Shown here: piece after piece, positions 1 to 64,000 of the stretch
Layout of the letters: the number at the start of each line of letters is the position of its first letter
Numbering within the stretch: the first letter of the stretch is position 1
Source: Myxococcota bacterium
Lineage (GTDB): Bacteria > Myxococcota_A > UBA9160 > SZUA-336
Reading direction: 5' to 3'
NCBI GenBank assembly: GCA_046757685.1
Contig: JBHHYV010000005.1
Span: 374-64,373 of the forward strand
DNA: 64,000 bases
The notes under the pieces: generated by a model
The model's input: the letters and a program-made list of their open reading frames with translations, nothing else
The model's database searches: none
What the model was told of the DNA's origin: nothing
Program-made: the position numbers and the translations under genes

Positions 1-2533
1 TCAGCGTGATGTTTGCGAGGTGACTCCGCTCCACCTCGTCGTTGACGGCGGCCAGGGTGCCCATCACGCCCCCGGCCATCACCAGCTGGACTCCGCGCGT
101 CCAGGTTCCGGTGGCCTGGAACTGTGGCTCGGGATCGCGCGCGCGCAGATCCTCTACGAGCAGGGAGCGGGTGTCGACCGAGAGCGCACGAATTCCCAGC
201 TCGGGATCGTCCCACCACTGCTCCACGTCTCCCCCGTCCCAGTCCGCGAGACCGTCCGGCCAGGTGAAGACCTCGCTCTCGCGGACGTGGGCGCGCGTCT
301 CGCGGTAGGTGGCGAGGGCGGCCTTGCGAAAGTCCTCGAACCAGCCGGGCAACCCCACCTGCGCGACGCTCTGCACCGGGACCTCGCGATAGCCGCCGGG
401 AACGCGGATGCGTACCTGCAGGCTGTGCTGGCGTACCGGGAGCAGGGGGCCCAGGGTGTAGTAGAGCAGGTCCTCGAGCCGTTCGATGTCGTACCAGGGA
501 GCTCCCGGGGACCCATGATTCTCGTCGAGCCGTACGCTCACCTGGCCCAGTGGGTGCGCCCGGATGTACCTCTCCGAGGCGCTCACCGCGCGACGGATCG
601 TCTCGCCGCGATGATCGGGATAGAAGACCATCATGCTCGTCGCGCGACCGCTGTTCGTGAGCAGCTGGCCGAGGGCGCCCGGCGGAGCGTTGGTTCGGAT
701 CCGGAAGATCAGCCCTCGCACGCCGGCTCCCCCGGGGACCTCCTCGAACTTGGGATCTCCGTAGCGCAGTCCCCGGTTGACGCTGCGCACCAGGGGAACC
801 AGGGACACCGCTCCCTGTGCCCCGCTCTCGATCTCCAGGGTCCGATCGAGCGACTCGAGCTGGTGCAGCACCGCAGCGTCGATCGCCGAGTTGTCGCGGT
901 CCCCGTCGGCGTAGACGATCAGTGCGTCGGCGCCCCCGAAACGCCGGCTGATCTCGGCGGCTGCCACGTTGAAGGGATGGTCGGGCCAGAAGAGGGGGGT
1001 TCCGGCGCTCGCCTCTCCGATCTGTGAACGGGTGAAGGTGAGGAAGGCCGATCCCGCGAAGAGGGCGACCGCGGTGCCGGCGATCCACCACTTGCCCCGG
1101 GGGTGGGTGGTCGCGATTCCCAGCACCCGGGTCGCCCGGATCATGAAGCGCGGCACGTAGTGCTTGGACTCACGGGGGGGCGGCAGCAGGCAGATCAGGA
1201 TAGGATGGAGGATCTCGACCGTCACGGCGATGGACGCGACCCAGAACGCCCCGAAGAGCCCCAGGTTGCGCATCTGGGGAATGGTCGTGAGCATGATCAC
1301 GAGCAGTCCTGCGACATCGGTGATGATCCCGAGGGTTCCGGGGACGATGAGCTCGCTCATGGCTCGAGCCGCGGCCTCCCGCTTGGCCTCCTCGGGATCG
1401 TCGTGCTCCGCCGAGATCGACTCGAAGTCCTCGAAGAAGCGCTCGGCCATCTGGACGGTGTGGGAGACGGCGCGCGCCGTGATGATCATCGGAATCACGA
1501 GGATCAGCGGATCGAAGGGGATCGCCAGCCAGCCCGTGAAGCCGACCCCCCAGATCACCGTGACGATCGCGCAGACCACGGGAATGAGCACCCCGTGCCC
1601 GCGCCGGAAGTAGAGCCAGAGCAGAGCAAAGACCGTGACCGCCGCGAGCAGGACGAAGACGACGATCTGCCAGGCATCCTTCAGGATCCAGCCGGTCAGG
1701 ATCGGGACGCCGACCACGAAGAGCCGATGTTCGGAATCCGACTCGCGCTCGACGATGGCCTGGACGTGGTCGAAGACTGCGCGGAAGATCTCACGCCGGT
1801 CCAGGCGATCGGTCACGAAGCCGGCCGTGATCAGGGCGGCGCGCTCGTCGCGGCTCACGAGCCGGCCGTACACCCAGGGGATCAGCTCGCGCACCCGGGC
1901 CCGAACCCGGTCCGCCTCGTCCTGGGTCTCGGGGAGCTCCTCCATCAGGTAGTCGCCGGTCACCCCGCCGACCGGATCCATCTCGACCACGCGCGTCGTG
2001 TGGTGGGTGATTCCCCGGACCAGATCGTGGTTGACCGGATAGGGCGGGTAGCGGCGATCCAGCTCCTCGCGGATCTCGCCGCGTGAGAGCAGGCCGCGGT
2101 CCTCGAGCTCGATCTGCAGGGCGCGGCGATCCTCGACGTGCGACTCGTAGTCCCAGCCGTCGAGCGACTTGGTGATGCGATCGATCCTGGCAAGCGTCTG
2201 CGGCGTGAAGATCGTTCCCTTCGAGACCTCGACCGCGATGGCGACGGTGGTGGAGTTTCCGAACTTGCCAGCGAACTTGTCCTGCGCGCGGATGAAGGGA
2301 TGGTCCGGGAAGAGGTCCCGGGCGCGGCTGTCGACGCGAACGACGGGACCCGGAAGCCGTTGCCCGAGCGCGTCGAGGACCGCGTTCAGGCTGGGAAAGG
2401 CGAAGAAGAGGGTGACGCCGACCAGGCCGACCGCCAGCGGAGTGCGCCGCCGAACGACCCAGCGGGCGAAGCGCAGTGTTCTTCGCTCGGAGCTCGGTCT
2501 CGTCTGGGGGGGCAAAAGGGGGGGGTCGGTCAT
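1..2533 (-). CDS. RND/MMPL-superfamily membrane exporter, 3' end beyond window start (partial)
   Basis: Own translation of the minus strand from ATG at ~2531-2533: MTDPPLLPPQTRPSSERRTLRFARWVVRRRTPLAVGLVGVTLFFAFPSLNAVLDALGQRLPGPVVRVDSRARDLFPDHPFIRAQDKFAGKFGNSTT... runs about 844 codons with no stop before position 1. Hydrophobic TM blocks (GVPILTGWILKDAWQIVVFVLLAAVTVFALLWLYF; ITDVAGLLVIMLTTIPQMRNLGLFGAFWVASIAVTVEILHPILICLL) alternate with large soluble loops, as in RND/MMPL (HpnN-like) exporters. Absent from the ORF track because no in-window stop. Confidence 0.6.
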   Translation of the reverse strand, partial: MTDPPLLPPQTRPSSERRTLRFARWVVRRRTPLAVGLVGVTLFFAFPSLNAVLDALGQRLPGPVVRVDSRARDLFPDHPFIRAQDKFAGKFGNSTTVAIAVEVSKGTIFTPQTLARIDRITKSLDGWDYESHVEDRRALQIELEDRGLLSRGEIREELDRRYPPYPVNHDLVRGITHHTTRVVEMDPVGGVTGDYLMEELPETQDEADRVRARVRELIPWVYGRLVSRDERAALITAGFVTDRLDRREIFRAVFDHVQAIVERESDSEHRLFVVGVPILTGWILKDAWQIVVFVLLAAVTVFALLWLYFRRGHGVLIPVVCAIVTVIWGVGFTGWLAIPFDPLILVIPMIITARAVSHTVQMAERFFEDFESISAEHDDPEEAKREAAARAMSELIVPGTLGIITDVAGLLVIMLTTIPQMRNLGLFGAFWVASIAVTVEILHPILICLLPPPRESKHYVPRFMIRATRVLGIATTHPRGKWWIAGTAVALFAGSAFLTFTRSQIGEASAGTPLFWPDHPFNVAAAEISRRFGGADALIVYADGDRDNSAIDAAVLHQLESLDRTLEIESGAQGAVSLVPLVRSVNRGLRYGDPKFEEVPGGAGVRGLIFRIRTNAPPGALGQLLTNSGRATSMMVFYPDHRGETIRRAVSASERYIRAHPLGQVSVRLDENHGSPGAPWYDIERLEDLLYYTLGPLLPVRQHSLQVRIRVPGGYREVPVQSVAQVGLPGWFEDFRKAALATYRETRAHVRESEVFTWPDGLADWDGGDVEQWWDDPELGIRALSVDTRSLLVEDLRARDPEPQFQATGTWTRGVQLVMAGGVMGTLAAVNDEVERSHLANITL

Positions 2534-2671
2534 CGGGTCCTCGTCGGCGGGCGGGAGTCTAGCAGCCTGCACGCGCGAGCATGGCCAGGCGTGGCCGACT
2601 AGAAGTCCTCCGAGACCTGGCCTAGTCTGCGGTCTTCACCTCGAGCTTCGATCCGCTCCCAGGGGGAACTT

Positions 2672-3121
2672 TTGGCAGCACGTAAGAAGGCCGCACCCAA
2701 GAGAGCCCGTCGCGGGAAGACGGCCCGCAAGAAGACGGCCCGCAAGAAGGCCGCGAGTGCCGGGCGAAGCACCCGCAAGAAGACGGCCCGCAAGGGACCG
2801 GCGCGCAAGAAGCCTGCGGCCAAGAAGAGTCTGCGGCGAAAGACGGCGCGCAAGAAGGCGACCTCGCGCAAGAGCCCATCGAGGAAGCGCACCCCCCGAA
2901 AGACGACCCGCAAGAAGACGGTGTCCGGAGCGAAGGCGCGCGCGAGGGCCACCGCGAGCAAGACGGTCCGCAAGAAGGCCGTCGGCACCGGGCATCGAGG
3001 CGCTCGAGCCGTGCCCGGCGTGGCCAGCTCCGGGATCCGAGCCCGCGAGGGAGACGCGGCCGTGCCCGATCCGATCCGAGCGGCGCTCCAGCGTCGTCGG
3101 TGGGCGATGCTGGAGCGCTAG
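2672..3121 (+). CDS. histone H1-like Lys/Ala/Arg-rich nucleoid protein
   Basis: 149 aa ORF; first ~105 aa are repeated TARKK/AAKK motifs (MAARKKAAPKRARRGKTARKKTARKKAASAGRSTRKKTARKGPARKKPAAKK...) encoded by repeated AAG codons. Resembles bacterial histone H1-like proteins (AlgP/Hc1/BpH1 type). C-terminal ~40 aa may be read-through. Confidence 0.55.
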   Translation: MAARKKAAPKRARRGKTARKKTARKKAASAGRSTRKKTARKGPARKKPAAKKSLRRKTARKKATSRKSPSRKRTPRKTTRKKTVSGAKARARATASKTVRKKAVGTGHRGARAVPGVASSGIRAREGDAAVPDPIRAALQRRRWAMLER

Positions 3122-3147
3122 CTCGGCCCGATCGACAAGGCGGATCT

Positions 3148-3513
3148 TCAGGCCTCGGCGAGCAGACCCCGGATATCCTCGAGCTCCTCGCGAAGCCTTG
3201 CGAGATCCCTGCGATCGGACGCCGAGGGGGAGCCGGGGTCGGCGCCACGCTGCAGCTCCGCGAGACGCTTGCGGGCCCCCTCGATCGTGAAGCGCTCCTG
3301 GTAGAGCAGGTGCTTGATTCGCAGGATCGTCTCGATGTCGCGCCGGCGGTACATGCGCTGGCGGGAGCGGGACTTGGGCGGAATCATCGCCTTGAACTCC
3401 GTCTCCCAGTAGCGCAGCACGTAGGGTTTGACGCCCGTCAGCTTCGCGACCTCTCCGATCCGGAAGTAGCTCTTCTCCGGGACCGACCGCATCGAGCTCT
3501 CGACGGTGTCCAT
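3148..3513 (-). CDS. MerR-family transcriptional regulator
   Basis: N-terminal MerR HTH signature YFRIGEVAKLTGVKPYVLRYWETEF; sits in the conserved position downstream of pheT-ihfA. Confidence 0.85.
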   Translation of the reverse strand: MDTVESSMRSVPEKSYFRIGEVAKLTGVKPYVLRYWETEFKAMIPPKSRSRQRMYRRRDIETILRIKHLLYQERFTIEGARKRLAELQRGADPGSPSASDRRDLARLREELEDIRGLLAEA

Positions 3514-3540
3514 GCTCGCCCTCCCCGCTTCGCGATCCGG

Positions 3541-3818
3541 CTACTGGTTTAGCGCGTTCTTCAGCACGAGGCTCGGCTTGAAGGTCAGCACGCGCCTCGC
3601 CTCGAGCTGGATCTCCTCGCCGGTCTGCGGGTTGCGGCCCTTGCGCGCGTTCTTCTCGCGCACGATGAAGTTCCCGAAGCCCGAGAACTTGACCTTGCGG
3701 CCCTCGATCAGCGACTCCTTGATCGAGTCGAAGACCGTCTCGACGAGCTCTGCCGACTCCTTCTTCGAGAAGCCGACCCGCTGATAGATGGTCTCGACGA
3801 TGTCTGCCTTCGTCACCT
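3541..3818 (-). CDS. ihfA: integration host factor subunit alpha
   Basis: C-terminal part of track ORF 3541..6222 reads (V)TKADIVETIYQRVGFSKKESAELVETVFDSIKESLIEGRKVKFSGFGNFIVREKNARKGRNPQTGEEIQLEARRVLTFKPSLVLKNALNQ, a typical IHF-alpha/HU fold; GTG start at ~3816-3818. Confidence 0.85.
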
Positions 3819-6251
3819 TGCCACTCCTCCATTCGCGGCCGAGCGCCGCGCCCCCTGAAAGCGCTTCTCCAGCATCCCCTCGATCCGACCGATGAACCGG
3901 GCGACCTCGTCCTCGGTCAATGTCCGGTCTGGACGCTGGAAGATGAGCCGGAACGCCAGGCTCACCCGGCCCTCGCCGACGGCCTCCCCCCCGTATCGGT
4001 CGAAGAGGTCGACGGACACGAGGCTCGAGCCGCCGGCCTTGCGGATCCCGGCGAGAATGTCCCCCGCCGCGCAGTCCGCATCGAAGACCCAGGCCAGATC
4101 GCGGCGTACGGCGGGGTGCCTCGAGACCTCGCGGTAGCGCGGCGGGCGCGTGGCGAGCTGGGGCACACTCTCGAGGTCCAGCTCCAGCACCGCACACGGG
4201 GCCTCGATCCCGAACGCCTCGGCGGTCTCGGGATGAAGCTCGCCCAGCGCCCCCAGGCGATGCTTGCCGCAGCGGATCTCGCACGAGACCCGCGGGTGCA
4301 GATAGGGCTCGGTAGAGCCGGCCTCGAAGACCCCGTCGAGCGAGAGATCCTCGAGGAGCCGCTCCGCGACGCCCTTGAGCTCGAAGAAGCCGGCGGGGCG
4401 GGGGTCGGGCTCCCAGGGCGACTTGCGATCGCCCTGGATCCACACGGCCACCAGCGCCTCTCGCTCCGCGGGCAGCTCCTGGGAGCCGGCCCGTAGGAAG
4501 ACCGGCCCGACCTCGAAGAGCCGCACCTCGTCGACCTGTCGCGCCAGGTTCATCGAAGCCGCCCGAAGCACCGCGGGCAGCAGGCTCGTGCGCAGGCGGT
4601 CCTCGTCCTCGACCAGGGGGTTGAGAAGCGCCAGCGCGGGCCGCCGGGGATCGTCGGCAGCGAGCCGCAGGGCGTCCGCATCCCGGCGATGGCTCACCGG
4701 AAGGCTGAGGATCTCGAAGGCTCCGGACGCCCACAGGCTGTCGCGCGCGCGCTCGATCGTGGGCATCAGGGGCGGAAGCGTCGCCCCACAGAGCGGCGCC
4801 TCGGGCACCGTCGTGGGGATCCGATCGTAGCCGTGGATCCGGGCCACCTCCTCGACCAGGTCGACGCCGATCTGCAGGTCGTTGCGCCAGCTCGGAACCT
4901 GGAAGTGCGCCCGGCCGGGGACGTTCGCCGGCAGCCCCTCGATTCCGAGCCGAGAGAGAACCCCGCGGATCTCGCTCTCCGACAGCTGGGTTCCGAGCAG
5001 CCGGTTGACGACGTCGAACTCCAGCTCGATCGGCCCGGCTGCCGGAGCGGGGTCGCCCTCGGCGGAGACCCGGCCAGGGGCGACCTGACCTCCGGCCAGA
5101 TCGGCGATCAGCCGTGCGGCACGGTCCAGGGCGCGCTCGATCCCCTCGCGGTCGATTCCCCGCTCGAAGCGGTACGAGGACTCGGTCTGAACTCCCAGGC
5201 GCCGCGCGGTGCGCCGGATTCGAGAGGGATCGAAGTGCGCGCTCTCGAGCAGCACATCGCAGGTGCCCGGACGCACCTCGGTCTCGGCGCCCCCCAGGAT
5301 GCCGGCGATCGCGACGGCGCGTTCGCGGTCCGCGATGACCAGGTCGCCGGGAAGCAGGCTGCGGGTCTCGCCGTCGAGCGTCGCGATCTTCTCGTCGGGC
5401 CGCGCGGAACGAACCTCCACCTCTGCGCCGCGTATGCTCGCCAGATCGAAGGCGTGCAGCGGCTGGCCCCACTCCGCCAGCACCAGGTTCGTCACGTCGA
5501 CCACGTTGTTGATCGAACGGTGCCCCGCCGCCTCGAGGCGGGCGCGGAGGGCCTCGGGCGAGGGTCCGACGCGGACCCCGCGGACGACGCGGGCCGCGTA
5601 GCGGGGGCAGCCGGCGCGGTCGGAGATCCGCACACCGATCGCCTGCGCGGCGGGAGCTCCCTGCTCGACCTCGGGAGCGATCTCGGGAAGGCGGAGCTCC
5701 CCCCCGAAGAGCGCCTGGACCTCGCGGGCGATCCCGAGCATCGACGCGCAGTCGCCCCGGTTCGGGGTGATCGCGACGTCGAGAACGGTGTCGCCGCACT
5801 CGATGGCCTCTGCGAGCGGTGCGCCGACCGTGGCATCGGCGTCCAGCACGCGGATCCCGGACTGGTCCTCGCCGAGCCCGAGCTCCCGGTCCGAGCAGAT
5901 CATCCCCTCCGAGACCTGTCCGCGAATCCTGGCTCGCTTGAGCCGCGTGCCGTCCGGCAGGCGCTGGCCGGCGGGGACGAAGGCGATGAGCTGGCCCGCG
6001 GCGACGTTCGGCGCTCCACAGACGACGTGCGCTGGCTCCGCCTGGCCCCAGTCGACCTCGCAGACGCGCAGCCGGTCGGCGTCGGGATGGGCCCGACAGT
6101 CGACGACGCGTCCCACGACGATTCCCGAGAGGTCGGGGCCGCTGCGCTCGAGCGCCTCGACCTCGAGGCCCGCGAGCGTGAGGGTCTCGGCGAGGCGGTC
6201 GGGGGACGGAAGGTCCACCCACTCCGCCAGCCAGCCAAGGGAGACCCTCAC
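3813..6251 (-). CDS. pheT: phenylalanine--tRNA ligase beta subunit
   Basis: Track ORF 3813..6428; conserved PheT N-terminus VRVSLGWLAEWVDLPSPDRLAETLTLAGLEVE begins 59 codons into the ORF. GTG start overlaps the pheS stop (GTGA). Confidence 0.9.
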   Translation of the reverse strand: MRVSLGWLAEWVDLPSPDRLAETLTLAGLEVEALERSGPDLSGIVVGRVVDCRAHPDADRLRVCEVDWGQAEPAHVVCGAPNVAAGQLIAFVPAGQRLPDGTRLKRARIRGQVSEGMICSDRELGLGEDQSGIRVLDADATVGAPLAEAIECGDTVLDVAITPNRGDCASMLGIAREVQALFGGELRLPEIAPEVEQGAPAAQAIGVRISDRAGCPRYAARVVRGVRVGPSPEALRARLEAAGHRSINNVVDVTNLVLAEWGQPLHAFDLASIRGAEVEVRSARPDEKIATLDGETRSLLPGDLVIADRERAVAIAGILGGAETEVRPGTCDVLLESAHFDPSRIRRTARRLGVQTESSYRFERGIDREGIERALDRAARLIADLAGGQVAPGRVSAEGDPAPAAGPIELEFDVVNRLLGTQLSESEIRGVLSRLGIEGLPANVPGRAHFQVPSWRNDLQIGVDLVEEVARIHGYDRIPTTVPEAPLCGATLPPLMPTIERARDSLWASGAFEILSLPVSHRRDADALRLAADDPRRPALALLNPLVEDEDRLRTSLLPAVLRAASMNLARQVDEVRLFEVGPVFLRAGSQELPAEREALVAVWIQGDRKSPWEPDPRPAGFFELKGVAERLLEDLSLDGVFEAGSTEPYLHPRVSCEIRCGKHRLGALGELHPETAEAFGIEAPCAVLELDLESVPQLATRPPRYREVSRHPAVRRDLAWVFDADCAAGDILAGIRKAGGSSLVSVDLFDRYGGEAVGEGRVSLAFRLIFQRPDRTLTEDEVARFIGRIEGMLEKRFQGARRSAANGGVAR

Positions 6252-7240
6252 CGCACCTGCTCCAGGACCCGGATGTCCGGGTCGAAGAGCATCCGGATGT
6301 TCGGGATCGCCAGACGCTGCATCGCGATCCGGTCGATCCCCATGCCGAAGGCGAATCCCTGCCAGCGCTGCGGATCGATCCCGCAGTTCTCGAGGACCCG
6401 GGGATGGATCATCCCGCAGCCCCCCCACTCCAGCCAGCCCTCCTGCCAGGGGAAGTCCATCTCCGCGGAGGGCTCGGTGAAGGGGAAGTAGCTGGCGCGG
6501 AAGCGGAGCTGGATCTGGGGTCCCATGAGGTGGCGTGCGAAGTCGTAGAGGAGGCCCTTCAGATCGCCGAAGGTCACCCGATCGTCGACGAGGAAGCCCT
6601 CGATCTGGTGGAACATGGGGTAGTGGGTCGCGTCGCTGTCATGGCGGTAGACCCGCCCGGGCGCGATGAAGCGGAACGGCGGCTCCCGCTGGCTCATGGC
6701 CCGGATCTGGACCGGCGAGGTATGGGTGCGCAGCACGTGCCCGCCCTCGACGAAGAAGGTATCGTGCATGTCTCGCGCGGGATGATCCTCGGGAAAGTTC
6801 AGCGCGCCGAAGTTGTTCCAGTCGGTCTCGACCTGTGGACCCGTCTCGATCGAGAAGCCGCGCACCCGGAAGAAGTCCGACATCTCGCGCATGAGCTTCG
6901 ACATCGGGTGCAGTCCGCCCCGCGGGGGCCGCGCCCCCGGGAGGGAGACGTCGAGGCGGCTCTCGGCCAGACTCGACTGGCGCGCCGCGTCGCGCAGCTC
7001 GGCCCTGCGGTCGGCCACCCACGACTCGATCCGCGCCTTGGAGGCATTGGCGGCTTTTCCCACGGCCGAGCGCTTCGAGGCATCGAGGCGGCCGATCGAC
7101 CGCAGACACGCAGAGACGCTGCCCTTGCGACCCAGGAAACGGGCGCGGACCTCGATCAGCGCCTGCGGCGTCGCCGCCTGCGCGATCGCGGCTCGCGCTT
7201 CCTCTTCGAGAGCCTGGAGCGGCTCGACCCCCGCCGTCAC
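6248..7240 (-). CDS. pheS: phenylalanine--tRNA ligase alpha subunit
   Basis: 330 aa; class II aaRS motifs (FRVRGFSIETGPQVETDWNNFGALNFPEDHPARDMHDTFF...GFAFGMGIDRIAMQ). Confidence 0.9.
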   Translation of the reverse strand: MTAGVEPLQALEEEARAAIAQAATPQALIEVRARFLGRKGSVSACLRSIGRLDASKRSAVGKAANASKARIESWVADRRAELRDAARQSSLAESRLDVSLPGARPPRGGLHPMSKLMREMSDFFRVRGFSIETGPQVETDWNNFGALNFPEDHPARDMHDTFFVEGGHVLRTHTSPVQIRAMSQREPPFRFIAPGRVYRHDSDATHYPMFHQIEGFLVDDRVTFGDLKGLLYDFARHLMGPQIQLRFRASYFPFTEPSAEMDFPWQEGWLEWGGCGMIHPRVLENCGIDPQRWQGFAFGMGIDRIAMQRLAIPNIRMLFDPDIRVLEQVR

Positions 7241-7252
7241 GGGCGGCCCCCG

Positions 7253-7606
7253 CTAGGCCGCGGCCGCCCGCGCTCGCTCGGCCAGCTCGGCGAAGGCCTC
7301 CGGCTCCGCGACCGCCAGCTCCGCGAGGATCTTGCGATCGATCTCGAGCCCCGCCCTCTTCAGTCCGAACATGAAGCGGCTGTACGAGAGACCGTGCTCT
7401 CGCGCGGCTGCATTGATGCGCACGATCCACAGACGATGGATCTGGCGCTTCCGCTGCCGCCGGTCGCGATAGGCGAACTTGTAGCTGCGCTCCACGGCCA
7501 GGCGGGCGGTCCGGACCAGGCGTCCGCGGGAGCCCCGGAAGCCCTTCGCGGCGCGCAGGATCTTGCGGTGCCGACGGTGGCGGCTCTGTCCTCTCTTTAC
7601 CCTCAC
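7253..7606 (-). CDS. rplT: 50S ribosomal protein L20
   Basis: 117 aa [79 protein letters not shown], canonical L20. Confidence 0.9.
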
Positions 7607-7622
7607 GCTCGATTCCTCCGAG

Positions 7623-7811
7623 CTAGATCAGCTTGCGAATGCGGCTTCGATCGGCAGCCGACACGACGCTGCCCTGCCGGAGCTGGCGCTTCCGCTTGGT
7701 GGTCTTCTTGGTCAGGATGTGATTCAGGTTCGCCTTGCTCCGGAGGATCTTTCCAGAGGCGCTGCGCTTGAAGCGCTTCGCGGCGCCCCGATGGGTCTTC
7801 ATCTTGGGCAC
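7623..7811 (-). CDS. rpmI: 50S ribosomal protein L35
   Basis: 62 aa [46 protein letters not shown], canonical L35. Confidence 0.9.
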
Positions 7812-7835
7812 GTTCGATGTCTCCCGCGGGCGACC

Positions 7836-8465
7836 CTACTCGAGCACTTCAGCGCTCTCGGGCTCGCTCGCCTCGCTGCCCTCCGCCTCATCGCTTCGGG
7901 CTTCCGTCCCGTTCTCTCCCTCGGCACGCGCCGACTTCTCTTCCTGCTTCTTGAGCCGCTCGATGGCCGGGCGGATGGGCGCCAGCGTCATGGCCATGGC
8001 TCTTCCCTCGAGCTTCGGAGACTGCTCGAGGGTCGCGATCTCCTTCATCATGTCTGCAACCCGCATCAAGAGCTCCCGACCCAGGTTCGTATACACGATC
8101 TCCCGACCCCGGAACATCACGATGCACTTCACCTTGTCGCCGTCGAAGAGGAACTTGCGCGCGTTTCGGAGCTTGAAGCCCAGATCGTGATCGCTGATCT
8201 GCGGTCTGAACTTCACCTCCTTGACCTGGGTCTGGTGCTGGGTCTTCCTGGCCTCGCTGGCCTTCTTCTTCTGCTCGAACTTGTACCGGCCGTAGTCCAT
8301 GATCTTGCAGACCGGGGGCTGGCCGTTGGGCGAGATCTCCACCAGGTCGAGCCCGGAGCGCTCCGCAATATCGAGGGCGGCGTCGGTCGGCATGACTCCG
8401 AGCTGTCTCCCGTCCTCGTTGACGACCCGCACCTCCGGGACCCGAATCCGCTTGTTGACCCGGAT
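7836..8465 (-). CDS. infC: translation initiation factor IF-3 (probable non-AUG start, acidic C-terminal extension)
   Basis: Track ORF 7836..8516 has conserved IF3 core (IRVNKRIRVPEVRVVNEDGRQLGVMPTDAALDIAERSGLDLVEISPNGQPPVCKIMDYGRYKFEQKKK...). Likely start is ATC at ~8463-8465, directly after a purine-rich GGAAGAAGAGAAG stretch. Extra acidic tail ...EEKSARAEGENGTEARSDEAEGSEASEPESAEVLE. Confidence 0.8.
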   Translation of the reverse strand: MRVNKRIRVPEVRVVNEDGRQLGVMPTDAALDIAERSGLDLVEISPNGQPPVCKIMDYGRYKFEQKKKASEARKTQHQTQVKEVKFRPQISDHDLGFKLRNARKFLFDGDKVKCIVMFRGREIVYTNLGRELLMRVADMMKEIATLEQSPKLEGRAMAMTLAPIRPAIERLKKQEEKSARAEGENGTEARSDEAEGSEASEPESAEVLE

Positions 8466-8502
8466 CTTCTCTTCTTCCGGCCGGAGGTCGCGCCACCGGC
8501 GC

Positions 8503-10434
8503 CTACGAAATCCCACGCGTTCGAACCTCTTCCCTCATCTCGCTCCTGAAGTCGTCCGTGTTCATCGACTTCTGCTCTCGCTGGTGGCGCCGCCGGACGT
8601 TTACGGTGCCTGCCGACTGCTCGCGGTCGCCGACGACCGCGATGCAGGGAACCTTCTGTCTTTCGGCCTCTCGAATGCGATACCCAAGCGTCTCGTTGCG
8701 CAGGTCGGCCTCGACGCGAAGCCCGTCGCCGACGAGCGCCTCGGCCACCTTGCGCGCGTACTCGCCGTGCCGCTCCGCGACGGGGAGCACCGCGACCTGC
8801 AGCGGAGAGAGCCAGAATGGGAAATCCCCGCCGGTGTGCTCGAGGTAGATGGCGATGAAGCGCTCCAAGGAGCCGAGTATGGCACGGTGCAGCATTTCTG
8901 GCTGGTGCTCGGCTCCGTCCCGACCAATATAGCGGAGTCCGAATCGACCCGGCATGGCCGTGTCGATCTGCAGGGTGGCCAGGGTCCAGGCGCGTCCGAG
9001 CACATCGACGAAGTCGAACTCGACCTTGGGACCGTAGAAGGCCCCCTGCCCCGTCTTGATTCCGCACTCGTAGCCCGCGTCCCGGACGGCGGCGGTCAGC
9101 GTCTGCTCGCCACGCTCCCAGTCGTCCGGCTCGCCGATGAACGCGTCGGGCCGCGTGGACACCGAGACGCGAACGCCCGAGAGGCCGAGGTCGCGATAGA
9201 CCTCGCCGGTCATCTCGAAGAAGCGCTCGACCTCGCGGGCCACCTGGTCGGGCTCGCAGTAGATGTGGGCATCGTCCTGGGCCATCGAGCGTACCCGGGT
9301 CAGTCCCTGCAGCGTGCCCGAGCGTTCGTTGCGGTGAAGCCGCGAGAACTCCGCGAGCCGCAGCGGCAGCTCGCGGTAGGAGCGCTTCTGGGAGCGGAAG
9401 AGCAGACAGTGCCCGGGGCAGTTCATCGGCTTGACGAAGAGCTCCTCCTCTTCCTCGTTGACGATGCGGAACATCTCGCCCCGGAACTTCTGGTAGTGGC
9501 CCGAGACCTTGAAGAGCGCTGCGTCGAAGATCTGCGGGCAGATCACCTCCTGGTAGCCGTAGCGGCGGTAGAGGCCTCGCATGTAGCTCTCCAGCCCCTG
9601 GTAGAGCACCAGCCCTCGGGGCAGGTAGAAGGGGGAGCCCTGGGCCCACTCGTGGAACTGGAAGAGACCGAGCTCGGGCCCCACCCTCCGGTGGTCGCGG
9701 CGCCGGGCCTCCTCGACGCGCGCCAGGTGCTCGTCGAGCTGGCGGCGACTTGCGAAGGCGGTGCCGTAGATCCGCTGCAGCATCTCGTTGCGCTCATCGC
9801 CCCGCCAGTAAGACCCCGCCACCTCGAGCAGCTTGTGCGCCCCGATCTGGCCGGTTCGCTGCACGTGGGGTCCGCGACAGACGTCCACGAAGTCGCCGTG
9901 CCCGAAGACCGTGATCGGCTCATCGTCGGGAATGTCCTCGAGGCGTGCGAGCTTGAGCGTCTCGCCACGGGCCTCGAGCAGCGCTCGAACCTGCTCGCGG
10001 GTCTGGACGTCGCGCGTGAAGGGCGCATCCCGATCGATGATGCGCTGCATCTCCGCCTCGATGCGCGGAAAGTCCTCCGGGGTCACGCGCTCGGGAATCC
10101 GGAAGTCGTACTGGAACTTCTCGCTGTGATCCGAGCGCCCGACATCGATCTGGGTGCCGGGCCAGAGCCGCTGCACCGCGTCGGCCATCACGTGCTCGGC
10201 GGAGTGGCGAATCACCTCGCCCGCCTCGGGGTCGCGGGTCGTGAGAATCCGGCAGGTTCCGGAGTGGGGAATCGGCTCGCGCAGGTCGACCCAGCCATCG
10301 TCGAGCTTGGCCGCCACGGCTGCGCGGGCCAGCCCGGGGCCGATCTCTCGCGCGAGGTCGAGCGGAGTCGCTCCCCGCTCGAGCGTCCGCCGACTGCCGT
10401 CCGGAAGGACGATCTCGATCTCCGAGGCTTGCAT
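8503..10434 (-). CDS. thrS: threonine--tRNA ligase
   Basis: Track ORF 8503..10509; TGS/editing/class II catalytic/anticodon-binding regions recognisable (MQASEIEIVLPDGSRRTL...HRAILGSLERFIAIYLEHTGGDFPFWLSPLQVAVLPV). Start at internal ATG ~10432-10434. Confidence 0.9.
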   Translation of the reverse strand: MQASEIEIVLPDGSRRTLERGATPLDLAREIGPGLARAAVAAKLDDGWVDLREPIPHSGTCRILTTRDPEAGEVIRHSAEHVMADAVQRLWPGTQIDVGRSDHSEKFQYDFRIPERVTPEDFPRIEAEMQRIIDRDAPFTRDVQTREQVRALLEARGETLKLARLEDIPDDEPITVFGHGDFVDVCRGPHVQRTGQIGAHKLLEVAGSYWRGDERNEMLQRIYGTAFASRRQLDEHLARVEEARRRDHRRVGPELGLFQFHEWAQGSPFYLPRGLVLYQGLESYMRGLYRRYGYQEVICPQIFDAALFKVSGHYQKFRGEMFRIVNEEEEELFVKPMNCPGHCLLFRSQKRSYRELPLRLAEFSRLHRNERSGTLQGLTRVRSMAQDDAHIYCEPDQVAREVERFFEMTGEVYRDLGLSGVRVSVSTRPDAFIGEPDDWERGEQTLTAAVRDAGYECGIKTGQGAFYGPKVEFDFVDVLGRAWTLATLQIDTAMPGRFGLRYIGRDGAEHQPEMLHRAILGSLERFIAIYLEHTGGDFPFWLSPLQVAVLPVAERHGEYARKVAEALVGDGLRVEADLRNETLGYRIREAERQKVPCIAVVGDREQSAGTVNVRRRHQREQKSMNTDDFRSEMREEVRTRGIS

Positions 10435-10513
10435 GTCCGGGTCCCGTCCGCCTGCCGGCTCTGGTGTAAGCAGGCGGATTTCATAACAATTCGGCCGCTT
10501 CAGGTCCACACCT

Positions 10514-11614
10514 TCAGCCCGGTCCCCCGGCCTCGGGTCCCGCCTGGCCCCCGGAGTCGGGCTTGGATGGAGCCCCCCGGGCGAGGGCCTCCCGCACGGC
10601 GGGCCAGAGGGCCTCCTTGGCGATGGCCAGGACCGGCACCGCGACCAGCATTCCGACCAGGCCTGCGAGCTGATGGGCGGCGAGGAGGCCGAGCACCACC
10701 GCCAGCGGATGGAGCCCGAGCCGGTCCCCGACGATCTTGGGCGTGATCAGGCTTCCCTCGAGCGCCTGGACGGCGCCGAAGCCGATCGCCGTCCAGACCA
10801 TGGGCATCCCGATCCCGCCCTCGAACGCGACCAGCAGCTCTGCCAGGGCCAGGCCGAGGGCCGGCCCGGCGTAGGGAATCAGCGTGAGAGCGCCCGCGAG
10901 GATGCCCACCAGGATTGCGAAGGGAACTCCCGCAAGGTGGAAGGCGCCCGCGTAGAGGGCGCCTACGACGATGCAGACCGTCAGCTGCCCCCGGAGGTAC
11001 GCCGAGACGATCCGATCGACCTGACGGGCCGTCTCGAGCACGCGGGGCCTCACGTCGGCCGGGATCACCGAGGCGGCCGCGGCGCGAATGCGTGGCGCGT
11101 CCCGGAGCAGGTGGAAGCAGAGGAGCGGAACCAGGGCCAGCTGCACGAGCACGCCGACGATGCCGGCCGTCGTCGAGAAGAGCTGCGAGGCCACCGCCGC
11201 GAAGGGGGTCCCGAGGGACTCCGGCTGGATCTGCTCCACCACGCCGCGCCAGGCGCGCAGGTCGAGGACGGCCTCGGGCCAGGGGGAGTGGGCCTGGAGC
11301 CAGGGCAGCCACTCGCCCACCAGCCGATCCGCCAGGGGTGGGACGAGCTGGACCAGCTCGCCCAGCTCGGTCCACAGGAAGGGCCCGAGCCAGAGCGCGG
11401 CGGCCAGGGGGACCAGGACCGCACAGCCCACCGCGGCTCCCGCGCCGACCCAGCGGTCGACCCCTCGTCGCTCGAGGGTGTTCACCAGCGGCCCCATGAG
11501 GTAGGCGACGAAGCCAGAGAGCGAGAGCGCCAGCAGGACTCCCTGGAGGGCCCACCCCAGCGCCGCCAGCAGCAGGCCCGCGAGCAGGACGAGGCCGGCG
11601 TCCCTGCGGTTCAT
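10514..11614 (-). CDS. AI-2E family (PerM/YdiK/UPF0118) membrane transporter
   Basis: Track ORF 10514..11692; polytopic membrane protein with AI-2E-like C-terminal region (GALTLIPYAGPALGLALAELLVAF...LEGSLITPKIVGDRLGLHPLAVVLGLL). Likely start MNRRDAG at ATG ~11612-11614. Confidence 0.7.
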   Translation of the reverse strand: MNRRDAGLVLLAGLLLAALGWALQGVLLALSLSGFVAYLMGPLVNTLERRGVDRWVGAGAAVGCAVLVPLAAALWLGPFLWTELGELVQLVPPLADRLVGEWLPWLQAHSPWPEAVLDLRAWRGVVEQIQPESLGTPFAAVASQLFSTTAGIVGVLVQLALVPLLCFHLLRDAPRIRAAAASVIPADVRPRVLETARQVDRIVSAYLRGQLTVCIVVGALYAGAFHLAGVPFAILVGILAGALTLIPYAGPALGLALAELLVAFEGGIGMPMVWTAIGFGAVQALEGSLITPKIVGDRLGLHPLAVVLGLLAAHQLAGLVGMLVAVPVLAIAKEALWPAVREALARGAPSKPDSGGQAGPEAGGPG

Positions 11615-11618
11615 GGGC

Positions 11619-12854
11619 TCACCGGCCGGGATCTGCCCGAGCGCCGGTGCCGGCCGCCGGCGCGGGTGCCGTGGCAGAGGCCCCGCTCGCATCCGGGAGA
11701 CTCGCGACGGGGATCAGCCGCAGCTCCACGCTCTTGGAGAGCACGCCTCGTTTCTCGAGCCTGAAGCCCGGGAAGCTGGAGGCGGCCAGGCGCTCGGCCA
11801 GCGCCCCGGGCGAGAGCGTGCCCTCGACCTCGAGGACGGCCCGTCCCGGGGCCAGGCGCTCGATCGAGGCGCGCTTTGCCCCGAGGCTTCGGAGCAGGGC
11901 TCGCTGAACCGCCTCGACCTGTGCCAGGCCGGCGACGTCGGCGAGCCGCACCTCCAAGGGTCCCACGGGCCCCGCGAGGGTCGTCCAGTTCCCGCGGAGC
12001 TGCTGGACCACGTTGTCGGCCACCTGGCTCTGGAGTGCGGCCAACGCGCGGCGCTGAGCCTCCGAGAGGCGCGTGTGGTACGCCGGCGCGTCGAATCGAG
12101 ACGACGCCAGCAGCGAGCCGTCGCGCGTGCGTCGCGCTCGAACGCTCACCTCCAGGCTGCCCCCGACGAGGCTCTGACCGACGGTGCGCGCGATCCAGCG
12201 AAGGTCGGCATCGAGGGCGACGTCGCTCCCGAGCTCCTTCCCGACCTCCAGGGCGCTCCGCGGAGGGGACACCGGACTCGCGGACGGAGGAGGGGGAAGC
12301 ACGATGTAGCCCGCCTCGCCGAGGCGCTGGCTCAACGCCTGGGTCAGGAGTCGAGGCAGCGAAGGGTCGATCTCGGACTCTCCCGGGACGACCTGCGCTA
12401 CGACGACCACCGAGGGTCGGTCCGGGGAGGGGCCGAGCCAGCCTGCGGCGGTCAGGAGCTTGCGCACCTGGCTGCCATCGAGGGTCGCGAGCACCGTGAC
12501 GGCATACTCCGAGCGCGACGGGTCGCCCGCGACGGGGCGCGGACCCGCACCCGGCTCGATCCGGTAGGTCACCAGGGCTTCGGCAGCGCGGGGCGCGAGG
12601 GCGGCGCGGAGCGCCTCGGTCTCCTCCGGCCCCAGCTCTCGCCCGAGCTGGGTGCGCGCCACCTGCAGGACGGCCTCGACCACCGCCGCTCGAAAGGCCC
12701 GTTCCCGGCCGGGCTGGCTCTCGTCGGCTCCGAGAGGCGCGATGCCCTCGGCTCGAACAGAGACCGGCCCGATGGCGAATCCGAGCCGGGGCGCCCAGGC
12801 GCCAGCGACCAGTCCGAGCAGGAGGATCCCGCGAGCGATACGACCCCGTGTCAA
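11619..12854 (-). CDS. hypothetical secreted protein (signal peptide)
   Basis: Track ORF 11619..13079, but its first ~75 codons overlap the dnaE 3' end. Plausible TTG start (LTRGRIARGILLLGLVAGAWA, signal-peptide-like) overlaps the dnaE stop (TTGA). No recognisable family. Confidence 0.45.
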   Translation of the reverse strand: MTRGRIARGILLLGLVAGAWAPRLGFAIGPVSVRAEGIAPLGADESQPGRERAFRAAVVEAVLQVARTQLGRELGPEETEALRAALAPRAAEALVTYRIEPGAGPRPVAGDPSRSEYAVTVLATLDGSQVRKLLTAAGWLGPSPDRPSVVVVAQVVPGESEIDPSLPRLLTQALSQRLGEAGYIVLPPPPSASPVSPPRSALEVGKELGSDVALDADLRWIARTVGQSLVGGSLEVSVRARRTRDGSLLASSRFDAPAYHTRLSEAQRRALAALQSQVADNVVQQLRGNWTTLAGPVGPLEVRLADVAGLAQVEAVQRALLRSLGAKRASIERLAPGRAVLEVEGTLSPGALAERLAASSFPGFRLEKRGVLSKSVELRLIPVASLPDASGASATAPAPAAGTGARADPGR

Positions 12855-15800
12855 AGCGCAGCCCGGCACTCGACCGACGCCGGTCCGAAGAGACCCTCGA
12901 TCTCGGATACGAGCTCCGCAGTCACGCGGACGCGATGTTGCGCGAGAGAGAGCACGGCCTCGACCGTCCCGAGGCCGAGCTCGATCCGGATCGGGATCTC
13001 CCCCGGCGCCGGATCGAGGAGCGCCCGCAGCCTCTCGAGACGCTCCCGGGTCGCGCGCTTGGCGGGGACGCGAATGCACAGCTCACGCGTCCGCCAGCCC
13101 CAGGCCTCCTCGAGACGAACCACCTCGTCCACCATCAGCTCCGGACGCTCCGTCTCGATCTGGAGGGTGCCCTCGACGAGCAGGGGCTCGGCGGAGCGCA
13201 GCACCTCGGCGTGCTGCTCCCAGACGGCGGGGAAGAGCACCACGGGGACGACCCCCGAGAGGTCCTCGAGGATGCCCCGAGCCATCAGCTGGCCTCGCCG
13301 CGTCTTGGTGGTCTGGATCGCCTGCAGGAGACCTCCCATCCGGACGCGCTGTCCCCGGAGACCCTCGTGGATCTCCCCGGGTCTCACGCTGCACAGGCGT
13401 CCCAGGGTGTCATCGTGCACCTGCAGGGGATGCCCGGTCACGTAGAAGCCCAGGATCTCCTTTTCGCCCGCCAGGCACTGCTCTCGCGGCCACTCCCCCC
13501 GATCCTCGGGAACCGGCTCCGGTGAGGCCAGGTCCCCCGCGAAGAGCGACCCCTGGCCCGAGGTTCGCTCCCGCTCGGCTCGCTGCCCGCGCTCGAGCGC
13601 GGGTCCGACGGCGCTCCAGAGCGACGCGCGAGTGGCCCCGAAGACATCGAACGCGCCGCAGCGCACCAGGCTCTCGACCACGCGTCGATTCACGCGTCCT
13701 CCCTCGACGCGCTCGCAGAAGTCGTAGAGGCCACGGAAGGCCCCGCCCTCCGCGCGCGCCTTGAGGATCGACTCGACCGCCCCTTCCCCCACGTTCTTGC
13801 ACCCACCCAGCCCGAAGCGGATCGCCCGGCCGTCTTGGGCCACGCTGAAGTCGGCGTCGCTCTCGTTCACGCAGGGCGGAAGCACCCGGATCCCGCGCGC
13901 CGCGGCGTCGCGCATGTAGCGGTCCAGCTTGTCGTGCTCCCGCCACTCCGCAGTCATCATGGCCGCGACGAACTCGGCCGGGTAGTGGGCCTTCAGGTAA
14001 GCCGTCTGGTGGGTCAGCAGGGCGTAGGCCGCGGAGTGCGCCTTGTTGAAGCCATAGCCCGCGAACTCGTAGATCTGGTCGAAGAGAGCCTCGACCGGCT
14101 TGCGGGGGTACCCGTTCTGGACGCAGCCCTCGATGAAGTCCTTGCGCTGGCTCTCCATCTCGCTGGCGATCTTCTTGCCCATCGCGCGCCGGAGAAGATC
14201 GCCCTTGCCCAGCGAGAACCCCGCCAGCCGGTTCGCGATCTGGAGCACCTGGTCCTGGTAGAGGATCACCCCGCAGGTCTCGCCCAGGATCTCCTCGAGC
14301 TCCGGCAGCAGGTAGCGTACGGGCTTGTTTCCCTGCCGCCGCTCCGCGAAGTCGTCGGCCATTCCCGACTGCAGGGGCCCGGGGCGGTAGAGCGCCACCA
14401 GCGGGATCAGGTCCCGAAAGTGGCGCGGCCTGCACTTCACCACGCGATCGGTCATGCCGCTCGACTCGAGCTGGAAGACGCCATCGGTGTCTCCGCGGCA
14501 GAGCATGTCGTAGGTGTCGGGATCATCGAGGGGCGCGGCCTCGATGTCGAAGTCGGGATCGCCACGCGCGCGGATTCCGCGGACGGCATGATCGATGATC
14601 GTCAGGGTGCGCAGCCCGAGGAAGTCGAACTTCACCAGGCCCATGGCCTCGGCGGCACGATAGTCGAACTGGGTGACGACCTCCTTGGTCCGCGAGTCCC
14701 GGTAGAGCGGCACGCTCTCCAGCAGCGGGCGCTGCGAGATCACGATTCCGGCGGGGTGCTTTCCGGGGTTGCGGATCTGGCCCTCGAGCGAGCGGGCGAG
14801 CTCGAAGACCTCGCGCGCCTGGGTGTCCCGCGCGAGCAGCACCTGGAGCTCCTTCGAGGCCCTGCGCGCTTCGTCGAGGGTGATGCCGAGCACGTTCGGT
14901 ACGCACTTGGCCAGGCGATCCGCCTCGCCGAAGGACAGGCCCTTGACCCGGGCCACGTCGCGCAGGGCCGCCTTGGCCTGCATGGTCCCGAAGGTCACGA
15001 TCCCGGCGACGCGTCGCCCCTCCTCTCCCTCGCCGTTGTAGCGCTGCTCGACGTAGCGGATCACCTCGGAGCGGCGGTTCATGCAGAAGTCGATGTCGAA
15101 GTCGGGCATCGACACCCGCTCGGGGTTCAGGAAGCGCTCGAAGGGAATCCGGTACTCGACCGGATCGATCTCGACGATGCGCAGGGCCCAGGCGGTAAGG
15201 CTGCCCGCGCCCGAGCCCCTCCCGGGTCCGACGGGAATGCCCCGCTCGCGGGCGAAGCGGATGAAGTCCCAGACGATCAGGAAGTAGCCCGAGAACCCGC
15301 AGCTCCGAATCACCTCGAGCTCGTAGGAGAGCCTCTCCAGGTAGGGACGATGGCGGGGCTCCGAGTCCAGGGGCGCGTCCGGATCTCCGCAGAGCCGCTC
15401 GGCGAGCCCCCGCCGCGCGGTTCGGGCCAGGTAGGAGTCGGGCGAGCTCCCGGGCGGGAGGGGGAACTCGGGGAGCTGGGTCCGGCCCATCTCGAGCTCG
15501 AAGCGGCAGCGCTCGGCGACCTCGAGAGTGTTCGAGACCGCCTCGGGAAGGTCGTGGAAGACCTCGAGCATTTCGGAGGCGTCCTTCACGTAGAAGCCCT
15601 TGCCGGTGAACTGAAAGCGGTCCGGGTCGTCGAGCGTCTTGCCGGTCTGGACGCAGAGCAGGGTCTCGTGGGGGTGCGCGTCGGCCGCCTCGAGGTAGTG
15701 GGCGTCGTTGGTGGCCACCAGTGGAATCCCCAGGTCCCGATGCATGCGCAGCAGCTCGGCGTTCACCTCGTCCTGGGCCGGAATCCCATGGCGCTGCAGC

Positions 15801-16324
15801 TCGAGATAGAAGCGGTCGCCGAAGATCTTCCGGAACTCCTCCAGACGCTCCCAGGCCTCACGCTTCTCGCCCCGCAGGATGGCTCGCGGGACCTGGGCCG
15901 AGAGGCATCCGGAGGTCGCGATCAACCCTTCGGAGTGCGCGCGGAGCAGCTCCATGTCGATGCGCGGCTTGTAGTAGAACCCCTCCAGGAAGCCGCGCGA
16001 GACCAGCTGGACCAGGTTCCGGTAGCCCTCCTCGTTCATCGCGAGCAGCAGCAGGTGGTTGATGCCGTTGAACCCACCGGTCTCCCGGTCCTTCTGGAAG
16101 CGCGACCCCTGCGCCAGGTAGGTCTCGCAGCCCAGGATCGAGCGCACGCCGGCCTCGGCCGCGGCCCGCTGGAACTGCACCGCGCCGAAGAGGTTGCCGT
16201 GGTCCGTCATGGCGACCGCCGACATGCCCGAGGCCCGCGCGCGCTGCATCAGGGGGCGGACGCCGATGGCTCCGTCGAGGATCGAGTACTGGGTGTGCAG
16301 GTGCAGGTGAGCGAACTCAGCCAT
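12851..16324 (-). CDS. dnaE: DNA polymerase III alpha subunit
   Basis: 1157 aa; PHP domain start MAEFAHLHLHTQYSILDGA, polymerase core and OB-fold regions. Confidence 0.95.
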   Translation of the reverse strand: MAEFAHLHLHTQYSILDGAIGVRPLMQRARASGMSAVAMTDHGNLFGAVQFQRAAAEAGVRSILGCETYLAQGSRFQKDRETGGFNGINHLLLLAMNEEGYRNLVQLVSRGFLEGFYYKPRIDMELLRAHSEGLIATSGCLSAQVPRAILRGEKREAWERLEEFRKIFGDRFYLELQRHGIPAQDEVNAELLRMHRDLGIPLVATNDAHYLEAADAHPHETLLCVQTGKTLDDPDRFQFTGKGFYVKDASEMLEVFHDLPEAVSNTLEVAERCRFELEMGRTQLPEFPLPPGSSPDSYLARTARRGLAERLCGDPDAPLDSEPRHRPYLERLSYELEVIRSCGFSGYFLIVWDFIRFARERGIPVGPGRGSGAGSLTAWALRIVEIDPVEYRIPFERFLNPERVSMPDFDIDFCMNRRSEVIRYVEQRYNGEGEEGRRVAGIVTFGTMQAKAALRDVARVKGLSFGEADRLAKCVPNVLGITLDEARRASKELQVLLARDTQAREVFELARSLEGQIRNPGKHPAGIVISQRPLLESVPLYRDSRTKEVVTQFDYRAAEAMGLVKFDFLGLRTLTIIDHAVRGIRARGDPDFDIEAAPLDDPDTYDMLCRGDTDGVFQLESSGMTDRVVKCRPRHFRDLIPLVALYRPGPLQSGMADDFAERRQGNKPVRYLLPELEEILGETCGVILYQDQVLQIANRLAGFSLGKGDLLRRAMGKKIASEMESQRKDFIEGCVQNGYPRKPVEALFDQIYEFAGYGFNKAHSAAYALLTHQTAYLKAHYPAEFVAAMMTAEWREHDKLDRYMRDAAARGIRVLPPCVNESDADFSVAQDGRAIRFGLGGCKNVGEGAVESILKARAEGGAFRGLYDFCERVEGGRVNRRVVESLVRCGAFDVFGATRASLWSAVGPALERGQRAERERTSGQGSLFAGDLASPEPVPEDRGEWPREQCLAGEKEILGFYVTGHPLQVHDDTLGRLCSVRPGEIHEGLRGQRVRMGGLLQAIQTTKTRRGQLMARGILEDLSGVVPVVLFPAVWEQHAEVLRSAEPLLVEGTLQIETERPELMVDEVVRLEEAWGWRTRELCIRVPAKRATRERLERLRALLDPAPGEIPIRIELGLGTVEAVLSLAQHRVRVTAELVSEIEGLFGPASVECRAAL

Positions 16325-16372
16325 CGGGGAGGTCCAGGGAGACGGGATGCCGACGCCGCGCGCCCGCCACCC

Positions 16373-17911
16373 TCACTCCCACTCGATCGTCGCGGGCGGC
16401 TTGCTCGAGATGTCGTAGACGACGCGATTGACTCCCCGCACCTCGTTGATGATGCGGCCGGAGATGCGCGCGAGCAATTCTGCGGGAAGGCGTGCCCAGT
16501 CCGCGGTCATCGCATCATCGGACTCCACGCAGCGAAGGCAGATGGCGTGCTCGTAGGTCCGCGCGTCGCCCATCACTCCGACCGAGCGGAGCGGGAGGAA
16601 GACGCAGAACGCCTGCCACAGGCGCGAGTCCCAGCCGGCGGCCCGGATCTCCTCGAGCGCGATCCGATCGGCCGCGCGCAGCCGCTCGAGCCGGCTCGGA
16701 GTGACCTCGCCGACGATGCGAACCGCCAATCCCGGTCCCGGAAAGGGCTGACGCATGTAGAGGGCCTCGGGGATCCCGAGGGTCGCCGCCAGCCGGCGGA
16801 CCTCGTCCTTGAAGAGCGCGCGCAGCGGCTCGACCAGCTCCAGGTGCATCCGCTCCGGCAGGCCGCCCACGTTGTGATGGGTCTTGATGGTCGCCGAGGG
16901 GCCGTGGACCGAGAGCGACTCGATCACGTCGGGATAGAGGGTTCCCTGCGCCAGGAAGCGCGCGTCGGGGTGACGCCGCGCCGCGCGCTCGAAGACCTCG
17001 ATGAACGTGTGGCCGATCACGACGCGCTTCTTCTCCGGATCCTCGACCCCGGAGAGCCGTTCCAGGAAGAGCCCCGCCGCGTCGAGGGTCTCGAGCGGGA
17101 TGCCCAGCTCGCCCTCGAAGGCCCGCTCGACGGCCTCGACCTCGCCGGTTCGAAGCAGCCCGTTGTCGATGAAGATGCAGTGCAGGCGCGGTCCCAGGGC
17201 TCGCTCGCAGAGCGCGGCCACCACGCTGGAGTCCACACCTCCGGAGACCCCGCAGAGCACGCTGGCGTCGCCGACTCGAGACTGGATCTCGCGGGTCTGC
17301 CGCTCGATGAAGTCCTCCATAGTCCAGGTCGCCGAGAGACCCGCGATCCTTATGAGGAAGTTCCGGAGGATCCGCAGGCCCTCGCGGGTGTGGGCGACCT
17401 CGGGATGGAACTGCAACCCGAAGATCGGCCGCTCGCGGTGGCGTATCGCGGCGAAGGGGCTGTTCTCCGAGGTGCCCACGGCCAGGAGCTCCCCCGGCAG
17501 CCCGCTGACCCGGTCACCATGGCTCATCCAGACCCGGGTCGGACTCGCCACTCCCTCGAAGAGCGGCTCGCCAGCGGCGAGGTCGAGATCGGCGCGCCCG
17601 TACTCGTGAGCCGCAGCCCTCTCGACGCGGCCGCCGAAGTGCTCGACCAAGAGCTGCTGCCCGTAGCAGATCCCGAGCACCGGGACCTGGAGCGCGAGGA
17701 GCTCGGCGAGAAGCTCCGTGGCGGCTTCCTCGACCACGCTCCCCGGGCCGCCCGAGAGCACGACGGCCGACGGCTGGAACGCGCGCACCCACTCGAGGTC
17801 GACCCAGGGAGGCACGATCTCGCAGTAGACCTCGAGCTCGCGAACCCGACGCGCGATCAGCTGGGTGTACTGGGAGCCATAGTCGACGACCAGGACCTGC
17901 TCTCGGTCCAT
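16373..17911 (-). CDS. guaA: GMP synthase (glutamine-hydrolysing)
   Basis: 512 aa; GATase domain then ATP-PPase motif SGGVDSSV; C-terminal ...KPPATIEWE. Confidence 0.95.
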   Translation of the reverse strand: MDREQVLVVDYGSQYTQLIARRVRELEVYCEIVPPWVDLEWVRAFQPSAVVLSGGPGSVVEEAATELLAELLALQVPVLGICYGQQLLVEHFGGRVERAAAHEYGRADLDLAAGEPLFEGVASPTRVWMSHGDRVSGLPGELLAVGTSENSPFAAIRHRERPIFGLQFHPEVAHTREGLRILRNFLIRIAGLSATWTMEDFIERQTREIQSRVGDASVLCGVSGGVDSSVVAALCERALGPRLHCIFIDNGLLRTGEVEAVERAFEGELGIPLETLDAAGLFLERLSGVEDPEKKRVVIGHTFIEVFERAARRHPDARFLAQGTLYPDVIESLSVHGPSATIKTHHNVGGLPERMHLELVEPLRALFKDEVRRLAATLGIPEALYMRQPFPGPGLAVRIVGEVTPSRLERLRAADRIALEEIRAAGWDSRLWQAFCVFLPLRSVGVMGDARTYEHAICLRCVESDDAMTADWARLPAELLARISGRIINEVRGVNRVVYDISSKPPATIEWE

Positions 17912-17915
17912 GGGA

Positions 17916-19860
<1,945 letters not shown>

Positions 19861-19863
<3 letters not shown>

Positions 19864-21405
19864 CGGGACCAGCCTTGCAAAGGCGTTCTGGAGCGCCCCA
19901 CGCCTGCCCGCCGGATCCGCGGGAAGCGCCAGGAGAGGAGTCGCATCGAGCTCGGGAATCCCGCTGCGCAACCTCCCGGACTCGGCCGCTCGCCGCGCCT
20001 GGAGCGTGGTGGCGAGCGGCACGATCGGTCGGCCCGAACCTCGGATCAGGCTCGAGATCGCCGCCCCCAGCGTCCGCGCCGACTCGTCCGGAGAGCCGTC
20101 GAGAACCGCCAGCCCACCGAGGGCCCCGTGACTCGCCACGTCGAGCAGCGGCGCGAAGAGCGGGTCGGCCGAGACACCCACCAGACGCAGGCACAGCTCT
20201 TCTCCGAGGGGCAGCTCCGCGAGGGTTCCGACCTGGGCCAGGGTCGAGCCCGAGGGGTCGCGCGCGGGGCGGCGCCGGGCGAGGCCACCCTCCGCCTCGA
20301 GTGCGTCCATCAGGCAGGCGAGTGCCGTCTCGGACGAGGGAAGCACCAGCACCTTGAGCTCGCGGCCCGGGCGCGTGCGCTGCGAGTCCATCCAGTCGCC
20401 GATGCGACGCACCTGCTTGGGAGTGAGCAGCTCCGCGGGCGCGGGGGTGGTGTCTCGCACCTCGGGCGCCGGGCTCACCACCGCGAGCGCTCCGCGCGCC
20501 ATCAGGTCCTGGATCGCCCGCAGGACCTGGTAGTCCGGGGCCGGACAGCGATCGACGATGCTCGAGAGCGGCGCGTCGCTCGCGGCGGTATCCAGGACCT
20601 GCCGCCAGAGCGGATGGACGATATCGGGAAGCCTGGAGCGCGAGATCCGGAGCCGCAGGCGTGCGGCCTGGGGTGGGAGCTTCGGGCGCAGCCGGTCCCA
20701 CTCGTCCAGCTGTCGCGCCCCTTCGAGCAGGAGGGCGCGGGTGGAGCGCTCGATCCGCTGCTCGACCTCGACGGGAGTGGGCGAGAACTCGAAGTGTCCG
20801 GTGCGCCAGCTGAGCAGGCGGAAGAGGGCCTTCTCTCCGGTCAGCGACAGGCCCTCGGCGGTGCGCACACTCGCCGAGACGACCTGACCCGCGTCCAGGG
20901 CCAGGCTTCCGGCTCCCGCGTCGGAGGCCCCGGAGACCGCCAGGAGGCCCGTGCGACGGCTCCCCAGGAAGAGCTGGAGCAGGTCCGGGAGAGAGAGCTG
21001 CTCGAGACTTCCCGCGACCTCGCTCTGCGCGCGCGACGGCAGGGGATCGGGCGCGGGATCTCGCATGCGCTCGAGCTGGTCGCCGAGCTCCGCGTCGCCC
21101 CAGGGCGGCTCGAGGACTCCGTCCCGGACGTCCATCCCGACCGGCGTCTCGAGCACGTCGTCGACGAGGAAGAGGAAGCGCGCGTCGCGGGTGCGGGGAT
21201 TGCCACGGAGGATCTCCGCGAGTCGTGCACCGTCGATGATGGGCAGATCGATCGGACACACGATCAGCGCGGGCACGCGCTCGAGAGCCATCTCGAGCGC
21301 CGCAGCCCCGTGAACCGCCCGGTCGATGATGTGGCCGCCCGCGGCGCAGGCCTCGGAGAGGCGCTTGCCTCGGCCCGGGTCGTCGTCGGCGAGCAGGATT
21401 CGCAT
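19861..21405 (-). CDS. response regulator: REC domain + DUF4388 (PATAN-type) + uncharacterised C-terminal domain
   Basis: 514 aa; REC N-terminus MRILLADDDPGRGKRL...LIVCPIDLP; DUF4388 signature GSLEQLSLPDLLQLFLGSRRTGLLAVSGAS...GEKALFRLLSWRTGHFEF; ~250 aa C-terminal region unassigned. Confidence 0.75.
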
Positions 21406-21411
21406 GGTGGC

Positions 21412-23232
21412 CTAGCGCCCCATCCCGAGCCCGACCTCGGCGCGCAGCCGAAACGCCAGGTGTTCGACCAGAGCGGGATCCGAGGCGTGGAAGAGCCGGC
21501 GCTGGCCGTCCGCCTCGGGCGGTCCGGCGATCAGCGCATAGCCCGGAGCCTCACCGAAGCGGACGATCCAGCTGACGCTGGGATCGACACCGGTCGGGGG
21601 CGACAGGGCGTGCAGGTTCGGTCCCGAGGGCAGGGTGTCGCCGTCCACGGCTACGAAGACCTCGGTCGCGGCCTCGACCGCCCCGAGCGCCGCCAGGGGT
21701 GCCAGGAAGCCCGCCCGCTCCGCACCCGGCGAGAGGAAGAGCATCCCCGAGTCGCCGGGTCGGCTGACCAGCTCCGAGATCAGGATCTCCGCCGCGGAGC
21801 AGACCAGCTCCGCAGGAGCCGGCGCGCCGTGCTGGATCAGGCGGTCACAGAGCTCGGGCAGGGGCGCTGCGAGGTCGAGGCCGAGCTTGCGCAGCAAGCT
21901 GTGACGGTCTGCCTCCGCCCGCTGGCGTGCCCCATCGAGCAGCTCCTCGATGCTCGAGCCGTCCACCGGAAAGCTGGCGCTCCCGAGGCACGCGCCGAGG
22001 CCGGCGGTCCGGGTTTGCGCCTCGGAGTGCCGGGTCCCGATCCGGCTCGCGATGCGCCGCTTCAGGATCGTGCCTCCCAGTGGATCGGCCTCGGCCACCA
22101 GGATCCAGAGCTCCTCGCCCTGGCCGCGCGTCAGCAGGTCGGTCGAACGCATGCAGCTGCGCACCGCGTCCTCGAGCGCCACGCGCGAAGAGACCTCGCA
22201 CTCGCTCGCATCCACGCACAGCAGACCCAGGCTGCGGCCGAAGCGCTGCGCCTTGTGCAGCTCGAGCTGGGCGACCGCCTTCAGGAAGGCGAGGTCCGGA
22301 AGAGGCGGCTCGCCCGGGCTCTGGCCGGAAGGCTCGGAGCTGGGAGCCTCCAGCTCGCGGAGCGTGGGCTCCTCGATGCGCACGAGACGTTCGAGGGCCA
22401 GTGCGCCGAGCTCTCCGAGTCGAGCGCAGGTGCGCTCGGCCGTCCGCGGATCGCGCGTGCTGACCGGGTCCGCCGCCGCCATGTGCAGGACGGCCACGGC
22501 GAAGAGCACTCCTCCCCGCACACAGGGTGCGAGCAGCCGCATGCCCTCGTCTCCACGCGGACCCAGTGCCGTCGGCTCCCCGGCCCGCGCCCGGGCCAGC
22601 AACGAGGGCGGGAGCTCCGGGTCGACGCGCGAGGAGCCTTCGGGCAGCACCGCGGCGCGGCGAGGCAGCCCGGTCTCGGGATGGATCAGCCAGATCGCGC
22701 CGTCGCTCGCTCCCGCCTCGATCGTGTAGAGCTCGAGCAGCTTGCGGGCGACCGCATCGGGATCGCCCAGGGTGAACATGGCGGTCGCGCGCTCGTAGAG
22801 CGAGAGCTGACCCATGAACTCGAGGTTCTCGGAGACCAGGCGCGCATGCTCCTCGCGCAGGCGACGCTGGCGGAGGACTCCTTCGATGGCGGCGATCAGG
22901 CCGTCGGAGTCGATGGGCTTGAGCAGGTAGTCGGCGGCCCCGCAGCGCATGGCCGCGACGGCGGAACGAACGTCCCCGACGGCCGTGATGACCACGATCT
23001 CCTGGTCGGGCCAGCGCTCCCGAACGCGCTGGACCACCTCGACCCCGTTCATGTCAGGCATGACCAGGTCGGTCAGCACCACGTCGAAGCGCTCTCGCTC
23101 GAGCGTCGCGAGCGCCTCGGGACCGCTCGCGGCGAGAGTGACGCCGTAGCCCGCCGCGGAGAGCACCTCCTCGAGGTGCGAGCGAAAGTAGAGCTGGTCG
23201 TCGACCGCCAGAATCCGCGCCTCTGGAGTCAT
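21412..23232 (-). CDS. response regulator: REC + degenerate GGDEF-like domain
   Basis: 606 aa; REC domain (ILAVDDQLYFRSHLEE...FDVVLTDLVMPDMNGVEVV); degenerate diguanylate-cyclase-like motif TRGQGEELWILVAEAD in place of GG(D/E)EF. Confidence 0.7.
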   Translation of the reverse strand: MTPEARILAVDDQLYFRSHLEEVLSAAGYGVTLAASGPEALATLERERFDVVLTDLVMPDMNGVEVVQRVRERWPDQEIVVITAVGDVRSAVAAMRCGAADYLLKPIDSDGLIAAIEGVLRQRRLREEHARLVSENLEFMGQLSLYERATAMFTLGDPDAVARKLLELYTIEAGASDGAIWLIHPETGLPRRAAVLPEGSSRVDPELPPSLLARARAGEPTALGPRGDEGMRLLAPCVRGGVLFAVAVLHMAAADPVSTRDPRTAERTCARLGELGALALERLVRIEEPTLRELEAPSSEPSGQSPGEPPLPDLAFLKAVAQLELHKAQRFGRSLGLLCVDASECEVSSRVALEDAVRSCMRSTDLLTRGQGEELWILVAEADPLGGTILKRRIASRIGTRHSEAQTRTAGLGACLGSASFPVDGSSIEELLDGARQRAEADRHSLLRKLGLDLAAPLPELCDRLIQHGAPAPAELVCSAAEILISELVSRPGDSGMLFLSPGAERAGFLAPLAALGAVEAATEVFVAVDGDTLPSGPNLHALSPPTGVDPSVSWIVRFGEAPGYALIAGPPEADGQRRLFHASDPALVEHLAFRLRAEVGLGMGR

Positions 23233-23271
23233 GCCTCTCCTGGGCCGCGGGGGGGGAGGCCCGCTGACAGC

Positions 23272-23760
23272 CTACATCTTGTACTTGCCGAAATCCCCAG
23301 GATCCATCTCCCGGAGCCGGCGCTTCCATCCCTCTTTGTCGGTAGGCGCGGCGATTTCTTGCGCCTCCGGGTCGGCCCGGGCGAGCACCTTCGAATCGAC
23401 ACGAATTGGGGCCTCGAGGCGGACGGCCAGCGCGATGGCGTCGGAGGGCCGCGCGTCGAGGCGTTGCTCGACGCCGGCCGCGTCGCGCAGGACGAGCTCC
23501 GCGTAGTAGGTGTCGTCCCGCAGGTCGACGATCTCGACCGCTTCCAGCTCGGCCGAGAGCGTGCGCACGACGTCGCGCAGCAGATCGTGGGTGAGAGGCC
23601 GGGGAAACCGAGTTCCCTGGAGCTCACGGGCGATCGCGGCGGCCTCGACCATGCCGATCGCGATCGCCAGGTGAGGCCCCTCGTCGGACTCGAGAACGAG
23701 CACCGCCCCCTGGCGCTCGGCATCGACCGTGAGCCCTGCAATCGTCATCGTGAGCCGCAT
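23272..23760 (-). CDS. bifunctional nuclease (DUF151/BFN) family protein
   Basis: 162 aa; LAIAIGMVEAAAIARELQGTRFPRPLTHDLLRDVV...YAELVL, typical DUF151. Confidence 0.7.
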   Translation of the reverse strand: MRLTMTIAGLTVDAERQGAVLVLESDEGPHLAIAIGMVEAAAIARELQGTRFPRPLTHDLLRDVVRTLSAELEAVEIVDLRDDTYYAELVLRDAAGVEQRLDARPSDAIALAVRLEAPIRVDSKVLARADPEAQEIAAPTDKEGWKRRLREMDPGDFGKYKM

Positions 23761-23798
23761 GGCATCCCTACCCTACCGATCCCTACCTTACCGAATGG

Positions 23799-25184
23799 TT
23801 ACCGAATCGGGGCGGCCTCCGTTGGCCGGCTCCGAGCGCGACCGAGCAGGGAGTGGGGCGTCGCACCGGTGATCTCGACCTCGAGGAGCTCCCCCGGCGC
23901 GGCGGCCCCGCACGCGCTGAAGTTCACGATCCGGTTGTAGGGGCAGCGTCCCGAGACCTGCGGGGGGCCGTGGCGGCTCGGACCCTCCACCAGGACGGTC
24001 GCCCGCTCTCCCACCCGGGACCGGTGGGCGGCGAGCGTCAGCTCCGCCTGGAGCTCCTGAAGCTCGCTCAGCCGCTGTGCGGCGACCCGGGCCGGCACCT
24101 CCAGGGCCTTGCGGCGCAGCGCGGCAGTGCCCGGCCGGGGGGAGTACTTGAACGAGAAGCTATCGACGAAGCCCACCCTCCGGCAGAGGCTCAGGGTCTG
24201 CTCGAAATCCGAGTCCGACTCGCCCGGAAAGCCCACGATCCAGTCCGTGGTGATGCAGAGGTCCGGTCGTGCGAGGCGCAGCTGGTCGATCAGGGACAGG
24301 TAGGTCTCCCGGGTGTAGCGGCGATTCATCGCCCGGAGCACCGCCGACGATCCCGACTGGACGGGCAGGTGCAGGTGGGGGCAGAGCTCGGGGATCTCGC
24401 GGTAGGCGCGAATCAGGCTCTCGTCCATGAAGGCGGGATGGGGGCTGGTAAAGCGGACCCGCTCGATCCCGGGCACGCCGGCCACCCGCCGGAGCAGCTC
24501 GCTGAAGCCCACCTCCCCGCTCGTCCGCCCGGGCCTGGGCCGGCCGTAGGCATTCACGGTCTGCCCGAGCAGCGTGACCTCGCGAACCCCGCGTGCGGCC
24601 AGACGCCGCACCTCGTCCTCGATCTCGTGGCTGGGCCTGGATACCTCGCGTCCGCGGGTCCGGGGCACCACGCAGAAGCTGCAGAAGAGGTCGCAGCCCT
24701 CCATCACGGTCACGAAGGCCCTGCCCGGCGAGAGCGGGGGGAACTCGGGATGCCGCTCCGGCAGCTCGAAGCGCGCGGTCGGGTCGTCGCCCCAGTCGAC
24801 CCGCTGGGTCCGGACGCGGCCCCGGGCGGCCCGGATCATCGCGGGCACGTGGCGGAGGTTCTGGGAGCCGAAGACGAAGTCCAGGGCGGGGAAGCGCCGC
24901 AGCAGCTCCGCGCCCTCCTGCTGGGCGACGCAGCCACCGACGCCGATCACCAGGTCGGGGCGTTCCCGCTTGCGCTCACACAGCCCCCCGAGCTCGGAGT
25001 AGAGCTTGTGCTCGGCCCGGTCGCGCACCGAGCAGGTATGGACCAGGTACACGTCCGCGGAGGCAGGGTCCGCCGCCGGGCGGAGCCCCTCGTGCCAGAG
25101 GAGGTTCTCGATCTTCTCTGCGTCGTGCTGGTTCATCTGGCAGCCGAAGACGCGCAGGTGGAAGGAGCCGCTCATCCCGGCCAC
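23799..25184 (-). CDS. miaB: tRNA (N6-isopentenyladenosine-37) methylthiotransferase, MiaB-like radical SAM MTTase
   Basis: 461 aa; UPF0004 N-domain (FHLRVFGCQMNQHDAE), radical SAM CDLFCSFCVVP, C-terminal TRAM domain. Confidence 0.85.
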   Translation of the reverse strand: MAGMSGSFHLRVFGCQMNQHDAEKIENLLWHEGLRPAADPASADVYLVHTCSVRDRAEHKLYSELGGLCERKRERPDLVIGVGGCVAQQEGAELLRRFPALDFVFGSQNLRHVPAMIRAARGRVRTQRVDWGDDPTARFELPERHPEFPPLSPGRAFVTVMEGCDLFCSFCVVPRTRGREVSRPSHEIEDEVRRLAARGVREVTLLGQTVNAYGRPRPGRTSGEVGFSELLRRVAGVPGIERVRFTSPHPAFMDESLIRAYREIPELCPHLHLPVQSGSSAVLRAMNRRYTRETYLSLIDQLRLARPDLCITTDWIVGFPGESDSDFEQTLSLCRRVGFVDSFSFKYSPRPGTAALRRKALEVPARVAAQRLSELQELQAELTLAAHRSRVGERATVLVEGPSRHGPPQVSGRCPYNRIVNFSACGAAAPGELLEVEITGATPHSLLGRARSRPTEAAPIR

Positions 25185-25346
25185 AAGCTAACAGAGGCCC
25201 CGGAGACCGCCTCCCGGCATCGATCTCCAGTGGGTCGAAGATGCCGAAAACGCTTGAAAACGAGGGACTTCGGCCGATAGATCGAAGCGGTCACCCGAGG
25301 GGATCCTCAAGCTTTGCTTGAAGTCCAGGGGCCGCCGGCGCCCGGT

Positions 25347-25374
25347 TTGACATCCGTGCACGAGGGTGCATAAT
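25347..25374 (+). promoter_or_regulatory. near-consensus sigma70-type promoter (TTGACA-N16-CATAAT)
   Basis: ggtTTGACAtccgtgcacgagggtgCATAATgagcc; striking in a ~70% GC background; faces away from both flanking minus-strand genes. Confidence 0.4.
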
Positions 25375-25381
25375 GAGCCTA

Positions 25382-25512
25382 CCAAGTCCTATGGAGAAGG
25401 CGGCGGAGACGGCATTTCTTGTTTGAAATGTCCAACCTCTCACCCCCCACAAGTCGCCGCCGCCCTCTCCGACCCATCTGACGGCCCCCGGTGGACGCAC
25501 CGGGGGCCGTTC
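25382..25512 (+). ncRNA. candidate small RNA (promoter-to-hairpin transcript, ~130 nt)
   Basis: Predicted TSS ~7 nt after the -10; transcript ends at the perfect 11-bp GC hairpin 25483-25508. Contains a locally AT-rich segment (ttcttgtttgaaatgtcc). Only tiny ORFs (11 and 17 codons) without SD. Confidence 0.3.
25483..25508. terminator. perfect 11-bp GC stem-loop (GGCCCCCGGTG-gacg-CACCGGGGGCC), possible bidirectional terminator
   Basis: Seen directly. ~78 nt downstream of the vWA gene stop (minus strand) and at the end of the candidate plus-strand sRNA. No U-tract, as is common in high-GC genomes. Confidence 0.35.
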
Positions 25513-25585
25513 GACGTTCGCGATCCCCGTGCGAGCGGTGCAACGGCTCCGCGGCTCCGCCCTCGGGGCGCCGGGAGACGACCGC

Positions 25586-26995
25586 TCAGAGGATCAGGCG
25601 ATCGACCAGGCGGGTCAGCTGCTTCAGGTTGCGGCACTCCTCGGCGACATCGGTGTAGGGCACGTACTTGTCCATGACGCTGTCGCCGAAGCCCCAGGCC
25701 CCGGGGGACTCGGGGTTGATCCAGATGACGTTCTTGGCCTTCCGGTGGATCTCGCGCAGGCACCAGGTGCGCGGGTCGTTGTAGTTGTTCCGAGCGTCTC
25801 CGATCACGACCACGGTGGTGCGGTTGTCGACCGCGGAGAGGTAGTCCCGCCAGAAGGTATGGAAGGCCATCCCGAAGTTGGAGCGCGTGTACACGTTGAT
25901 CACGTCCCCGCCCTCGAGGGCCTCGTCGATCGCGATCTGGACGTCGTGGTCCCGGAAGAGCTGGGTCACCTCGCCCAGCTCCGCCACGAAGACGAAGCTG
26001 CGGACCTTGGTGAAGCACTCCTGCAGGCTGTAGACGAACTGCAGCATGAACCGGCAGACGTTCGCAACCGAGCTGGAAATGTCACAAATGACGACCAGCT
26101 TCGGGCGTTCCTTCCTTCGATGCTTGAAGATCAGGTCGAAAGGGACGCCGCCGTGCCCCAGGTTCCGGCGCAGGGTCTGCTTGAGGTCGAACTTGCCCCG
26201 GCGCTCCCGCTTGCGCCGTAGGGACACGATGTTCTTGAGCTTCTGCGCGAGCCGGGTCACCAGGTCGCGCATCCTGCGGATGTCCTCCTCCGTCAGGTTG
26301 TAGAAGCTCTTCTCCTTGAGGCTCTCTCGGCGGAAGCGCTCGAGGTAGTCGTGGTTCTGCTTGTCGAGCTCCTGCTCCGCGTAGCGGCGGATCGAGCGCC
26401 GCAGGGCCTCCTGGACCGCCTTCATCAGGTTCTCGAGCTGCTCGATCTCCTCGTCGCCCATCCCCTGCTCGCGCAGCCGCTCCACCAGGCTCTCGAGGTC
26501 GCCGGACGCCTGGTCCAGACCCATCTGCTCGAGCATCCGGCGCGAGAAGAAGCCGATCTGGAGCATGTTCTGGATCCGCTCGATGCCGGCCTCCTCGCCC
26601 GCCTGCCGGATCAGCTGCTCGAGCAGGTTCGAGTCCATCGAGAGCATGGCCTGGGCCAGCTCGGAGAGGTCGACGTCCATGTTCTCGAGCATCTCGCGGA
26701 GGGCCTCGAGCAGCGCGTCGAGGTCGCCTTCGCCGCCCATCCCCGCCACCGCCTGGGCCAGCTGCTCGTTCAGGACATCGTGGAACCCCGACCAGAACAG
26801 GTCGAAGAGCCGGTCGTAGGTGGGGATGTCGTCGCCCCGCTTGACCATCGAGGTGCGCAGCGCGTCCCGGAAGAGCTCGCGGTCCTCGAGAGGCAGCTCG
26901 TCGAGGGACCGGAAGGCGTCGATCGCCTCCGAGACCGAGACCCGGACACCCGACTTTCGGAGCAGATTCGTGAACTCGACGATCTTCTTCTGCAT
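25586..26995 (-). CDS. vWA-domain protein, CoxE-like (MoxR-associated)
   Basis: 469 aa; C-terminal vWA/MIDAS region KLVVICDISSSVANVCRF...VVVIGDARNNYNDP; coiled acidic N-terminal region; directly downstream of a MoxR ATPase. Confidence 0.8.
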   Translation of the reverse strand: MQKKIVEFTNLLRKSGVRVSVSEAIDAFRSLDELPLEDRELFRDALRTSMVKRGDDIPTYDRLFDLFWSGFHDVLNEQLAQAVAGMGGEGDLDALLEALREMLENMDVDLSELAQAMLSMDSNLLEQLIRQAGEEAGIERIQNMLQIGFFSRRMLEQMGLDQASGDLESLVERLREQGMGDEEIEQLENLMKAVQEALRRSIRRYAEQELDKQNHDYLERFRRESLKEKSFYNLTEEDIRRMRDLVTRLAQKLKNIVSLRRKRERRGKFDLKQTLRRNLGHGGVPFDLIFKHRRKERPKLVVICDISSSVANVCRFMLQFVYSLQECFTKVRSFVFVAELGEVTQLFRDHDVQIAIDEALEGGDVINVYTRSNFGMAFHTFWRDYLSAVDNRTTVVVIGDARNNYNDPRTWCLREIHRKAKNVIWINPESPGAWGFGDSVMDKYVPYTDVAEECRNLKQLTRLVDRLIL

Positions 26996-27008
26996 GCGGC
27001 GCCCCGAG

Positions 27009-27998
27009 CTAGTGGAGCACGCTCTTCTTGACGCCCGAGGGGGTCGCCGGCGGCGCGACGACGGGCCGGCGCGCGGCCTCCTCGGCGCTCTTCTTCGCGA
27101 GCAGCTTCGACAGCTCCGCCTGGGCCTTGTGGATGTCGCCCTCGTACTTGAGGATGATGTTCATCGTTCCGGCCACGAGCTCCGCCTCGAGGTGGTCCGC
27201 GTTCAGCGTCATCAGCGCGCGGGCCCAGTCGAGCGTCTCCGAGATCGAGGGACTCTTCTTGAGATCCAGGTCCCGGATCCGCTGCACCAGCTGCACGATC
27301 TCCTCGGCCAGTCGCCCGTCGATGCCCGGCACCTTCGTGTTCAGGATCTGGATCTCGAGCTCCTCGCTGGGGTAGTCGATCCAGAGGTGCAGGCAGCGAC
27401 GCTTGAGGGCGTCGGTCATCTCGCGCGCCTCGTTCGAGGTCAGGAAGACGAGCGGAATGTGACGCGCCTCGACGGTCCCGATCTCGGGCACGCTGACCGT
27501 GAAGTCGGAGAGGATCTCGAGCAGGAAGGCCTCGAACTCGGGGTCCGACTTGTCGACCTCGTCCACCAGCAGCAGGATCGGCTCCGGAGAGGTGATCGCC
27601 TTCATCAGCGGTCGGGGGACGATGAAGCGCTCGCTGAAGAAGACGTCGTCCTGGGCGGCGATCCGCTCGGAGGCCTCCTTCATGCTTCCGGCGCCTAAGA
27701 TCACCTCGCCGATCTTGTCGCGCAGCATCTGGGTGTAAAGCAGCTGCTTGGAGTACTCCCACTCGTAGAGGGCCTTGGACTCGTCCAGTCCCTCGTAACA
27801 CTGGAGCCGGATCAGCGGCCGTCCCAGGGCGCTCGAGACCACCTTGGCGAGCTCCGTCTTGCCGACGCCCGCGGGCCCCTCGACCAGGACCGGCTTCTGC
27901 AGCCGGTTGGCCAGGAACACGACCGTGGCGATCTTCTTGTCACAGACGTAGCCCTCTTCCCCGAGCCGCTTCTCGACGTCCTGTACCGAATCAAACAT
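27009..27998 (-). CDS. MoxR-family AAA+ ATPase (CoxD-like)
   Basis: 329 aa; Walker A VLVEGPAGVGKTELAKV, Walker B ILLVDEVDKSDPE, sensor/arginine-finger regions typical of MoxR. Confidence 0.85.
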   Translation of the reverse strand: MFDSVQDVEKRLGEEGYVCDKKIATVVFLANRLQKPVLVEGPAGVGKTELAKVVSSALGRPLIRLQCYEGLDESKALYEWEYSKQLLYTQMLRDKIGEVILGAGSMKEASERIAAQDDVFFSERFIVPRPLMKAITSPEPILLLVDEVDKSDPEFEAFLLEILSDFTVSVPEIGTVEARHIPLVFLTSNEAREMTDALKRRCLHLWIDYPSEELEIQILNTKVPGIDGRLAEEIVQLVQRIRDLDLKKSPSISETLDWARALMTLNADHLEAELVAGTMNIILKYEGDIHKAQAELSKLLAKKSAEEAARRPVVAPPATPSGVKKSVLH

Positions 27999-28596
27999 GG
28001 TTGCTCCTCACTGCCTGGATTTTGTCTGGGCGTGCATCGAGGTCCTGGCGGGGCACGCGCTCCTCGTTGTGCGCCATGAGGTCGAGGAGCCAGTCTCGCC
28101 ACAGGCGTTGATACCGGATCCCGAACTCCACCACCATCCGGCGGAAGGGATCGACGGTCCCCTCCTCGAGCGTCTCGAGCACGCGCTCGAGGTCGGAGAG
28201 CCGGCGCTCGACCTCGCGGAGACGCTGCTCCCCGAGCATCCCGACCTCGTCCGGCTCGAGCTGCGAGAGGAACGAGCACTTCTGGAGGAACTCGTTGCGG
28301 AGCAGGAAGTCGTAGCGGACGGGCCGGCCCCCCGGATAGGCGCGCCGGAGCCAGTCCCGAAAGGCCCGGCGGCCGGTCGCGGTCGGGCGGTAGAGATGCC
28401 GGGCTGGGCTCGACTTCTGGGGAACGACGGTCTTCTGGATCCAGCCGCGCGACTCCAGGCGCGCGAGCGCGGGGTAGAGCTGGCCGTCATTGAGGCCGAA
28501 GTCCTCGGAGTAGCTTCGGGCGAGCTGCTTCTTGATCGAGTAGCCGTGGGAGGGGGACTCGATCAGGACGCCCAGGATCGTGAACTCGACCGACAC
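27991..28596 (-). CDS. PadR-family transcriptional regulator
   Basis: 201 aa; wHTH with PadR signature ILGVLIESPSHGYSIKKQLARSYSEDFGLNDGQLYPALARLESRGWI. GTG start 1 nt after the ribBA stop. Confidence 0.8.
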   Translation of the reverse strand: MSVEFTILGVLIESPSHGYSIKKQLARSYSEDFGLNDGQLYPALARLESRGWIQKTVVPQKSSPARHLYRPTATGRRAFRDWLRRAYPGGRPVRYDFLLRNEFLQKCSFLSQLEPDEVGMLGEQRLREVERRLSDLERVLETLEEGTVDPFRRMVVEFGIRYQRLWRDWLLDLMAHNEERVPRQDLDARPDKIQAVRSNHV

Positions 28597-28597
28597 G

Positions 28598-29857
28598 TCA
28601 GCTCATCAGGCTCAACAGGTGCCCCAGCTTGTCGCGCTTGGTCCTGAGGTAGTGCAGGTTCTTCTCGTTCGGTCGGACCTCGAGCGGCACCCGCTCGACG
28701 ATGTGGAGGCCGTAGCCCTCGAGGCCCGCGCGCTTGGCCGGGTTGTTGGTGAGCAGCCGGATCTTGCGGACGCCCAGGTTGACGAGGATCTGGGCCCCGA
28801 CGCCGTAGTCGCGAAGATCGGCCTGGAATCCGAGTCGCTCGTTGGCCTGGACCGTGTCGAGCCCCTCCTCGTCCTGCAGGGCGTAGGCTCGGATCTTGTT
28901 CGCGATTCCGATTCCCCGCCCTTCCTGCCGCAGGTAGACCAGTACTCCCGTCCCGGCCTCCTGGATCATCTTGAGGGCGGTCTGCAGCTGGTCTCCGCAG
29001 TCGCAGCGAATCGAGCCGAAGGCGTCGCCGGTGAGGCACTCGCTGTGCATTCGAACCAGCGTGGGCTCATCGGGCTGGACGGTACCGCGGATCAGCGCCA
29101 CGTGATCGATGTGGTCGATCTCGTTCTTGAAGACGATGGTCCGGAAGTCGCCAAACTCGGAGGGCAGGTTCGACTCGGCCGCCCGGTGCACCAGGCTCTC
29201 GGTGTGGAGCCGGTACTTGATCAGGTCGGCGATCGAGAGAATCCGCAGGCCGTGCTTCTGGGCGAAGGCCCGCAGGTCCGGCATCCGCGCCATCGTGCCG
29301 TCCTCGTTCATGATCTCGCAGATCAGGCCGGCGGGCTTGAGACCCGCCAGGCGCGCGAGGTCGACGCTGCCCTCGGTCTGCCCCGAGCGCCGCAGCACGC
29401 CCCCGGGCTTGGCGATCAAGGGGAAGACGTGGCCGGGCCGCACCAGGTCGGTCGGCCGGGTCATGGAGCCGATCGCCACGGAGACCGTCCGGGCCCGGTC
29501 CGCCGCCGAGATGCCGGTCGTGACTCCCTCGCGCGCCTCGATCGAGACCGTGAATGCGGTGCCGAAAGGGGTCTGGTTCTGGGCATCGGGCACCATCATG
29601 GGAAGCTCGAGCTCCCGGGCCCGTTCCGGCGTCAGGGCAAGACAGACCAGCCCACGGCCGTGGGTCGCCATGAAGTTGACCGCCTCGGGAGTGACCTTCT
29701 CCGCCGCCATGCACAGGTCGCCCTCGTTCTCGCGATCCTCGTCGTCGACCAGGATCACCATCCTGCCGGCGCGGATGTCCTCGATGGCGTCGAGCACGGC
29801 GCTCGAGAACGCGTGGATCTCCTCCGCCTGCACCGCCTGCGTCTGCCGACTGCTCAT
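28598..29857 (-). CDS. ribBA: bifunctional 3,4-dihydroxy-2-butanone-4-phosphate synthase / GTP cyclohydrolase II
   Basis: 419 aa; DHBP synthase half ([21 protein letters not shown]) fused to GTP cyclohydrolase II half ([19 protein letters not shown]). Confidence 0.9.
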
Positions 29858-29885
29858 GGGTGGGAACGACTCCAGCCTTCGATGG

Positions 29886-29904
29886 GTACCTAGAGCTTAG
29901 GTAC
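29886..29904. promoter_or_regulatory. perfect inverted repeat GTACCTA-N5-TAGGTAC, third GGTACCT half-site ~12 nt downstream; candidate operator between ribBA operon and the mglA-like gene
   Basis: Seen directly in the 156-nt divergent intergenic region: atgGGTACCTAgagctTAGGTACgccgcgcggacGGTACCTtctg. Confidence 0.3.
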
Positions 29905-30013
29905 GCCGCGCGGACGGTACCTTCTGCCCCGGGGAGCGGTCAAGTCGGCGGGCGCCCGCGGCCGATACCCAGGGTGGACCGAACCCAGGACCCTAGAAGC
30001 CACGGGGCGCAAC

Positions 30014-30691
30014 GTGCCGCAGCTCAATCTCGAGACCCGCGAGATTACACTCAAGATCGTCTACTACGGGCCGGCCCTCTCCGGCAAGACGACGAACCTG
30101 CAGCAGCTCCACTCGCTGCTCGGCCGGCAGGTCCGCGGCAAGATGGTCACTCTCGATACCCAGGACGACCGGACGCTCTACTTCGACTTCCTGCCGGTCG
30201 AGTTCGGGTCCGGGGACTACCGGATCCGCCTCAAGCTCTTCACGGTCCCCGGCCAGGTCATGCACCGCTCGACCCGGCGGGTGGTGCTCGCGGGTGCGGA
30301 CGCAGTCGTCTTCGTCTGCGACTCCCAGCGCAGCGCCGCCTCCGCCAACGCCTACTCCTACCGGGACCTCGGCACCAATCTCAAGGCGAACGGGCTCGAT
30401 CTCGAGACGCTCCCGCGAGTGATCCAGTTCAACAAGCGGGACGTTCCCGACGTGAAGCCGCTGGCGGAGATCCGCGAGGCGTGGAAGGACAGCGACGTCC
30501 CCGTGGTGCCAGCGGTCGCGGTCTCGGGCGAGGGAGTGATCGAGACCTTCCGCCTGCTGCTCGAGCGTCTCTACGCCGATCTGGATCGGCGGCATGGCTT
30601 CGGCCGTCAGTTCGGCCTCTCTGCGGAGGCCTTCCTGGAAGGGGTGCTCGGGGACCTGCCGCCGAAGCCCGAGGAGCCGCCGCTCGCCTGA
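30014..30691 (+). CDS. MglA-family Ras-like small GTPase (orphan, no adjacent MglB)
   Basis: 225 aa; aligns along its length with Myxococcus MglA. P-loop YYGPALSGKTTNL (MglA YYGPGLCGKTTNL); switch I TQDDRTLYFDFLP with Arg/Thr; switch II FTVPGQV with catalytic Gln; NKRD guanine-specificity motif. Confidence 0.8.
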   Translation: MPQLNLETREITLKIVYYGPALSGKTTNLQQLHSLLGRQVRGKMVTLDTQDDRTLYFDFLPVEFGSGDYRIRLKLFTVPGQVMHRSTRRVVLAGADAVVFVCDSQRSAASANAYSYRDLGTNLKANGLDLETLPRVIQFNKRDVPDVKPLAEIREAWKDSDVPVVPAVAVSGEGVIETFRLLLERLYADLDRRHGFGRQFGLSAEAFLEGVLGDLPPKPEEPPLA

Positions 30692-30703
30692 AGCGGGCGA
30701 AGC

Positions 30704-31693
30704 TCAGCGGATCTGGAGCTTCTCGAGCAGCTCCGCCGCGGCCCGCATCGGGGTGACTCGCCCCTCCCCCACCGACTGCTCCAGCGCTCGCAAGCGCTCG
30801 TGCAGTCGCGGATCCCGGTCGAATCGAGCGCGCACGCCCTCCTCGACGAGCCGCCAGAGCCAGCTGCGCGCCTGGCGGGAGCGGCTCTCGCGCCGCTCGC
30901 CGCTCGCCTCCTGGATCCGTCGGTGCTCGAGAACCTGCTCCCAGAACTCGCGAACGCCCTCGCCGGTCTGCGCGCTCGCGGACAGGACCTTCGGTCGCCA
31001 GTGGCGGGAAGGCGGCCGCAGCAGCTGCAGGGCGTGCTCGTAGTCCCGGCGGGTGCGAGCGGCGAGCTCCACCTGCTCGCCGTCGCACTTGTTGACGACC
31101 AGCAGGTCCGCCAGCTCCAGGACGCCCCGCTTGATCCCCTGCAGCTCGTCTCCCGCCCCGGGCTGGAGGAGCACGCAGAAGAGGTCGACCATCGAGGAGA
31201 CCGCGAGCTCGGACTGCCCGACCCCGACCGTCTCGATCAGCACCACGTCGTAGCCCGCCGCCTCGCAGACGATCACGGCCTCGCGGGTCCGCTCTGCGAC
31301 GCCCCCGAGCGCACCGCCCGAGGGCGAGGGCCGGATGAAGGCGCGCGGCTCTCGAGCGAGCTTCTCCATCCGAGTCTTGTCTCCAAGGATGCTTCCGCCG
31401 CTCACGGGACTCGAGGGATCGACCGCCAGCACCGCGACGCGGTGGCCCCCCTGCACGAGCGAGAGGCCGAGCGTCTCGATGAACGAGCTCTTCCCGACGC
31501 CGGGGGAGCCCGTCAGGCCCACGCGCTGGGCTCCGCCGGCATGAGCGCCCAGCGCGTCCAGGATCTCGGCGGCCTGCTCCCGGTGCTCGGGCCGCTGGCT
31601 CTCGAGCAGGGTAATGGCCCGGGCGACCCCGCGACGCTCCCCTGCGAGCACGCGGCGGCAGAGATCGGCCGCGTCCTCGAACGAGCCGCTCAT
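30704..31693 (-). CDS. meaB: methylmalonyl-CoA mutase-associated G3E GTPase MeaB/ArgK
   Basis: C-terminal ~330 aa of track ORF 30704..32335: [20 protein letters not shown]...[22 protein letters not shown]...VNKCDGEQ. Start [11 protein letters not shown] at ATG ~31691-31693. Confidence 0.85.
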
Positions 31694-33873
31694 GCGCGGC
31701 GCGCGCGCACTGCCTCGAGCACCCCGCTCGCGGCCTCGGGAATCGGCGTTCCCGGACCGAAGACCCGCGCCACGCCCAGCGCCTGCAGACGCGCGTGATC
31801 CCGCGAGGGAATGACCCCGCCGCAGATCACGACGATGTCTCCCGCCCCCTCCGCGCGCAGCGCGTCGATCAGCTGGGGTACCAGCGTCCGGTGGCCCGCG
31901 GCCAGGGTCGAGACCCCGACCACGTGCACGTCGTTCTCCACCGCCTGGCGCGCCGCCTCCTCGGGGGTCTGGAAGAGGGGGCCGATGTCGACGTCGAAGC
32001 CGAGATCGGCGAAGGCGCTGGCGATGATCCGCGCCCCCCGGTCGTGGCCGTCCTGGCCGAGCTTGACCACCAGCATTCGCGGGCGCCGGCCCTCGTCGCG
32101 TTCGAAGGCCTCCACCTCCTTCTGGATTCGCTCCAGCGCCTCGTCGTCGCCGAACTCGGCGCGGTAGACACCCGAGACACCCCGCGTCTCGGCCCGGTGG
32201 CGGCCGAAGACGTCCTCGAGCGCCTGGGAGATCTCGCCGACCGTCGCCCGCGCGCGCGCCGCCTCGAGGGCGGCCTCGAGCAGGTTGGCCTCGCCGCGTG
32301 CCGCGTCTCGAAGCGCGTCGAGCGAGCGTCGCCAACGCTCTGCATCCCGGCGAGCGCGTACCTCGTGGAGCCTGCGAATCTGGGCCTCGCGTACCGCGCG
32401 GTTGTCGATGTCGAGCACCTCGACCGGCTCGTCGCTCTCGGGCGCATAGCGGTTCACGCCCACGATCACCTCCTCGCCTCGATCGATGCGCGCCTGCCTG
32501 CGGGCGGCAGACTCCTCGATTCGCATCTTCGGCATTCCCGACTCGATCGCCGCGGTCATGCCGCCCTGCGCCTCGATCTCGTCGATCAGCTGCTGCGCCG
32601 CGTGCGCGAGCGAGTGGGTCAGGCTCTCGACGTAGTAGCTTCCACCGAGGGGGTCGATCACCGAGGGGATCCAGGTCTCCTCGGCCAGGATCAGCTGGGT
32701 GTTCCGCGCGATGCGCGCGGAGAAGGGCGTGGGCAGGGCCAACGCCTCGTCGAAGGAGTTGGTATGCAGCGACTGCGTCCCTCCCAGCACGGCGGCCAGC
32801 GCCTCGAGCGTCGTGCGGACGATGTTGTTGTAGGGGTCGCGCGCCGTCAGGCTGACCCCGGAGGTCTGGCAGTGGGTGCGCAGCATCGAGGAGCGCGGGT
32901 CGCGCGGCCCGAAAGGCTCGATCAGCCGGGACCAGAGCAGGCGGGCCGCGCGCAGCTTCGCGATCTCCATGAAGAAGTTCATGCCGATCCCGAAGAAGAA
33001 CGAGAGCCGGGGTGCGAAGGCATCGATCTCGAGCCCGCGGCCCAGAGCCGCCCGGACGTACTCGAGCCCGTCCGCCAGCGTGAAGGCCAGCTCCTGGACC
33101 GCGGTCGCGCCGGCCTCCTGGATGTGGTAGCCCGAGATCGAGATCGAGTTGTAACGGGGCATGTGCGCGGCGGTGTACTCGATGATGTCCGCCACGATCC
33201 GCAGGCTGGGGGAAGGCGGGTAGATGTAGGTGTTGCGGACCATGAACTCCTTGAGGATGTCGTTCTGGATGGTCCCCGAGAGCTGCTCCTGCGGCACGCC
33301 CTGCTCCTCGGCTGCCACCACGTAGCAGGCGAGCGTGGGAAGCACCGCCCCGTTCATGGTCATCGAGACCGACATCTGGTCGAGGGGGATGCCGTCGAAG
33401 AGCATCTTCATGTCCTCGACCGAGTCGATGGCGACGCCCGCGGCGCCGACGTCGCCCTCGACGCGCGGATGGTCCGAGTCGTACCCCCGGTGGGTGGCCA
33501 GGTCGAACGCCACCGAGAGCCCCTTCTGGCCCGCCTCGAGGTTCTTGCGGTAGAAGGCGTTCGACTCCTCGGCGGTCGAGAACCCGGCGTACTGCCGCAC
33601 CGTCCAGGGCCGGTTGGCGTACATCGTGGCGCGAGGACCCCGCACGAAGGGAGCGAGCCCGGGAAAGGTATCCAGGTCCTCGAGGCCCTCGAGATCGGCC
33701 TCGGTGTAGAGGGGCCGGATCCGGAACCCCTCGGGCATCTCGCGCTCGAGAGCTTCCAGGCTCCGCCCGCGCAGCTCCCTCTCCGCCTGCTTGCGCCAGG
33801 CCTCCCCGTCGGTCTGGGGGTGGGTGGTCTGGGGGTGGGTGGTCTGGGGGTGGGTCCCGTCTCGCTTCGTCAT
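31690..33873 (-). CDS. methylmalonyl-CoA mutase (large subunit with C-terminal B12-binding domain)
   Basis: 727 aa; mutase catalytic core plus DxHxxG-type B12 domain ([30 protein letters not shown]). N-terminus carries the tandem [15 protein letters not shown] repeat. Confidence 0.9.
33811..33855. repeat. 3 x 15-bp perfect tandem repeat (ggtctgggggtgggt) encoding THPQT x3 at the mutase N-terminus
   Basis: Seen directly at ~33811-33855. Confidence 0.8.
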
Positions 33874-33889
33874 CGGTAGCCTCCGCTCC

Positions 33890-36800
33890 CTACATGGCCC
33901 GACGATAGCGCCCGCCGGCTTCGAAGAGCGCTTCGGTGATCTGTCCGAGGCTCGCGACCTTGACCGTCTCCATCAGCTCCTCGAAGACGTTGCCCCCCGC
34001 GAGCGCCACCGCTCGCAGGCGCGCCAGTGCTGCGGGGGCCTCGTCGCGATGGCGCCTCTGGAAGGCGCGCACACCCTCCAGCTGAGCGCGCTTCTCGTCC
34101 AGGCTCGCGCGCACCAACGTCTGCGGCGTCTCGGCGCGAGGCTCCGGGTGGGCGCGGACGAAGGTGTTCACCCCCACCACGGGCAGCTCTCCAGAGTGCT
34201 TGAGCGACTCGTAGTGCAGGCTCTCGTCCTGGATGCGGCCGCGCTGGTACATGGTCTCCATCGCCCCCAGCACCCCCCCACGCTCGGCGAGGCGGTCGAA
34301 CTCCTCGAGGACGGCCTCCTCGACCCGGTCCGTCAGGATGCGGGTCAGGATGGCTCCCTGGAGGGGGTTCTCGTTCTTGAGCGTCCCGAACTCGCGGGTC
34401 AGGATCAGCTGGATCGCGAGGGCGCGGCGTACGGACTCCTCGGTCGGTGTCGTGACGGCCTCGTCGAAGGCGTTGGTGTGCAGGCTGTTGCAGCGGTCGC
34501 AGAGTGCCGTGAACGCCTGGATCGTGGTGCGGATGTCGTTGAAGCTCATCTCCTGGGCGTGCAGGGAGCGACCGGAGGTCTGGATGTGGTACTTCAGCTT
34601 CTGGCTACGCGTCGCGGCGCCGTAGCGCTCGCGCATCGCGATCGCCCAGATGCGCCGCGCCACCCTGCCGATCACGGCATACTCGGCGTCGAGGCCATTC
34701 GAGAAGAAGAACGAGAAGCTCGGCGCAAAGGTGTCGATCTCGAGGCCGCGCGCGAGGTAGTACTCGCAGTAGGTGAACCCGTTCGCGAGCGTGAAGGCGA
34801 GCTGGGTCAGCGGGTTCGCACCGGCCTCGGCGATGTGGTAGCCGGAGACCGAGACCGAGTAGAAGTTGCGGACGTCGTGGGCGCAGAAGTACTCCTGCAC
34901 GTCCCCCATCAGGCGCAGCGAGAACTCCGTCGAGAAGATGCAGGTGTTCTGCGCCTGGTCCTCCTTCAGGATGTCGGCCTGCACGGTGCCGCGGACCCGC
35001 GCCAGGGCGTCGGCCCGGATGCGCGAGTAGGTCTCCGGGTCCACGACGCGATCGCCGCGGGTGCCGAGCAGGGCCAGGCCGAGCCCGTCGTGCCCCTGCG
35101 GGAGGGGTCCGAGGTAGCGGGGCCTCGAGCTCTCGCCCTCCCGATCCAGGCGGGCCCGGACGCCTTCCAGACGGCCGCTCTCGGCCAGGTGCCGCTCCAC
35201 GGCCTGGTCGATGGCGGTGTTCAGGAAGAAGGCCAGGATCACGGCGGCGGGCCCGTTGATCGTCATCGAGACCGAGGTGCTCGGATCGAGCAGGTCGAAG
35301 CCGGAGTAGAGCTTCTTCGCGTCGTCGAGCGAGCACACCGAGACTCCCGAGGTCCCCACCTTGCCGAACACATCCGGACGCTCCTCGGGATCGCGGCCGT
35401 AGAGGGTGACGCTGTCGAATGCCGTCGAGAGCCGGACGGAGGGCTGGCCGCTCGAGAGCAGGTGAAAGCGCCGGTTCGTGCGCTCGGGCGGGCCCTCGCC
35501 CGCGAACATCCGGGTCGGATCCTCCCGACCGGTGCGGCGGAACGGGAAGACCCCGGCGGTGAAGGGAAAGAAGCCCGGCAGGTTCTCCTCGCGCAGGAAG
35601 CGGATCCGCTCCCCCCAGTCGGGAAGCTCCGGGGCCGCTACCCGCGGAAGGGCGAGACCCGAGAGGGTCTCGAAGCGGTTGCTCACCTCGATCTCCCGGT
35701 CGCGAACGCGGTAGCTCTGGCGCTCGCGGCGATAGCGCGCCAGCGTCTCCGGCCAGGCCTCGATCCGCTCGCGGTCGGCGGGGTCGAGCGCCGCGAGCGC
35801 CTCTCGGGCCTGCTCCCGGAGGCGCTCGGGAGGCTCGCGCAGCAGCTCGATCGCCCGTGCGAGCGCCTGCGCGTCCCGGGCGCGCTCGACCGCGTCCCGG
35901 GTTCGCTCCCGGTAGAGGCGAACGCTCTGGGCGATCTCGGCCAGGTAGCGGACGCGCGCCGCCGGGATCAGGGGAGGCGCGACCTCGGGCGCGGGGCCGG
36001 TGGAGGCGGCAGGCACGAAGCCCTGGAAGCCCGCCTCTGCGAGCCGTCCCGCGAGCGCCCGGTAGACCCGGTCGGTTCCCCGGTCGGCGTAGCGGCTCGC
36101 GACCGCCGGAAAGATCGGCAGCTCCTCGTCGGGAGTCTCGGTCGCGTCGTGGCTGCGACGCCACTGGCGGCGCACGTCGCGCAGCGCGTCGCTCGCCCCC
36201 GCACGATCGAATTTGTTGAGCACCGTGAGATCGGCGAGCTCGAGCATGTCGATCTTCTCGAGCTGTGAGGGGGCGCCGAACTCCGGGGTCATGACGTAGA
36301 CGGAGAGGTCGGCGCGGTCGACGATCTCGGAGTCCGCCTGGCCGATGCCCGCAGTCTCGACCACGATCCAGTCGAAGCCCGCCGCCTGGACGACCCGGAT
36401 CGCATCGTCGATCGCACCGGAGAGAGCCAGGTGGGCGCGGCGTGTCGCCATGGAGTGAACGAACACGCGGGGGGGCCGGATCGCGTTCATCCGAATGCGG
36501 TCGCCGAGCAGCGCGCCGCCGGAGCGCCGTCGGGTCGGGTCGACGGAAAGGATCGCGACGCTCCTCGAGGGGCTCTCGACCTGGAAGCGGCGAACACACT
36601 CGTCGACGAGCGTCGACTTTCCGGCCCCGCCCGTTCCGGTGACGCCGACGACCGGCGCCGGGGGCCCCTTGCGCCGAAGATCGAGCCGGCTACGCAGATC
36701 CGCGACGCGTCGCGCGTCCCCCGGCGCGCCCCGCTCGAAGAAGGAGATCAGACGGGCGATCGCGAGCGGCTCTTCGACGCAGAGTCGCTCGAGCTCGGCT

Positions 36801-37267
36801 TCGGGCTCGACCCGGGGCCGCTCCGAGCACTCCCGGACGATGCACTGCAGCATGCCGCGCAGGCCGAGCCGCTGGCCATCTTCCGGGCTGAAGATCCGGG
36901 CCACTCCGTAGCGCTGGAGCGCCTCGATCTCGTCGGGCACGATCGTGCCACCTCCGCCCCCGTAGATGCGGATGTGATCCGCCCCCCGCTCGCGCAGCTG
37001 GTCGACCAGGTAGCGGAAGAACTCGAGGTGCCCCCCCTGGTAGGAGCTGACCGCCACCGCGTCGGCGTCCTCCTGGAGCGCGGCCGTGACGATCTCGTCC
37101 ACCGAGCGATCGTGACCCAGGTGAATCACCTCGCAGCCCAGCTCCTGGAGCAGCCGCCGCATGATGTGGATGGCCGCGTCGTGCCCATCGAAGAGCGCGG
37201 CCGCCGTCACGACCCGGATCGGGGAGTCGGGCGCAGGAGCCGGCTCGAGCAGGCGGGCGCGCGTCAT
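33890..37267 (-). CDS. icmF: fused isobutyryl-CoA mutase IcmF (B12-binding + MeaB-like GTPase + mutase domains)
   Basis: 1125 aa; N-terminal B12 domain ([32 protein letters not shown]), central G3E GTPase ([16 protein letters not shown]...VLNKFD), C-terminal mutase barrel. Confidence 0.85.
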
Positions 37268-37303
37268 GCGCGGAGTATGGGGTCCGCCGCATGTGCTCGC
37301 AAT

Positions 37304-38437
37304 TCAAGGGGATTCTTCGAGCGCTTCGGCTGCGGCCCGGAGTGCACCCACGATGTGGTAGACGCTGGTCGCGCGCATCGAGCGGCTGCGGCCCGCCTCG
37401 TCGGGCTCGAGGTACTCGACCCAGCCTGCGTGCGCCCGGCTGCGGAAGCGCCCCACGCAGGTCTCCAGGGCCGCTCGAAGGGCCGGACGCGCTTCCGGGC
37501 TGCGCCGGACCGCGGCCGCGCGGGCATGGACGCGCTCCAGCTGGGGCCAGAGGCGAAGGGTGCGGTCCAGCGGGCGGCCGGCGCGATCGACCTCCGCGTA
37601 GACCCCGCCCGTCACAGCATCGACGCCGTAGCGCTCGCCGAAGTGTACGAGGCGCGCGCTCTCGCGCTCGACGGAGCCGGCGCGCGCGTCGGGGTCCCTC
37701 CTCTCGAAGCGCTCGAGCAGCCAGGCCCACTCGAATTGGTGCCCCGGCTCGATGGGGGCATCGGACGGCGTCCAGTCGGCGCGGAAGCGCTCTCCGATGG
37801 TCCCCGACTCGGGATCGATCAGCTTCCAGCGCGCCAGCTCGACCACGCCTCGCGCGCGCTCCAGGAACGTGCGCTCGCCCGTGGCGTCGTGGACCGCCAG
37901 GAACGCCTCGAGCAGGTGGAGATGAGGGTTCTGCTCGCGTACGCCAAGCTCGCCCTCGCGACTCAGGTAGCCCAGCCCCCCCGGGTCGAGCAGGCGCGCG
38001 TCGAGCAGATCGAGCGTGCGCTCGATCGCTCGACGGGCCTCCCCCTCGCCGCTGGCCGCCAGGTAGTGTGCGAGCCCGAGCAACACGAAGGCGAGCTCAT
38101 AGCTGTCGGCCGACGCATCTCGCGGAGCCCCGTCCCGCGGGAGCGTCCGGTACCATCCGCCGCCGCCCGGGTGCCACCACGACTCGCAGAGCTCTCCGAA
38201 GGTCCGGTCTGCGGCCTCGCGAGCGAAGGAGCCGGCCCCCATCCGCACGCCTTCCGAGAAGGCGTAGAGCATCCGCGTCTGCACCCGGAGCCGCTTGAAC
38301 TCGTCCCCCGTCGGAGACAGGTCCATTTCGAGCGCGTTCCAGAAGCCTCCCCGCCCGCGATCGCGGCCATGCTCCCACCACAGCGGGAGCAGCTCGTCGA
38401 CCAGGTGCGAGCGCAGCGATCGCGCCGTCAGGTCCAT
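37304..38437 (-). CDS. N-acyl-D-glucosamine 2-epimerase (AGE) family (alpha/alpha)6-barrel protein
   Basis: 377 aa; AGE-like features (WWEHGRDRGRGGFWNALE...YELAFVLLGLAHY...EQNPHLHLLEAFL). Confidence 0.65.
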   Translation of the reverse strand: MDLTARSLRSHLVDELLPLWWEHGRDRGRGGFWNALEMDLSPTGDEFKRLRVQTRMLYAFSEGVRMGAGSFAREAADRTFGELCESWWHPGGGGWYRTLPRDGAPRDASADSYELAFVLLGLAHYLAASGEGEARRAIERTLDLLDARLLDPGGLGYLSREGELGVREQNPHLHLLEAFLAVHDATGERTFLERARGVVELARWKLIDPESGTIGERFRADWTPSDAPIEPGHQFEWAWLLERFERRDPDARAGSVERESARLVHFGERYGVDAVTGGVYAEVDRAGRPLDRTLRLWPQLERVHARAAAVRRSPEARPALRAALETCVGRFRSRAHAGWVEYLEPDEAGRSRSMRATSVYHIVGALRAAAEALEESP

Positions 38438-38488
38438 CGCGCGCGAGTCTAGCGGACGGCTCCCCGGGGTCGCGCGTCAGGCCAGGTC

Positions 38489-40040
38489 TCAGACGGGCCA
38501 GACGCCGTGCTTCTTCCGCGGAGGCTCGTCTTCCGGGCGATCGCGGAGCAGCGCGAAGCGGCGCACGAGATCGGCACGCAGCCTCGTGAAGGGGACGACG
38601 TCATCGATCACCAGCTCGCTCGCGAGCCGCATCAGGTCCACGTCCTCGGAGTACTCGGCGCGCAGCCGCTCCACGAGCGCCGGGCGGTCCTCGGGCGGAG
38701 TGGCCTGGATGCGGTTGTAGAAGACCGCGTTGACGGCCGCCTCCGGGCCCATGACGGCGATCCGTGCGGAGGGGAGTGCCAGGCATGCATCGGGCGCGAA
38801 GCCGGGGCCGTTCATCGCGTAGAGGCCCGCCCCGTACGCCTTGCGCACGATGACACTGATCCGGGGAACGCTCGCCTCGGCCACGGCACTGATCATCTTG
38901 GCACCCGCACGGATGATGCCCTGCCGCTCGACCTGCTTCCCGATCATGAAGCCCGGCACGTCGGCCAGGTAGAGCAGCGGCAGGCTGAACGCATCGCAGA
39001 GCCAGATGAAGCGGGTTGCCTTGTCGGCCGAGTCCACGAAGAGCACGCCGCCCCGCTGGCGGGGCTGGTTCGCCACGACGCCCACCGGATGGCCGTCGAT
39101 GCGCGCGAGGCCGGTCACCAGCTCGCGCGCGAAGAGGGGCTTGAGCTCGAAGAAGGACCCGGCGTCGACGACCCGTCGGATCACCTCGAACATGTCGAAG
39201 GGCCGATTCTCGTCGCCGGGAATCGCGGCCTCGAGGTCGTCGCAGGCCAGCTCGGGCTCGAGCGGACACTCGACGGGCGCCGCGGCGCCGGTGCGGCCGG
39301 GCAGGTACGACAGGTAGCGGCGCGCGGCAGCCAGCGCCTCGTCCTCATTGGCGCAGAGCAGGTCTCCGCAGCCGCTCACCGTGCAGTGCATGCGGGCGCC
39401 GCCCATCTCTTCGAGCGAGACCTTCTGGCCGATCACCATCTCGGCCATCCTGGGGGAGCCCAGGTACATGCTCGCGTGGCCCTCGACCATCAGGACGACG
39501 TCGCAGAAGGCCGGGATGTAGGCGCCCCCGGCCGCGGAGGGACCGAAGAGGCAGCAGACCTGCGGCACCAGGCCCGAGAGGCGCACCTGGCTGCGAAAGA
39601 TCCGTCCCGCGCCTCGCCTTCCGGGGAACATCTGCACCTGGTCGGTGATGCGCGCGCCGGCCGAGTCGACCAGGTAGACCAGAGGCACGCGCAGGCGCTC
39701 GGCCGTCTCCTGGATCCGTAGGATCTTCTCGACGGTGCGCGCACCCCAGGACCCGGCCTTGACGGTCGAGTCGTTGGCCATCAGGCAGGCCGCTCGCCCG
39801 TCGATCCGGCCCGTCCCGATGACGACGCCATCGGCGGGAAGGTCGGGGGCGCTCACGTTTGCGAAGAGTGCGTCCTCGACGAAGGAGCCCGCATCGACGA
39901 GACGGTCGATCCGCTCGCGCGCAAAGAGCTTGCCCTGGCTCCTCGCCTTCTCGTGCGCGGCCGGAGCTCCACCTTGCCGGAGGCGGGCGATCTCATCGGA
40001 GAGCGACGACCGGGCCGTGGCGATTCCCCTCGAGCCTCTG
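38489..40040 (-). CDS. acyl-CoA carboxylase carboxyltransferase beta subunit (PccB/MMCT 12S-like); 5' end/start codon unresolved
   Basis: Track ORF 38489..39856 (GTG start) is clearly carboxyltransferase (PADGVVIGTGRIDGR...GGAYIPAFCDVVLMVEGHASMYLGSP...). The conserved N-terminal region ...EIARLRQGGAPAAHEKARSQGKLFARERIDRLVDAGSFVE continues in-frame upstream of that GTG up to an in-frame TGA at ~40120, with no ATG/GTG/TTG in between. Confidence 0.75.
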
Positions 40041-40057
40041 GACCCTCTCGCCTGCGC

Positions 40058-40900
40058 TCAGTAGCTGAAGAAGCCGCGACCAGTCTTGGTCCCGAGCCAG
40101 CCCGCCTCCATGTGCTTCTTCAGCAGCGGACACGGGGCGTAGCGAGGGTCTCCCAGCTCGCGATGCAGCGAGTCCAGGATGGCGTAGACGATGTCGAGCC
40201 CGACGAGGTCTGCGAGCGCCAGCGGACCCATGGGATGGTTGCATCCGAGCTTCATGCACTCGTCGATCGTCACGGCGTCGGCGACTCCCTGCATGAGCGC
40301 CCAGATCGCCTCGTTGATCATCGGCATGACGACGCGATTGACGACGAAGCCGGCCAGGTCCCTCACCTCGAGCGGAATCTTGCCGAGCCTCTCTGCGAGC
40401 TCTCGGGCGCGGGCGACCGTCGCCTCCGAGGTCTCGAATCCGCGCACGACCTCGACCAGCTTCATCGCAGGAACGGGGTTGAAGAAGTGGAGCCCCACGA
40501 AGTGGGGGGCGCGACCCGAGTGGGCGGCCAGGCGGGTGATCGAGAGCGAGGAGGTATTCGAGGCGAAGATCACCGAGTTGGCACACAGCTCATCGAGCCG
40601 CGCATAGAGCGCACGCTTGATCTCGAAGTCCTCGGGCGCCGCCTCGATCACGATGTCGGCGGCCTTGAGCTCCTCGATCTGCACGACTCCATGCACTCTC
40701 GCGAGCACGGAGTCGTGCTCCTTCTGGCTGATCTTCTCGCGCTGCAGCAGCCGGCCCAGACCCTTTCGGACCCGCGTCAGCCCGCGATCCACAGAGTCCT
40801 GCTTGCGGTTCCAGAAGAGCACCTCGAGCTCCGCCTGGGCCGCGACCTGCGCGAGACCGCTCCCCATGGTTCCGGTTCCGAGAATCCCGATCGTCTTCAT
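40058..40900 (-). CDS. hbd: 3-hydroxybutyryl-CoA / 3-hydroxyacyl-CoA dehydrogenase
   Basis: Track ORF 40058..41020; NAD Rossmann start MKTIGILGTGTMGSGLAQVAA at internal ATG; C-terminal 3HCDH domain. Confidence 0.85.
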   Translation of the reverse strand: MKTIGILGTGTMGSGLAQVAAQAELEVLFWNRKQDSVDRGLTRVRKGLGRLLQREKISQKEHDSVLARVHGVVQIEELKAADIVIEAAPEDFEIKRALYARLDELCANSVIFASNTSSLSITRLAAHSGRAPHFVGLHFFNPVPAMKLVEVVRGFETSEATVARARELAERLGKIPLEVRDLAGFVVNRVVMPMINEAIWALMQGVADAVTIDECMKLGCNHPMGPLALADLVGLDIVYAILDSLHRELGDPRYAPCPLLKKHMEAGWLGTKTGRGFFSY

Positions 40901-40979
40901 CGATTCACCTCTCCGCTCTCCGCACCCTGGACCCTGTCTCGCGTGACCTCGCTTCGCCGCCTCCGGCTGGAGCGAGGGC

Positions 40980-42158
40980 TCACAGCAGCTCCACGGCCAT
41001 CGCCACCGCCTCGCCGCCACCGATGCACAGCGTCGCGATTCCCCGCTGCTTGCCGCGGTCGCGGAGGGCGTGGAGCAACGTCACCAGGATCCGAGCGCCC
41101 GAGCAGCCGATCGGGTGGCCGAGCGAGACCGCTCCGCCGTTCACGTTGACGGTCTCGGGGTCGAGACCGTGCTCCTTGATCGCCGCCAGGGTGACGCCCG
41201 AGAAGGCCTCGTTGATCTCGTAGAGGTCCCAGTCCGCCGGTCCGGACGACGTCCGCGCGTAGAGCTTCTGGAGAGCCTGGACCGGAGCGATCGTGAACCA
41301 CTCCGGATCCAGCGCCGCGGTCGAGTCCGCCAGGATCCGGGCGATCCTCGGAAGTCCGAGGGCCTCCGCGCGCGCCTCGCTCGCCACCACCAGGGCCGCT
41401 GCCCCGTCGTTGATCGTCGAGGCGTTCGCCGCCGTGACCGTCCCGTCGCGGCCGAACGCGGGTCGCAGCGAGGAGAAGCGAGAGGCGTCTCCGCGCGCGG
41501 GCTCCTCGTCGGCATCGACCCGGATCGGGTCGCCGCGCCGCCGGGGCACCTCGACCGGGACGATCTCGTCCGAGAACTTGCCCTGCTCCTGCGCGAGCCG
41601 GGCGCGTCGATAGGACTCGGCTGCGAAGGCGTCCTGGTCCTCGCGCGTGAAGCCGTACTTCTCGGCCACCCGGTCCCCGCACGTGCCCATGTGCATGTTG
41701 CCGTAGGGATCCCAGAGGCCGTCGTGGATCAGTGTGTCGATGATCTCGCCGTTGCCCAGGCGGTAGCCGCTGCGGGCGTTCGGAAGCGCATAGGGAGCGT
41801 TGGTCATGCTCTCCATGCCTCCGGCGACGAGCAGCTCGGCCTCGCCCACCAGGACCTCGCGGCGCGCGAACATGACCGCCTGCAGACCCGAGCCGCAGAC
41901 CTTGCTGATCGTGACCGCTCCGCACGACGTGGGCAGACCCGCCTTGATGGCCGCCTGGCGGGCCGGCGCTTGGCCGGCCGCGGCGGAGAGCACGTTGCCC
42001 ATGTAGACGCGGTCGATCTGGTCCACGGGAGCGCCGGAGCGCTCGACCGCGGCGCGAATCGCGACGGCGCCCAGGTCCGAGGAGGAGAGCGACGCGAAGG
42101 CTCCCTGCAGGGAGCCGATCGGAGTGCGCGCGGCGCTACAGATGACGACGTCGGTCAA
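40980..42158 (-). CDS. acetyl-CoA C-acetyltransferase (thiolase II)
   Basis: 392 aa; active-site Cys region SKVCGSGLQAV and C-terminal NVNGGAVSLGHPIGCSGARI. TTG start preceded by AGGAGG. Confidence 0.9.
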   Translation of the reverse strand: MTDVVICSAARTPIGSLQGAFASLSSSDLGAVAIRAAVERSGAPVDQIDRVYMGNVLSAAAGQAPARQAAIKAGLPTSCGAVTISKVCGSGLQAVMFARREVLVGEAELLVAGGMESMTNAPYALPNARSGYRLGNGEIIDTLIHDGLWDPYGNMHMGTCGDRVAEKYGFTREDQDAFAAESYRRARLAQEQGKFSDEIVPVEVPRRRGDPIRVDADEEPARGDASRFSSLRPAFGRDGTVTAANASTINDGAAALVVASEARAEALGLPRIARILADSTAALDPEWFTIAPVQALQKLYARTSSGPADWDLYEINEAFSGVTLAAIKEHGLDPETVNVNGGAVSLGHPIGCSGARILVTLLHALRDRGKQRGIATLCIGGGEAVAMAVELL

Positions 42159-42307
42159 GGGAGGTCCTCCTGGAGTGAGCCAGCCGCCTGAGCGGACTGG
42201 GCGAGTGATGGGAAGCTGTGCACAGCCGTGCCGATCCGGGAGCGGGTGGGGCGGCCCAGGCTAACGGAACGTGTCGCTTCGCGTCAAGCAGATGTTTCCT
42301 TGTGATT

Positions 42308-43333
42308 TCAAGAGCTTAGCCGGAGAGATCCCTGGGCGCCCCGGGTCTCTCGAGCGGCCTCGGGCAGACCGGCATCGCCCCCGATCGCAGTCCAGGGCCG
42401 CACCTTCCGCAGCCAGCTCCCGGAGCCCGGCTGCGGATCGCAGCCCGTGTAGCGAGGCGGTCGGGCTCCGCTCCCCGGAGAGTCGGCGAGCAGCCGCCCG
42501 CGCGCCAACAGCTCGCGGAGCGCCGCACGCAGCTCGCTGGGAGGCGTGTCGAGCGCCGCCTGCAGCTCTGCGAACGAGAGCAGCGCGGGATGCTGGCGCA
42601 GATGCTCGAGCACCCGCAGAGCCAGCTCGGAGATCGCGGGCGCCGCCCTCGGGACCGGGTCCGGGACTGGGTCCGCGGGAGCCGGCGCTGGATCGGCGGC
42701 CTGGACCTCACAGGGAGTCCGAGGCTCCGGAGCCCCGGTCGAGGCGGCGCGGCCGCCCCCGACCCACCGCAGCGATCCTCCCGCGCCCACGACCCCCACC
42801 GCGTCGATTCCCCGGGAGGTGGATTGCAGGAGCGCGCTCAGCTGCGCCGTGGCCTCCGGCCCGATCGGGTGCAGAGCCAGGAGCTGAGTCTCGAGGTCCC
42901 GCGCCAGGTCCACCACGCGGTCGAGAGCCGTGGAGGTCGGGCACTCGCTCGCCTCGTCCTCTGCGCGGAGCAGCGCCGCGAGCGGATCGACGACGATCAG
43001 CGCGGGTGCGAGAGAGCGCGCGCGCTGGCGCACCTGCTCCAGCAGCCCGGCATCCACCCGGGCGTAGAGCACGTGAAGCTCGTCCTCGCAGCGAACCCCG
43101 AGCGAGCACAGGTCGGCGCGCAGCGGCGCCAACGGAGCCTCGATGTGGACATAGAGCACGGCACCCTGGAATGTCGCGGACCCGCGCCACGACTCCCCGC
43201 GTGCCACTGCCAGCGCCAGCTCCCGAGCCATGCGCGGCACGCAGGCGGCGTCGGGACCCACGAAGAGGCTCGCCCCGACCCGGGAGAGGTGCCCCTCCAG
43301 GAGCGCGCAGGGATTCTCACGCACTGAGCTCAT
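42308..43333 (-). CDS. hypothetical: RecA/KaiC-like core with degenerate P-loop plus C-terminal winged-helix
   Basis: 341 aa; N-terminal ~200 aa has RecA-fold-like layout with a Walker-A-like segment lacking Lys (LFVGPDAACVPRMA) and Walker-B-like PALIVVDPLAALL; C-terminal wHTH-like ISELALRVLEHLRQHPALLSFAELQAALDTPPSELRAALRELLARGRLL. Sits where recO follows era in many genomes but has no RecO features. Confidence 0.45.
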   Translation of the reverse strand: MSSVRENPCALLEGHLSRVGASLFVGPDAACVPRMARELALAVARGESWRGSATFQGAVLYVHIEAPLAPLRADLCSLGVRCEDELHVLYARVDAGLLEQVRQRARSLAPALIVVDPLAALLRAEDEASECPTSTALDRVVDLARDLETQLLALHPIGPEATAQLSALLQSTSRGIDAVGVVGAGGSLRWVGGGRAASTGAPEPRTPCEVQAADPAPAPADPVPDPVPRAAPAISELALRVLEHLRQHPALLSFAELQAALDTPPSELRAALRELLARGRLLADSPGSGARPPRYTGCDPQPGSGSWLRKVRPWTAIGGDAGLPEAARETRGAQGSLRLSS

Positions 43334-43501
43334 CGCCCGCGGGAGCTTTCAAGGCCCGTGCCTGGGTGGGGGGACGCGACCGCGCTCGAAGCGCGTTCGG
43401 AGGTGAAGAGGCCTACCCTCGGTGGAAGAAGCCCGGACGAAGCTGCCGCCCCGTTGCCGCCGAGAGCGCGAGCCAACTCCTGCAACTCCTGGGACGCGAC
43501 G

Positions 43502-44386
43502 CTACAGGTAGCCGAGCTCTCGCGCGCGCCCGAGGCGCCGGGTCCAGAAGCGGTCGGTCTTGACCCAGAGATTCAGGTGGACCGGCTTCTCGAGCTGAAG
43601 GCCGATTCGCCGCCGCGCCTCCGTACCGAGCCTCTTGAGTCCTCGCCCACCCTCTCCGACCACGATCCCCTTGTGCGCATCGCGCTCCACCAGCACGCTT
43701 GCACGGATTCGCACATCGCGCTCCGACTCCCGCCACTCGTCGATCTCGACCGCGATCGAGTAGGGCACCTCGTCTCGGTAGATCTCGAAGGCGACCTCGC
43801 GAATCACCTCGGCCGCCAGGAAGCGCATCGGGCGATCCGTCAGGAAGTCCTCGGGGTAGAGGGGCGGAGAGACGGGCAGCAGGTCGAGCATCCGCTCGAC
43901 CAGCCGGTCCAGGCCCCATCCGGTGACCGCCGAGATCCGAAGGCAGTCCTCGAAGCGCGAGGTATCGACTGGCGACGTCTCCCGGGACCGGTCGCACTGG
44001 GTCCGCAGCAGGAGCGTCGGGGCCGCGATCGTCGAGAGACGCTCCTCGGGCTCGTCCCACGACGCCCGAGCGTCGAGGAGCAGCAGCCGAAGATCGGCGT
44101 CGCGCGCCGCCTCCACGGCGGCGTCGGTCATCGCGCGGTTGAAGCGTCGCTGTCCCCGGTGCACGCCGGGAGTGTCGATGAGCACGCCCTGACCGCCCGG
44201 ACGATGGAGAACCCCGAGCACGCGGCTGCGCGTGGTCTGGGCGCGCGGACTGGTGATCGCGATCTTCTCCCCGAGCAGCGCGTTCAAGAGCGTGGACTTT
44301 CCGGAGTTGGGACGGCCGAGAAGAGCGACCACGCCGGCGCGATGCGCGATCGGGTTCGGCTCGCTCGGGCTCGCGGCGCTCACGGT
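43502..44386 (-). CDS. era: GTPase Era
   Basis: Track ORF 43502..44584; conserved part starts VSAASPSEPNPIAHRAGVVALLGRPNSGKSTLLNALLGEKIAITSPRAQTTR...; C-terminal KH domain. Confidence 0.85.
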   Translation of the reverse strand, partial: TVSAASPSEPNPIAHRAGVVALLGRPNSGKSTLLNALLGEKIAITSPRAQTTRSRVLGVLHRPGGQGVLIDTPGVHRGQRRFNRAMTDAAVEAARDADLRLLLLDARASWDEPEERLSTIAAPTLLLRTQCDRSRETSPVDTSRFEDCLRISAVTGWGLDRLVERMLDLLPVSPPLYPEDFLTDRPMRFLAAEVIREVAFEIYRDEVPYSIAVEIDEWRESERDVRIRASVLVERDAHKGIVVGEGGRGLKRLGTEARRRIGLQLEKPVHLNLWVKTDRFWTRRLGRARELGYL

Positions 44387-45094
44387 GCCGACTCTCCGGA
44401 GTCCAGGCGTTCGAGCGCGCGCGCCGCAGCCCGCTGCTCGGCCAGCTGCTTCGAGGAGCCCGAGCCGCGCGCCGCGAGCATCCCCCGGAAGGAGACGCCA
44501 ACCTCGAACTCCGGCCGGTGGGCCGGTCCACGAGAGGCCAGGAGCGCGTAGCTGGGATGCGGCTCGCCGCGCGCCTGCAGCCACTCGCTCAGGCGCGACT
44601 TGGCGTCCAGGCGGGAGGCTCCCGGCGACTCCAGGCCGGGGCCGACGACCCGTTCGATCAGCTGCCGGGCTGGCTCGAGTCCCCGGTCCGCGTACACGGC
44701 ACCGACGACGGCTTCGAAGACGTCGGCCAGGATCGAGTCCTTGTCGGCCCCGCCGCTCTGGCGCTCGCCGCGGCTGAGCCGAACCTCCGCCCCGAGCGCG
44801 AGGGTCCGCGCGTGGCCTGCGAGCGCCTCGCGGTTGACCGCGTTCGCTCTCGCCCGGGTCAACTCGCCCTCGGGAGCCTCGGGTGCGAGACGCATCAGCA
44901 GATCGCTCACCACCAGCTCCAATACCGCATCTCCCAGGAACTCGAGCCGCTCATAGTGTGCGGCGGATCCGGCCCCGGTCTCGTGGGCGTAGGAGGGGTG
45001 GGTGAGCGCCTGGGCGAGGAGCCTGCGATCGCGAAACGCGTGGCCGATGCGCTGCTCCACGCGCTCCAGCACCGCGACCGGATCCTCAGGCCGC
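44380..45094 (-). CDS. rnc: ribonuclease III
   Basis: Track ORF 44380..45276; RNase III signature ERLEFLGDAVLELVVSDLL and C-terminal dsRBD; probable GTG start giving MLERVEQRIGHAFRDRRLLAQALTHPSY. Confidence 0.85.
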
Positions 45095-46177
45095 GTCAGC
45101 GATCCAGCCTCCGCCGAGCACACGGTCGTCGCCGGCGTCGTAGACCACCGCGGCCTGGCCCGGTGCGGCGGCGCGGATCGGTCGCTCGAAGTGCAGCGTC
45201 GCCCGCTCGCCGCGGTGGACCTCGAGCCGCGCCCGGGTCGCGCGCTGCCGGTGGCGCACCTGCGCGCAGACCTCACCGGCCGGGGGCGCGGGCGTCAGCC
45301 ACGAGGTCCGAACGAGATCGATCGAGTCGCGCTCGACGTCGGAGCTGCGGCCGACCACCAGCCGGTTGCGCTCGGGCTCGACGCGGCGCACGAACCACGG
45401 CCCGCCCGACAGGCCCAGGCCGCGACGCTGACCGACCGTGTAGCCGACGGCTCCCGGGTGAGTTCCGAGGCGTCGACCTTGCGGGTCCACGATCTCTCCG
45501 GGGCCCCGCCGGGCCTCCGGCCGCAGCGCGTGGATGACCGGCCGGACGTCGCCCTCTGGGATGAAGCAGATGTCCTGGCTCTCGGGCTTGTCGGCGGTGG
45601 CGAGTCCGAGCTCGCGCGCCAGCGCGCGGACCTCGGACTTCGAGAGCTCCCCGAGCGGGAACGCGACCGCGTCGAGCAGGGCCCGGGGCAGGTCGAAGAG
45701 GAAGTAGGTCTGGTCCTTGTCTCGATCTCGAGGCCGGTAGAGCGCAGGTCCGCGATCGGGCCCGGGCGCCAGGCGGGCGTAGTGCCCCGTGGCGACGCCG
45801 CGCGCACCGAGCGAACGCGCCCTCGCGACGAGCCGGCCGAACTTGAGCATACGGTTGCAATCGATGCAGGGGATGGGCGTCTCGCCGCGGGCGTAGGCCT
45901 CGGCGAAGGGCTCCACGACGTCGCGCCGGAAGGCGTCGCGGTAGTTGACCACGTAGTGACGAATTCCGAGCGCCCGAGCGACGCTGCGTGCGTCCATCGC
46001 CTCGGAGTCTCCACAGCAGCGTGAGGTGCGCCGCGACGAGGCATCTGTGGACTCTTCGAGAGGGCTCCCGAGGTCCATCGTCACGCCCACCACCTCGGTC
46101 CCCTCGCGCGCGAGCAGGGCCGCGGCGACGGACGAGTCGACCCCCCCGCTCATGGCGACCAGCCAACGCTCCCTCAT
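45086..46177 (-). CDS. mnmA: tRNA-specific 2-thiouridylase MnmA
   Basis: C-terminal ~363 aa of track ORF 45086..46579; PP-loop LVAMSGGVDSSVAA, catalytic Cys region PCIDCN. Confidence 0.85.
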   Translation of the reverse strand: MRERWLVAMSGGVDSSVAAALLAREGTEVVGVTMDLGSPLEESTDASSRRTSRCCGDSEAMDARSVARALGIRHYVVNYRDAFRRDVVEPFAEAYARGETPIPCIDCNRMLKFGRLVARARSLGARGVATGHYARLAPGPDRGPALYRPRDRDKDQTYFLFDLPRALLDAVAFPLGELSKSEVRALARELGLATADKPESQDICFIPEGDVRPVIHALRPEARRGPGEIVDPQGRRLGTHPGAVGYTVGQRRGLGLSGGPWFVRRVEPERNRLVVGRSSDVERDSIDLVRTSWLTPAPPAGEVCAQVRHRQRATRARLEVHRGERATLHFERPIRAAAPGQAAVVYDAGDDRVLGGGWIADAA

Positions 46178-47331
46178 GGATGCGTCTCCTTGCGGACCCG
46201 TTCGACGATCCCCGGCAGGACCGCGAGCAGCCGCTCGACGTGGTCGGCGACGGTTCCGACGCCGAGGCTGATCCGGATCGAGCCTCCCCCGACCTCGGGG
46301 GAGAGACCCATCGCGAGCAGGACGTGCGAGGGCTCGAGCGAGCCTGAGGCGCAGGCGGCGCCGGCGGCGACTGCGATTCCCTCCATGTCGAGCGCCTGGA
46401 CCAGCGCCTCTCCGTCCGCGCCGACGAACGAGACCGACAGGACATGCGGCAGCCGATGCGCGGGAGCGCCGTTCGCGATCGCGTCCGGAATCGTCTCCTG
46501 GATGCCCCGCCAGAGCCGGTCCCGGAGGGCTCCCAGCGTCCGGCGCCTCTCGTCCAGGTCTCGCATCGCCGCCACGCACGCGGCTCCAAACCCCACGATC
46601 CCAGGAACGTTCTCGGTCCCCGCCCGGCGCCTTCGCTCCTGGGGACCGCCGTGCAGCAGGGGCTGGACCCGAGCCCCGGCTCGCACGTAGAGCGCGCCGA
46701 TCCCCTTCGGACCCCCCAGCTTGTGGGCGGAGAACGAGGCAAAGTCCACCGGCTCGCTCGCGAGCCGCAGCGGCAGCTTGCCCAGCACCTGGACGGCATC
46801 GCTATGGAAGGCGACCCCCGCGTCGCGGGCCCTTCCCGCAAGCTCGGGGATGGGCTGCAGCACGCCCGTCTCGTTGTTCGCCCACATGACCGACGCCAGC
46901 TGCGTCGGGCGCGTGAGGGCCTCGGAGAAGAGCTGCGGGTCGAGCCGGCCGTCCGCCTCCACGGGCAGGACCGTCACGGCCAGGCCCCCGCGGCGCAGCT
47001 CCCGGGCCGTGTCGAGCACCGAGGGATGCTCGGTCGCGCACGTGACGAGCTGGCGTGCGGGACTCGCCGCCAGGGCCCGTCGCGCGGCGTGCTGGAGCAC
47101 CGTATTGCTCGCCTCGGTCGCCCCGCTCGTGAAGACGATGCACCCCGGGTCGCAGCCGACCGCGGCGGCCACCTGGCTGCGCGCGGCTTCGACCGCGTCG
47201 CGGGCCGCGCTGCCCGCCCAGTGAATGCTCGAGGGGTTCCCGAAGTCCTCCCGCAGGACCCGCATCATGGCGTCGACCACCTCGGGTCGCAGTGGCGTCG
47301 TCGCGTTGTGGTCCAGGTAGATGCGCTGCAT
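46174..47331 (-). CDS. cysteine desulfurase (NifS/IscS-like, class V aminotransferase)
   Basis: C-terminal ~385 aa of track ORF 46174..47628; MQRIYLDHNATTPLRPEVV, PLP-lysine region SFSAHKLGGPKGIGALY. Confidence 0.85.
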   Translation of the reverse strand: MQRIYLDHNATTPLRPEVVDAMMRVLREDFGNPSSIHWAGSAARDAVEAARSQVAAAVGCDPGCIVFTSGATEASNTVLQHAARRALAASPARQLVTCATEHPSVLDTARELRRGGLAVTVLPVEADGRLDPQLFSEALTRPTQLASVMWANNETGVLQPIPELAGRARDAGVAFHSDAVQVLGKLPLRLASEPVDFASFSAHKLGGPKGIGALYVRAGARVQPLLHGGPQERRRRAGTENVPGIVGFGAACVAAMRDLDERRRTLGALRDRLWRGIQETIPDAIANGAPAHRLPHVLSVSFVGADGEALVQALDMEGIAVAAGAACASGSLEPSHVLLAMGLSPEVGGGSIRISLGVGTVADHVERLLAVLPGIVERVRKETHP

Positions 47332-47374
47332 TTCCGGTCTCCAGGCTAGCAGCTGCCCCGGGCTTCCGGGCGCC

Positions 47375-47800
47375 TCAGTCGCACGCGGGATCGTGGTCGC
47401 CGCTGTAGACCCAGGGCGCCAGGCGTGCAGCGAGCGTGGGGCCGATTCCGGGGACCCGCTCGAGGGCCTCCACGTCGCTGTACGGACCCCGACGCTCCCG
47501 CTCCCGCACGATGGCGCGCGCCCGAACGGCTCCGATGCCCGGCAGCTCGACCAGGTCCGCCACGCTCGCCCGGTCGAGCGAGAGTGGGAGGCCGAGCAGC
47601 CGGCGCGCCCGAGTGGGAAGCTCGTCACAGGGGCAGGTCGGGCCGGCGGTCGAGCGATCCAGGCGACAGCCCGCGGCCGTGGTCACCCACGCGAGAGGCG
47701 GCGTCGCGGCGGGGACCCTCGCGCGCAGCACCGCGAACATGGCGACGACCCCGAGGACGGCGAGTCGGGTGCGCCGCAGCGACGGAACCCGCGGGCCCAC
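47375..47800 (-). CDS. ComEA-like helix-hairpin-helix DNA-binding protein
   Basis: 141 aa; N-terminal hydrophobic segment; C-terminal HhH pair DLVELPGIGAVRARAIVRERERRGPYSDVEALERVPGIGPTLAARL. Confidence 0.65.
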   Translation of the reverse strand: MGPRVPSLRRTRLAVLGVVAMFAVLRARVPAATPPLAWVTTAAGCRLDRSTAGPTCPCDELPTRARRLLGLPLSLDRASVADLVELPGIGAVRARAIVRERERRGPYSDVEALERVPGIGPTLAARLAPWVYSGDHDPACD

Positions 47801-47803
47801 AGA

Positions 47804-49042
47804 CTAGGGATCCTCCGCTCGAGCTCGCCCGGCACCGAGCTCGAAGGTGTCGTGCAGGGTCCGGCAGGCCAGCTCGGTGTGCTTCTCCTCGACCACGACC
47901 GAGATCTTGATCTCCGAGGTATTGATCATCTGGATGTTGATCCCGGCATCGGAGAGCGCCTCGAACATGCGACCCGCCACTCCCGCGTGGTCCTTCATGC
48001 CGAGCCCGACCACCGACACCTTCGCGACCTCGGCGTCGGCCGTGACGCCCTCGGCGCCCAGCTCGCGGGCGACCGCCTCCACGATCGGCAGGGCCCGAGG
48101 CAGGTCCCCGCGCGAGGTCGTGAAGGTGAGATCGGTAAAGCCGTCCCGGGAGACGTTCTGGACGATGACGTCGACGACGATTCCTGCATTCGAGATGGGA
48201 GCGAAGATCTTCGCGGCGATTCCGGGCACGTCTCGCACGCGAGCGAGGGTGATCTTGGCCTCGTCGCGGTTGTGGGTGACGGCGGATACGACGAGCCGCT
48301 CCATGACCTCCTCCTCGGGGACGACCCAGGTCCCCTCCTCTCGACTGAACGTACTGCGCACATGGATCCGCAGCCCGAAGTGCTGGCCGAGCTTGACCGA
48401 GCGGATCTGGAGCACGCGAGCGCCCAGGCTCGCCATCTCGACCATCTCGCCATACGAGATGCGGTCGAGCTTGCGCGCGTCGGGCACGACCCGGGGATCG
48501 CTCGTGAAGACTCCAGGCACATCGGTGTAGATCTCGACCCCGTCCGCCTCGAGCGCCACTGCGGTCGCCACCGCCGTCAGGTCGGACGCGCCGCGACCGA
48601 GGGTGGTGATGTCCCCGTTCGTGTCCAGCCCCTGGAAGCCCGGCAGGACGACGACCGCGCCACCCTCGAGCTCGGCTCGAATGCGCCGTGGATCGATCCG
48701 GCGGATGCGAGCGCGCGAGTGGGCGGCGTCGGTCTCGATCGGAACCTGCCAGCCGAGCAACGACCGGACCGCAACTCCGCGCGCACGGAGGGCGAGCGCC
48801 AGCAGACCCGTCGCGACCTGCTCTCCGGTCGAGAGGATCACGTCGACCTCGCGCGGCTCGGGGGCGGAGCTGACCTCGTGCACGAGATCCGAGAGCCGGT
48901 CGGTCTCTCCCGCCATCGCCGATACGACGGCCACCACGGAGTGGCCCGCGCTCCGGGTCGCGGCGATGCGCTCCGCGACGCTCGCGATGCGTTCCGGATC
49001 CTGGAGCGAGGTCCCTCCGAACTTCTGGACGATCAGCCCCAT
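47804..49042 (-). CDS. lysC: aspartate kinase
   Basis: Track ORF 47804..49183; MGLIVQKFGGTSLQD kinase start, C-terminal ACT domains. Confidence 0.9.
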   Translation of the reverse strand: MGLIVQKFGGTSLQDPERIASVAERIAATRSAGHSVVAVVSAMAGETDRLSDLVHEVSSAPEPREVDVILSTGEQVATGLLALALRARGVAVRSLLGWQVPIETDAAHSRARIRRIDPRRIRAELEGGAVVVLPGFQGLDTNGDITTLGRGASDLTAVATAVALEADGVEIYTDVPGVFTSDPRVVPDARKLDRISYGEMVEMASLGARVLQIRSVKLGQHFGLRIHVRSTFSREEGTWVVPEEEVMERLVVSAVTHNRDEAKITLARVRDVPGIAAKIFAPISNAGIVVDVIVQNVSRDGFTDLTFTTSRGDLPRALPIVEAVARELGAEGVTADAEVAKVSVVGLGMKDHAGVAGRMFEALSDAGINIQMINTSEIKISVVVEEKHTELACRTLHDTFELGAGRARAEDP

Positions 49043-49490
49043 GTGCGTCGGACCTTCTCTGCAAGTGCCTGCGACCGCGGACCGACCGGATCGAGGTACA
49101 GGCGTCGCGCGCAGTCTGACGCAATCTCCAGCCGGATCCAGAGCCGGTCCCTTCCCAGGGCCTCGGGAAAGCGATCCGCCCACTCCACCACGACCACTCC
49201 GCGGCCGTCGAAGAGGTCGTCGAACCCGGCATCCCAGAGCCGCTGGAGCGACTCCACGCGGTAGAGATCGGCGTGGTGCAGCGGAGGATCGGTCGGGTAC
49301 TCCGCCACCAGGGTGTAGGTCGGGCTCGTGACGGGCGCCGAGTCCTCGAGACCCAGGCCGCGCGCGAGTCCCTGGGCGAGCACGGTCTTTCCGACGCCGA
49401 GCGGACCGACGAGCCCTACGACGTCGCCGGCGCGCAGCAGCGATCCGAGGCTCCTCCCCAGGGCCCGCGTGGAGGCCGCGCTAGGGGAAG
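49033..49490 (-). CDS. tsaE: tRNA t6A biosynthesis ATPase TsaE (YjeE)
   Basis: C-terminal ~150 aa of track ORF 49033..49743: GDVVGLVGPLGVGKTVLAQGLARGLG...SPTYTLVAEY...HADLYRV. Confidence 0.75.
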
Positions 49491-51082
49491 TCACGGACCA
49501 GGTCGTCACCCTGCGCCTCCCCCCGGGTGGGGTGCTCCGCCGCCAGGGCCCGCCACGCACTCGGAAGCCGCTCGGCGAGCTCTCCCGCCGTCCCGCCAAC
49601 CCCGGGCCCGAGGTCGCCGGCCAGGCCGTGCAGGTAGGCGCCGAGGCCAGCCGCCTCGAGGGGGGACAGCCCCTGGCCGAGCAGCGCGGCGACGCACCCC
49701 GAGAGCACGTCTCCGCTCCCGCCGGCCGCCAGACCCGGTCCACCGGTGGGGTTGACGAGGACCTCGCCGTCGGGCGCGCAGGCGAGGCTGCGGGAGCCCT
49801 TCAGGAGCACCACCGCTCCGGTCGCGCGGGCCAGCGATCGCGCCGCGCCCACGCGGTCGCGCTGCACCGCGGCAACGTCCAGGCCCAGGAGTCGCGCCAT
49901 CTCACCGGGGTGCGGCGTCAGCACCCGCACCGCGCGGGAGCGCAGGTCGGCGGGGCGACCCGCGAACCAGTTGAGGGCGTCCGCATCCACGACGGTGGGA
50001 CGCTCGCAGCCTGCGAGCAGGCGCTCGAGGGCTCGGCCCGTCTCGGGGGCCGTTCCCAGCCCGGGACCGACCACCACCGCGCTGCGCTGTGCAGCCGCCT
50101 CGAGCAGGGCGCCGGCCGACCCCTCGGCCAGCATGCCACCTCCCGCATCGGCGACGGGGAGACTCATCGACTCGCGAGAGGCGGCCGCGAGAACCGGATC
50201 GAGGCTCGCGGCGGCAGCGAGTGTGACCAGCCCTGCCCCGCTGCGCAGGGCCCCCTCGCCCGCCAGCAGAAGCGCGCCGGTCTTGCCGGTCGAGCCGCCC
50301 ACGACCAGCACGTGTCCATAGCTGCCCTTGTGGCTCCGGAGCGGGCGAGCCGGCAAGCGAGCGCGCGCCGCGCCGCGCGTCCAGAGGTGCTGGCGGACCG
50401 CCACGCGCTCGAGGCCTTCCCCCGGGAACCCCAGGTCGGCGACCACCACCTTCCCGGTGCTCGCTCGCAGGGCCTGTCCGAGCTTGGGAAGCCCCAGTGC
50501 CGCGATCAGCGCCGGCTCCAGGACGGGTCCCAGGAAGTCCCCGGTCTCGCACGACTGGCCCGAGGGCACGTCGAGGCAGGCCAGCGGCAGATCCGAGTCC
50601 GCCAGCCTCTCGAGGATTGCGCCGAACAGGCCCTCGACCGGACGCGCCAGCCCGACGCCGAGCAGCGCGTCCACCGCGAGGTCCGCGCCCCGGATCAGCG
50701 GCTCGAGGCCGCTCGCCTCCTTCAGCGCGACCACCTCGATCCCACAGGCTCCGAGCATGTCGCGATTGACGCGGGCCTCGGCGCTCTGGCGGTTCGGATC
50801 CCCCACGGCCACCACCACCGGTCGCACGCGGCGATCCCACTCGCGCAGCACTCGAGCCAGGGCAAACCCGTCGCCGCCGTTGTTGCCGGGGCCGCAGATC
50901 ACCAGTGGGCGCTCGAACCCGCCCAGCTCGCGGCGCAGCGCGAACGCCGTCCCACGCGCCGCGTTCTCCATCAGCAGTCTCTCGGGAAGCCCCGCTCCCT
51001 CGATGGCAAAGCGATCGATCGCTCGCATCTCGTCGGCCGTCGGACAGGGCCAGCCCCGCTGCTCGAGCGTACTCGAATCCAC
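49481..51082 (-). CDS. nnr: bifunctional NAD(P)H-hydrate repair enzyme Nnr (epimerase + ADP-dependent dehydratase)
   Basis: C-terminal ~530 aa of track ORF 49481..51430; YjeF-N (LVICGPGNNGGDGFALAR) and YjeF-C (KGSYGHVLVVGGSTGKTGALLLAGEGALRSGAGLV...GGSGDVLSG). Confidence 0.8.
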   Translation of the reverse strand: MDSSTLEQRGWPCPTADEMRAIDRFAIEGAGLPERLLMENAARGTAFALRRELGGFERPLVICGPGNNGGDGFALARVLREWDRRVRPVVVAVGDPNRQSAEARVNRDMLGACGIEVVALKEASGLEPLIRGADLAVDALLGVGLARPVEGLFGAILERLADSDLPLACLDVPSGQSCETGDFLGPVLEPALIAALGLPKLGQALRASTGKVVVADLGFPGEGLERVAVRQHLWTRGAARARLPARPLRSHKGSYGHVLVVGGSTGKTGALLLAGEGALRSGAGLVTLAAAASLDPVLAAASRESMSLPVADAGGGMLAEGSAGALLEAAAQRSAVVVGPGLGTAPETGRALERLLAGCERPTVVDADALNWFAGRPADLRSRAVRVLTPHPGEMARLLGLDVAAVQRDRVGAARSLARATGAVVLLKGSRSLACAPDGEVLVNPTGGPGLAAGGSGDVLSGCVAALLGQGLSPLEAAGLGAYLHGLAGDLGPGVGGTAGELAERLPSAWRALAAEHPTRGEAQGDDLVRDFP

Positions 51083-51209
51083 GCCGCGAGAAGCTAGCAG
51101 GCCCCGACCGAAGCCACTCGAGCGAGACGAGCGAGACCTCCTCCGTGGGGAGGCCGACTCCCTCGCGCCTGCAGCCGGAGCCCGCCGCCGAGTCGGCGGC
51201 CCGGCGCGA

Positions 51210-51881
51210 TCAGATCTCCTGGGGCCTCGACGTGCGCCGGGCGCCCGCCAGTGTGCCCGGCACCCACGCGATCGCCACCAGTCCGGCGAGCAGCGGGGCG
51301 AGCAGGTGTGCGAAGACCAAGTGGAGGGGATCCGAGATCCCGCAAGCCACGTGGCCCGGCAGGGCGACGAGCGCGGCGATGCCCACGACGCCCAGCACTG
51401 CGGTCGCGACAGGGCGCCGCGGGACCCCATGGCCGATGAAGCGCGTGACGAAGTAGGCGGGCAGCAGCGCCGGAACCAGGGTGAGCCCCAGGCAGGTCAG
51501 ACCGCTCGCCAGGCCCGCGGCCGCGGGAGTGGGGAGCGCAACCAGGTAGACGGCGATCGCGACCGTGGCTGCCAGGCCGGCTCCGGCGATCGAGAGCCCG
51601 GCGCGCTCGAGCCGGATGCGGCCCGGCACACACGCGCCGAGAGCGGCCGCGAGAGCTCCGGCCGCCACGGCTCCGTGGCCCGCCACCGCCAGCCACGCGC
51701 CCGGGCGGCTCGGAGCCGAGCCGAACACACCCACCGCGACCGCGACCAGGCACGAGGCGGCGGCCGCCCCTACGGCCAGGGTGAGACCGAGCGCCGCCGC
51801 GCGGGAGAGCGGGGGCAGGATCTCGACCGGCCTCAGGTCCGCCGAGAGACGCTCGATCAGCTCGTCCGTGCTTGGACTCAC
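51210..51881 (-). CDS. anti-sigma factor, DUF1109/NrsF-like polytopic membrane protein
   Basis: 223 aa; short cytoplasmic N-terminus MSPSTDELIERLSADLRPVE then ~6 TM segments with conserved Cys; start overlaps the ECF sigma stop (ATGA). Confidence 0.65.
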   Translation of the reverse strand: MSPSTDELIERLSADLRPVEILPPLSRAAALGLTLAVGAAAASCLVAVAVGVFGSAPSRPGAWLAVAGHGAVAAGALAAALGACVPGRIRLERAGLSIAGAGLAATVAIAVYLVALPTPAAAGLASGLTCLGLTLVPALLPAYFVTRFIGHGVPRRPVATAVLGVVGIAALVALPGHVACGISDPLHLVFAHLLAPLLAGLVAIAWVPGTLAGARRTSRPQEI

Positions 51882-52480
51882 TCTCTCTCCCTCTCTCCCA
51901 GGATCGCGCGGAGCGCCTTGTAGCCACGGTGGGCGCGAACGCGCAGCGCCCCGGGACTGATACCCGCCTTCTCTGCCGCCTCGGCGACCGTGAGCTCGTG
52001 GATCTGGATGGACTCCACGGCCTGGCGCTGGGCCGGAGGCAGCGACTCGAGGGCACGCCGGAGCGAAGGTGAGAGCGGAGCCCCGACCCTGGAGGTGAGC
52101 GAGGGCCGCTCGTCGATCTCGGCTGCCGCCGTGCTCTCGGCCACCGCCAGCTCGCGTCGAATCCGGCGCATCCGAGCGCGCTGAGCATCGATGACCGCGT
52201 TGCGCGCAATCGCACGGAGCCAGCCACCAAAGGGTCGCCCGCTCTGATAGGTGTGGCGCGCCCGGTGCACCGAGATCAGCACCTCCTGCACGACGTCCTC
52301 CACTCTCGACGAATCCCTGAGCCGGAACCCCACATAGGACCGCAGGACCGGAAGGACCTCGCGCAGGAGCTTCTCGTAAGCGGCCTGGTCACCCCGCTGA
52401 GCGGCCCTCATCAGCCCGCTCCAGCGCGCTTCCTCTCGCGCCCTGCGATCCTGCGTCTGATCCTCGCCGTCCATACGCAC
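51878..52480 (-). CDS. ECF-type RNA polymerase sigma-70 family sigma factor
   Basis: 200 aa; region 2 (AAYEKLLREVLPVLRSYVGFRLRDSSRVEDVVQEVLISVHRA) and region 4 HTH (LPPAQRQAVESIQIHELTVAEAAEKAGISPGALRVRAHRGYKALR). True start may be the internal Met (..LMRAAQRGDQAAYEKLL). Confidence 0.85.
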   Translation of the reverse strand: MRMDGEDQTQDRRAREEARWSGLMRAAQRGDQAAYEKLLREVLPVLRSYVGFRLRDSSRVEDVVQEVLISVHRARHTYQSGRPFGGWLRAIARNAVIDAQRARMRRIRRELAVAESTAAAEIDERPSLTSRVGAPLSPSLRRALESLPPAQRQAVESIQIHELTVAEAAEKAGISPGALRVRAHRGYKALRAILGERERE

Positions 52481-52498
52481 ATCCCGGCGCTCGGGTTA
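52473..52498 (-). promoter_or_regulatory. ECF-type promoter motif GTAACC-N16-CGTA upstream of / overlapping the annotated sigma-factor start
   Basis: Minus-strand reading of ~52473-52498: GTAACCcgagcgccgggatgtgCGTA. Matches the GTAACC-N16-CGAA motif recalled for the Caulobacter SigF/NrsF system. Confidence 0.4.
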
Positions 52499-52552
52499 CA
52501 CCGCCCCGACCGCCTCTGGATCAAACCACACTCGATCGAAGAGCGCGACTGC

Positions 52553-52579
52553 AGGTAACTCTCGCGCGCTCCACCACGT
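52553..52579 (+). promoter_or_regulatory. second ECF-type promoter motif GGTAAC-N17-CGTA upstream of the DUF3179 gene
   Basis: Plus strand caGGTAACtctcgcgcgctccaccaCGTAtc; ~35 nt upstream of a strong SD (AAGGGAG) and the GTG start at ~52614. Confidence 0.4.
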
Positions 52580-52613
52580 ATCTGCCACACATGGCGGCAA
52601 GGGAGCGGAAGGC

Positions 52614-53588
52614 GTGAGGCGGGTCCCTACCTGGATGGCGCTCGTGCCTCTGCTGGCGCTCCTGTGGCCCGCCGGAGCGAACGCGAGCGCACCGAGGCTG
52701 AACGGCTTTCAGCTCGACCCTTCCGACGTACCGGTCGACGAGATCCTGCGGGGCGGTCCCCCTCGGGACGGAATCCCCGCACTCGACCACCCCGAGACGC
52801 TGCCCGCCGATCAGGCTCCGTGGCATCCCGAGGAGCTCGTCCTGGGGGTCGAGGTGTCGGGCGACGCGCGCGCCTACCCGATCGCGATCCTGAACTGGCA
52901 CGAGCTGGTCAACGACACGGTCGGGGGAGAACCGATCCTGATCTCCTACTGCCCCCTGTGCGGCAGCGGGCTCGTGTTCGACCGCCGCATCGACGGGGTC
53001 GCCCGCAGCTTCGGTGTCTCGGGGCTCCTCTACCAGTCCGACCTGCTGCTCTACGATCGCGAGTCGGACAGCCTCTGGTCCCAGCTCGAGTCGAAGGCCG
53101 TCACGGGCCCGGCCCGCGGATCGCGGCTGCGGGTCCTCCGGTCGGCACTCGTCCCCTGGGGCACCTGGCGCAGCCGCCACCCCGACACCCGGGTACTCTC
53201 TCTCGACACGGGGTACGGGCGCGACTACACGCAGTCACCCTACGGCGGATACGCACGCTCCGATCGCCTCTACTTTCCGGCACACCTGGATCGGCGCTAC
53301 CCGCCGAAGGCGCCCACCCTGGGCTTGCGGCTCGCCGACGGGACGGCGCGTGCGTTCCCGGCTCCAGAGATTCTGCGTGCCGGAGGTGAGATCGAGACGA
53401 AGTTTGCCAATCGACCCATCCGCGTGCGCTACGATGCCGCAGGGGGAACCTTCGATGTCACCGCGCCGCCCGACGTGGAGGTGATCGAGGCCTACTGGTT
53501 CGCCTGGTCGGCGTTCCACCCGAGCGCGAGCGTGTTCGTCGCGGTAGAGCCCGCGGCCGAAACCCATGGAGAGGAGACCTCTAGATGA
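52614..53588 (+). CDS. DUF3179-family secreted protein
   Basis: 324 aa; signal peptide MRRVPTWMALVPLLALLWPAGANA; DUF3179-like conserved blocks (PRDGIPALDHPE...ISYCPLCGSGLVFDRRIDG...LLYDRESDSLWSQ). Stop overlaps the downstream start (ATGA). Confidence 0.7.
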   Translation: MRRVPTWMALVPLLALLWPAGANASAPRLNGFQLDPSDVPVDEILRGGPPRDGIPALDHPETLPADQAPWHPEELVLGVEVSGDARAYPIAILNWHELVNDTVGGEPILISYCPLCGSGLVFDRRIDGVARSFGVSGLLYQSDLLLYDRESDSLWSQLESKAVTGPARGSRLRVLRSALVPWGTWRSRHPDTRVLSLDTGYGRDYTQSPYGGYARSDRLYFPAHLDRRYPPKAPTLGLRLADGTARAFPAPEILRAGGEIETKFANRPIRVRYDAAGGTFDVTAPPDVEVIEAYWFAWSAFHPSASVFVAVEPAAETHGEETSR

Positions 53589-54760
53589 CCCGACCCCGAC
53601 TCGTGCATGCCCTCGCCGCCTCGGCGATGGGCCTGGCCCTTCTCTGGGGCAGCTCGGCCGCGAGCGTGCAGGCTTCGGCGCTGCCGGCCCCCAGCACCTT
53701 GAACCCCTGTGCGGCCAAGACCCTGAATCCCTGCGCCGCCAAGACCCTCAACCCCTGTGCGGCGAAGACCCTGAATCCCTGTGCCGCCAAGACCCTCAAC
53801 GCCGCTGCCGCCCGGACCCTGAACCCCTGTGCGGCCAAGACCCTGAATCCCTGCGCGGCCAAGACCCTCAACCCCTGTGCGGCGAAGACCCTGAATCCCT
53901 GTGCCGCCAAGACCCTCAACGCCGCTGCTGCCCGGACCCTGAACCCCTGCGCGGCCAAGACCCTCAACCCCTGCCTGGCTCGCAAGCTCAATCCCTGTGC
54001 CGCCAAGACGCTGAATCCCTGCGCTGCGAAGCATTCGAGCGGGGACGGGGCCAGCCTGCTCGATCCGCGGACTGCGCGGCACCTGGTGACTCAGCTCGAG
54101 GTGAAGCCCCGCAGCATGATCCGGACCGTTGCCGCACACTCGAATCCCTGCAACCCGTGCGCAATGAAGCGGAACCCGTGCAACCCCTGCGCGATGAAGC
54201 ACAATCCGTGCAACCCCTGTGGCGCCAAGGGAAACCCCTGCAACCCGTGCGGAATGCGCAATCCCTGCAACCCCTGCGGAGGAGCGGCCCGCATCAACCC
54301 GTGCCAGTTCAAGCGTCCGACGGGGCTGTCGCTCGTGCGGGCCAGCCAGAAGGACCTCGTGGCCGAGGGCGAGAAGCTCTGGAACGACCGGTCGCTCGGC
54401 CGCAGCGGGCTGGCCTGCGCGAACTGTCACATCCAGAACTACATGCAGATGAACCCGACCTTCGGAAAGCCCTATCCGCACTACGTCGAGATGGTCCAGC
54501 AGCGCTCGGGTATCGACGAGGTCAGTGCCGACGAGATGGTGCAGTTCTGCATGATGGCCCCGATGGCCTCGAAGCCGCTGGGATGGCACTCGCGCGAGCT
54601 GGCCGCGCTGACCGCCTATGTCGAGCACATCCATCCCGGCTACCACCCCGTCGGAGGTGCCGGCGCCAACCCCTGCAACCCGTGCGGCATGAAGCACAAC
54701 CCGTGCAACCCGTGTGGCATGAAGCACAACCCCTGCAATCCATGCTCGAAGAAGATGTGA
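53585..54760 (+). CDS. secreted mono-heme c-type cytochrome flanked by Cys-rich NPC / CNPC (CxxC) tandem repeats
   Basis: 391 aa. Signal peptide MTRPRLVHALAASAMGLALLWGSSAASVQASA. About 15 x 8-aa repeats LNPCAAKT (with a 40-aa super-repeat duplicated). 5 x 10-aa repeats NPCNPC(A/G)MK(R/H). Cytochrome c core LVAEGEKLWNDRSLGRSGLACANCHIQNYMQMNPTF... (single CxxCH). 3 x C-terminal NPCNPCGMKH repeats. About 33 Cys in total. Confidence 0.75.
   Translation: MTRPRLVHALAASAMGLALLWGSSAASVQASALPAPSTLNPCAAKTLNPCAAKTLNPCAAKTLNPCAAKTLNAAAARTLNPCAAKTLNPCAAKTLNPCAAKTLNPCAAKTLNAAAARTLNPCAAKTLNPCLARKLNPCAAKTLNPCAAKHSSGDGASLLDPRTARHLVTQLEVKPRSMIRTVAAHSNPCNPCAMKRNPCNPCAMKHNPCNPCGAKGNPCNPCGMRNPCNPCGGAARINPCQFKRPTGLSLVRASQKDLVAEGEKLWNDRSLGRSGLACANCHIQNYMQMNPTFGKPYPHYVEMVQQRSGIDEVSADEMVQFCMMAPMASKPLGWHSRELAALTAYVEHIHPGYHPVGGAGANPCNPCGMKHNPCNPCGMKHNPCNPCSKKM
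53694..54040. repeat. ~15 copies of a 24-bp tandem repeat (ACCCTGAAYCCCTGYGCSGCCAAG), including a 120-bp block duplicated with 2 mismatches
   Basis: Seen directly; ~53697-53816 and ~53817-53936 are near-identical. Confidence 0.85.
54143..54306. repeat. 5 copies of a ~30-bp tandem repeat encoding NPCNPCxMKx; 3 further copies at ~54668-54746
   Basis: Seen directly (aatccctgcaacccgtgcgcaatgaagcgg and variants). Confidence 0.8.
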
Positions 54761-54770
54761 GGATCCCGGC

Positions 54771-56021
54771 TCAGCGAAGGAGCTGGCGGATCTCGCGGAG
54801 CAGGTAGCCTGACTTCTCGATCCGCGACCTCGCGCGCTCGATCTCGGCGCGGGCTCGCGGGTCCCGCAGGGACGGCAGCAGCACCCGGTACATCTCGCGG
54901 TAGTAGTGATCGGGGTCGATCCACACGCGGGCGACCAGGGCGCGAGCCCGCGGGTGCCGGGGCCGCTCGTAGTCCAGACTCACCGTCTGCCCGGGCAGGA
55001 CTCGCGTGTCGGAGCGTTCCCGCCCGGTCGACAGGTCTAGATCCCGCCCGATGAGAGCGTAGACCGACGTACCCTCGATCGGGTTTCCCGCCGAATCTTC
55101 CTGCTCGATCTCCAGACGGACCTGCGGAGTGACGTAGGTCGGGAACGCGTGTCCCACGTCGCGATTCCGGACGAGCAGCACGCTGGCATTCGGGCTCCGA
55201 GCCTGGAGCTCGATGTCGAGCGCCTGCCGAACCCAGTCGGCGTCGTGGATCCCTCGCCACAGGTGCGCGCGATCAGGCATGTGGCAGGTCTGGCAGGTGC
55301 GTCCCTCGCGTGCCTGGGGGCTGTCGCGCCACTCTGCCCAGGTGTTCTCGACCGGCTTGCCGGAGATTCCGGCATCATCGAAGAACTGGTGGCACTCGGC
55401 ACAGAAACGGCTCTCCCCGAACTCCGGGTGGGCCACGAAGCCGGCGTGCGGAGCCGGGTCGGCCGGCGGACCGGCTCCAGCGCGACGGACGGGGCCATGG
55501 CGTCGGTGCGCACGCACGTGGCAGCCGGCGCACACCAGACCTTGCGCGCGCAGCGCGGGGTCGAAGTCCGGGTTCGCGTCGAGCGTGGCGGTGTAGGGGA
55601 TCTGCTCTGCGAGCGGTGTGTGGCAGGTGTGGCAGCTCCGAGCCTGGGCGGGGTGGGAGAGCGATCCCTCGATCAGCTGGCCTTCGAGCCCGGGCGTCCA
55701 GCTGTGGGCGTGAACCGATGTCTGCCACTGTGCGAGCTGCAGCGGATGGCACGCGCCACATGTCGCCGGCTCGAGCGACGCCTCCGGAGCGCTGAACGAG
55801 CGTGGGGGGGGGCCCTGGGGAGGTACAGGCAGCGACCAGTAGCGCGCCAGGAAGGGTCCGAGTGTGCTCTCGCGGTCGAGACCCACCCCGGCCCCCGGGG
55901 CGAGCGTGCTCTGCATCGGGGACATCGCGCCCGTATCCAGGTCCGGTGGCAACGACGGCGGCTCCGGCGAGCGGCCACACCCGAGGGCGAGGAGCGCGAG
56001 CCCCGACCCCCATAGGTGCAT
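54771..56021 (-). CDS. multiheme (5 x CxxCH) c-type cytochrome, probable lipoprotein
   Basis: Track ORF 54771..56207; likely start MHLWGSGLALLALGCG (lipobox-like). Heme motifs CGACH, CHTCH, CAGCH, CAECH, CQTCH. Convergent with the repeat cytochrome with a ~10-nt gap. Confidence 0.8.
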   Translation of the reverse strand: MHLWGSGLALLALGCGRSPEPPSLPPDLDTGAMSPMQSTLAPGAGVGLDRESTLGPFLARYWSLPVPPQGPPPRSFSAPEASLEPATCGACHPLQLAQWQTSVHAHSWTPGLEGQLIEGSLSHPAQARSCHTCHTPLAEQIPYTATLDANPDFDPALRAQGLVCAGCHVRAHRRHGPVRRAGAGPPADPAPHAGFVAHPEFGESRFCAECHQFFDDAGISGKPVENTWAEWRDSPQAREGRTCQTCHMPDRAHLWRGIHDADWVRQALDIELQARSPNASVLLVRNRDVGHAFPTYVTPQVRLEIEQEDSAGNPIEGTSVYALIGRDLDLSTGRERSDTRVLPGQTVSLDYERPRHPRARALVARVWIDPDHYYREMYRVLLPSLRDPRARAEIERARSRIEKSGYLLREIRQLLR

Positions 56022-56133
56022 GTGCGACGATCTCGGGGCACGCATCTCGAGCAGAGGGTAGCCATCCTGGAAGCACGACGTCGCGGATCCGCTCGCGTGC
56101 ACCCGCGAACGCAAGGAGCGTAGGATTCGAGCA

Positions 56134-56766
56134 ATGGGAATCTCTTCGCGCATCCATGGCATCGGGCTCTCGCTGGCGTGGGCCGTCTTGCTCCTCGTAG
56201 GCATCACCTGCGCCGGAACTCTCTCGGGGGGCGCGGATCCTCAACACTACCGGCTCTCCGGGAGCTCCGACTGGCAGGTCGTGGGCTCCGACCGGGTTCT
56301 CGACGACCTCAGCGAGCGCTACCCGGAGTTCTTCGCCCTGGTCCTCGATCCGGATCGCCGCGAGGACATCGACCTGCGCGCGATTCGCGACGATCTGGAG
56401 CACCAGCCCGCGGACCGGCGCAACTACGACGCACTGAACGCCACGGCCATCGCCTACTTCGTGATGAACGAGCGCGCGGAGGAGGAGCGAGGCGGCGAGC
56501 TCTACTTCGTCCACTCCTTCCGGGCCGCCAAGCTGGTCGCCGTCCCCTGGCAGGCGTACGGACGTGTCGCGGACCCGGAGCTGCGCGACTCGATCCTGGA
56601 CTTCTTCGAAGACATCGCCAGCGGCAGCAAGCACTACTCGGCTCGCACCGCGAGCCGGCTGCACCGCGTCGTCTCCTCGCTGGCCCGCAAGGAAGACGAT
56701 GCGGCGAGGCTGGAGAGGATTCGCGCGCTCAGCGAGCGCCTGGCTCCTCCGGAGCCGGGCCGCTGA
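56134..56766 (+). CDS. hypothetical secreted protein or lipoprotein
   Basis: 210 aa; N-terminal signal ([28 protein letters not shown]), acidic soluble domain, no recognisable family. A weaker ECF-like motif GGTAGCC-N15-CGTC lies ~70 nt upstream. Confidence 0.5.
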
Positions 56767-59077
56767 GCGCTCCCTCGAGACCGGCATCGATGCGCACCCG
56801 TGCGGGGGGGAGGCAGCTTCGCTCGTTGCACGCCTGGTAGCGTACGTAGAGCGGACCCGGAGCCTGCACGGGGGCGTCGAGGGTCACCTGGCCCGAGTAG
56901 ACCCGAAGGGTCACGTCGGCGAACTCGGGCCGGAAGTCATGGCCCGGGGGGTAGCGGACTCCCGCGATCGCATCGGCCGCGGCGTTCTCGATCTGGGTGG
57001 GGATCAGGTAGGGGAGCGAGGCGGGGTTGGCGTTCACGTGCCAGCCCGCGGTGATGTGCAGTCGCACCCGCCGGCGCTCTGCGGAGGGCGGCGTCGATGC
57101 TCCGCTCGGCCCGGAGAGAACCTCGATGCGCACGCGATCCTCGCTGCGGGGAAGCCGTGTGGGGGCCGAAGGCGCCTGCGAGCCGCGCGCGACTCTCTGG
57201 GGTCGCTCCTGAAGGGCCAGCACCAGGCTTGCGAGAGCCGAAGGGGCGCGCGAGATCGGCTCGGAGAGGGCGGACGCCGCGCGGGTCCGCGCCTCGGCGT
57301 AGCGGGGATCGTCGGTCCGTGCGGCCAGCTCGGCGAGCACCCGGAGCGCAACCCCGCTCCCGGAAGGAAGCGCCCCGTCCTCGAGGGGCTGCGGGCGGAA
57401 GAGCAGACCATCGTTGCGCCGCGTGAGGTAGAAGCCGCCGAGCTCCGGATCCTGGAAGAGGCTCAGCATCTCGTCGGCCAGGCTCCGGGCCTGCTCGAGC
57501 CAGCGGGCGTCACCCGTGGCGGAGTGCAGCGCGAGAAGACCGTCCGCGAGATCGGCATAGTCGTCCAGCACTGCGCGCTCGCGTACCTGGCCGGCGATGT
57601 AGTCGCGGGCGAGTCCTCCCTCGGGCCGCCGGAGCCGCTGCAGCACGAAGCTCGCAGCGTCGGCTGCCAGCCGGACCCACTCGGGATGGTCCAGGCGCAG
57701 ACCCGCATCGACGAGTCCGCGGATGGCCAGCCCATTCCAGCCGGCGACCACCTTGTCGTCGCGCCGCACCTGCGGTCGCGCGCGCCGGCGCTGTAGCAGG
57801 CTCGCGCGCGCGGGGGCCTGTGACTCGATCCCTTCGAAGGAGGCCGTGGGGAGCCGGACCCGCAACACCCCCCGGCCCAGGTCGTCGCCCCCTCGGGTCG
57901 GCATCGGAGTCAGGGCGTAGACCGCGAGAAAGCGCTCGGCGCGCTCGGCCCCGAGAACCTGGCGGATCTCGGCCTCGGTCCACAGGTAGGACGCCCCCTC
58001 GACGTGACCGACCTCGGCGTCGAGCGCCGAGTAGAAGCCTCCCTCCGGATCGCGCATCTCGCCCTGCAGCCAGCGCACGATGTCCTCGCAGACTGCGCGA
58101 TAGAGGGGGCGCCGCGTTCGCTCCCAGGCCCGCGCATAGACGGAGAGGAGCTGGGCGTTGTCGTAGAGCATCTTCTCGAAGTGTGGAACGGACCAGCTGG
58201 GCTCGGTGGAGTAGCGGTGGAAACCGCCACCGAGCGCGTCGTGAATCCCGCCGAACGCCATCTCGTCGAGGGTGTGGGTGAGGCGCTCGAGATCCCCGGT
58301 CTCGCCGCCCAGGAGCAGCATCAGCTGGCTGGGACGGGGAAACTTGACGCGACGCGAGAAGCCACCGTGCAGCGGCTCGTACTGGTCGGCCAGCTCCCGA
58401 CGGGCGCGCGCGAGCAGCGCGGCGGGGTCGAGTGCGACCGAGGATGTGCCCGCGCGGCTCGCCGGTCCGCCGCGGCCCAGGACGCCCGCGATCCGCGCGG
58501 CGACCCGACGAACGCGGTCGGGATCGTCGCGCCAGACCCGCGCCACCTGCTCCAGGACCCTCGGAAAGCCGGGTCGGCCGGGCCGGTCTGTCGGCGGAAA
58601 GTAGGTCCCGGCGAAGAAGGGCTCTCCCTCGGGCGTCAGGAAGAGGTTGTTGGGCCAGCCGCCCTGGCCGGTCAGCGCCTGGGTCGCCGCCATGTACACC
58701 CGGTCGAGGTCGGGCCGTTCCTCGCGGTCCACCTTGATGCTGACGAAGGAGCGATTCATCTGCGCAGCGATCTCGGGATTCGAGAAGACCTCGCGCTCCA
58801 TCACGTGGCACCAGTAGCAGGTGCTGTAGCCGATCGAGACGAAGATCGGCCGGTTCTCGCGCCTGGCCCGCTGGAGCGCCTCCTCGCCCCAGGGGTACCA
58901 GTCGACGGGGTTGTCGGCGTGGAGCTGGAGGTAGGGGCTCGCCTCCCGAGCCAGGCGGTTGCGCGCCGCGGCGCCGGGGCTCCAGCCGGCCAGCACCGCG
59001 ATTGCGGCCAGGAGCGCCCCCGCGACAGGGCGACGCGACCCCCTCGCCGCCTCGGTCGAATCAGGAATGATTCTCAA
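56729..59077 (-). CDS. periplasmic thioredoxin-fold DUF255 (YyaL-like) protein with (alpha/alpha)6 domain and C-terminal DsbD-N-like domain
   Basis: Track ORF 56729..59632; probable TTG start ([38 protein letters not shown] signal peptide) preceded by GGAG. DUF255 block [59 protein letters not shown]; C-terminal ...[14 protein letters not shown] Cys pair. Confidence 0.7.
59058..59073. promoter_or_regulatory. AT-rich inverted repeat GAATCA-N4-TGATTC (Fur/PerR-box-like) at the divergent junction of the thioredoxin-like gene and the fur-family gene
   Basis: tcGAATCAggaaTGATTCtcaaatctcc; an AT-rich island in GC-rich DNA, overlapping the first codons of the thioredoxin-like gene and ~25 nt upstream of the fur-family GTG. 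Confidence 0.3.
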
Positions 59078-59098
59078 ATCTCCGCTAGCATAGCGCCC

Positions 59099-59569
59099 GT
59101 GGCCTCCGCGCTCCCCCAGCGTCGACACCGGACTCGCCAGCGCGAGCAGATCCTCGCGACCCTGCGCGCGACCGCGCGGCATCCGAGTGCTCGGGAGCTT
59201 CACCGCGAGCTGCAGCGCGACTGCCCACGGCTGGCGCTCGGGACCGTCTACCGAAACCTCGAGATCCTGGTGGCCGAGGGCCAGGTCCGCGAGGTCCCGA
59301 CCGCAGGTCGGGCCTCGCGCTACGACGGCAACCCGCTCCCGCACCATCACTTCATCTGCGAGTCGTGCGGCGAGATCCACGACCTGGACGTCCGGGTGCC
59401 CTCGGGTCTCATGGCTCGCGTCCAGGCGCGCTACGGGCTGCGCACGCGCCGCCTGCGCATCGACTTCTTCGGCCTGTGCCCCTCCTGTGGCGGCGCAGGG
59501 CCGAGGCGGACCCGTCGAACCAGCAACCACGCGGGAGTGACCCGCACAGAGGAGAGGAGCCATGGCTGA
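59099..59569 (+). CDS. Fur-family transcriptional regulator (PerR-like)
   Basis: C-terminal ~157 aa of track ORF 58004..59569 from GTG: [53 protein letters not shown]...[15 protein letters not shown]...[14 protein letters not shown] (Fur DNA-binding helix and two CxxC pairs). Confidence 0.8.
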
Positions 59570-59984
59570 TCTCAAGGGCACGAAGACCCACCAGAACCTG
59601 AAGGATGCCTTCGCAGGCGAGTCGCAGGCCAACCGCAGGTATCTCTACTTTGCGAAGGCCGCCGACATCGAGGGATACCCCGAGGTCGCGGGTCTCTTCA
59701 AGAACACCGCCGACGCCGAGACGGGTCACGCGCACGGGCACCTCGACTACCTGAAGCAGGTCGGCGACCCGGCCACCGACAAGCCGATCGGCGATACCTC
59801 GCTGAACCTGGTGGCCGCCGTGGCGGGCGAGACCTATGAGTACACGGAGATGTACCCGGGAATGGCCCGCGCGGCGCGGGACGAGGGCTTCAGCGATGTA
59901 GCGGAGTGGTTCGAAATGCTCGCCAAAGCCGAGAAGTCCCACGCCGGCCGCTTCCAGAAGGCGCTCGACACGCTCGACGACTGA
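59562..59984 (+). CDS. rubrerythrin-family ferritin-like diiron protein (no rubredoxin domain)
   Basis: 140 aa; ExxH diiron motifs ([14 protein letters not shown]; ETGHAHGH; [12 protein letters not shown]; AEKSHAGRF). Start overlaps the fur-family gene end. Confidence 0.85.
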
Positions 59985-60077
59985 GCCGCTCCGGCGCGGC
60001 GGGGGCCGGTGATGCACGCGCCCTCGCCGCCCGGAGGCGAGCGTCCCTCCTTCAGCCCTTCTCCCAGAGCGAGGCCC

Positions 60078-61367
60078 ATGACCGACCTGCCGCCGTCGCC
60101 CGCCTCCGAGGTCTCGATCCCACGCGCGACCGACCCCGGCTACCGCGACCCCCGCGCCCTCGAGGTCGAGCTCCGGCGGGTCTTTGCAAAGTGCCAGGAC
60201 TGCCGGCGCTGTCTTCCGCTCTGCCCCTCGTTCCCCACCCTCTTCCAGGCCCTCGATCGCCACGACGGAGATGCCGATCGGCTCGAGGCGGACGAGATGT
60301 GCTCCGTCATCGATCTCTGCTACCAGTGCAAGCTCTGCTACAACCACTGCCCCTACCATCCGCCTCACTCCTGGATGCTCGACTTTCCCAGACTGATGAC
60401 ACGCGCGAAGGTCGTCCGCGCGAGCGAGGAGGGGATTCCCTGGGCCGACCGGCTCGGAGCGCGCCAGGACCTGATGGGGCTCGTGTCGTGCCAGACGGCG
60501 GCGCTCACGAATACGGCGTTCCGGAGCCGCGCCCTCCGGCTGCTGATGGAGAAGGCCACTGGGATCGATCGACGCTGGCCGATGCCCCGCTACGAGCGCA
60601 GACCGATCTCGCGCTGGCTCGCCCAGCGTTCCCGCCCCGCCCATGCGCGTGAGGTGCTGCTCTTCACGACCTGCTTCGTGGAGTACTCCGAGGCCAGGAC
60701 CGCGCGCGCGCTGGTGCAGGTGCTCGAGCACAACGGAATCGGGGTGCGCGACGGCTACGAGGCCTGCTGCGGAGCACCCTTTCTGCACGCAGGCGACCTG
60801 GAGAGCGCGACGCGGAACGCGGAACGCGTCGTCGCCGCCCTCGCGCCCCAGGTCCGCGACGGGATCCCGATCGTCGTCCCGGGACCGACCTGCTCCTATC
60901 AGCTCAAGCGCGAGTACCCCGATCTGCTCGACAGCGAGGACGCGAGACGCGTCGCGGAGAGCGCCCTCGACATCGGAGAGTTCCTGTGGGCCCTGAAGGG
61001 GGAGGACGCCCTCTCCCGCGAGTTCCCCAGGCCCCTGGGCACGGTTGCCTACCACCTCCCCTGCCACCTGAAGTCGCAGAACATCGGCTTTCGGTCGCGC
61101 CAGCTGCTGCGACTCGCGGGTGCCGAGGTCCAGATGCTCGATCACTGCTCGGGGGTCGACGGGACCTGGGGCATGAAGGCTCGATTCTATGACCGGAGCC
61201 AGCGCGTCGCCGACCGGCTCGTCGACGCGATCCAGGCGATGCGCGCCGACACTGTCGCCACCGACTGCCCGCTGGCCGCGTTGCGAATCCAGGAACGGAC
61301 CGGCCGCGACGCCGTTCACCCCGTCGTTCTGCTACGCGACGCCTACGGGCTTCCGGAGCTCGGATGA
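60078..61367 (+). CDS. Fe-S oxidoreductase, GlpC/GlcF/HdrD-like (2 x [4Fe-4S] ferredoxin motifs + CCG domains)
   Basis: Track ORF 60009..61367; [12 protein letters not shown] and [12 protein letters not shown] cluster motifs, then cysteine-rich CCG-type regions (TTCFVEYS...ACCGAPF; PGPTCSYQ...LPCHLK...[11 protein letters not shown]). Confidence 0.75.
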
Positions 61368-61948
61368 GGCGGCTCGAGGCGGGTGAGATCCTGGACCTCA
61401 CGGCGTACGAGAAGGTTCGCGACGCGTTCCGCTCCCGGATCATCGCACTCAAGAACGATCGTCGGGTCGCGGTGGGCGATCGGCTGAGCTTTCTGTTCGA
61501 GAACCGGGACACGGTCTCGCTCCAGGTCCACGAGATGATCCGGACGGAACGACTCGTCGACCCCGAGGCGATTGCGCAGGAGCTCGAGATCTACAACGAG
61601 CTGATTCCCAAAGATGGGGAGCTCTCGGCGACCCTGATGATCGAGATTCCCGATGCGGGGGACATCCGGACGCAGCTCGATCGCCTGATCGGAATCGATG
61701 AGCACGTGCATCTCGATATCGGTGCCGAGTCCGTGCAGGCCACCTTCGATCCCAAGCAGTTCGAGGAGGACCGGATCTCGGCGGTCCAGTACGTGCGCTT
61801 CCCGCTCGGACCGAGGCTGGCGAGGGACTTCGTGGACCCTCGGATCGAGATCCGGCTTCGCGTCGCACATCCGGCCTACGTCGCCTCGACGACGCTCGGC
61901 GAGGCGACCCGCCGCGCGCTCGCGCGCGACCTGCTCCCCGAGGGCTGA
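61364..61948 (+). CDS. DUF3501-family protein
   Basis: 194 aa [64 protein letters not shown]...; start overlaps upstream stop (ATGA). Confidence 0.65.
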
Positions 61949-62024
61949 GAGGGCTCGTTCACGCCCTCGCTCCCCCTCGGGAAGCACATCGGTCTACACT
62001 TCCGACACAATCCTGGGAGGACAC

Positions 62025-63170
62025 ATGGCAGGACCCCTGACGGGAATCCGGGTGATCGAGCTCCAGGGCATCGGGCCCGGACCCTTCTGCGGAATGATGC
62101 TGGCCGACATGGGGGCGGAGATCTTGCGGATCGATCGCGCATCGAGCGTTCCCTCGCAGCCGCCCGAGGGCAGGCGCGCCGACATTCTCGGCCGAGGTCG
62201 CCGCAGCGTCGCCGTGGACCTCAAGCGCGCAGACGGGGTCGAGACGGTCCTGCGCCTGGTCGAGCGTGCCGATGTGATCTACGAGGGCTTCCGGCCCGGG
62301 GTCGCGGAGCGCCTGGGCGTGGGGCCCCAGGTCTGCCTGGAGCGCAACCCGCGCATCGTCTACGGCCGCATGACGGGCTGGGGGCAGGAGGGTCCGCTGG
62401 CGCAGGCCGCAGGGCACGACATCAACTACATCGCGCTGAGCGGCGCGCTCCACGCGATCGGCCGGGCCGGAGAACGTCCCGTTCCACCGCTCAACCTCGT
62501 CGGTGACTTCGGAGGCGGGGGGATGCTCCTCGCCTACGGCATCGTCTGCGCGCTCGTCGAGCGGGCGACCTCGGGCCGGGGTCAGGTCGTCGATGCGGCG
62601 ATGGTCGACGGCTCGGCGGCCCTGATGGCGATCATCTATGGAATGGCCAGCCTCGGCTTGTGGCGCGACGAGCGGGGAGTGAACCTGCTCGACACCGGTG
62701 CCCACTTCTACGACACCTACGAGACGCGCGACGGCAAGTACGTCTCGATCGGATCCATCGAGCCGCAGTTCTACGCCCTTCTCCTGCAGCTCACGGGCCT
62801 CGAGGGCGAGGATCTGCCGCGCCAGAACGACCGCACCGCGTGGCCCGCGATGCACGAGCGCCTGGCCGAGATCTTCCGGACCAAGACGCGCGACGAGTGG
62901 TGCGAGATCATGGAGGGCACCGACGTCTGCTTCGCGCCCGTACTCTCCCTCTCCGAGGCGCCCCAGTCGGCCCACGCCCGGGCTCGCAACACCTTCCGCG
63001 AGATCGACGGCGTCATCCAGCCGGCACCGGCCCCTCGATTCAGCCGCACGCGTCCCGAGCTGGACCGCCCGCCGGCCTACCCGGGGGAGCACACGGAGCC
63101 CGCGCTGCTCGAGTGGGGCTTCGAGCCCCACGAGATCGAACGCCTCCGGGAGGCCAAGGCCATCGTCTGA
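62025..63170 (+). CDS. CoA-transferase family III (CaiB/BaiF; alpha-methylacyl-CoA racemase-like)
   Basis: C-terminal ~381 aa of track ORF 61698..63170 from [38 protein letters not shown]; catalytic Asp region ...[13 protein letters not shown]. Confidence 0.85.
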
Positions 63171-63180
63171 TCCAGGACGG

Positions 63181-64000
63181 CTACTTCGTGTCGCGCTCCC
63201 GCACGAACTCGACCAGTCCGCGCACCAGCGCGCTCTGGCTGGCTCCGCCGAAGACCTGCTTCAGATCTTCGTAGAGCGTCGGGTCGTTGATCAACGCGCC
63301 CACCGTGCCGTCTCCGCGGTCGATCTTCGCCAGGATGCTGTTCAGTCGGGCCAGCGCGGGCTCCTGTCCCTTCTCGGAGTAGACGAGCCCGTGCAGGACC
63401 CCGTGCCCGTTCTGGACCTCCTCGACCAGGCTCCGCAGACCCTCGGCGGTTCCCCGGAGCTCTCGGATCACCTCCGCGCCCGACTCGTCGTAGAAGAGCG
63501 CGTGCACCAGCCCGTCCTCTTCCTCGACGCTGCGAACCAGGCGGTCCATTGCCGCGATCAGACGAGCCAGGCTCTCGCTTCCCATCTCGCGATCGAAGGT
63601 CTCGGCGATCCGATCCGCCGTGCTCGTCAGCTGCACCAGGTTGTCCAGCAGCGCGCGGCCCTTGCTCGCCAGCTCCGAGAAGGTCGCCGCTTCCTGGGTC
63701 TGGATCCGGCTGCCCGGCGGCAGCCCGGGAGCGTCCAGCGTGCCGATCGAGATCTCGACGTATTTGTCCCCGAGCAGGCCGATCGTCCCGATCAGGGCGG
63801 TGGAGTCCGAGCGGATTCGCGACTGGACCGACGCATCCAGCTCCATGGCGACGCGAATCGGTCGCGGCGCACCGGGCTGGAGAAACTCGATCGAGCGAAC
63901 CCGCCCCACGTTGTTGCCCGCCAGATGCACCGGCGCGTTCACGGTCAGTCCCTCGATGTTCGTGAACTCCGCGTAGAGCGTATAGCGGGGCGAGAAGAGC
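63181..64000 (-). CDS. MCE/MlaD-family protein, 5' end beyond window (partial)
   Basis: Track ORF 63181..63942, but the frame stays open to the window end (..LFSPRYTLYAEFTNIEGLTVNAPVHLAGNNVGRVRSIEF...), typical Mce/MlaD domain then a coiled C-terminal region. Confidence 0.7.
   Translation of the reverse strand, partial: LFSPRYTLYAEFTNIEGLTVNAPVHLAGNNVGRVRSIEFLQPGAPRPIRVAMELDASVQSRIRSDSTALIGTIGLLGDKYVEISIGTLDAPGLPPGSRIQTQEAATFSELASKGRALLDNLVQLTSTADRIAETFDREMGSESLARLIAAMDRLVRSVEEEDGLVHALFYDESGAEVIRELRGTAEGLRSLVEEVQNGHGVLHGLVYSEKGQEPALARLNSILAKIDRGDGTVGALINDPTLYEDLKQVFGGASQSALVRGLVEFVRERDTK

Follow-up and report, generated by a model that had tools for sequence, protein, structure and literature searches.

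Positions 25347-25521 on the plus strand probably constitute an independent small RNA (sRNA) gene of ~135 nt, in which a C-rich strand likely acts as a seed for pairing with mRNA. Unless another locus is named, positions refer to the window, meaning the whole 64,000-nucleotide stretch of DNA that was analyzed. We have high confidence that a conserved, independent sRNA gene is present, its transcript being predicted from the sequence; the base-pairing seed mechanism and action in trans are both inferred, and the chances of the seed mechanism are judged about even. The initial annotation had proposed an independent plus-strand sRNA running from a promoter to a hairpin, and this proposal is supported by conservation of the core, the promoter, and the terminator as well as by covariation in the helices. 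The RNA is the first of its family to be described; the family is uncatalogued, although of an already known kind (sRNA), and appears to span at least ~140 uncultured bacterial relatives as well as a few contigs of phages. To our knowledge, RNA regulation in Myxococcota is almost undescribed apart from Pxr, and no RNA regulator is known from the uncultured lineages, to which most of the phylum belongs. The features of the locus and the viral homologs are collected in Table 1.

Table 1. Coordinates of the sRNA gene, its neighboring genes, and the homologs on viral contigs (positions of the viral homologs are those of their own contigs).
Feature	Position	Strand	Details
−35 hexamer TTGACA	25347-25352	+	TTGAC(A/T/G) also kept upstream of the core in homologous loci
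−10 hexamer CATAAT	25369-25374	+	16-nt spacer from the −35 hexamer
Predicted transcription start (A)	25381	+	7 nt past the −10 hexamer; inferred from the usual sigma70 spacing
Conserved RNA core	25388-25476	+	Span matched by covariance models R1 (103.6 bits, E 1e-21) and R2 (82.7 bits)
P1, 5' strand: GGAGA-A-GGCGGCGG-A-GAC	25393-25410	+	Pairs with 25453-25470; compensatory changes
P2 hairpin: GGCAUUUC, loop UUGUUU, GAAAUGUC	25411-25432	+	Loop varies (5-6 nt) among homologs
G-free C/U-rich single strand CAACCUCUCACCCCCCACAA, putative seed	25433-25452	+	Predicted unpaired
Invariant 16-mer AACCUCUCACCCCCCA	25434-25449	+	Within the 20-nt strand 25433-25452
P1, 3' strand: GUC-G-CCGCCGCC-C-UCUCC	25453-25470	+	Pairs with 25393-25410
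Terminator hairpin, then T-poor tail: CGACGTTCGC	25480-25511	+	14-bp stem, GACG loop
miaB (context)	23799-25184	−	Divergent from the RNA gene; MiaB equivalog TIGR01574, 452 bits against a cut-off of 355
VWA_CoxE protein gene (context)	25586-26995	−	Convergent with the RNA gene
MoxR-type AAA+ gene	27009-27998	−	Beyond the VWA gene
L206 homolog	3133-3212	+	54 bits; 42% GC contig
L202 homolog	13616-13722	−	41.5 bits; 52% GC contig
L226 homolog	1515-1598	−	41 bits; same position as in L206

Promoter, fold and terminator of the RNA

Promoters were searched on both strands of the 64-kb window with the E. coli sigma70 consensus pattern TTGACA-N16-18-TATAAT and a threshold of at least 10 of 12 matching positions. 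TTGACA-N16-CATAAT, with 11 of 12 matches, was the sole site at or above this threshold on either strand. Windows simulated with a first-order Markov model contained a mean of 0.16 such sites, and a site with 11 matches arose in 0 of 100 simulations, which bears out the earlier claim that the element is highly non-random. The promoter is on the plus strand while the neighboring miaB and VWA genes are both on the minus strand, as had been annotated. In 98 of 117 distinct homologous loci, the core was preceded by a promoter with at least 10 of 12 matches, and when 105 homologous promoters were anchored on CATAAT, each position of this hexamer was 86-100% conserved. The usual form among homologs was TTGAC(A/T/G)-N16-18-CATAAT, often with an A-rich tract just upstream of the −35 element. 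The distance from promoter to core varied from ~2 to 120 nt, which indicates that the promoter is itself under selection rather than carried along by the core, and that the 5' leader is variable. Since no second site with at least 10 matches exists in the 64 kb, the ordinary promoters of the source organism must depart from the E. coli sigma70 consensus, and the sRNA promoter is unusually consensus-like. Moreover, a perfect 7-bp inverted repeat, CTGTGGA-N7-TCCACAG, lies across the −10 element of the sRNA promoter in some homologs (L008, ~3800-3840, minus strand, and the similar loci L088 and L094), where it might serve as the operator through which the sRNA is regulated; the repeat is absent from the promoter in the window.

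The 140-nt plus strand gave a predicted folding energy of −73.3 kcal/mol (z = −7.0 against shuffles). The fold also brought out a second, larger inverted repeat (25393-25410 with 25453-25470) around a small hairpin, which was absent from the initial annotation; these are the helices P1 and P2. In an alignment of 81 distinct sequences, standard pairs occupied 94.9% of the cells as against 39-52% when the 3' partners were slid by 1-3 columns, a difference to be read with the alignment having been fitted to the covariance model, which favors the structure somewhat. Changes on both sides were seen in eight pairs (for example U-A, C-G, and A-U at one position of P1), the observed covariation was reached by no shuffle, and RNAalifold agreed. 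The P1 and P2 helices are therefore supported by compensatory changes, which answers a check by covariation that had been suggested at the outset. Two subtypes were evident among the homologs, differing in the outer helix and the 3' tail. Within the window, the covariance models matched only once (25388-25476), and the sequence of the terminator hairpin likewise occurred a single time.

The stem of the terminator hairpin comprises 13 perfect pairs (25481-25493 with 25498-25510), or 14 with the basal G-U pair. The perfect stem and 4-nt loop on the plus strand reported earlier thus stand, while the reported stem length of 11 bp proved too short. An equivalent uninterrupted hairpin of at least 10 bp was present at the same position in 99 of 121 distinct homologs, compared with 5 of 121 shuffles. 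These stems included 84 distinct sequences, so that the structure is conserved and the sequence is not. Among the homologs, the 8 nt after the stem contained a mean of 3.7 T, and the 8 nt before it a mean of 1.1 A; the tail of the window's own terminator is weak, with 2 T in 8 nt.

The RNA was assigned to the plus strand because of the promoter, the T tract after the hairpin, and an excess of G-U over A-C pairs (76 and 16 cells of the core, respectively, when read as the plus strand). Minimum free energy did not tell the strands apart, and the G-rich minus strand folded slightly better on average. This last point bears on a reading in which the elements work only in cis, either with the hairpin as the terminator of the VWA/MoxR operon and interfering convergent transcription, or with the conserved segment as the minus-strand 5' leader of miaB. 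The hairpin is at most 75 nt from the VWA stop codon and abuts it in some loci, the RNA always adjoins miaB, and the minus strand folds well too; indeed, the hairpin may serve as a terminator for the convergent VWA operon as well. However, neither version explains the conserved plus-strand promoter, and both the T tract and the G-U excess are on the plus strand. The convergent MoxR/VWA pair is usual at RNA loci, but the RNA persists where a gene-sized segment intervenes before the VWA gene (e.g., L002 and L005). The 160 nt nearest to miaB showed no conservation, and the phage copies described below have neither neighbor. A role limited to cis is thus considered very unlikely, and we retain the independent plus-strand gene as the preferred reading.

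Judged by its sequence, the interval is non-coding. No coding gene follows the promoter on the plus strand. The plus-strand open reading frames (ORFs) of 11 and 17 codons exist just as first described, and short ORFs also occur on the minus strand, so that a small protein made from one of them was considered as an alternative. Its likelihood is negligible, as the homologs do not conserve these ORFs, many of them have ACG in place of the start codon ATG of the 11-codon ORF, loop indels of 1-3 nt shift every reading frame, and substitutions occur as compensating pairs and not at third codon positions. A cmscan search of the interval against all 4227 families of Rfam 15 (E ≤ 10) returned only chance matches to miRNA, lncRNA, and snoRNA families, and ARAGORN found no tRNA or tmRNA in the window. 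The Rfam scan had been proposed earlier as a check, and its outcome agrees with the prior view that the RNA is not a tmRNA, SRP RNA, 6S RNA, or riboswitch. RNase P RNA and the cis-regulators of Rfam likewise gave no match. Searches of the full-text literature on Myxococcota sRNAs, miaB-linked motifs, and the motif string turned up no description of this RNA.

The only Rfam match in the window to reach a gathering score was V_AS9, a Vibrio antisense RNA (29626-29715, plus strand; 51.8 bits against a cut-off of 50). It is antisense inside ribBA, which encodes a DHBP synthase and GTP cyclohydrolase II (28598-29857, minus strand), and most likely reflects conservation of the coding sequence and not an RNA gene.

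Conservation and distribution among uncultured bacteria

The GC content of the interval is 0.54-0.59 compared with ~0.65-0.79 in the flanking genes, consistent with the local AT enrichment noted before. Relatives were sought through MiaB, using one genome per species, and the records recovered carry the labels of Myxococcota, Deltaproteobacteria, or Myxococcales metagenome-assembled genomes (MAGs). There was no close relative among the loci recovered in this way, the best MiaB identity being 70%. Segment 25390-25513 was nonetheless 78-93% identical in 20 loci, which were all those with a MiaB identity of at least 56% that extended upstream of miaB (L037, which begins within miaB, was left out). 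The core (25388-25476) was 80-93% identical in these loci where MiaB was 56-70% identical, which means that the RNA is more conserved than its protein-coding neighbors. Conservation in relatives had been listed among the checks for the candidate, and the interval passed it. In all 20 loci, the segment was on the strand opposite to miaB, at 200-400 nt upstream of that gene, and the covariance models found the RNA in 20 of 20 miaB loci of the clade. Neither model gave a match upstream of miaB in more distant taxa (e.g., Polyangiaceae and Actinomycetota).

A pattern made from the most conserved stretch, which includes the seed, retrieved at least 120 further metagenome loci. The same arrangement, in which the RNA is flanked by miaB, by the VWA gene on its other side, or by the two together, was seen in 119 of the 120 motif-selected metagenome loci listed, and miaB adjoined the RNA in essentially every locus whose contig extended far enough. 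Long assemblies with the RNA include CAVPRM010000002.1 (2.8 Mb), CBDFGR010000001.1, and Ga0187894_10000004. Across the loci examined, the RNA was single copy and fixed in position. Multiple dispersed copies, as of REP or MITE-like elements, were not observed: the window held one copy, and the listed metagenome loci were confined to one syntenic locus with that sole exception. The covariance model can be used to annotate the family directly in metagenomes.

Several other features of the window were recorded. The VWA and AAA+ pair (25586-27998, minus strand), whose linkage with the RNA and miaB holds throughout the clade, was nearest to the NCBIfam families MadC and MadB, but scored far too low for either (151 bits where the cut-off is 600, and 359 bits where it is 475, respectively). 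An ORF of 1270 amino acids without a Pfam domain (20128-23940, plus strand) is convergent with miaB and overlaps its 3' end as mechanically listed. A perfect tandem repeat with three copies of a 15-nt G-rich unit, GGTCTGGGGGTGGGT, is located at 33811-33855 (plus strand) at a junction of long ORFs.

Homologs on viral contigs

Viral contigs (IMG/VR) were scanned for the invariant strand, and matches were checked with the covariance model. Three contigs (L206, L202, and L226) carried genuine, diverged homologs of the RNA. L206 is a fragment of a T4-like phage and encodes a gp45 sliding clamp, a gp44 clamp loader, and a homing endonuclease of the SegE type. Synteny was seen between L206 and L226, with the RNA between homologous flanking genes (in L206, a WYL_2 gene and a phrog_1574 gene). 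In all three homologs, the sequence of P2 was wholly replaced and still paired, and the strand (A)ACCUCUCACCCCCCA was intact. L206 and L226 kept the P1 sequence GGAG(A/U)GGCGG/CCGCC(U/A)CUC(C/U), followed immediately by a U run, for which reason P1 looks like the terminator of both copies. In L202, the outer part of P1 was altered (CCAGAGGCGG/CCGUCUCUGG) with pairing retained. That P2 was replaced while the fold and the strand were kept suggests that selection acts on the clamp and the strand, and the viral copies show horizontal spread of the RNA. The RNA was present in none of 80 related phage loci recovered through a neighboring phage protein; the phage copies are thus sporadic. A BLAST comparison of the core with GenBank phage records gave one chance-level match only, and an Rfam scan of both phage copies (E ≤ 10) gave no match.

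Two further motifs were observed outside this set. On a viral contig with 65% GC (L201, 672-746, plus strand), the 18-mer CCAACCTCTCACCCCCCA is in the loop of a perfect 12-bp hairpin with a T run after it, and a gene for a serine recombinase (Resolvase) begins ~60 nt downstream. This motif could be a distant family member, a relic of an attachment site, or a chance occurrence. L153 (1109-1174, minus strand) was the only motif-selected metagenome locus of the 120 listed that fell outside the miaB/VWA synteny. Here, a 22-mer is inside a 6-bp stem without P2, with a complementary G-rich run, GGGGGTGGGG, before it, and a tRNA-Met gene (1005-1078, minus strand) ~50 nt after it. Kinship of the L201 and L153 motifs with the sRNA family is uncertain.

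These copies raise the alternative that the element is mainly a mobile or recombination module, such as an attachment site for a phage or a small element made of inverted repeats, and not a regulator. The diverged copies on viral contigs, the position of the L201 hairpin before a recombinase gene, the tRNA-Met gene adjoining the L153 motif, and the inverted repeat formed by P1 would all fit such a module. Against this, the element occurs only once in the bacterial clade, always at the same locus, and has a conserved promoter and terminator of its own, nearly all of the listed metagenome loci share the miaB/VWA position, the RNA is missing from the related phage loci, and the L206 and L226 copies have no integrase beside them. 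We therefore regard this alternative as highly improbable, and a regulatory RNA remains the preferred reading of the locus.

A broader proposal would join the bacterial and viral copies. According to it, the strand (A)ACCUCUCACCCCCCA, clamped by GGAGAGGCGG/CCGCCUCUCC, would be a horizontally mobile RNA module shared by the uncultured clade and phages, which we consider doubtful. If this were true, the extreme conservation over 42-68% GC would reflect pairing with, or mimicry of, a near-universal partner, and the module could be an anti-Shine-Dalgarno mimic that targets either the ribosome or the regions of many genes where translation starts. The module would then serve phages to seize control of host translation, and the L153 (tRNA-Met) and L201 (serine recombinase) copies would be further members of a wider class. 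Independently of this proposal, the diverged copies on two syntenic contigs, one of them T4-like, suggest that phages may borrow the host seed; if they do, this would give a tangible way into the study of host takeover in organisms for which culture is not yet possible.

The exposed strand and comparison with known small RNAs

Of the 21 sequences recovered through miaB, 20 had the identical 16-mer, and the remaining one had one extra C. Only these 21 sequences gauge the invariance of the seed without bias, as the metagenome set was selected by a pattern that contains it. The C-rich strand was predicted to be unpaired with a probability of 0.997 in the window copy and a mean of 0.94 over the 21 sequences, compared with 0.30 for the rest of the RNA. 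It is positioned as an internal 3' bulge between P2 and P1 and contains ACCUC(U), followed by six C. The ACCUC(U) element resembles the core of the anti-Shine-Dalgarno sequence.

We propose the following mode of action. The strong sigma70-type promoter would start transcription near 25381, and the transcript would fold as a clamp in which the long helix P1 encloses the hairpin P2. This clamp would keep open the 20-nt, G-free C/U-rich strand that bears AACCUCUCACCCCCCA, and the GC-rich intrinsic terminator hairpin would end the RNA. The exposed strand would be the seed and would pair in trans with several mRNAs at G-rich segments, among them G runs and GGAGG/GAGAGG sequences of the Shine-Dalgarno type. 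Such pairing would block ribosome binding or change mRNA stability. Taken together, the RNA's own promoter, scaffold, exposed invariant strand, and intrinsic terminator give it the anatomy of a trans-acting sRNA. Long, strictly conserved seeds are typical of multi-target regulators. The more than 140 members, near-consensus promoter, invariant 16-nt strand, and fixed position beside miaB probably mark a core, multi-target regulator. Two features count against a seed, namely that an invariance of 16 nt or longer exceeds what many seeds need and would suit a protein or another partner too, and that the strand lies in an internal bulge and neither at the 5' end nor in a hairpin loop.

The main rival to seed pairing is a protein or ribonucleoprotein partner. 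The RNA would then be as described, but its C-rich strand, perhaps together with P1, would bind this partner for sequestering or scaffolding and would not pair with mRNA. At least 16 nt are invariant, the GGCGG/CCGCC of P1 is kept even in the phage copies with 42% GC, and the phage copies could titrate a host factor. Scans of the window and of related loci, which gave no mRNA target, also fit this rival. When duplex energies were computed along both strands of the window, the best match of the seed other than to itself was −29.8 kcal/mol, compared with −28.9 to −34.4 kcal/mol for ten shuffled seeds. In 1.5 Mb of mostly syntenic related loci, 10-mers complementary to the seed occurred 17 times versus ~47 expected naively, with no recurrence at a homologous position. 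On the other hand, sequence-specific RNA-binding proteins usually read 4-8 nt and not 16, no candidate protein co-varied with the RNA beyond the neighbors that travel with it, and the RNA is without the repeated motifs of the kind that titrate CsrA or Hfq. A protein partner is on balance judged unlikely, and seed pairing is kept as the preferred reading.

In the 6C sRNA, C-rich single-stranded regions bind G-rich sites in mRNA (PMC6486639). Like the 6C (B11) RNA of Actinobacteria, the present RNA is a small, highly conserved RNA of high-GC bacteria that ends in a terminator hairpin (PMC6486639). 6C functions through unpaired cytosines in a row, which base-pair with G-rich sites in mRNA, and comparable pairing is proposed here. 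The two differ in phylum and genomic neighborhood and have no sequence or covariance-model similarity (Rfam, E ≤ 10). Furthermore, the C runs of 6C are in hairpin loops, whereas a single C/U-rich 20-nt 3' bulge between helices is found here. Identity with 6C was thus ruled out on the lack of a covariance-model match and the position of the C run.

Comparable unpaired motifs, C-rich or CCUCC-like, occur in the RoxS/RsaE RNAs of Firmicutes and the CcsR or 'cuckoo' RNAs of Alphaproteobacteria, where they act as mimics of the anti-Shine-Dalgarno sequence and cover ribosome binding sites. These RNAs regulate multiple targets, and their seeds are strongly conserved. They are different families from other taxa and have several repeated C-rich motifs, whereas the present RNA has one long motif. 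The present RNA gave no Rfam match.

Within the myxobacteria, Pxr of Myxococcus is transcribed from a sigma54 promoter with an enhancer region, is located downstream of pxrR, and forms three stem-loops (PMC5684412). It has been described from Myxococcus, Corallococcus, and Stigmatella species (PMC5684412). The present RNA is, like Pxr, a myxobacterial sRNA in which the 5' stem-loops are conserved and the terminal stem-loop at the 3' end varies more, these being the features reported for Pxr (PMC5684412). It differs in its sigma70-type promoter, its place between miaB and the VWA gene, its architecture of a clamp plus a bulge, and its occurrence in lineages of uncultured MAGs. The promoter, the neighbors, and the architecture rule out that it is Pxr.

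Prophage-encoded base-pairing sRNAs, such as DicF, are also known. The bacterial gene described here is chromosomal and ancestral in the clade and its phage copies are sporadic, unlike in DicF-type cases. The L206 and L226 homologs, which are likewise borne by phages, keep a host-type seed, which suggests that the phage may use a regulatory seed of its host.

Follow-up and report, generated by a model that had tools for sequence, protein, structure and literature searches.

An orphan MglA-family GTPase gene of probable SofG type, inverted between ribBA and meaB in a Myxococcota bacterium

The 64-kb stretch of DNA analyzed here (the window) encodes, between ribBA and meaB, a small GTPase of the MglA family that very probably is a SofG-type paralog. 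We do not regard it as a canonical MglA left behind after the loss of MglB; on this assignment, it belongs to a type that is already on record. Its gene has been inverted on its own in the lineage to which the window belongs, and it lacks the PocR-domain gene that accompanies SofG-like genes elsewhere.

The GTPase and its assignment to the SofG type

Analysis of the sequence confirmed that the open reading frame at 30014..30691 is a real MglA-family GTPase gene with intact catalytic residues. Its GC3 of 0.91 and GC2 of 0.41 follow the pattern of real genes in a window of 70% GC, and an identical protein is present in public data under the name "MAG: ATP/GTP-binding protein [Myxococcota bacterium]." When solved structures in the PDB were searched with phmmer, residues 4 to 193 matched the MglA chains of Myxococcus xanthus (E = 6e-49) and Thermus thermophilus (E = 1e-48), and the next families, Rab and Arf, appeared only at E > 1e-4. 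Pfam returned the generic Arf model alone (29.6 bits), and no model specific to this protein was found in NCBIfam. An AlphaFold model built from 118 relatives (pLDDT 81, pTM 0.84) gave the same picture: the best 14 Foldseek matches in the PDB were all MglA, with TM scores of 0.85 to 0.90 on the target. The preliminary description had held that the P-loop, the switch I Arg/Thr, the switch II Gln, and NKRD are conserved, and all of them were found by sequence and by alignment to MglA. Moreover, G19, S23-T27, R53-T54, TVPGQ, and NKRD are invariant across the 118 family members. The features of the gene are as follows.

30014..30691, plus strand: coding sequence of the 225-aa Group-1 MglA-family small GTPase, probably SofG type; GTG start, TGA stop
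30068..30091, plus strand: G1/P-loop, G19-P-A-L-S-G-K-T26, placed by alignment to MglA
30170..30175, plus strand: switch I, bearing the Group-1 signature of an intrinsic arginine finger (R53) next to T54; aligned to the MglA DRT
30242..30256, plus strand: G3, T77-V-P-G-Q81, in which Thr replaces the usual Asp; includes the catalytic Gln
30431..30442, plus strand: G4, N140-K-R-D143, guanine specificity, placed by alignment to MglA
30593..30661, plus strand: C-terminal extension, residues 194 to 216, missing from 195-aa MglA and common to SofG-like proteins

Group 1 of the MglA family is defined by an arginine beside the switch I threonine and by a TVPGQ sequence in G3 (PMC4316618). The protein was assigned to Group 1 on these definitions because it has R53-T54 in G2 and TVPGQ in G3; it also has an MglA-like Ras G domain and the consensus G4, [NT]KxD. 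The conservon GTPases of actinobacteria (MglA Group 2) are marked by Thr in place of Arg in G2, GTPGQ in G3, and a deviant G4, and their operon combines the GTPase with a kinase, a roadblock protein, and CvnC. A GTPase of this kind was excluded by R53, TVPGQ, and NKRD, and there are no conservon genes nearby.

The best 120 database relatives were 66 to 86% identical to the protein and 215 to 228 aa long, except for three of 237 to 276 aa, which are longer gene calls; they extend about 30 residues past the C-terminal end of the 195-aa MglA. When GTDB was scanned with each species represented by a single genome, the relatives fell into two tiers. The first, referred to here as the window clade, comprises about 57 GTDB species at 59 to 76% identity. 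The second consists of 22 loci at 48 to 57% identity, including Myxococcus llanfairpwll... (L080) and Pyxidicoccus sp. (L087), both with proteins of about 239 to 240 aa. These two are taken to be SofG on the basis of their genus, their length of about 239 aa, and their orphan status, not by the sequence of MXAN_6703 itself.

The placement of the window protein in the SofG type rests on three comparisons. First, its G domain is 56% identical to that of the Myxococcus protein (L080) compared to 43% for M. xanthus MglA over 189 MAFFT columns, the latter value being about 50% when read off the HMMER alignment. Second, in a neighbor-joining tree of 92 sequences and 189 columns, which includes few canonical MglA sequences, all the 220- to 260-aa proteins formed one clade with a moderate bootstrap of 74/100. 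This clade contains the window clade (100/100 on its own) as well as L080 and L087 and is set apart from the canonical and the long-tailed proteins. Third, the protein carries the C-terminal extension of the SofG-like proteins. It is about 30 aa longer than MglA, and its residues 194 to 225 have no counterpart there in the alignment; helices are predicted at 196 to 200 and 204 to 212, and the 10-residue blocks over 191 to 210 were modeled at a pLDDT of about 89 to 90. A tail-only HMM built from residues 188 to 216 of the window clade detected, at the correct position, 23 SofG-like tails outside that clade with E values of 7e-11 to 5.5e-3, among them those of Myxococcus (L080; 5.5e-3) and Pyxidicoccus (L087; 5.6e-4), and no canonical or long-type protein scored below E = 0.28. 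This extension is the family-specific part of the molecule and probably carries its partner specificity. The gene had been presented as an unexplained orphan, and clustering with a characterized MglA-like family had been named as the observation to set against that view. Such clustering is what the phylogeny gave, and together with the shared extension it leaves the orphan no longer unexplained.

A different explanation is that the gene is a fast-evolving canonical MglA orthologue whose MglB GAP is encoded elsewhere, a split mglA/mglB. All the catalytic residues of MglA are kept, as this explanation would have it, and orphan MglA genes of 196 to 197 aa do exist (Bd3734 and sce1402; PMC4316618, Table S2). 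However, the window protein has 225 aa and a SofG-type extension, the tree joins it to the SofG-type protein of Myxococcus and not to MglA, and its 43 to 50% identity to MglA is lower than its 56% identity to L080. We therefore consider a canonical orthologue unlikely and retain the SofG-type assignment.

SofG of M. xanthus, the characterized paralog of this type, is an orphan of 239 aa whose GTPase activity is not stimulated by MglB, and together with the bactofilin BacP, which it binds, it places PilB and PilT at the cell poles (PMC4316618, PMC4085708). Orphan paralogs occur beside a canonical mglBA in essentially all myxobacterial genomes (Wuichet and Sogaard-Andersen 2014, PMC4316618). Each of the Myxococcales genomes covered in Table S2 of that work has a 195- to 196-aa MglA with its MglB plus an orphan of 220 to 242 aa, or 271 aa in one Anaeromyxobacter strain (PMC4316618). 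The orphans listed are MXAN_6703 (SofG), LILAB_12945, COCOR_07291, STAU_1215, A2cp1_4477, Hoch_2556, and sce0386. A longer paralog of 335 to 433 aa is present in most of these genomes, though not in Haliangium, and in the Cystobacterineae it adjoins a PATAN gene (PMC4316618, Table S2).

The observation that no MglB gene lies beside the GTPase, made in the preliminary description, held across the window by both Pfam and tblastn. No called open reading frame in the 64 kb contains a Robl_LC7/MglB domain by Pfam. The best tblastn match of M. xanthus MglB to the window, using a query sequence checked against 6H5B, had an E value of 2, and the same search found no MglB in the 90 related loci. The locus also departs from the canonical MglA/MglB module in that there is no mglB within four genes and the protein falls outside the range of about 195 to 201 aa. 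However, a missing MglB is expected: it is ordinary for a SofG-type paralog and should not be carried on as a sign of a new GTPase system.

Gene order, inversion, and the intergenic region

The features that surround the GTPase gene are as follows.

27991..28596, minus strand: padR, in a ribBA-padR operon
28598..29857, minus strand: ribBA, divergent from the GTPase gene across 156 bp
29886..29904, no strand: perfect palindrome GTACCTA-N5-TAGGTAC (GTACCTAGAGCTTAGGTAC), a candidate PadR operator
29938..29969, plus strand: promoter-like bipartite motif GGTCAAG-N17-CCGATACC, upstream of the GTPase gene
29938..30703, no strand: inverted segment, comprising the promoter-like motif and the coding sequence; approximate, with end points inferred
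30704..31693, minus strand: meaB, convergent with the GTPase gene across a 12-bp gap

The GTPase gene is the sole plus-strand gene from about 3.8 kb to 45 kb of the window. Gene order in relatives was determined by tblastn of the window proteins against the 90 fetched loci. In the window clade, the genes follow one another on one strand in the order icmF-like, mcm, meaB, GTPase, ribBA, (padR), moxR, and vwa, and then miaB-like, (bfn), REC-GGDEF, REC-PATAN, and cNMP-binding. Thus, meaB, the GTPase gene, and ribBA all point the same way in about 57 related GTDB species. A reversed GTPase gene was found only in the window, in a locus from an independent sample with an identical protein (L008), and in a third locus with a protein 86% identical (L009). 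Because the same reversal is seen in L008 and L009, the plus-strand island is a real, lineage-specific inversion of a single gene and not an assembly artefact. No convincing inverted repeats flank the reversed gene.

The spacer upstream of the GTPase gene cannot otherwise be aligned across the clade, but it contains a conserved promoter-like motif with the consensus CTnnA-N16-GCCGAT(G/A). Of 63 species-level loci, 59 carry the second box in this spacer, compared to a mean of 7.2 and a maximum of 15 in shuffled sequences, and 48 carry the complete bipartite motif, for which the shuffles gave a mean of 1.0 and a maximum of 5. The GCCGAT(A/G) box is reminiscent of -10 elements in promoters of the sigma-28 (FliA/WhiG) type; consensus scans for sigma-70 promoters and terminators over 29700..30900 returned nothing. 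In the inverted lineage, the motif moved together with the coding sequence. Read on the other strand, where the two overlap, its first box gives the TTGACC, -35-like element of ribBA, and the inversion appears to have put the promoter-like elements of the two genes back to back. The motif presumably drives independent transcription of the GTPase gene. Separate transcription, divergent from ribBA, had been proposed before, and both the strand and the conserved motif support it as a sequence-based prediction.

In every window-clade locus that carries both genes (about 57 GTDB species), the GTPase gene directly follows meaB at a distance of 80 to 330 bp, whereas insertions of 1.8 to 4.6 kb, found in six loci (L027, L030, L031, L037, L042, and L056), occur only on the ribBA side. 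This constancy would be in keeping with a GTPase that serves B12 mutase and MeaB, or riboflavin synthesis. However, the spacer has a conserved promoter-like motif of its own, the GTPase gene was inverted in the window lineage while the mcm-meaB and ribBA genes stayed unchanged, and SofG-like genes outside the clade never adjoin meaB. Furthermore, we know of no mutase or RibBA that uses a Ras-like switch, which also counts against a functional link of this kind, and we regard such a link as extremely improbable.

The perfect palindrome that had been reported between ribBA and the GTPase gene is present, but the link to the GTPase that was drawn from it was not borne out, since the palindrome tracks padR. 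The window has no second copy of it and 0 of 100 shuffles produced one, it lies between the promoter-like boxes of ribBA and the ribBA start, and it is kept in L008 and L009. Upstream of ribBA, the sequence TACCTA-N5-TAGGTA was found in 7 of 7 loci in which padR follows ribBA, four of these being contigs of one species, and in 0 of 50 loci without padR. The window, too, carries both padR and the palindrome. Because of this co-occurrence, the palindrome is most likely a PadR operator of its own ribBA-padR operon and not an element of the GTPase gene, and the correlation provides a clean operator prediction for that operon. No FMN riboswitch was detected by Rfam in the ribBA leader or the intergenic region; the sole Rfam match was V_AS9, inside the ribBA coding region.

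Candidate regulators: PocR and PATAN proteins

SofG-like genes outside the window clade have a constant neighbor. At all 22 such loci, a PocR-domain gene lies directly downstream on the same strand, and the two genes are often translationally coupled, with reading frames that overlap by 4 bp at the stop codon of the GTPase. The product is a PocR-HisKA-HATPase_c histidine kinase at 19 of the loci, including those of Myxococcus (L080), Pyxidicoccus (L087), and a Bdellovibrio sp. MAG (L085), and a stand-alone PocR protein at the other three (L068, L070, and L088). A Lon protease is encoded upstream at 8 of the 22. The pairing is a regularity of the present loci and not a published criterion, and we found no mention of a link between SofG and a PocR kinase in the searchable literature, which does not prove novelty.

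Neither the window nor any other locus of its clade contains a PocR kinase, and because the PocR gene is absent there, the regulatory wiring of the window GTPase may differ from that at other SofG-like loci. At L088, the GTPase gene is followed by PocR and then by MoxR, which shares 66% identity with the MoxR of the window; this arrangement is a hint that the PocR gene gave way to ribBA in the window clade's ancestor. We are aware of no GAP or GEF for SofG. The PocR-domain gene is therefore a concrete candidate for a regulator of SofG, in Myxococcus and Pyxidicoccus as well, and the large uncultured clade with a broken SofG-PocR linkage offers a natural comparison. As the broader part of a very improbable scenario, described further below, SofG-like genes and their PocR neighbors would form an undescribed two-gene signaling module that could supply SofG's missing regulator.

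The partner proposed in the preliminary description was a different protein, the product of a gene on the far side of ribBA.

19861..21405, minus strand: REC-DUF4388 (PATAN) protein of 514 aa

This protein has 479 detected relatives, and the 120 of them that were listed are 461 to 536 aa long, mostly about 500 to 520. Its model reached a pLDDT of 89.3. Residues 1 to 118 form a receiver-like domain that scored 24.2 bits with Pfam REC against a threshold of 30.2. Because alignment to the CheY pattern puts Pro51 at the phospho-acceptor position, this domain is probably a pseudo-receiver. A PATAN domain at about 130 to 242 (Pfam E = 1.8e-23) and a small helical region at 249 to 310 are followed by a C-terminal alpha/beta domain at 349 to 510, in which Pfam found nothing. 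Roadblock proteins have the element order a-b-b-a-b-b-b. A roadblock fold in the C-terminal domain, which had been suggested earlier, was not seen in the structure prediction: the predicted order is b-a-b-b-a-b-a-b-a-(b)-a, which corresponds one to one with the MglA-type model. The domain may thus possibly be a Ras-like pseudo-GTPase, a reading drawn from this predicted order. It contains no P-loop or NKxD. Comparison with the GTPase family by hhalign gave a nonsignificant probability of 0.13%, a PDB profile search returned Rab11 and Rab5 alone (E = 0.6 to 1.4), and the Foldseek PDB list was filled by receiver domains.

Might this protein act as a regulator or effector of the GTPase in place of MglB, perhaps through a Ras-like pseudo-GTPase domain? 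Such a partnership is compatible with the SofG-type assignment, and it has some support from other systems. PATAN genes occasionally adjoin Group-1 and Group-5 mglA genes (PMC4316618, Table S2), and cyanobacterial PATAN domains bind the type IV pilus (T4P) motor PilB1 (bioRxiv 10.1101/2021.06.11.447907), which lies in the functional sphere of SofG. The REC-PATAN gene also holds its place 8 to 10 kb from the GTPase gene throughout the window clade, and L075, a SofG-like locus from outside it, likewise has a REC-PATAN homologue at 5 kb. However, the constant distance carries no specific signal because it is fixed along with a 20-kb block of frozen synteny, and the two genes are separated by five or six housekeeping genes that run in the opposite direction to the GTPase gene. 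A PATAN gene was nearby in only 1 of the 22 outside SofG-like loci, and the paralog that has an adjacent PATAN gene in the Myxococcales is the different, 335- to 379-aa type. Lastly, the C-terminal domain does not have a roadblock-like order, and its Ras-like assignment is without statistical support. Taken together, a role of the REC-PATAN protein as the regulator or effector of this GTPase is improbable. A more specific scenario, in which the GTPase was uncoupled from its PocR partner and came under the control of a clade-specific pseudo-receiver-PATAN protein, with a GTPase/pseudo-GTPase pair replacing the roadblock GAP, is very improbable.

Proposed role and comparison with known systems

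Taken as one statement, that the protein is a SofG-type Group-1 paralog and works by a SofG-like mechanism seems to us reasonably likely. That it also has the cellular role of SofG we would suggest with somewhat less than even confidence, as this role is extrapolated by analogy from one studied organism, M. xanthus. In the proposed mechanism, the GTPase would be a nucleotide switch in which the protein's own R53, the arginine finger, and Q81 serve GTP hydrolysis, and it would be expected to be insensitive to MglB, as is SofG of M. xanthus. [quoted passage not shown] In the window clade, the gene has left its usual place before the PocR-sensor gene and become frozen after meaB, and in the sub-lineage of the window, the gene and its promoter-like motif were inverted, which left it back to back with the presumed promoter of ribBA.

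The closest known system is SofG itself (MXAN_6703) with its orthologues. Like the window GTPase, these are orphans of the same clade with a Group-1 G domain and an intrinsic arginine finger, and at 220 to 242 aa they have a C-terminal extension. The differences are that the G-domain identity to the Myxococcus SofG-type protein is 56%, that the downstream PocR-domain gene is missing, and that the window gene sits, inverted, between meaB and ribBA. The MglA/MglB systems of M. xanthus (MXAN_1925/1926) and T. thermophilus share with it the fold, the P-loop, R53/T54, TVPGQ, and NKRD. In contrast to them, the window GTPase has no mglB in the window, a C terminus that is 30 aa longer, a position in a separate clade, and an identity of 43 to 50%.

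Another Group-1 MglA without an MglB is Bd3734 of Bdellovibrio bacteriovorus, which functions without MglB in T4P and in prey invasion with RomR (PMC4316618); unlike the window GTPase, it has the canonical length of 197 aa and is without the SofG-type extension. Finally, the MXAN_2693-type paralogs of 335 to 379 aa have a Group-1 G domain as well, but they have long C-terminal tails and branch away from the SofG-like clade. Their PATAN gene is directly adjacent, whereas that in the window is about 9 kb off, and it is this MXAN_2693-type pairing from which the link between PATAN proteins and MglA-like GTPases in the literature derives (PMC4316618, Table S2).

Inversion of the GTPase gene and its promoter-like motif

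The GTPase gene (30014..30691, +), which encodes a SofG-type MglA-family protein, is co-directional with meaB and ribBA in ~57 related species. It is flipped in the window lineage only, that is, in the window and two further independent assemblies (L008 and L009), and the promoter-like motif upstream of the gene was inverted along with it. A search for repeats flanking the inverted segment (29938..30703) found none.

29938..30703: single-gene inversion comprising the GTPase gene and the promoter-like motif (L008 and L009 compared with the window-clade loci, L001-L067)
29938..29969: bipartite motif CTnnA-N16-GCCGAT(G/A), conserved 5′ of the GTPase gene; in L001-L067 it lies in the meaB-GTPase spacer

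The second box of this motif, GCCGAT(G/A), which we take to resemble a sigma-28-type -10 box, was observed at 59 of 63 loci compared to ~7 expected. The full motif has no other copy within the window.

Genes and elements flanking the GTPase gene

29886..29904: palindrome TACCTA-N5-TAGGTA upstream of ribBA
33890..37267, minus strand: IcmF-like fused B12-binding-MeaB-mutase protein, first of a tandem
31690..33873, minus strand: separate methylmalonyl-CoA mutase, after the IcmF-like gene
30704..31693, minus strand: MeaB belonging to the separate mutase

The palindrome lies 5′ of ribBA at 7 of 7 loci with padR after ribBA (including four contigs of one species; L004, L012, L014, and L015 are among the loci carrying it), compared to 0 of 50 without padR. 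Judged from this co-occurrence of sequences, a ribBA-padR operon probably has this palindrome as its PadR operator. A separate Rfam match, to the Vibrio antisense RNA V_AS9 (29626..29715, +; 51.8 bits, gathering score 50), is antisense to ribBA and falls within the 5′ portion of its CDS. The likely source of this match is the conserved ribB coding sequence and not an RNA gene.

On the other side, two B12-dependent mutase systems stand in tandem (30704..37267, −), and this IcmF-like/methylmalonyl-CoA mutase-MeaB order is kept across the whole window clade.

The REC-DUF4388 protein and other proteins

19861..21405, minus strand: REC-DUF4388 gene, encoding a clade-restricted four-region protein

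The protein has a receiver-like domain, in which Pro occupies the phospho-acceptor position, then PATAN (DUF4388) and a small helical region. Its fourth region, the C-terminal domain, shows a Ras-like order of elements and lacks nucleotide-binding motifs. The gene appears to form one operon with its neighbors, which encode a REC-GGDEF protein (21412..23232) and a cNMP-binding protein (19409..19870).

Most of the best 150 50%-cluster representatives (P0122-P0270) were long-tailed MglA-type proteins of the MXAN_2693 type. These proteins, 300 to 930 aa in length, carry an MglA-type G domain at the N terminus, and their C-terminal tails are long and variable. They make up a large and diverse class, apparently unstudied.

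Elsewhere in the window, 53585..54760 (+) encodes a SoxA/TsdA-type cytochrome c domain fused with a proline-rich repeat region (Cornifin model match). Pfam gave no match for three other ORFs, 45002..46024 (+), 49328..51097 (+), and 51210..51881 (−), all of which have good codon bias; the last comes after the gene for an ECF sigma factor and may encode the cognate anti-sigma factor.

PocR-domain genes next to SofG-like GTPases outside the clade

L087:2155-3654, L069:10693-12126, L080:2129-3637: examples of a PocR-domain gene after a SofG-like GTPase gene

Outside the window clade (L068-L090), a PocR-domain gene lies directly 3′ of the SofG-like GTPase gene at 22 of 22 loci, Myxococcus and Pyxidicoccus included, and the two genes often overlap by 4 bp. 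Nineteen encode a PocR-HisKA-HATPase_c kinase and three a stand-alone PocR protein; a Lon protease gene is upstream in 8 of the 22. No description of this pairing was found in the searchable literature. From gene order, the PocR-domain protein is a possible regulator of SofG.

One locus, L088:10001-12277 (Deltaproteobacteria MAG RBG_13_61_14), has the order SofG-like GTPase, stand-alone PocR, MoxR, and its MoxR is 66% identical to that of the window. This order may stand midway between the usual GTPase-PocR pairing and the GTPase-ribBA-MoxR-VWA order of the window clade.

Follow-up and report, generated by a model that had tools for sequence, protein, structure and literature searches.

A candidate pair of divergent GTAACC-N16-CGTA promoters at a SigF/NrsF-type sigma factor locus of a Myxococcota bacterium

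Two copies of one bipartite motif lie back to back between an ECF sigma factor gene and a divergently oriented operon in a Myxococcota bacterium, which raises the question of whether they are promoters through which the sigma factor would control both itself and its neighbours. The window, by which we mean the whole stretch of DNA that was analysed (64,000 nucleotides), encodes the sigma factor on the minus strand at 51878..52474 (Pfam Sigma70_r2 and Sigma70_r4_2), with its stop codon at 51880..51878 overlapped, as GTGA, by the GTG start of an NrsF-type (DUF1109) membrane anti-sigma gene (51210..51881, minus strand). On the plus strand, the first gene of the putative target operon encodes a DUF3179 protein with a signal peptide (52614..53588; PF11376, E=3.8e-81). 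It is followed at 53585..54760 by a gene for a secreted protein in which Cys repeats are fused to a SoxA/TsdA-like mono-haem cytochrome c domain with a CANCH site (PF21342). The intergenic distance of 133 nt given in an earlier note on this DNA is correct, provided that the sigma ORF starts at GTG 52480.

Both motifs proposed in that note are present in the intergenic region, in the same register and with a 16-nt spacer on each strand. The predicted sigma-proximal promoter (52474..52499, minus strand) reads GTAACC-CGAGCGCCGGGATGTG-CGTA, with the -35 element GTAACC at 52499..52494 and the -10 element CGTA at 52477..52474. The predicted target promoter (52555..52580, plus strand) reads GTAACT-CTCGCGCGCTCCACCA-CGTA, with the -35 element GTAACT at 52555..52560 and the -10 element CGTA at 52577..52580. 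The earlier description of this second site as GGTAAC-N17-CGTA identified the right site in a register shifted by one base, equivalent to GTAACT-N16-CGTA. Transcription would be predicted to start ~5-6 nt 3' of CGTA, with the start sites expected at ~52467-52470 on the minus strand and ~52585-52587 on the plus strand. The DUF3179 GTG (52614) lies 33 nt beyond the end of the plus motif, and a Shine-Dalgarno sequence GGGAG (52601..52605) lies 8 nt 5' of this codon; the equivalent position in L001, a syntenic locus with 85% protein identity, is ATG. Between the two -35 elements, the block TCTGGATCAAACCA (52515..52528) is identical in L001.

A chance coincidence in a GC-rich intergenic region was weighed as an explanation, and the few bases that the motif specifies (9-10) speak for it. 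Against it, GTAACN-N15-18-CGTA occurs twice in 64 kb compared with 0.05 expected matches, both occurrences falling within one 133-nt region, and none of 100 shuffles reached two matches. No further copy was found in the window, even with one mismatch allowed. Using a weight matrix built from 92 sites, all in other genomes, the minus site scored 18.2 bits and the plus site 17.6 bits, while nowhere else in the 64 kb, on either strand, did a position exceed 8.8 bits. Together with the conservation described below, these comparative data refute a coincidence, to which we assign a negligible probability.

The motif was then followed across 82 related, orthologous sigma loci from Myxococcota genomes. 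It lies 5' of the sigma gene in 65 of the 82, and a divergent copy is present in 35. Across these genomes there are 91 matches in 21 kb of sigma-proximal DNA and 10 in 555 kb elsewhere, an enrichment of ~240-fold. Spacing is nearly fixed, with 96 of 100 matches within 450 nt upstream of sigma genes having N16 and the other four 15 or 17 nt, and while the length of 16 nt is fixed the spacer sequence itself is free. In L001 the -35 and -10 elements of both promoters are kept; its target promoter reads GTAACC...CGTA, and only 6 of its 16 spacer bases are identical to those of the window. The search pattern for the -10 element, CG[TA][AT], permitted CGAA, yet this canonical -10 was absent among the 94 compiled N16 sites; the third position is T in all 94 and the full element is CGTA in 91. 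The divergent promoters carry an A two bases 5' of CGTA in 93% of cases, and the window target promoter does not. As an aside, this A would create a TAnnnT -10 on the sigma strand that might act as a basal promoter, an idea that does not apply to the window or L001, both of which lack the A.

This fixed bipartite arrangement, a -35/-10 signature and not that of a dimer site, bears on a second alternative, namely that the motifs are operator half-sites (GGTTAC...GTAACC) for a dimeric factor or promoters of another ECF sigma factor. The two -35 elements do form an inverted repeat, only ~6-12 nt apart in many relatives, and 17 of the 24 relatives scanned have a second ECF sigma gene in the divergent position. 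However, the units are separated by anything from 5 to 109 nt depending on the locus (56 nt in the window), and in 34 loci only one unit is present, on which grounds the palindrome was rejected as an operator. Furthermore, the window lacks a second sigma of the paralogous type and still keeps both motifs, and the motif matches mapped promoters of NrsF-partnered sigma factors (PMC3511200, PMC3420878, PMC8315932, PMC4436054). We consider the operator or other-sigma explanation very unlikely for the window; in relatives with a divergent second sigma, recognition of the motif by this paralogous ECF sigma is possible in general. The proposal of an ECF-type promoter pair is thus borne out by the comparison, and the two motifs are very probably cognate promoters of the adjacent ECF sigma factor, one autoregulatory and one for the divergent target operon.

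The identity of the two regulatory proteins is consistent with this assignment. The sigma factor contains only regions 2 and 4 (Sigma70_r2, E=6e-15; Sigma70_r4_2, E=5e-13; Sigma70_ECF; no other Pfam match), scores above the cut-off of NCBIfam TIGR02937, and is 41% identical to an NrsF-linked sigma factor of B. glumae. Its best plasmid-borne homologues share 35-46% identity, and seven of the eight plasmid-borne loci inspected adjoin an NrsF/DUF1109 gene, the eighth (L085) being in a record without annotation. These loci often also carry DUF2282-DUF692-DUF2063-DoxX.

Six hydrophobic segments run through the anti-sigma protein, and its Arg/Lys residues gather in every second loop, a positive-inside pattern from which Cys130 and Cys180 are predicted to lie at the periplasmic ends of helices 4 and 5. 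On its own this protein falls below the Pfam threshold for PF06532 (E=0.68, 10.2 bits vs 26.8), although its residues 12-210 align over the full length of the model (positions 1-201 of 204). A database search with the protein returned only two matches, its Ala/Leu/Gly-rich low complexity having swamped the word index, and the family was instead assembled from orthologues extracted from the related sigma loci. In this set, 49 of the 54 members aligned with the window protein match PF06532 (best 3e-17), and the family profile aligns to a protein named 'NrsF family protein' by PGAP with an hhalign probability of 96.7% (E=3.7e-10), upholding the earlier DUF1109 assignment. C130, C180, H187 and H192 are invariant in the 54 sequences, and the two hallmark cysteines correspond to the conserved pairs C131/C181 of NrsF (PMC3511200), C129/C179 of AbcS (PMC8315932), and C129/C179 of OsrA (PMC3420878). 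Judged from their sequences, the window anti-sigma is a divergent NrsF (DUF1109) and the system is an ECF16-like SigF/NrsF of a Myxococcota branch.

The likeness to the Caulobacter SigF motif GTAACC-N16-CGAA that the earlier note pointed out agrees with published work, in which the ECF16 consensus is given as (T/C)GTAAC-N17-CGAA (PMC8315932), equivalent to GTAACC-N16-CGAA (PMC3511200). Both window sites fit the ECF16 -35 element and spacing, and their -10 element CGTA departs from the canonical CGAA; it falls within the looser (c,t)CG(t,a) motif of B. japonicum (PMC3420878). An ECF16 'consensus' of AATTCG / GGTTAC given in a 2026 Cupriavidus paper resembles the reverse complement of the usual motif and was not used.

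Similar to the window, the ECF16 prototype SigF-NrsF of Caulobacter crescentus (PMC3511200, PMC11626156) has a sigma gene followed by that of a DUF1109 anti-sigma with six helices and a conserved pair of periplasmic cysteines separated by 50 residues, and near-identical copies of GTAACC-N16-CG.A before sigF and before a neighbouring target operon. The motif in relatives of the window locus also precedes bufferin, MNIO, DUF2063, and DoxX genes, as in the Caulobacter regulon. Contrary to Caulobacter, the window has CGTA and not CGAA at -10, its target is DUF3179 with the Cys-repeat cytochrome c and not bufferin/MNIO/DoxX, and it belongs to the Myxococcota, with an NrsF too divergent for Pfam alone to recognise. 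Azospira suillum has the same arrangement: sigF-nrsF is divergent from its sole target operon, yedY1Z1-mrpX, and two SigF promoters lie in the region between them; the cargo includes MrpX, a secreted peptide that is rich in repeats and in sulfur amino acids and serves as a sink in the periplasm (PMC4436054). The Azospira cargo differs in being a Met-rich peptide with a molybdopterin methionine sulfoxide reductase, induced by hypochlorite or chlorite, whereas the window encodes Cys-rich repeats fused to a haem domain together with a CxxC protein. In Brucella melitensis, BcrS-AbcS (PMC8315932) is an autoregulated ECF16 pair with a neighbouring target operon (bcrS/bcrXQP), TGTAAC / GCGAA(A/T) promoters mapped by 5'-RACE, and C129 and C179 in AbcS; it differs in having a Met-rich MXKDX repeat protein and MsrQP as targets, and HOCl is a signal for this system, which influences genes of type IV secretion as well. 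EcfF-OsrA of Bradyrhizobium japonicum (PMC3420878) is likewise ECF16, with GTAAC(g,a)-N14-15-(c,t)CG(t,a) promoters in which CGT is allowed, and with Cys129 and Cys179 in OsrA.

The CarQ-CarR system of Myxococcus xanthus shares the phylum with the window, its CarR is a six-helix anti-sigma of the DUF1109 class, and carQRS is autoregulated in a system that is also copper-responsive (PMC8156234, PMC9304148). CarR differs in being reported as restricted to Cystobacterineae and diverged from other DUF1109 proteins, and the regulon is carotenogenesis. Membership of the window locus in a CarQ-CarR-CarS system was considered and rejected: no small carS-like gene was seen after nrsF in the window or in syntenic L001, where nrsF is followed by a YjeF_N/Carb_kinase (Nnr) homologue and then TsaE, and a large ORF matching this Nnr gene lies downstream of nrsF in the window (49481..51430, minus strand).

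Nine of the 10 motif copies outside sigma-proximal DNA precede recognisable candidate targets, which include DoxX genes, an LNPCAAKT repeat gene, and bufferin-like Cys peptides that are followed in these relatives by an MNIO enzyme (PF05114, E=3e-109) and DUF2063. Bufferin, MNIO, DUF2063, and DoxX genes make up the Caulobacter SigF regulon (PMC11626156); no bufferin, MNIO, or DoxX gene was found in the 64-kb window. The window cargo is uncharacterised and thematically close to such sulfur-redox and metal defence genes. The SYCPLCG (CxxC) motif of its DUF3179 protein is invariant in 7 of 7 linked homologues, and the DUF3179 family takes in UxxC selenoproteins (PMC9312934). The cytochrome domain resembles SoxA 1h31 (E=0.003), and the gene contains 24-nt and 30-nt tandem repeats. 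A 4-nt overlap between its start and the DUF3179 stop suggests translational coupling of the two genes. The divergent motif is kept in all DUF3179-linked relatives, and in one relative (L029) the homologue of the Cys-repeat gene has its own copy of GTAACC-N16-CGTA. On comparative grounds, the earlier proposal of autoregulation with direct control of the DUF3179 and cytochrome genes finds support.

The position of the sigma-proximal promoter raises the question of where the sigma protein starts. The -10 element overlaps GTG 52480 and, more importantly, ATG1, a conserved upstream start codon at 52474..52472, as CGTATG. The 'annotated GTG start' of the earlier note was the reader's own ORF call; in the public NCBI annotation the protein has 177 aa and begins, as that note had proposed for the true start, at an internal Met ('Met24', ATG at 52411..52409), compared with 198 aa from ATG 52474. 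Since the -10 element overlaps the in-frame ATG, the sigma-proximal transcript cannot encode the conserved N-terminal 21 residues, the extension that includes MDGEDQTQDRRAREEARWSGL; nor can a start codon upstream of the -35 element serve, because the TAA within GTAAC is an in-frame stop. A leaderless start at ATG 52474 was also rejected: GTAACC would then fall at -25..-20, and no alternative -10 is conserved within the spacer. Similarly, in B. japonicum the mapped ecfF start site, 6 bp after the -10, overlaps the annotated ATG, and for this reason the authors preferred the distal start, a choice between 186 and 170 aa (PMC3420878). There the upstream ATG is at the transcription start site, whereas the window ATG lies inside the -10 element, 5-6 nt further upstream.

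Initiation solely at the internal Met, with the upstream in-frame ATG and the extension never translated, would agree with where the promoter lies, with the NCBI annotation, and with the precedent of B. japonicum. A GGAG lies 7 nt 5' of ATG 52411, and four relatives (L038, L042, L049, and L079) lack ATG1 and keep the promoter. The 21 upstream codons, however, evolve like protein-coding DNA. Of the 82 loci, 31 have CGTATG, with the ATG in frame in 30 of the 31, and the in-frame extensions have 10 distinct lengths that are all multiples of 3 (chance P ~1e-4). Trp is conserved at -4 in 65 of the 82 loci and Glu at -7 in 56, and column entropies over 19 loci of equal length follow the pattern of coding DNA: the wobble base of an acidic codon is free to vary, and the Trp codon is invariant. 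Counts of synonymous and nonsynonymous codon differences, 8 vs 16, come from only four close pairs and are underpowered. The extension also aligns with the translated N-termini of ECF16 (NrsF-linked) sigma factors in Burkholderia, Pantoea, and Rhizobium, and in other relatives it has its own start codon downstream of the promoter. The proposed internal start therefore accords with the promoter and sits poorly with the coding-like extension, and as the sole start we consider it unlikely. The overlap of the -10 with a start codon, set against this extension, is a paradox, a small but clean puzzle.

Two sigma isoforms are another possibility, which we put forward tentatively. A basal, sigma-independent transcript would encode the 198-aa form bearing the E..W..LM N-terminus, while the induced GTAACC-N16-CGTA transcript, beginning within codons 2-3, would be translatable only from the internal Met (52411) and yield a 177-aa form that differs in activity, stability, or NrsF affinity. 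In favour are the in-frame CGTATG overlap and the coding signature described above, the in-frame TAA that bars starts upstream of the -35, the four loci that lost ATG1 and kept the promoter, and the B. japonicum start site; the internal codon is ATG in 81 of the 82 loci, and published work describes a basal expression that does not depend on sigma for both sigF and bcrS (PMC3511200, PMC8315932). Several points argue the other way. No sigma-70-type promoter or terminator was found on scanning 51100-55000, and the divergent gene in many relatives lies so close that there is scant room for a basal promoter. The invariance of the Met need not mark a start, because Met is also there in proteobacterial homologues that clearly start upstream, and one locus (L035) has CTG at this position. 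Finally, in other relatives the extension starts at or after the expected transcription start site, either led by a Shine-Dalgarno sequence or leaderless, and the induced transcript therefore encodes the long form there. It is rather doubtful, though conceivable, that the CGTATG members of this large SigF-like branch in Myxococcota use an isoform switch, in which the induced form is truncated and lacks E..W, the basal form is full length, and the hold of NrsF or the lifetime of the protein is altered. Streptomyces coelicolor reportedly offers a parallel in SigR/SigR' (Kim et al., 2009), with constitutive and sigma-dependent promoters giving different N-termini and stability. The induced SigR transcript is said to yield the longer isoform, whereas that of the window would give the shorter, and the ECF group and anti-sigma type of SigR differ from those of the window system.

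Collectively, the preferred reading of the motifs as cognate promoters suggests the following model. At rest, the six-helix membrane protein NrsF would keep the sigma factor at the membrane. Its release would be triggered by an oxidant or a thiol-reactive metal, with the periplasm-facing Cys130 and Cys180 as the probable sensors. RNA polymerase with the sigma factor would then recognise GTAAC(C/T) as the -35 element and CGTA as the -10 element, separated by 16 nt. Leftward transcription of sigma-nrsF would provide positive autoregulation, and rightward transcription of the DUF3179 and Cys-repeat cytochrome c genes would yield two secreted, cysteine-rich redox or metal-handling proteins. In this model we infer that both promoters depend on the sigma factor, which signal induces them, and what the cargo does.

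The window locus is a new example of a known switch, with a cargo that differs from those of Azospira and Brucella. The SigF/NrsF (ECF16) system for oxidant and metal stress, studied in Proteobacteria and as CarQ/CarR, extends to many uncultured Myxococcota, and the promoter of the Myxococcota branch can be defined as GTAACC-N16-CGTA. DUF3179 and the secreted Cys-repeat SoxA-like cytochrome, whose functions are uncharacterised, are thereby linked to a SigF/NrsF-type stress response. By analogy with the bufferins and the Met-rich MrpX, this cargo may belong to periplasmic thiol, copper, or oxidant defence.

The earlier note had placed two divergent GTAAC-type motifs between the sigma/anti-sigma and DUF3179-cytochrome operons, and both were found. 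The sigma-proximal motif reads GTAACC-CGAGCGCCGGGATGTG-CGTA (52499..52474, minus strand) and the divergent target motif reads GTAACT-CTCGCGCGCTCCACCA-CGTA (52555..52580, plus strand). The GGTAAC-N17 form previously assigned to the plus strand is this same site written one base leftward, so both sites share a single register with a 16-nt spacer each. The window, a GC-rich contig from a Myxococcota metagenome-assembled genome, contains the pattern twice against 0.05 expected by chance, both times in one intergenic region; no further copy was present in the window when one mismatch was allowed. A weight matrix built solely from sites of other genomes scored the two sites at 18.2 and 17.6 bits, while the next best of ~128,000 positions scored 8.8. 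Between the two -35 elements, the block TCTGGATCAAACCA (52515..52528) is identical in the syntenic contig L001 despite diverged promoter spacers, and may serve as a regulator site or as part of a basal promoter.

Relatives of the sigma factor were sought by a scan with one genome per species, which yielded 80 loci at 45-64% identity. Nearly all are labelled Myxococcota, Myxococcales or ‘Deltaproteobacteria’, the few exceptions being Spirochaetales/Spirochaetaceae, Gammaproteobacteria, Proteobacteria or plain ‘bacterium’. The metagenomic contig L001, 85% identical, has the gene order of the window and keeps both GTAACC and both CGTA elements intact, with 6 of 16 bases retained in the rightward promoter spacer. 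Of 82 loci, 65 carry GTAAC-N17-CGTA on the sigma strand no more than 450 nt before the sigma gene, 35 carry it on the other strand, and 31 have it in both orientations. Only four instances deviate from a 16-nt spacer, and the third -10 base is T in every site of a search that had permitted A. Motif density fell from 4.3 per kb adjoining the sigma gene to 0.018 per kb across the other 555 kb. For nine of the ten remaining sites a recognisable target candidate follows: a DoxX gene in three cases; in five, a small secreted six-Cys peptide and then an MNIO enzyme (PF05114, E=3e-109) and DUF2063, a group that is a bufferin-type cluster; and in L029, a gene whose product has the LNPCAAKT repeats of the window protein. 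The tenth (L039), 355 nt before the sigma gene, has no recognisable gene after it. Since bufferin and DoxX operons constitute the Caulobacter SigF regulon (PMC11626156), the motif tracks both the sigma family and its expected targets.

Bufferin-type clusters (six-Cys secreted peptide, MNIO, DUF2063, DoxX), each with GTAACC-N16-CGTA upstream, were seen in uncultured Myxococcota at L024, L038, L042, L049 and L079, downstream of nrsF, and at L013, L014 and L019. In the divergent promoters of 31 related loci, an A stands two bases before CGTA in 93% and a CA follows 4-5 nt after it in 74%; the A yields TACGNT, a TAnnnT-like hexamer, on the opposite strand. Sigma-proximal promoters lack both features, as do the divergent promoters of the window and L001.

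The ECF sigma gene (longest ORF 51878..52480, minus strand) encodes regions 2 and 4 only; NCBI lists the identical protein as ‘MAG: RNA polymerase sigma factor [Myxococcota bacterium]’. The start codon of the next gene overlaps the sigma stop codon; this gene encodes the anti-sigma, 223 aa long with six hydrophobic segments. The assignment of this protein to DUF1109 was right, as a divergent member: on its own it matches PF06532 at E=0.68, below the Pfam threshold, with an alignment that covers the whole model. When the equivalent gene was taken from 53 related loci and aligned with that of the window, 49 of the 54 proteins matched PF06532 (best 3e-17), and the family profile gave a 96.7% probability match to a Burkholderia glumae protein that PGAP names NrsF. 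The invariant columns are C130, C180, H187 and H192; published work gives the conserved pair of cysteines as C131/C181 for Caulobacter NrsF (PMC3511200) and as C129/C179 for OsrA and AbcS (PMC3420878, PMC8315932).

Known recognition sequences are GTAACC-N16-CGAA for Caulobacter SigF (PMC3511200), (T/C)GTAAC-N17-CGAA for ECF16 generally (PMC8315932) and GTAAC(g,a)-N14-15-(c,t)CG(t,a) for B. japonicum EcfF (PMC3420878). In Caulobacter SigF and ECF16 generally the -10 element is thus CGAA, whereas in the branch of the window it is CGTA. The best plasmid homologues of the sigma in cultured bacteria share 35-46% identity; seven of eight inspected plasmid loci adjoin NrsF/DUF1109 genes, often with DUF2282-DUF692-DUF2063-DoxX, and the eighth record carries no annotation. 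GTAACC-N16-CGAA precedes a divergent DUF2282 gene in B. thailandensis and the sigma gene in Microvirga. Promoter mapping in Azospira suillum (sigF-nrsF opposite yedY1Z1-mrpX; PMC4436054) and in Brucella (PMC8315932) has demonstrated the same layout of two divergent promoters. Together, the motif match, the NrsF-adjoining homologues and the known layout identify the system, by sequence, as a probable ECF16-like member of the SigF/NrsF systems, with a -10 (CGTA) specific to its clade. The reading of the two motifs as a promoter pair predicted to be read by this sigma has strong comparative support and direct precedent in the literature. Myxococcus CarR is likewise a DUF1109-class anti-sigma (PMC8156234); judged by gene order and the syntenic L001, no carS is present at the locus.

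The rightward promoter faces a DUF3179 gene (52614..53588, plus strand; E=3.8e-81) encoding a signal peptide and a CPLC motif. DUF3179 adjoins the sigma gene divergently in the window, L001, L011, L028, L029 and L034, and lies behind an inserted second sigma gene in L020; all seven loci have the divergent motif, and all seven proteins keep SYCPLCG. This family appears in a list of selenoproteins, with UxxC (PMC9312934), which suggests a redox-active site. The next gene, overlapping DUF3179 by 4 nt, encodes a secreted 391-aa Cys-repeat cytochrome (53585..54760, plus strand), with 14 tandem TLNPCAAK units (24-nt period, 53696-54031) and about eight NPCNPCxMK(H/R) units in two blocks (30-nt period, 54142-54278 and 54667-54745), the latter containing CNPC (CxxC) units with Met, His and Lys on their flanks. 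The alignment of its SoxA/TsdA-like single c-type haem domain (CANCH) with SoxA takes in both CxxCH and the stretch around the axial Cys ligand, and a Cys stands at the SoxA ligand position. Repeats of the TLNPCAAK/NPCNPC type also occur in L001, L020 and L029. By analogy with MrpX and bufferins, we infer that this cargo may serve in periplasmic thiol or metal buffering.

Convergent with the cytochrome gene is a multihaem c-type cytochrome (54771..56207, minus strand) with weak MtrC/ExtKL-like matches; no promoter motif of its own was found, and it is kept beside the Cys-repeat cytochrome gene in L020 (221..1363, 57% identity). A 210-aa lipoprotein-like protein (56134..56766, plus strand), with no Pfam or NCBIfam match and the conserved pattern ...DP..YRL...W.V...RYPEFF...[10 protein letters not shown]..., is syntenic with the system, following DUF3179 in L029 (1656..2636, minus strand) and standing immediately after the divergent motif in L050 (1998..2648, minus strand).

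A second ECF sigma occupies the divergent position in 17 of 24 other relatives that were scanned (L008, L010, L025, L031, L037, L038, L042, L043, L047-L049, L052, L053, L058, L063, L073 and L079). These proteins (~190-215 aa, encoded at about 3200-3900) are 26-30% identical to the first and have no obvious anti-sigma. Placement under a divergent GTAACC-N16-CGTA suggests a sigma cascade in these relatives; a second sigma of this type is absent from the window.

The start of the sigma is less simple. In the earlier note, overlap of the -10 with the upstream start was taken to favour ATG 52411, the internal Met, and this proposal is only half supported. The NCBI annotation already begins there (177 aa), 81 of 82 loci have ATG at the internal codon, and the upstream ATG is lost in four. 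Divergent promoters in this branch carry a conserved CA 4-5 nt past CGTA, often the A of an ATG, which places the transcription start downstream of 52474; the sigma-dependent transcript of the window should thus lack the start codon of the extension. In B. japonicum the ecfF start, 6 bp past the -10, overlaps the annotated ATG, and the authors took the distal start (PMC3420878).

Against this, the upstream extension is probably protein-coding. The -10 is fused to ATG (CGTATG; 52472..52477, minus strand) in 31 loci, in frame in 30, whose ten extension lengths are each divisible by three. Eight codons upstream, the TAA within GTAAC closes the reading frame, so the sole possible upstream starts are ATG 52474 or, in the window, GTG 52480, which lies between that stop and the ATG and is not conserved. 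Coding constraint is evident in the 13-29 codons that precede the internal Met: in 19 loci of equal length an acidic codon has fixed first and second bases with a free third, and a Trp codon is invariant (Trp at -4 in 65 of 82 loci). The extension also aligns with translated N-termini of Burkholderia, Pantoea and Rhizobium homologues, and in other relatives its own start codon lies at or after the expected transcription start, leaderless-like or Shine-Dalgarno-led. A long basal isoform together with a short induced one would accommodate both sets of observations, and we regard this tentatively as a somewhat unlikely arrangement; a scan of 51100-55000 for sigma-70-type promoters detected none.

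The locus is marked by its variant -10 CGTA, by a cargo not linked before (DUF3179 with the Cys-repeat cytochrome) and by the conserved overlap of promoter and start codon.

Follow-up and report, generated by a model that had tools for sequence, protein, structure and literature searches.

A widespread secreted cytochrome with Asn-Pro-Cys repeat arrays and a predicted SoxA/TsdA-type heme: a possible stress-induced thiol buffer

The NPC-repeat cytochrome is a real, widespread and hitherto undescribed secreted heme protein. It is encoded in the window (the whole stretch of DNA that was analysed, 64,000 nucleotides from a Myxococcota bacterium), and an identical protein is on deposit as a hypothetical protein from a Myxococcota MAG. 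The family comprises 862 database matches, with relatives in 274 species genomes of several phyla, all of them without names; it is common among bacteria of soil, groundwater and sediment and among sponge symbionts. We tentatively interpret the protein, with a probability of about 0.4, as a periplasmic polythiol buffer that would be induced by stress and act on thiol-reactive metals or oxidants, with a Cys-ligated heme, a DUF3179 protein and a pentaheme cytochrome as its redox wiring. The features of the locus are given below.

51210..51881, minus strand: membrane-bound anti-sigma factor of NrsF-like type, its gene sharing 4 bp with the end of the ECF gene
51878..52480, minus strand: ECF sigma factor, SigF-type as judged by its promoter and partner (Pfam Sigma70_r2, Sigma70_r4_2 and Sigma70_ECF; NCBIfam sigma70-ECF, 82.5 bits)
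52474..52499, minus strand: SigF-type motif GTAACC-N16-CGTA before the ECF/anti-sigma operon, without mismatch and ending 19 nt from the GTG of the ECF gene
52555..52580, plus strand: SigF-type motif GTAACT-N16-CGTA before the DUF3179-cytochrome operon, with a single mismatch and lying 59 nt upstream of the GTG of DUF3179
52614..53588, plus strand: secreted DUF3179 protein with CPLC, translationally coupled to the cytochrome (Pfam DUF3179, E 3.8e-81)
53585..54760, plus strand: NPC-repeat cytochrome, whole gene, 391-aa ORF
53585..53674, plus strand: Sec signal peptide, aa 1-30, apparent from the sequence itself, with predicted cleavage between VQA and S
53699..54034, plus strand: N-terminal array 1, 14 units of 8 aa of the LNPCAAKT type, with a 120-bp higher-order repeat
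54143..54301, plus strand: array 2, five NPCNPC units (CNPC forming a CxxC) and INPC
54302..54658, plus strand: predicted SoxA/TsdA-family heme domain, with CANCH encoded by 54416-54430 and Cys322, the candidate distal ligand, by 54548-54550
54668..54745, plus strand: C-terminal array, three NPCNPC units (aa 362-387)
54771..56021, minus strand: pentaheme cytochrome, a lipoprotein that ends in an Ig-like domain, on a gene converging with that of the NPC cytochrome (five CxxCH, lipobox)

The original prediction of a secreted c-type cytochrome with Cys-rich NPC and CNPC arrays is borne out, and the N-termini of the homologues are equivalent. The protein contains 32 Cys, close to the 33 or so first estimated: 29 are in N-P-C, two are in CxxCH and the last is Cys322. 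Array 1 (aa 39-150) is made of ten LNPCAAKT units, two Cys-less LNAAAART units, one LNPCLARK and one LNPCAAKH, which makes 14 copies where about 15 had been proposed; the five NPCNPC units before the heme core (aa 187-231, with INPC at aa 236-239) and the three after it are as predicted. Tandem Repeats Finder detects periods of 24 bp, 30 bp and 120 bp in the gene. The ten identical LNPCAAKT peptides are encoded by synonymous codons that differ between copies, and pairwise comparison of the 14 units gives 246 synonymous and 119 non-synonymous codon differences. This variation indicates that the repeat is maintained at the peptide level, by selection on the peptide, in the plus-strand frame. The ORFs in other frames or on the opposite strand of the gene (for example 53492-54727, minus strand) are shadows of the repeat; the signal peptide, heme motif and homologues are found in the plus-strand frame only. 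A Pfam match to Cornifin is an artefact of the Pro/Cys repeat. The architecture had been thought undescribed and this still holds: beyond the heme domain there is no Pfam or NCBIfam model for the protein, NCBIfam giving a sub-threshold SoxA match and nothing for the small NPC peptides described below. Literature searches with the repeat strings returned nothing relevant, and searches on DUF3179, or on DUF302 with YeeE, returned nothing bearing on this cytochrome.

Asn-Pro-Cys is the constant element of the family. In 120 homologues, 95% of the 2282 non-heme Cys are found in N-P-C. The number of NPC copies ranges from 4 to 25 at the N-terminus and from 0 to 18 at the C-terminus and differs even among close relatives. 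The commonest unit family-wide is NPCAAK, which has a single Cys and neither His nor Met. Structure prediction, which had been proposed as a check in the original prediction, models the arrays at low confidence, consistent with disorder. NPC arrays are also found as stand-alone secreted peptides, and in a single case (P0183) an array forms a fusion with a DUF2282 domain of bufferin type. Distant homologues of the core lack the arrays altogether. The NPC array is a portable accessory module and not, as had first been supposed, an integral part of the cytochrome.

The core, which had been described as class-I-like, is instead a SoxA/TsdA-family domain with a probable His/Cys-ligated heme. It matches PF21342 at 33.8 bits, above the gathering cut-off of 27, and its closest fold is the catalytic-type domain of TsdA and SoxA. 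Exactly one CxxCH is present in 120/120 homologues; in the window protein this single heme motif is the CANCH at aa 278-282. The candidate distal ligand, Cys322, is about 40 residues past the CxxCH, and the spacing from His282 to Cys322 is similar to that from His80 to Cys123 in TsdA. Cys322 aligns with Cys114 of R. sulfidophilum SoxA, reportedly the ligand of heme 1 (Bamford et al. 2002). It is invariant in close homologues and is retained in distant ones, with one exchange for Met. M303 and M327 are likewise invariant in close homologues, and are I, V or L in distant homologues that retain Cys322; H299, unlike Cys322, is variable. The conserved core motifs are PYPHxVxM and EMVQFCMxxPM, and the MQM singled out earlier is not conserved.

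The likeness to SoxA and TsdA concerns the fold of the heme domain, the periplasmic location and the position of the ligand Cys. The Cys-ligated hemes of TsdA and SoxAX catalyse the formation and cleavage of S-S bonds (PMC4423706), as does that of the pentaheme protein MccSep, and the target of SoxAX is a cysteine on a flexible carrier peptide. The NPC-repeat cytochrome differs from SoxA and TsdA in having a single heme, without SoxX or TsdA's C-terminal domain, in its own motifs PYPH and EMVQFCMxxPM, in its flanking NPC arrays and in the lack of a sox context. In TsdA and SoxA the residue four positions ahead of the ligand Cys is an invariant Arg (TsdA Arg119), which binds thiosulfate (PMC4423706); the NPC-repeat cytochrome has Met318 at this position, and this Met is nearly invariant in the family.

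The gene upstream of the cytochrome encodes the DUF3179 protein. Its stop codon (53586-53588) and the cytochrome start (53585) share an ATGA overlap, so the translational coupling noted in the original prediction stands. DUF3179 is among the recurrent neighbours of the cytochrome (23/81 loci), and CPLC is found in 22 of the 23 DUF3179 homologues of these loci. Selenoprotein forms of DUF3179 carry UxxC/T (PMC9312934). A sequence search of the DUF3179 protein against solved structures gave no match. DUF3179 also accompanies core-only cytochromes without an NPC array, for example in Rhodovibrio.

The cytochrome itself lacks a second heme domain, and its most frequent neighbour is the pentaheme gene, found within 6 kb in 31/81 loci; in several phyla it lies on the same strand, directly downstream of the cytochrome. 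This most constant partner was not mentioned in the original prediction. The pentaheme protein has five invariant CxxCH and a lipobox Cys15, with no further invariant Cys. Its AF2 model gives one strong Foldseek match, over the whole length, to the pentaheme c552 of Thermochromatium tepidum (5ze8, E 6e-12). Five CxxCH and a C-terminal beta-sandwich are common to this LPC c552, to MccSep/ExtKL of Geobacter and to the neighbour. The match to NCBIfam ExtKL reaches 33 bits against a cut-off of 250, and there are weak Pfam matches to MtrC/MtrF domains. Of the features that mark the polysulfide reductase MccSep/ExtKL, the five CxxCH are present and the heme-ligating Cys (C239) and the Sec/Cys (U325) are absent. 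The neighbour further differs from MccSep in being a lipoprotein, and here the predicted Cys-ligated heme comes from a separate protein, the NPC cytochrome. Pentaheme and DUF3179 neighbours recur beside the cytochrome in five lineages. A thioredoxin-like DUF255 and DsbD_N protein 2 kb away was rejected as a conserved supplier of reductant, being present in 0/80 related loci.

The ECF pair of the window is, judged by sequence, SigF/NrsF-like. In the anti-sigma factor a 25-aa N-terminal segment precedes six hydrophobic segments, and Cys residues stand at positions 130 and 180; the topology described for Caulobacter NrsF is the same, with C131 and C181 (PMC3511200). This agrees with the NrsF-like assignment made at the outset. 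The match to Pfam NrsF (PF06532) is sub-threshold (E 0.68, 10.2 bits, cut-off 26.8) and takes in positions 1-201 of the 204 in the profile. In Caulobacter the sigmaF consensus reads GTAACC-N16-CGAA (PMC3511200), whereas the last element of the window promoters is CGTA. The two divergent motifs in the 134-bp intergenic region are the sole matches in 64 kb, where 0.39 would be expected. Related loci carry 23 matches in all, compared with 4.65 +/- 2.2 in shuffles. The motif is found upstream of DUF3179 in L002, L003, L007, L008, L018 and L054, upstream of DUF3179 or the cytochrome in nine related loci, before the pentaheme gene in L003 and L018 and before ECF genes in L001 and L045. The ECF-type promoter first reported upstream of the operon is thus real and of SigF type, with a second, divergent copy, and is kept before orthologous operons. 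Of the 81 loci, only 19 have an ECF gene within 6 kb of the cytochrome; its family differs between loci, and in Beta- and Gammaproteobacteria the partners are zf-HC2 proteins.

On our preferred reading, the cytochrome gene would belong to an envelope-stress module under SigF/NrsF control. On the in silico evidence, release of the ECF sigma factor by the membrane anti-sigma NrsF can allow transcription to begin at the GTAACC-N16-CGTA promoters, which drive the sigma operon and the DUF3179-cytochrome operon; in relatives the pentaheme gene has this promoter as well. The exported cytochrome would supply the periplasm with about 29 Asn-Pro-Cys thiols, carried on disordered tails of freely varying copy number. 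There they may act as a decoy or buffer of high capacity against thiol-reactive agents; soft metals (Cu, Cd, Hg) or oxidants such as hypochlorite are the candidates. By homology, the SoxA/TsdA-type heme with Cys322 as its distal ligand would make or break S-S (or S-X) bonds on the NPC cysteines, together with the CPLC protein DUF3179, and electrons would travel via the neighbouring pentaheme lipoprotein. With such an electron supply we propose that the thiol pool would be regenerable and not consumed, and the stand-alone NPC peptides found elsewhere would be a substrate of the same kind in trans. That the pentaheme-fed, Cys-ligated heme and DUF3179 catalytically reduce (or load and unload) the thiols of the protein's own tails and of the free peptides, as a self-recycling buffer, is a further proposal that we regard as unlikely.

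Several observations count against the thiol buffer. In an oxidising periplasm, DsbA would be expected to target free thiols. Core-only homologues without arrays retain their link to DUF3179, which implies that the heme domain has a job independent of the arrays. In Beta- and Gammaproteobacteria the cytochrome frequently neighbours YeeE-type sulfur transporters and DUF302, which points to sulfur or selenium handling. A shared SigF/NrsF module is further called into question by the distribution of ECF genes given above and by the window pentaheme; a search of the window found no SigF motif upstream of this gene or of the ORF at 56134-56766.

The sulfur or selenium evidence can be read as a carrier-enzyme system, in which the NPC cysteines would play the part that the swinging Cys has in SoxY. 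To these cysteines a SoxA-like heme would attach sulfane sulfur, thiosulfate or selenium species by oxidation, or free such species by reduction; the arrays would hold or ferry them as persulfides or polysulfides, with the pentaheme protein as the connection to the respiratory chain and a YeeE-type transporter to carry the product through the membrane. SoxA/TsdA is indeed the closest family, SoxAX offers the precedent of a carrier peptide, the pentaheme protein shares a fold class with LPC c552 of a purple sulfur bacterium and weakly matches the polysulfide and selenite reductase ExtKL/MccSep, and DUF3179 has selenocysteine forms. A trio of cytochrome, DUF302 and YeeE/Sulf_transp is present in 18-23/81 loci and in the contig of P0120. 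This trio is absent from the Myxococcota and Gemmatimonadota loci, the window included, which have neither YeeE nor DUF302; a look through the loci revealed no sox, dsr or sqr genes, and the Arg needed to bind thiosulfate is replaced by Met. An in-frame AAY-CCN-TGA, as expected for selenocysteine, does not occur in any NPC array of 83 loci (80 genome loci and L081-L083) or of the window, and the SigF/NrsF promoter suggests stress control and not energy metabolism. We consider this reading, the main rival of the thiol buffer, somewhat unlikely. Closer to the original prediction is a static metal sponge, its arrays binding Cu(I), Cd, Zn or Hg as thiolate clusters like a periplasmic metallothionein while the heme merely senses the load or reports it as a redox signal. 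The CxxC pairs formed by CNPC, the Met and His close to the arrays (GMKH, AMKR), the P0183 fusion and the Cu, Cd and chromate responses of SigF regulons (PMC3511200, PMC11626156) would fit, as would MerA, which lies within 6 kb of the cytochrome in 13/81 loci. MerA is limited to Beta- and Gammaproteobacteria and two Myxococcota loci, the commonest unit is the single-Cys NPCAAK, and purely stoichiometric binding leaves the conserved Cys-ligated heme, the pentaheme partner and the CPLC protein unexplained; a mere sponge is decidedly unlikely.

The arrays could also be low-complexity tethers or surface-binding tails, adhering for example to metal sulfide or iron minerals, of an ordinary electron-transfer cytochrome that shares an extracellular or periplasmic chain with the pentaheme protein. 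Their disorder and variable length, the weak MtrC/MtrF matches, the core-only homologues and the occurrence of the family in Gallionella, Rhodoferax and groundwater or sediment MAGs agree with this. A linker would not be expected to keep N-P-C near-invariant across phyla, to stand at both ends of the protein or to circulate as a free secreted peptide, and the stress-type promoter and conserved ligand-position Cys also argue against it, leaving this reading with a slim chance. In the remaining alternative the NPC cysteines would be modified after translation, into thioethers or heterocycles for instance, and DUF3179 or the C92/YiiX-like protein could be the unrecognised maturase. Bufferins provide a model of SigF-controlled, Cys-rich, Sec-exported RiPP precursors (PMC11626156), DUF3179 is without known function and co-translated with the cytochrome, and a strict tripeptide could serve as a recognition site. 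No MNIO, DUF2063 or radical-SAM genes were found among the neighbours scanned, DUF3179 accompanies cytochromes that have no NPC, and small NPC peptides are frequently without a DUF3179 neighbour. Such a precursor is highly improbable.

The thiol buffer has its nearest counterparts in other SigF/NrsF regulons. The Met-rich MrpX is a sacrificial hypochlorite sink that is recycled by YedY (PMC4436054). The MrpX/YedYZ (MsrPQ) system of Azospira has in common with the window a SigF/NrsF-type pair, divergent promoters of the same consensus and a secreted low-complexity effector rich in one oxidisable residue beside a potential recycling redox partner. Here the residue is Cys and not Met; the presumed recycling would depend on heme (the Cys-ligated heme and the pentaheme protein) and the CPLC protein instead of a molybdoenzyme, and would be partly fused to the buffer itself. 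In favour of redox wiring, other loci add MerA, AhpD-like and AhpC/TSA genes. Bufferins (DUF2282 or BUF_6/12Cys RiPPs with MNIO maturases) are Cys-derived members of SigF/NrsF regulons that protect against copper (PMC11626156). They too are Sec-exported and Cys-rich, and one NPC array is joined to a DUF2282 domain. The window protein, in contrast, has no DUF2282 or BUF signature in Pfam and is much larger, repetitive and heme-bearing. A scan of the long ORFs within about 8 kb, covering the window from about 42 kb to 63 kb, gave no DUF692/DUF2063 maturase, as had been reported.

The maintenance of thiols in an oxidising periplasm, and the weapons that SigF/NrsF systems deploy against metals and chlorine oxidants, are known from few cases, namely MrpX with MsrPQ and the bufferins. 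The pairing of a predicted SoxA/TsdA-type Cys-ligated heme with a strictly conserved Asn-Pro-Cys module that also circulates as free peptides is novel. Under the sulfur-carrier reading, the family would open a new branch of Sox-like sulfur biochemistry. The redox-buffer reading, if true, would bring new chemistry to envelope stress defence, and three orphan families, namely DUF3179, the pentaheme cytochromes of LPC type and the NPC peptides, would gain a function together. A self-recycling buffer would be a regenerable, respiratory-chain-powered equivalent of glutathione in the periplasm, directed against soft metals or hypochlorite, and would add a third, heme-based type of SigF/NrsF effector to MrpX/MsrP and the bufferins.

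The NPC cytochrome, a secreted heme protein with Asn-Pro-Cys (NPC) arrays, is encoded by an intact reading frame, and database search found an identical protein on deposit, annotated as hypothetical, from a Myxococcota MAG. The original prediction had called this frame, and the ATGA overlap of its start with the upstream DUF3179 gene, as we find them.

53585..54760, + strand: NPC cytochrome ORF, 391 aa
aa 1 to about 30: Sec-type signal peptide
aa 39-150: first array, 14 eight-residue units (10 LNPCAAKT, 2 Cys-less LNAAAART, 1 LNPCLARK, 1 LNPCAAKH)
aa 151-186: spacer
aa 187-231: second array, five NPCNPC units, plus INPC at 236-239
aa 278-282: heme motif CANCH, within the heme domain
aa 362-387: C-terminal array, three NPCNPC units

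The five and three NPCNPC units had been counted correctly, but the first array has 14 units rather than about 15, and there are 32 cysteines rather than about 33; 29 of the 32 are in Asn-Pro-Cys. Tandem Repeats Finder detects repeats at 24, 30 and 120 bp; five peptide units make up the 120-bp one (2.7 copies, 91% identity). The ten identical LNPCAAKT peptides vary in their synonymous codons, and pairwise codon differences among all 14 units are 246 synonymous and 119 non-synonymous. This synonymous variation shows that the repeat is kept at the peptide level in the + frame; long ORFs in other frames over the gene were rejected as shadows. At 53699-54034 (+) the units build the higher-order 120-bp repeat, whose fifth unit is without Pro-Cys (LNAAAART) in both full copies; the unit seems to have degenerated first and then been copied in a recent block duplication.

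The heme domain had been predicted to be a class-I-like cytochrome c core. It belongs instead to the SoxA/TsdA fold family: residues 261-348 match this Pfam domain (33.8 bits, gathering score 27), and the best solved relative of a profile of 16 family cores is SoxA of Rhodovulum sulfidophilum (E 7e-5). In the AlphaFold model, a check proposed for the arrays, the core has pLDDT 90-98 and the arrays are mostly below 50. Exhaustive search of 1.84 billion representative proteins places 267 clusters in the core family at E <= 1e-3. The invariant Cys322 (EMVQFC322M) aligns in HMMER with SoxA Cys114, which we take to be the thiolate ligand of heme 1 in the SoxAX structure. The His-to-Cys spacing is 40 residues, compared with 43 in TsdA (His80, Cys123). 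The Cys322 position is kept in 21 of 22 distant core members inspected (Met replaces it in P0421), while His299, Met303 and Met327 vary among the same proteins; this axial-ligand pattern indicates that the heme is most likely His/Cys-ligated and of low potential. In SoxA and TsdA an invariant Arg four residues before the ligand Cys binds thiosulfate (PMC4423706). The fold is common to all three, but this position is Met318 in the NPC cytochrome, nearly invariant in the family, and the protein should not be classed with the thiosulfate-oxidising SoxA and TsdA enzymes.

A word-indexed search brought up 862 relatives, of which 120 were inspected; each of these has a single CxxCH and an N-terminal array of 4-25 NPC, and a C-terminal array is usual (0-18 NPC). 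In these 120 proteins N-P-C contains 95% of the 2282 non-heme cysteines and is followed by A-A-K or N-P-C. Copy number evolves fast: P0002, 83% identical over the aligned part, is 232 aa long with 14 NPC, where the window protein has 29 in 391 aa. The array is also a portable module. In 21 of 81 loci the cytochrome has, no more than 6 kb away, a gene for a small secreted peptide of 77-150 aa that is nothing but a signal peptide followed by repeats of NPCAAK or NPCNPCAAK, and 140 stand-alone NPC peptides, all unnamed, were found in a large database (Nitrosomonas, Nitrospinota, Binatia, Cyanobacteriota and others). Among these 140, P0183 (Methylohalobius crimeensis MAG, 117 aa) carries an NPCAAK array C-terminal to a DUF2282 domain of the bufferin BUF1 type; no second case of the module fused to another known domain was seen. 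P0073 (412 aa) has the same heme core with 64 Cys, arranged in C-NPC-NPC-A-x-A-C units with poly-Glu runs between them, and P0508 (166 aa) has KCHGKCKG...CGAKCGAKCGA in place of NPC; recruitment of different Cys-rich tails has thus happened more than once. Distant core-family members are a signal peptide and core alone. One of these, from the cultured Rhodovibrio sodomensis DSM 9895 (159 aa, no NPC), lies beside an AhpD/CMD-like gene and DUF3179 (all in L070, 1345-4131), a possible experimental entry to the heme core and DUF3179 pair.

Scanning one genome per species, relatives are found in 274 genomes, including Myxococcota, Gemmatimonadota, Beta- and Gammaproteobacteria (Gallionella, Rhodoferax, Nitrosomonas), Entotheonella, Rokubacteria/Methylomirabilota and others. 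Neighbour clustering covered 80 loci plus the window, and the counts are of genes up to 6 kb from the cytochrome.

Neighbours of the NPC cytochrome in 81 loci
Pentaheme cytochrome: 31/81; 5 lineages; convergent in Myxococcota, elsewhere same strand directly downstream
DUF3179: 23/81; 5 lineages; also adjoins the NPC-less Rhodovibrio gene
DUF302: 23/81; Beta- and Gammaproteobacteria only
Small NPC peptide: 21/81
ECF sigma: 19/81; zf-HC2 anti-sigma gene too in 8
YeeE-type Sulf_transp: 18/81; Beta- and Gammaproteobacteria only
MerA: 13/81; NCBIfam 676 bits, cut-off 600
AhpD/CMD-like: 12/81

DUF3179 has an invariant CPLC and selenoprotein forms with UxxC/T (PMC9312934), which together point to a putative redox-active or metal-binding centre. 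The loci with mercury(II) reductase MerA are mostly from Beta- and Gammaproteobacteria (L019, L025, L033, L044, L049, L050, L055, L057, L061, L067, L071, L080 and others). In Entotheonella-type contigs (L081/L082, 9133-11971) the NPC cytochrome is flanked by two AhpC/TSA-redoxin fragments and by a gene of the chlorite dismutase family, company that hints at oxidant or chlorine-species chemistry.

The window's pentaheme protein is best read from 56021. Numbered from this ATG, it shows five invariant CxxCH motifs and a lipobox Cys, Cys15, in the family alignment. As the lipobox Cys is kept there, the start was probably annotated too far downstream, and a lipoprotein is the probable product. The deposited product is 381 aa (gene region 54771-56207, - strand). 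Its model has one strong structural match, 5ze8 (E 6e-12), Thermochromatium tepidum cytochrome c552, which likewise combines pentaheme and Ig-like domains. The NCBIfam match to MccSep/ExtKL is weak (33 bits, cut-off 250). That pentaheme, Ig-like-domain polysulfide reductase uses a Cys-ligated heme and selenocysteine (bioRxiv 10.1101/2025.11.18.688581), whereas the window protein has neither a heme-ligating Cys nor a selenocysteine residue. Divergent from the pentaheme gene is a 210-aa ORF with no Pfam match (56134-56766, + strand), whose homologues (51-53% identity) adjoin the pentaheme gene in L006 and L008. At 56729-59632 (- strand), 2 kb from the cytochrome, a protein with a DUF255 thioredoxin-like domain (Thioredox_DsbH, E 4e-73), C-terminal DsbD_N and an apparent signal peptide could be a source of periplasmic reducing power; no counterpart was found in 80 related loci. 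The gene at 60009-61367 (+), with CCG (Cys-rich, HdrD/GlpC-like) and 4Fe-4S dicluster domains, adjoins a family III CoA-transferase (61698-63170) and probably belongs to unrelated metabolism.

An ECF-type promoter had been suggested, and a scan of the 64-kb window for GTAACC-N16-CGTA (<=1 mismatch) finds exactly two matches, against 0.39 expected by chance. The ECF gene and DUF3179 are 134 bp apart, and both matches fall in this interval, facing opposite ways.

52474-52499, - strand: SigF-type motif
52555-52580, + strand: SigF-type motif

The experimentally defined Caulobacter sigmaF site is GTAACC-N16-CGAA (PMC3511200), differing in CGAA for CGTA. With spacing always 16 nt, the motif recurs just upstream of DUF3179 (L002, L003, L007, L008, L018, L054), the cytochrome (L006, L036), the pentaheme gene (L003, L018) and ECF genes (L001, L045); all loci together have 23 matches, against 4.65 +/- 2.2 in composition-preserving shuffles. 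Motifs on the + strand also lie near the pentaheme gene 5' end at L007 5882 and L008 11630, the latter at the start of the homologue of the 210-aa ORF; upstream of that ORF in the window the motif is absent. The gene after the ECF gene matches Pfam NrsF below threshold (E 0.68), but its 25-residue N-terminal segment, six hydrophobic segments and Cys130/Cys180, placed as the functionally important C131/C181 of Caulobacter NrsF (PMC3511200), bear out the proposed NrsF-like anti-sigma. From the motif pair, the conserved upstream motifs and this layout, the DUF3179-cytochrome operon is very probably a SigF/NrsF target in the window's clade. A search for ECF pairs beside NPC-repeat proteins in other genomes had been proposed: ECF genes occur in 19 of 81 loci, and in other clades the partners differ or none is in the vicinity.

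Protective residue-rich proteins of the periplasm are encoded in known SigF/NrsF regulons: MrpX, rich in Met, is a sacrificial sink for hypochlorite that the reductase YedY recycles (PMC4436054), and bufferins are Cys-derived copper chelators (PMC11626156). Cys-ligated hemes catalyse S-S bond formation and cleavage in SoxAX, TsdA and MccSep (PMC4423706; bioRxiv 10.1101/2025.11.18.688581). We tentatively favour, at a probability of roughly 0.4, a reading in which the NPC tails and free NPC peptides would be a high-capacity thiol buffer against thiol-reactive stress (soft metals or oxidants), and redox wiring that re-forms thiols would come from the putatively Cys-ligated heme together with DUF3179, the CPLC protein, and the pentaheme lipoprotein. 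The reading puts anatomy and context together: architecture, family assignment, conservation, synteny and promoter motifs are observed, and heme ligation, thiol reactivity, electron-flow direction and inducing signal are inferred.

The main rival, a carrier system of the Sox kind with sulfane sulfur or selenium borne by the NPC cysteines, is rather unlikely; it is supported by the SoxA homology of the core, by the neighbouring YeeE and DUF302 genes and by the pentaheme protein's kinship, but the SoxA/TsdA Arg is missing, no sox, dsr or sqr genes were seen in the loci and the promoter is of a stress type. Lesser alternatives are that the arrays are a static sponge for metals, that the protein is an ordinary electron carrier whose tails are sticky, and that it is a precursor of RiPP-like type. 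The link to DUF3179 persists in core-only cytochromes, so the heme domain must have its own role, which limits every array-centred reading, the thiol buffer included. A stronger form of the thiol-buffer reading, a regenerable, heme-powered periplasmic polythiol, is plausible but of low probability.

The NPC repeat strings were not found in the literature searched, and the family is unnamed, in agreement with the prediction that the architecture is unlike described families; neither the protein family nor the NPC module nor this SigF output is described in the databases and literature searched. Each of the parts has known counterparts, in heme domains of the SoxA/TsdA fold, ECF SigF/NrsF regulons and residue-rich buffers of the periplasm. 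The NPC cytochrome is a solid, widespread and testable finding with a surprising architecture and a function that we infer, and a heme-powered regenerable periplasmic polythiol, if true, would be new chemistry.
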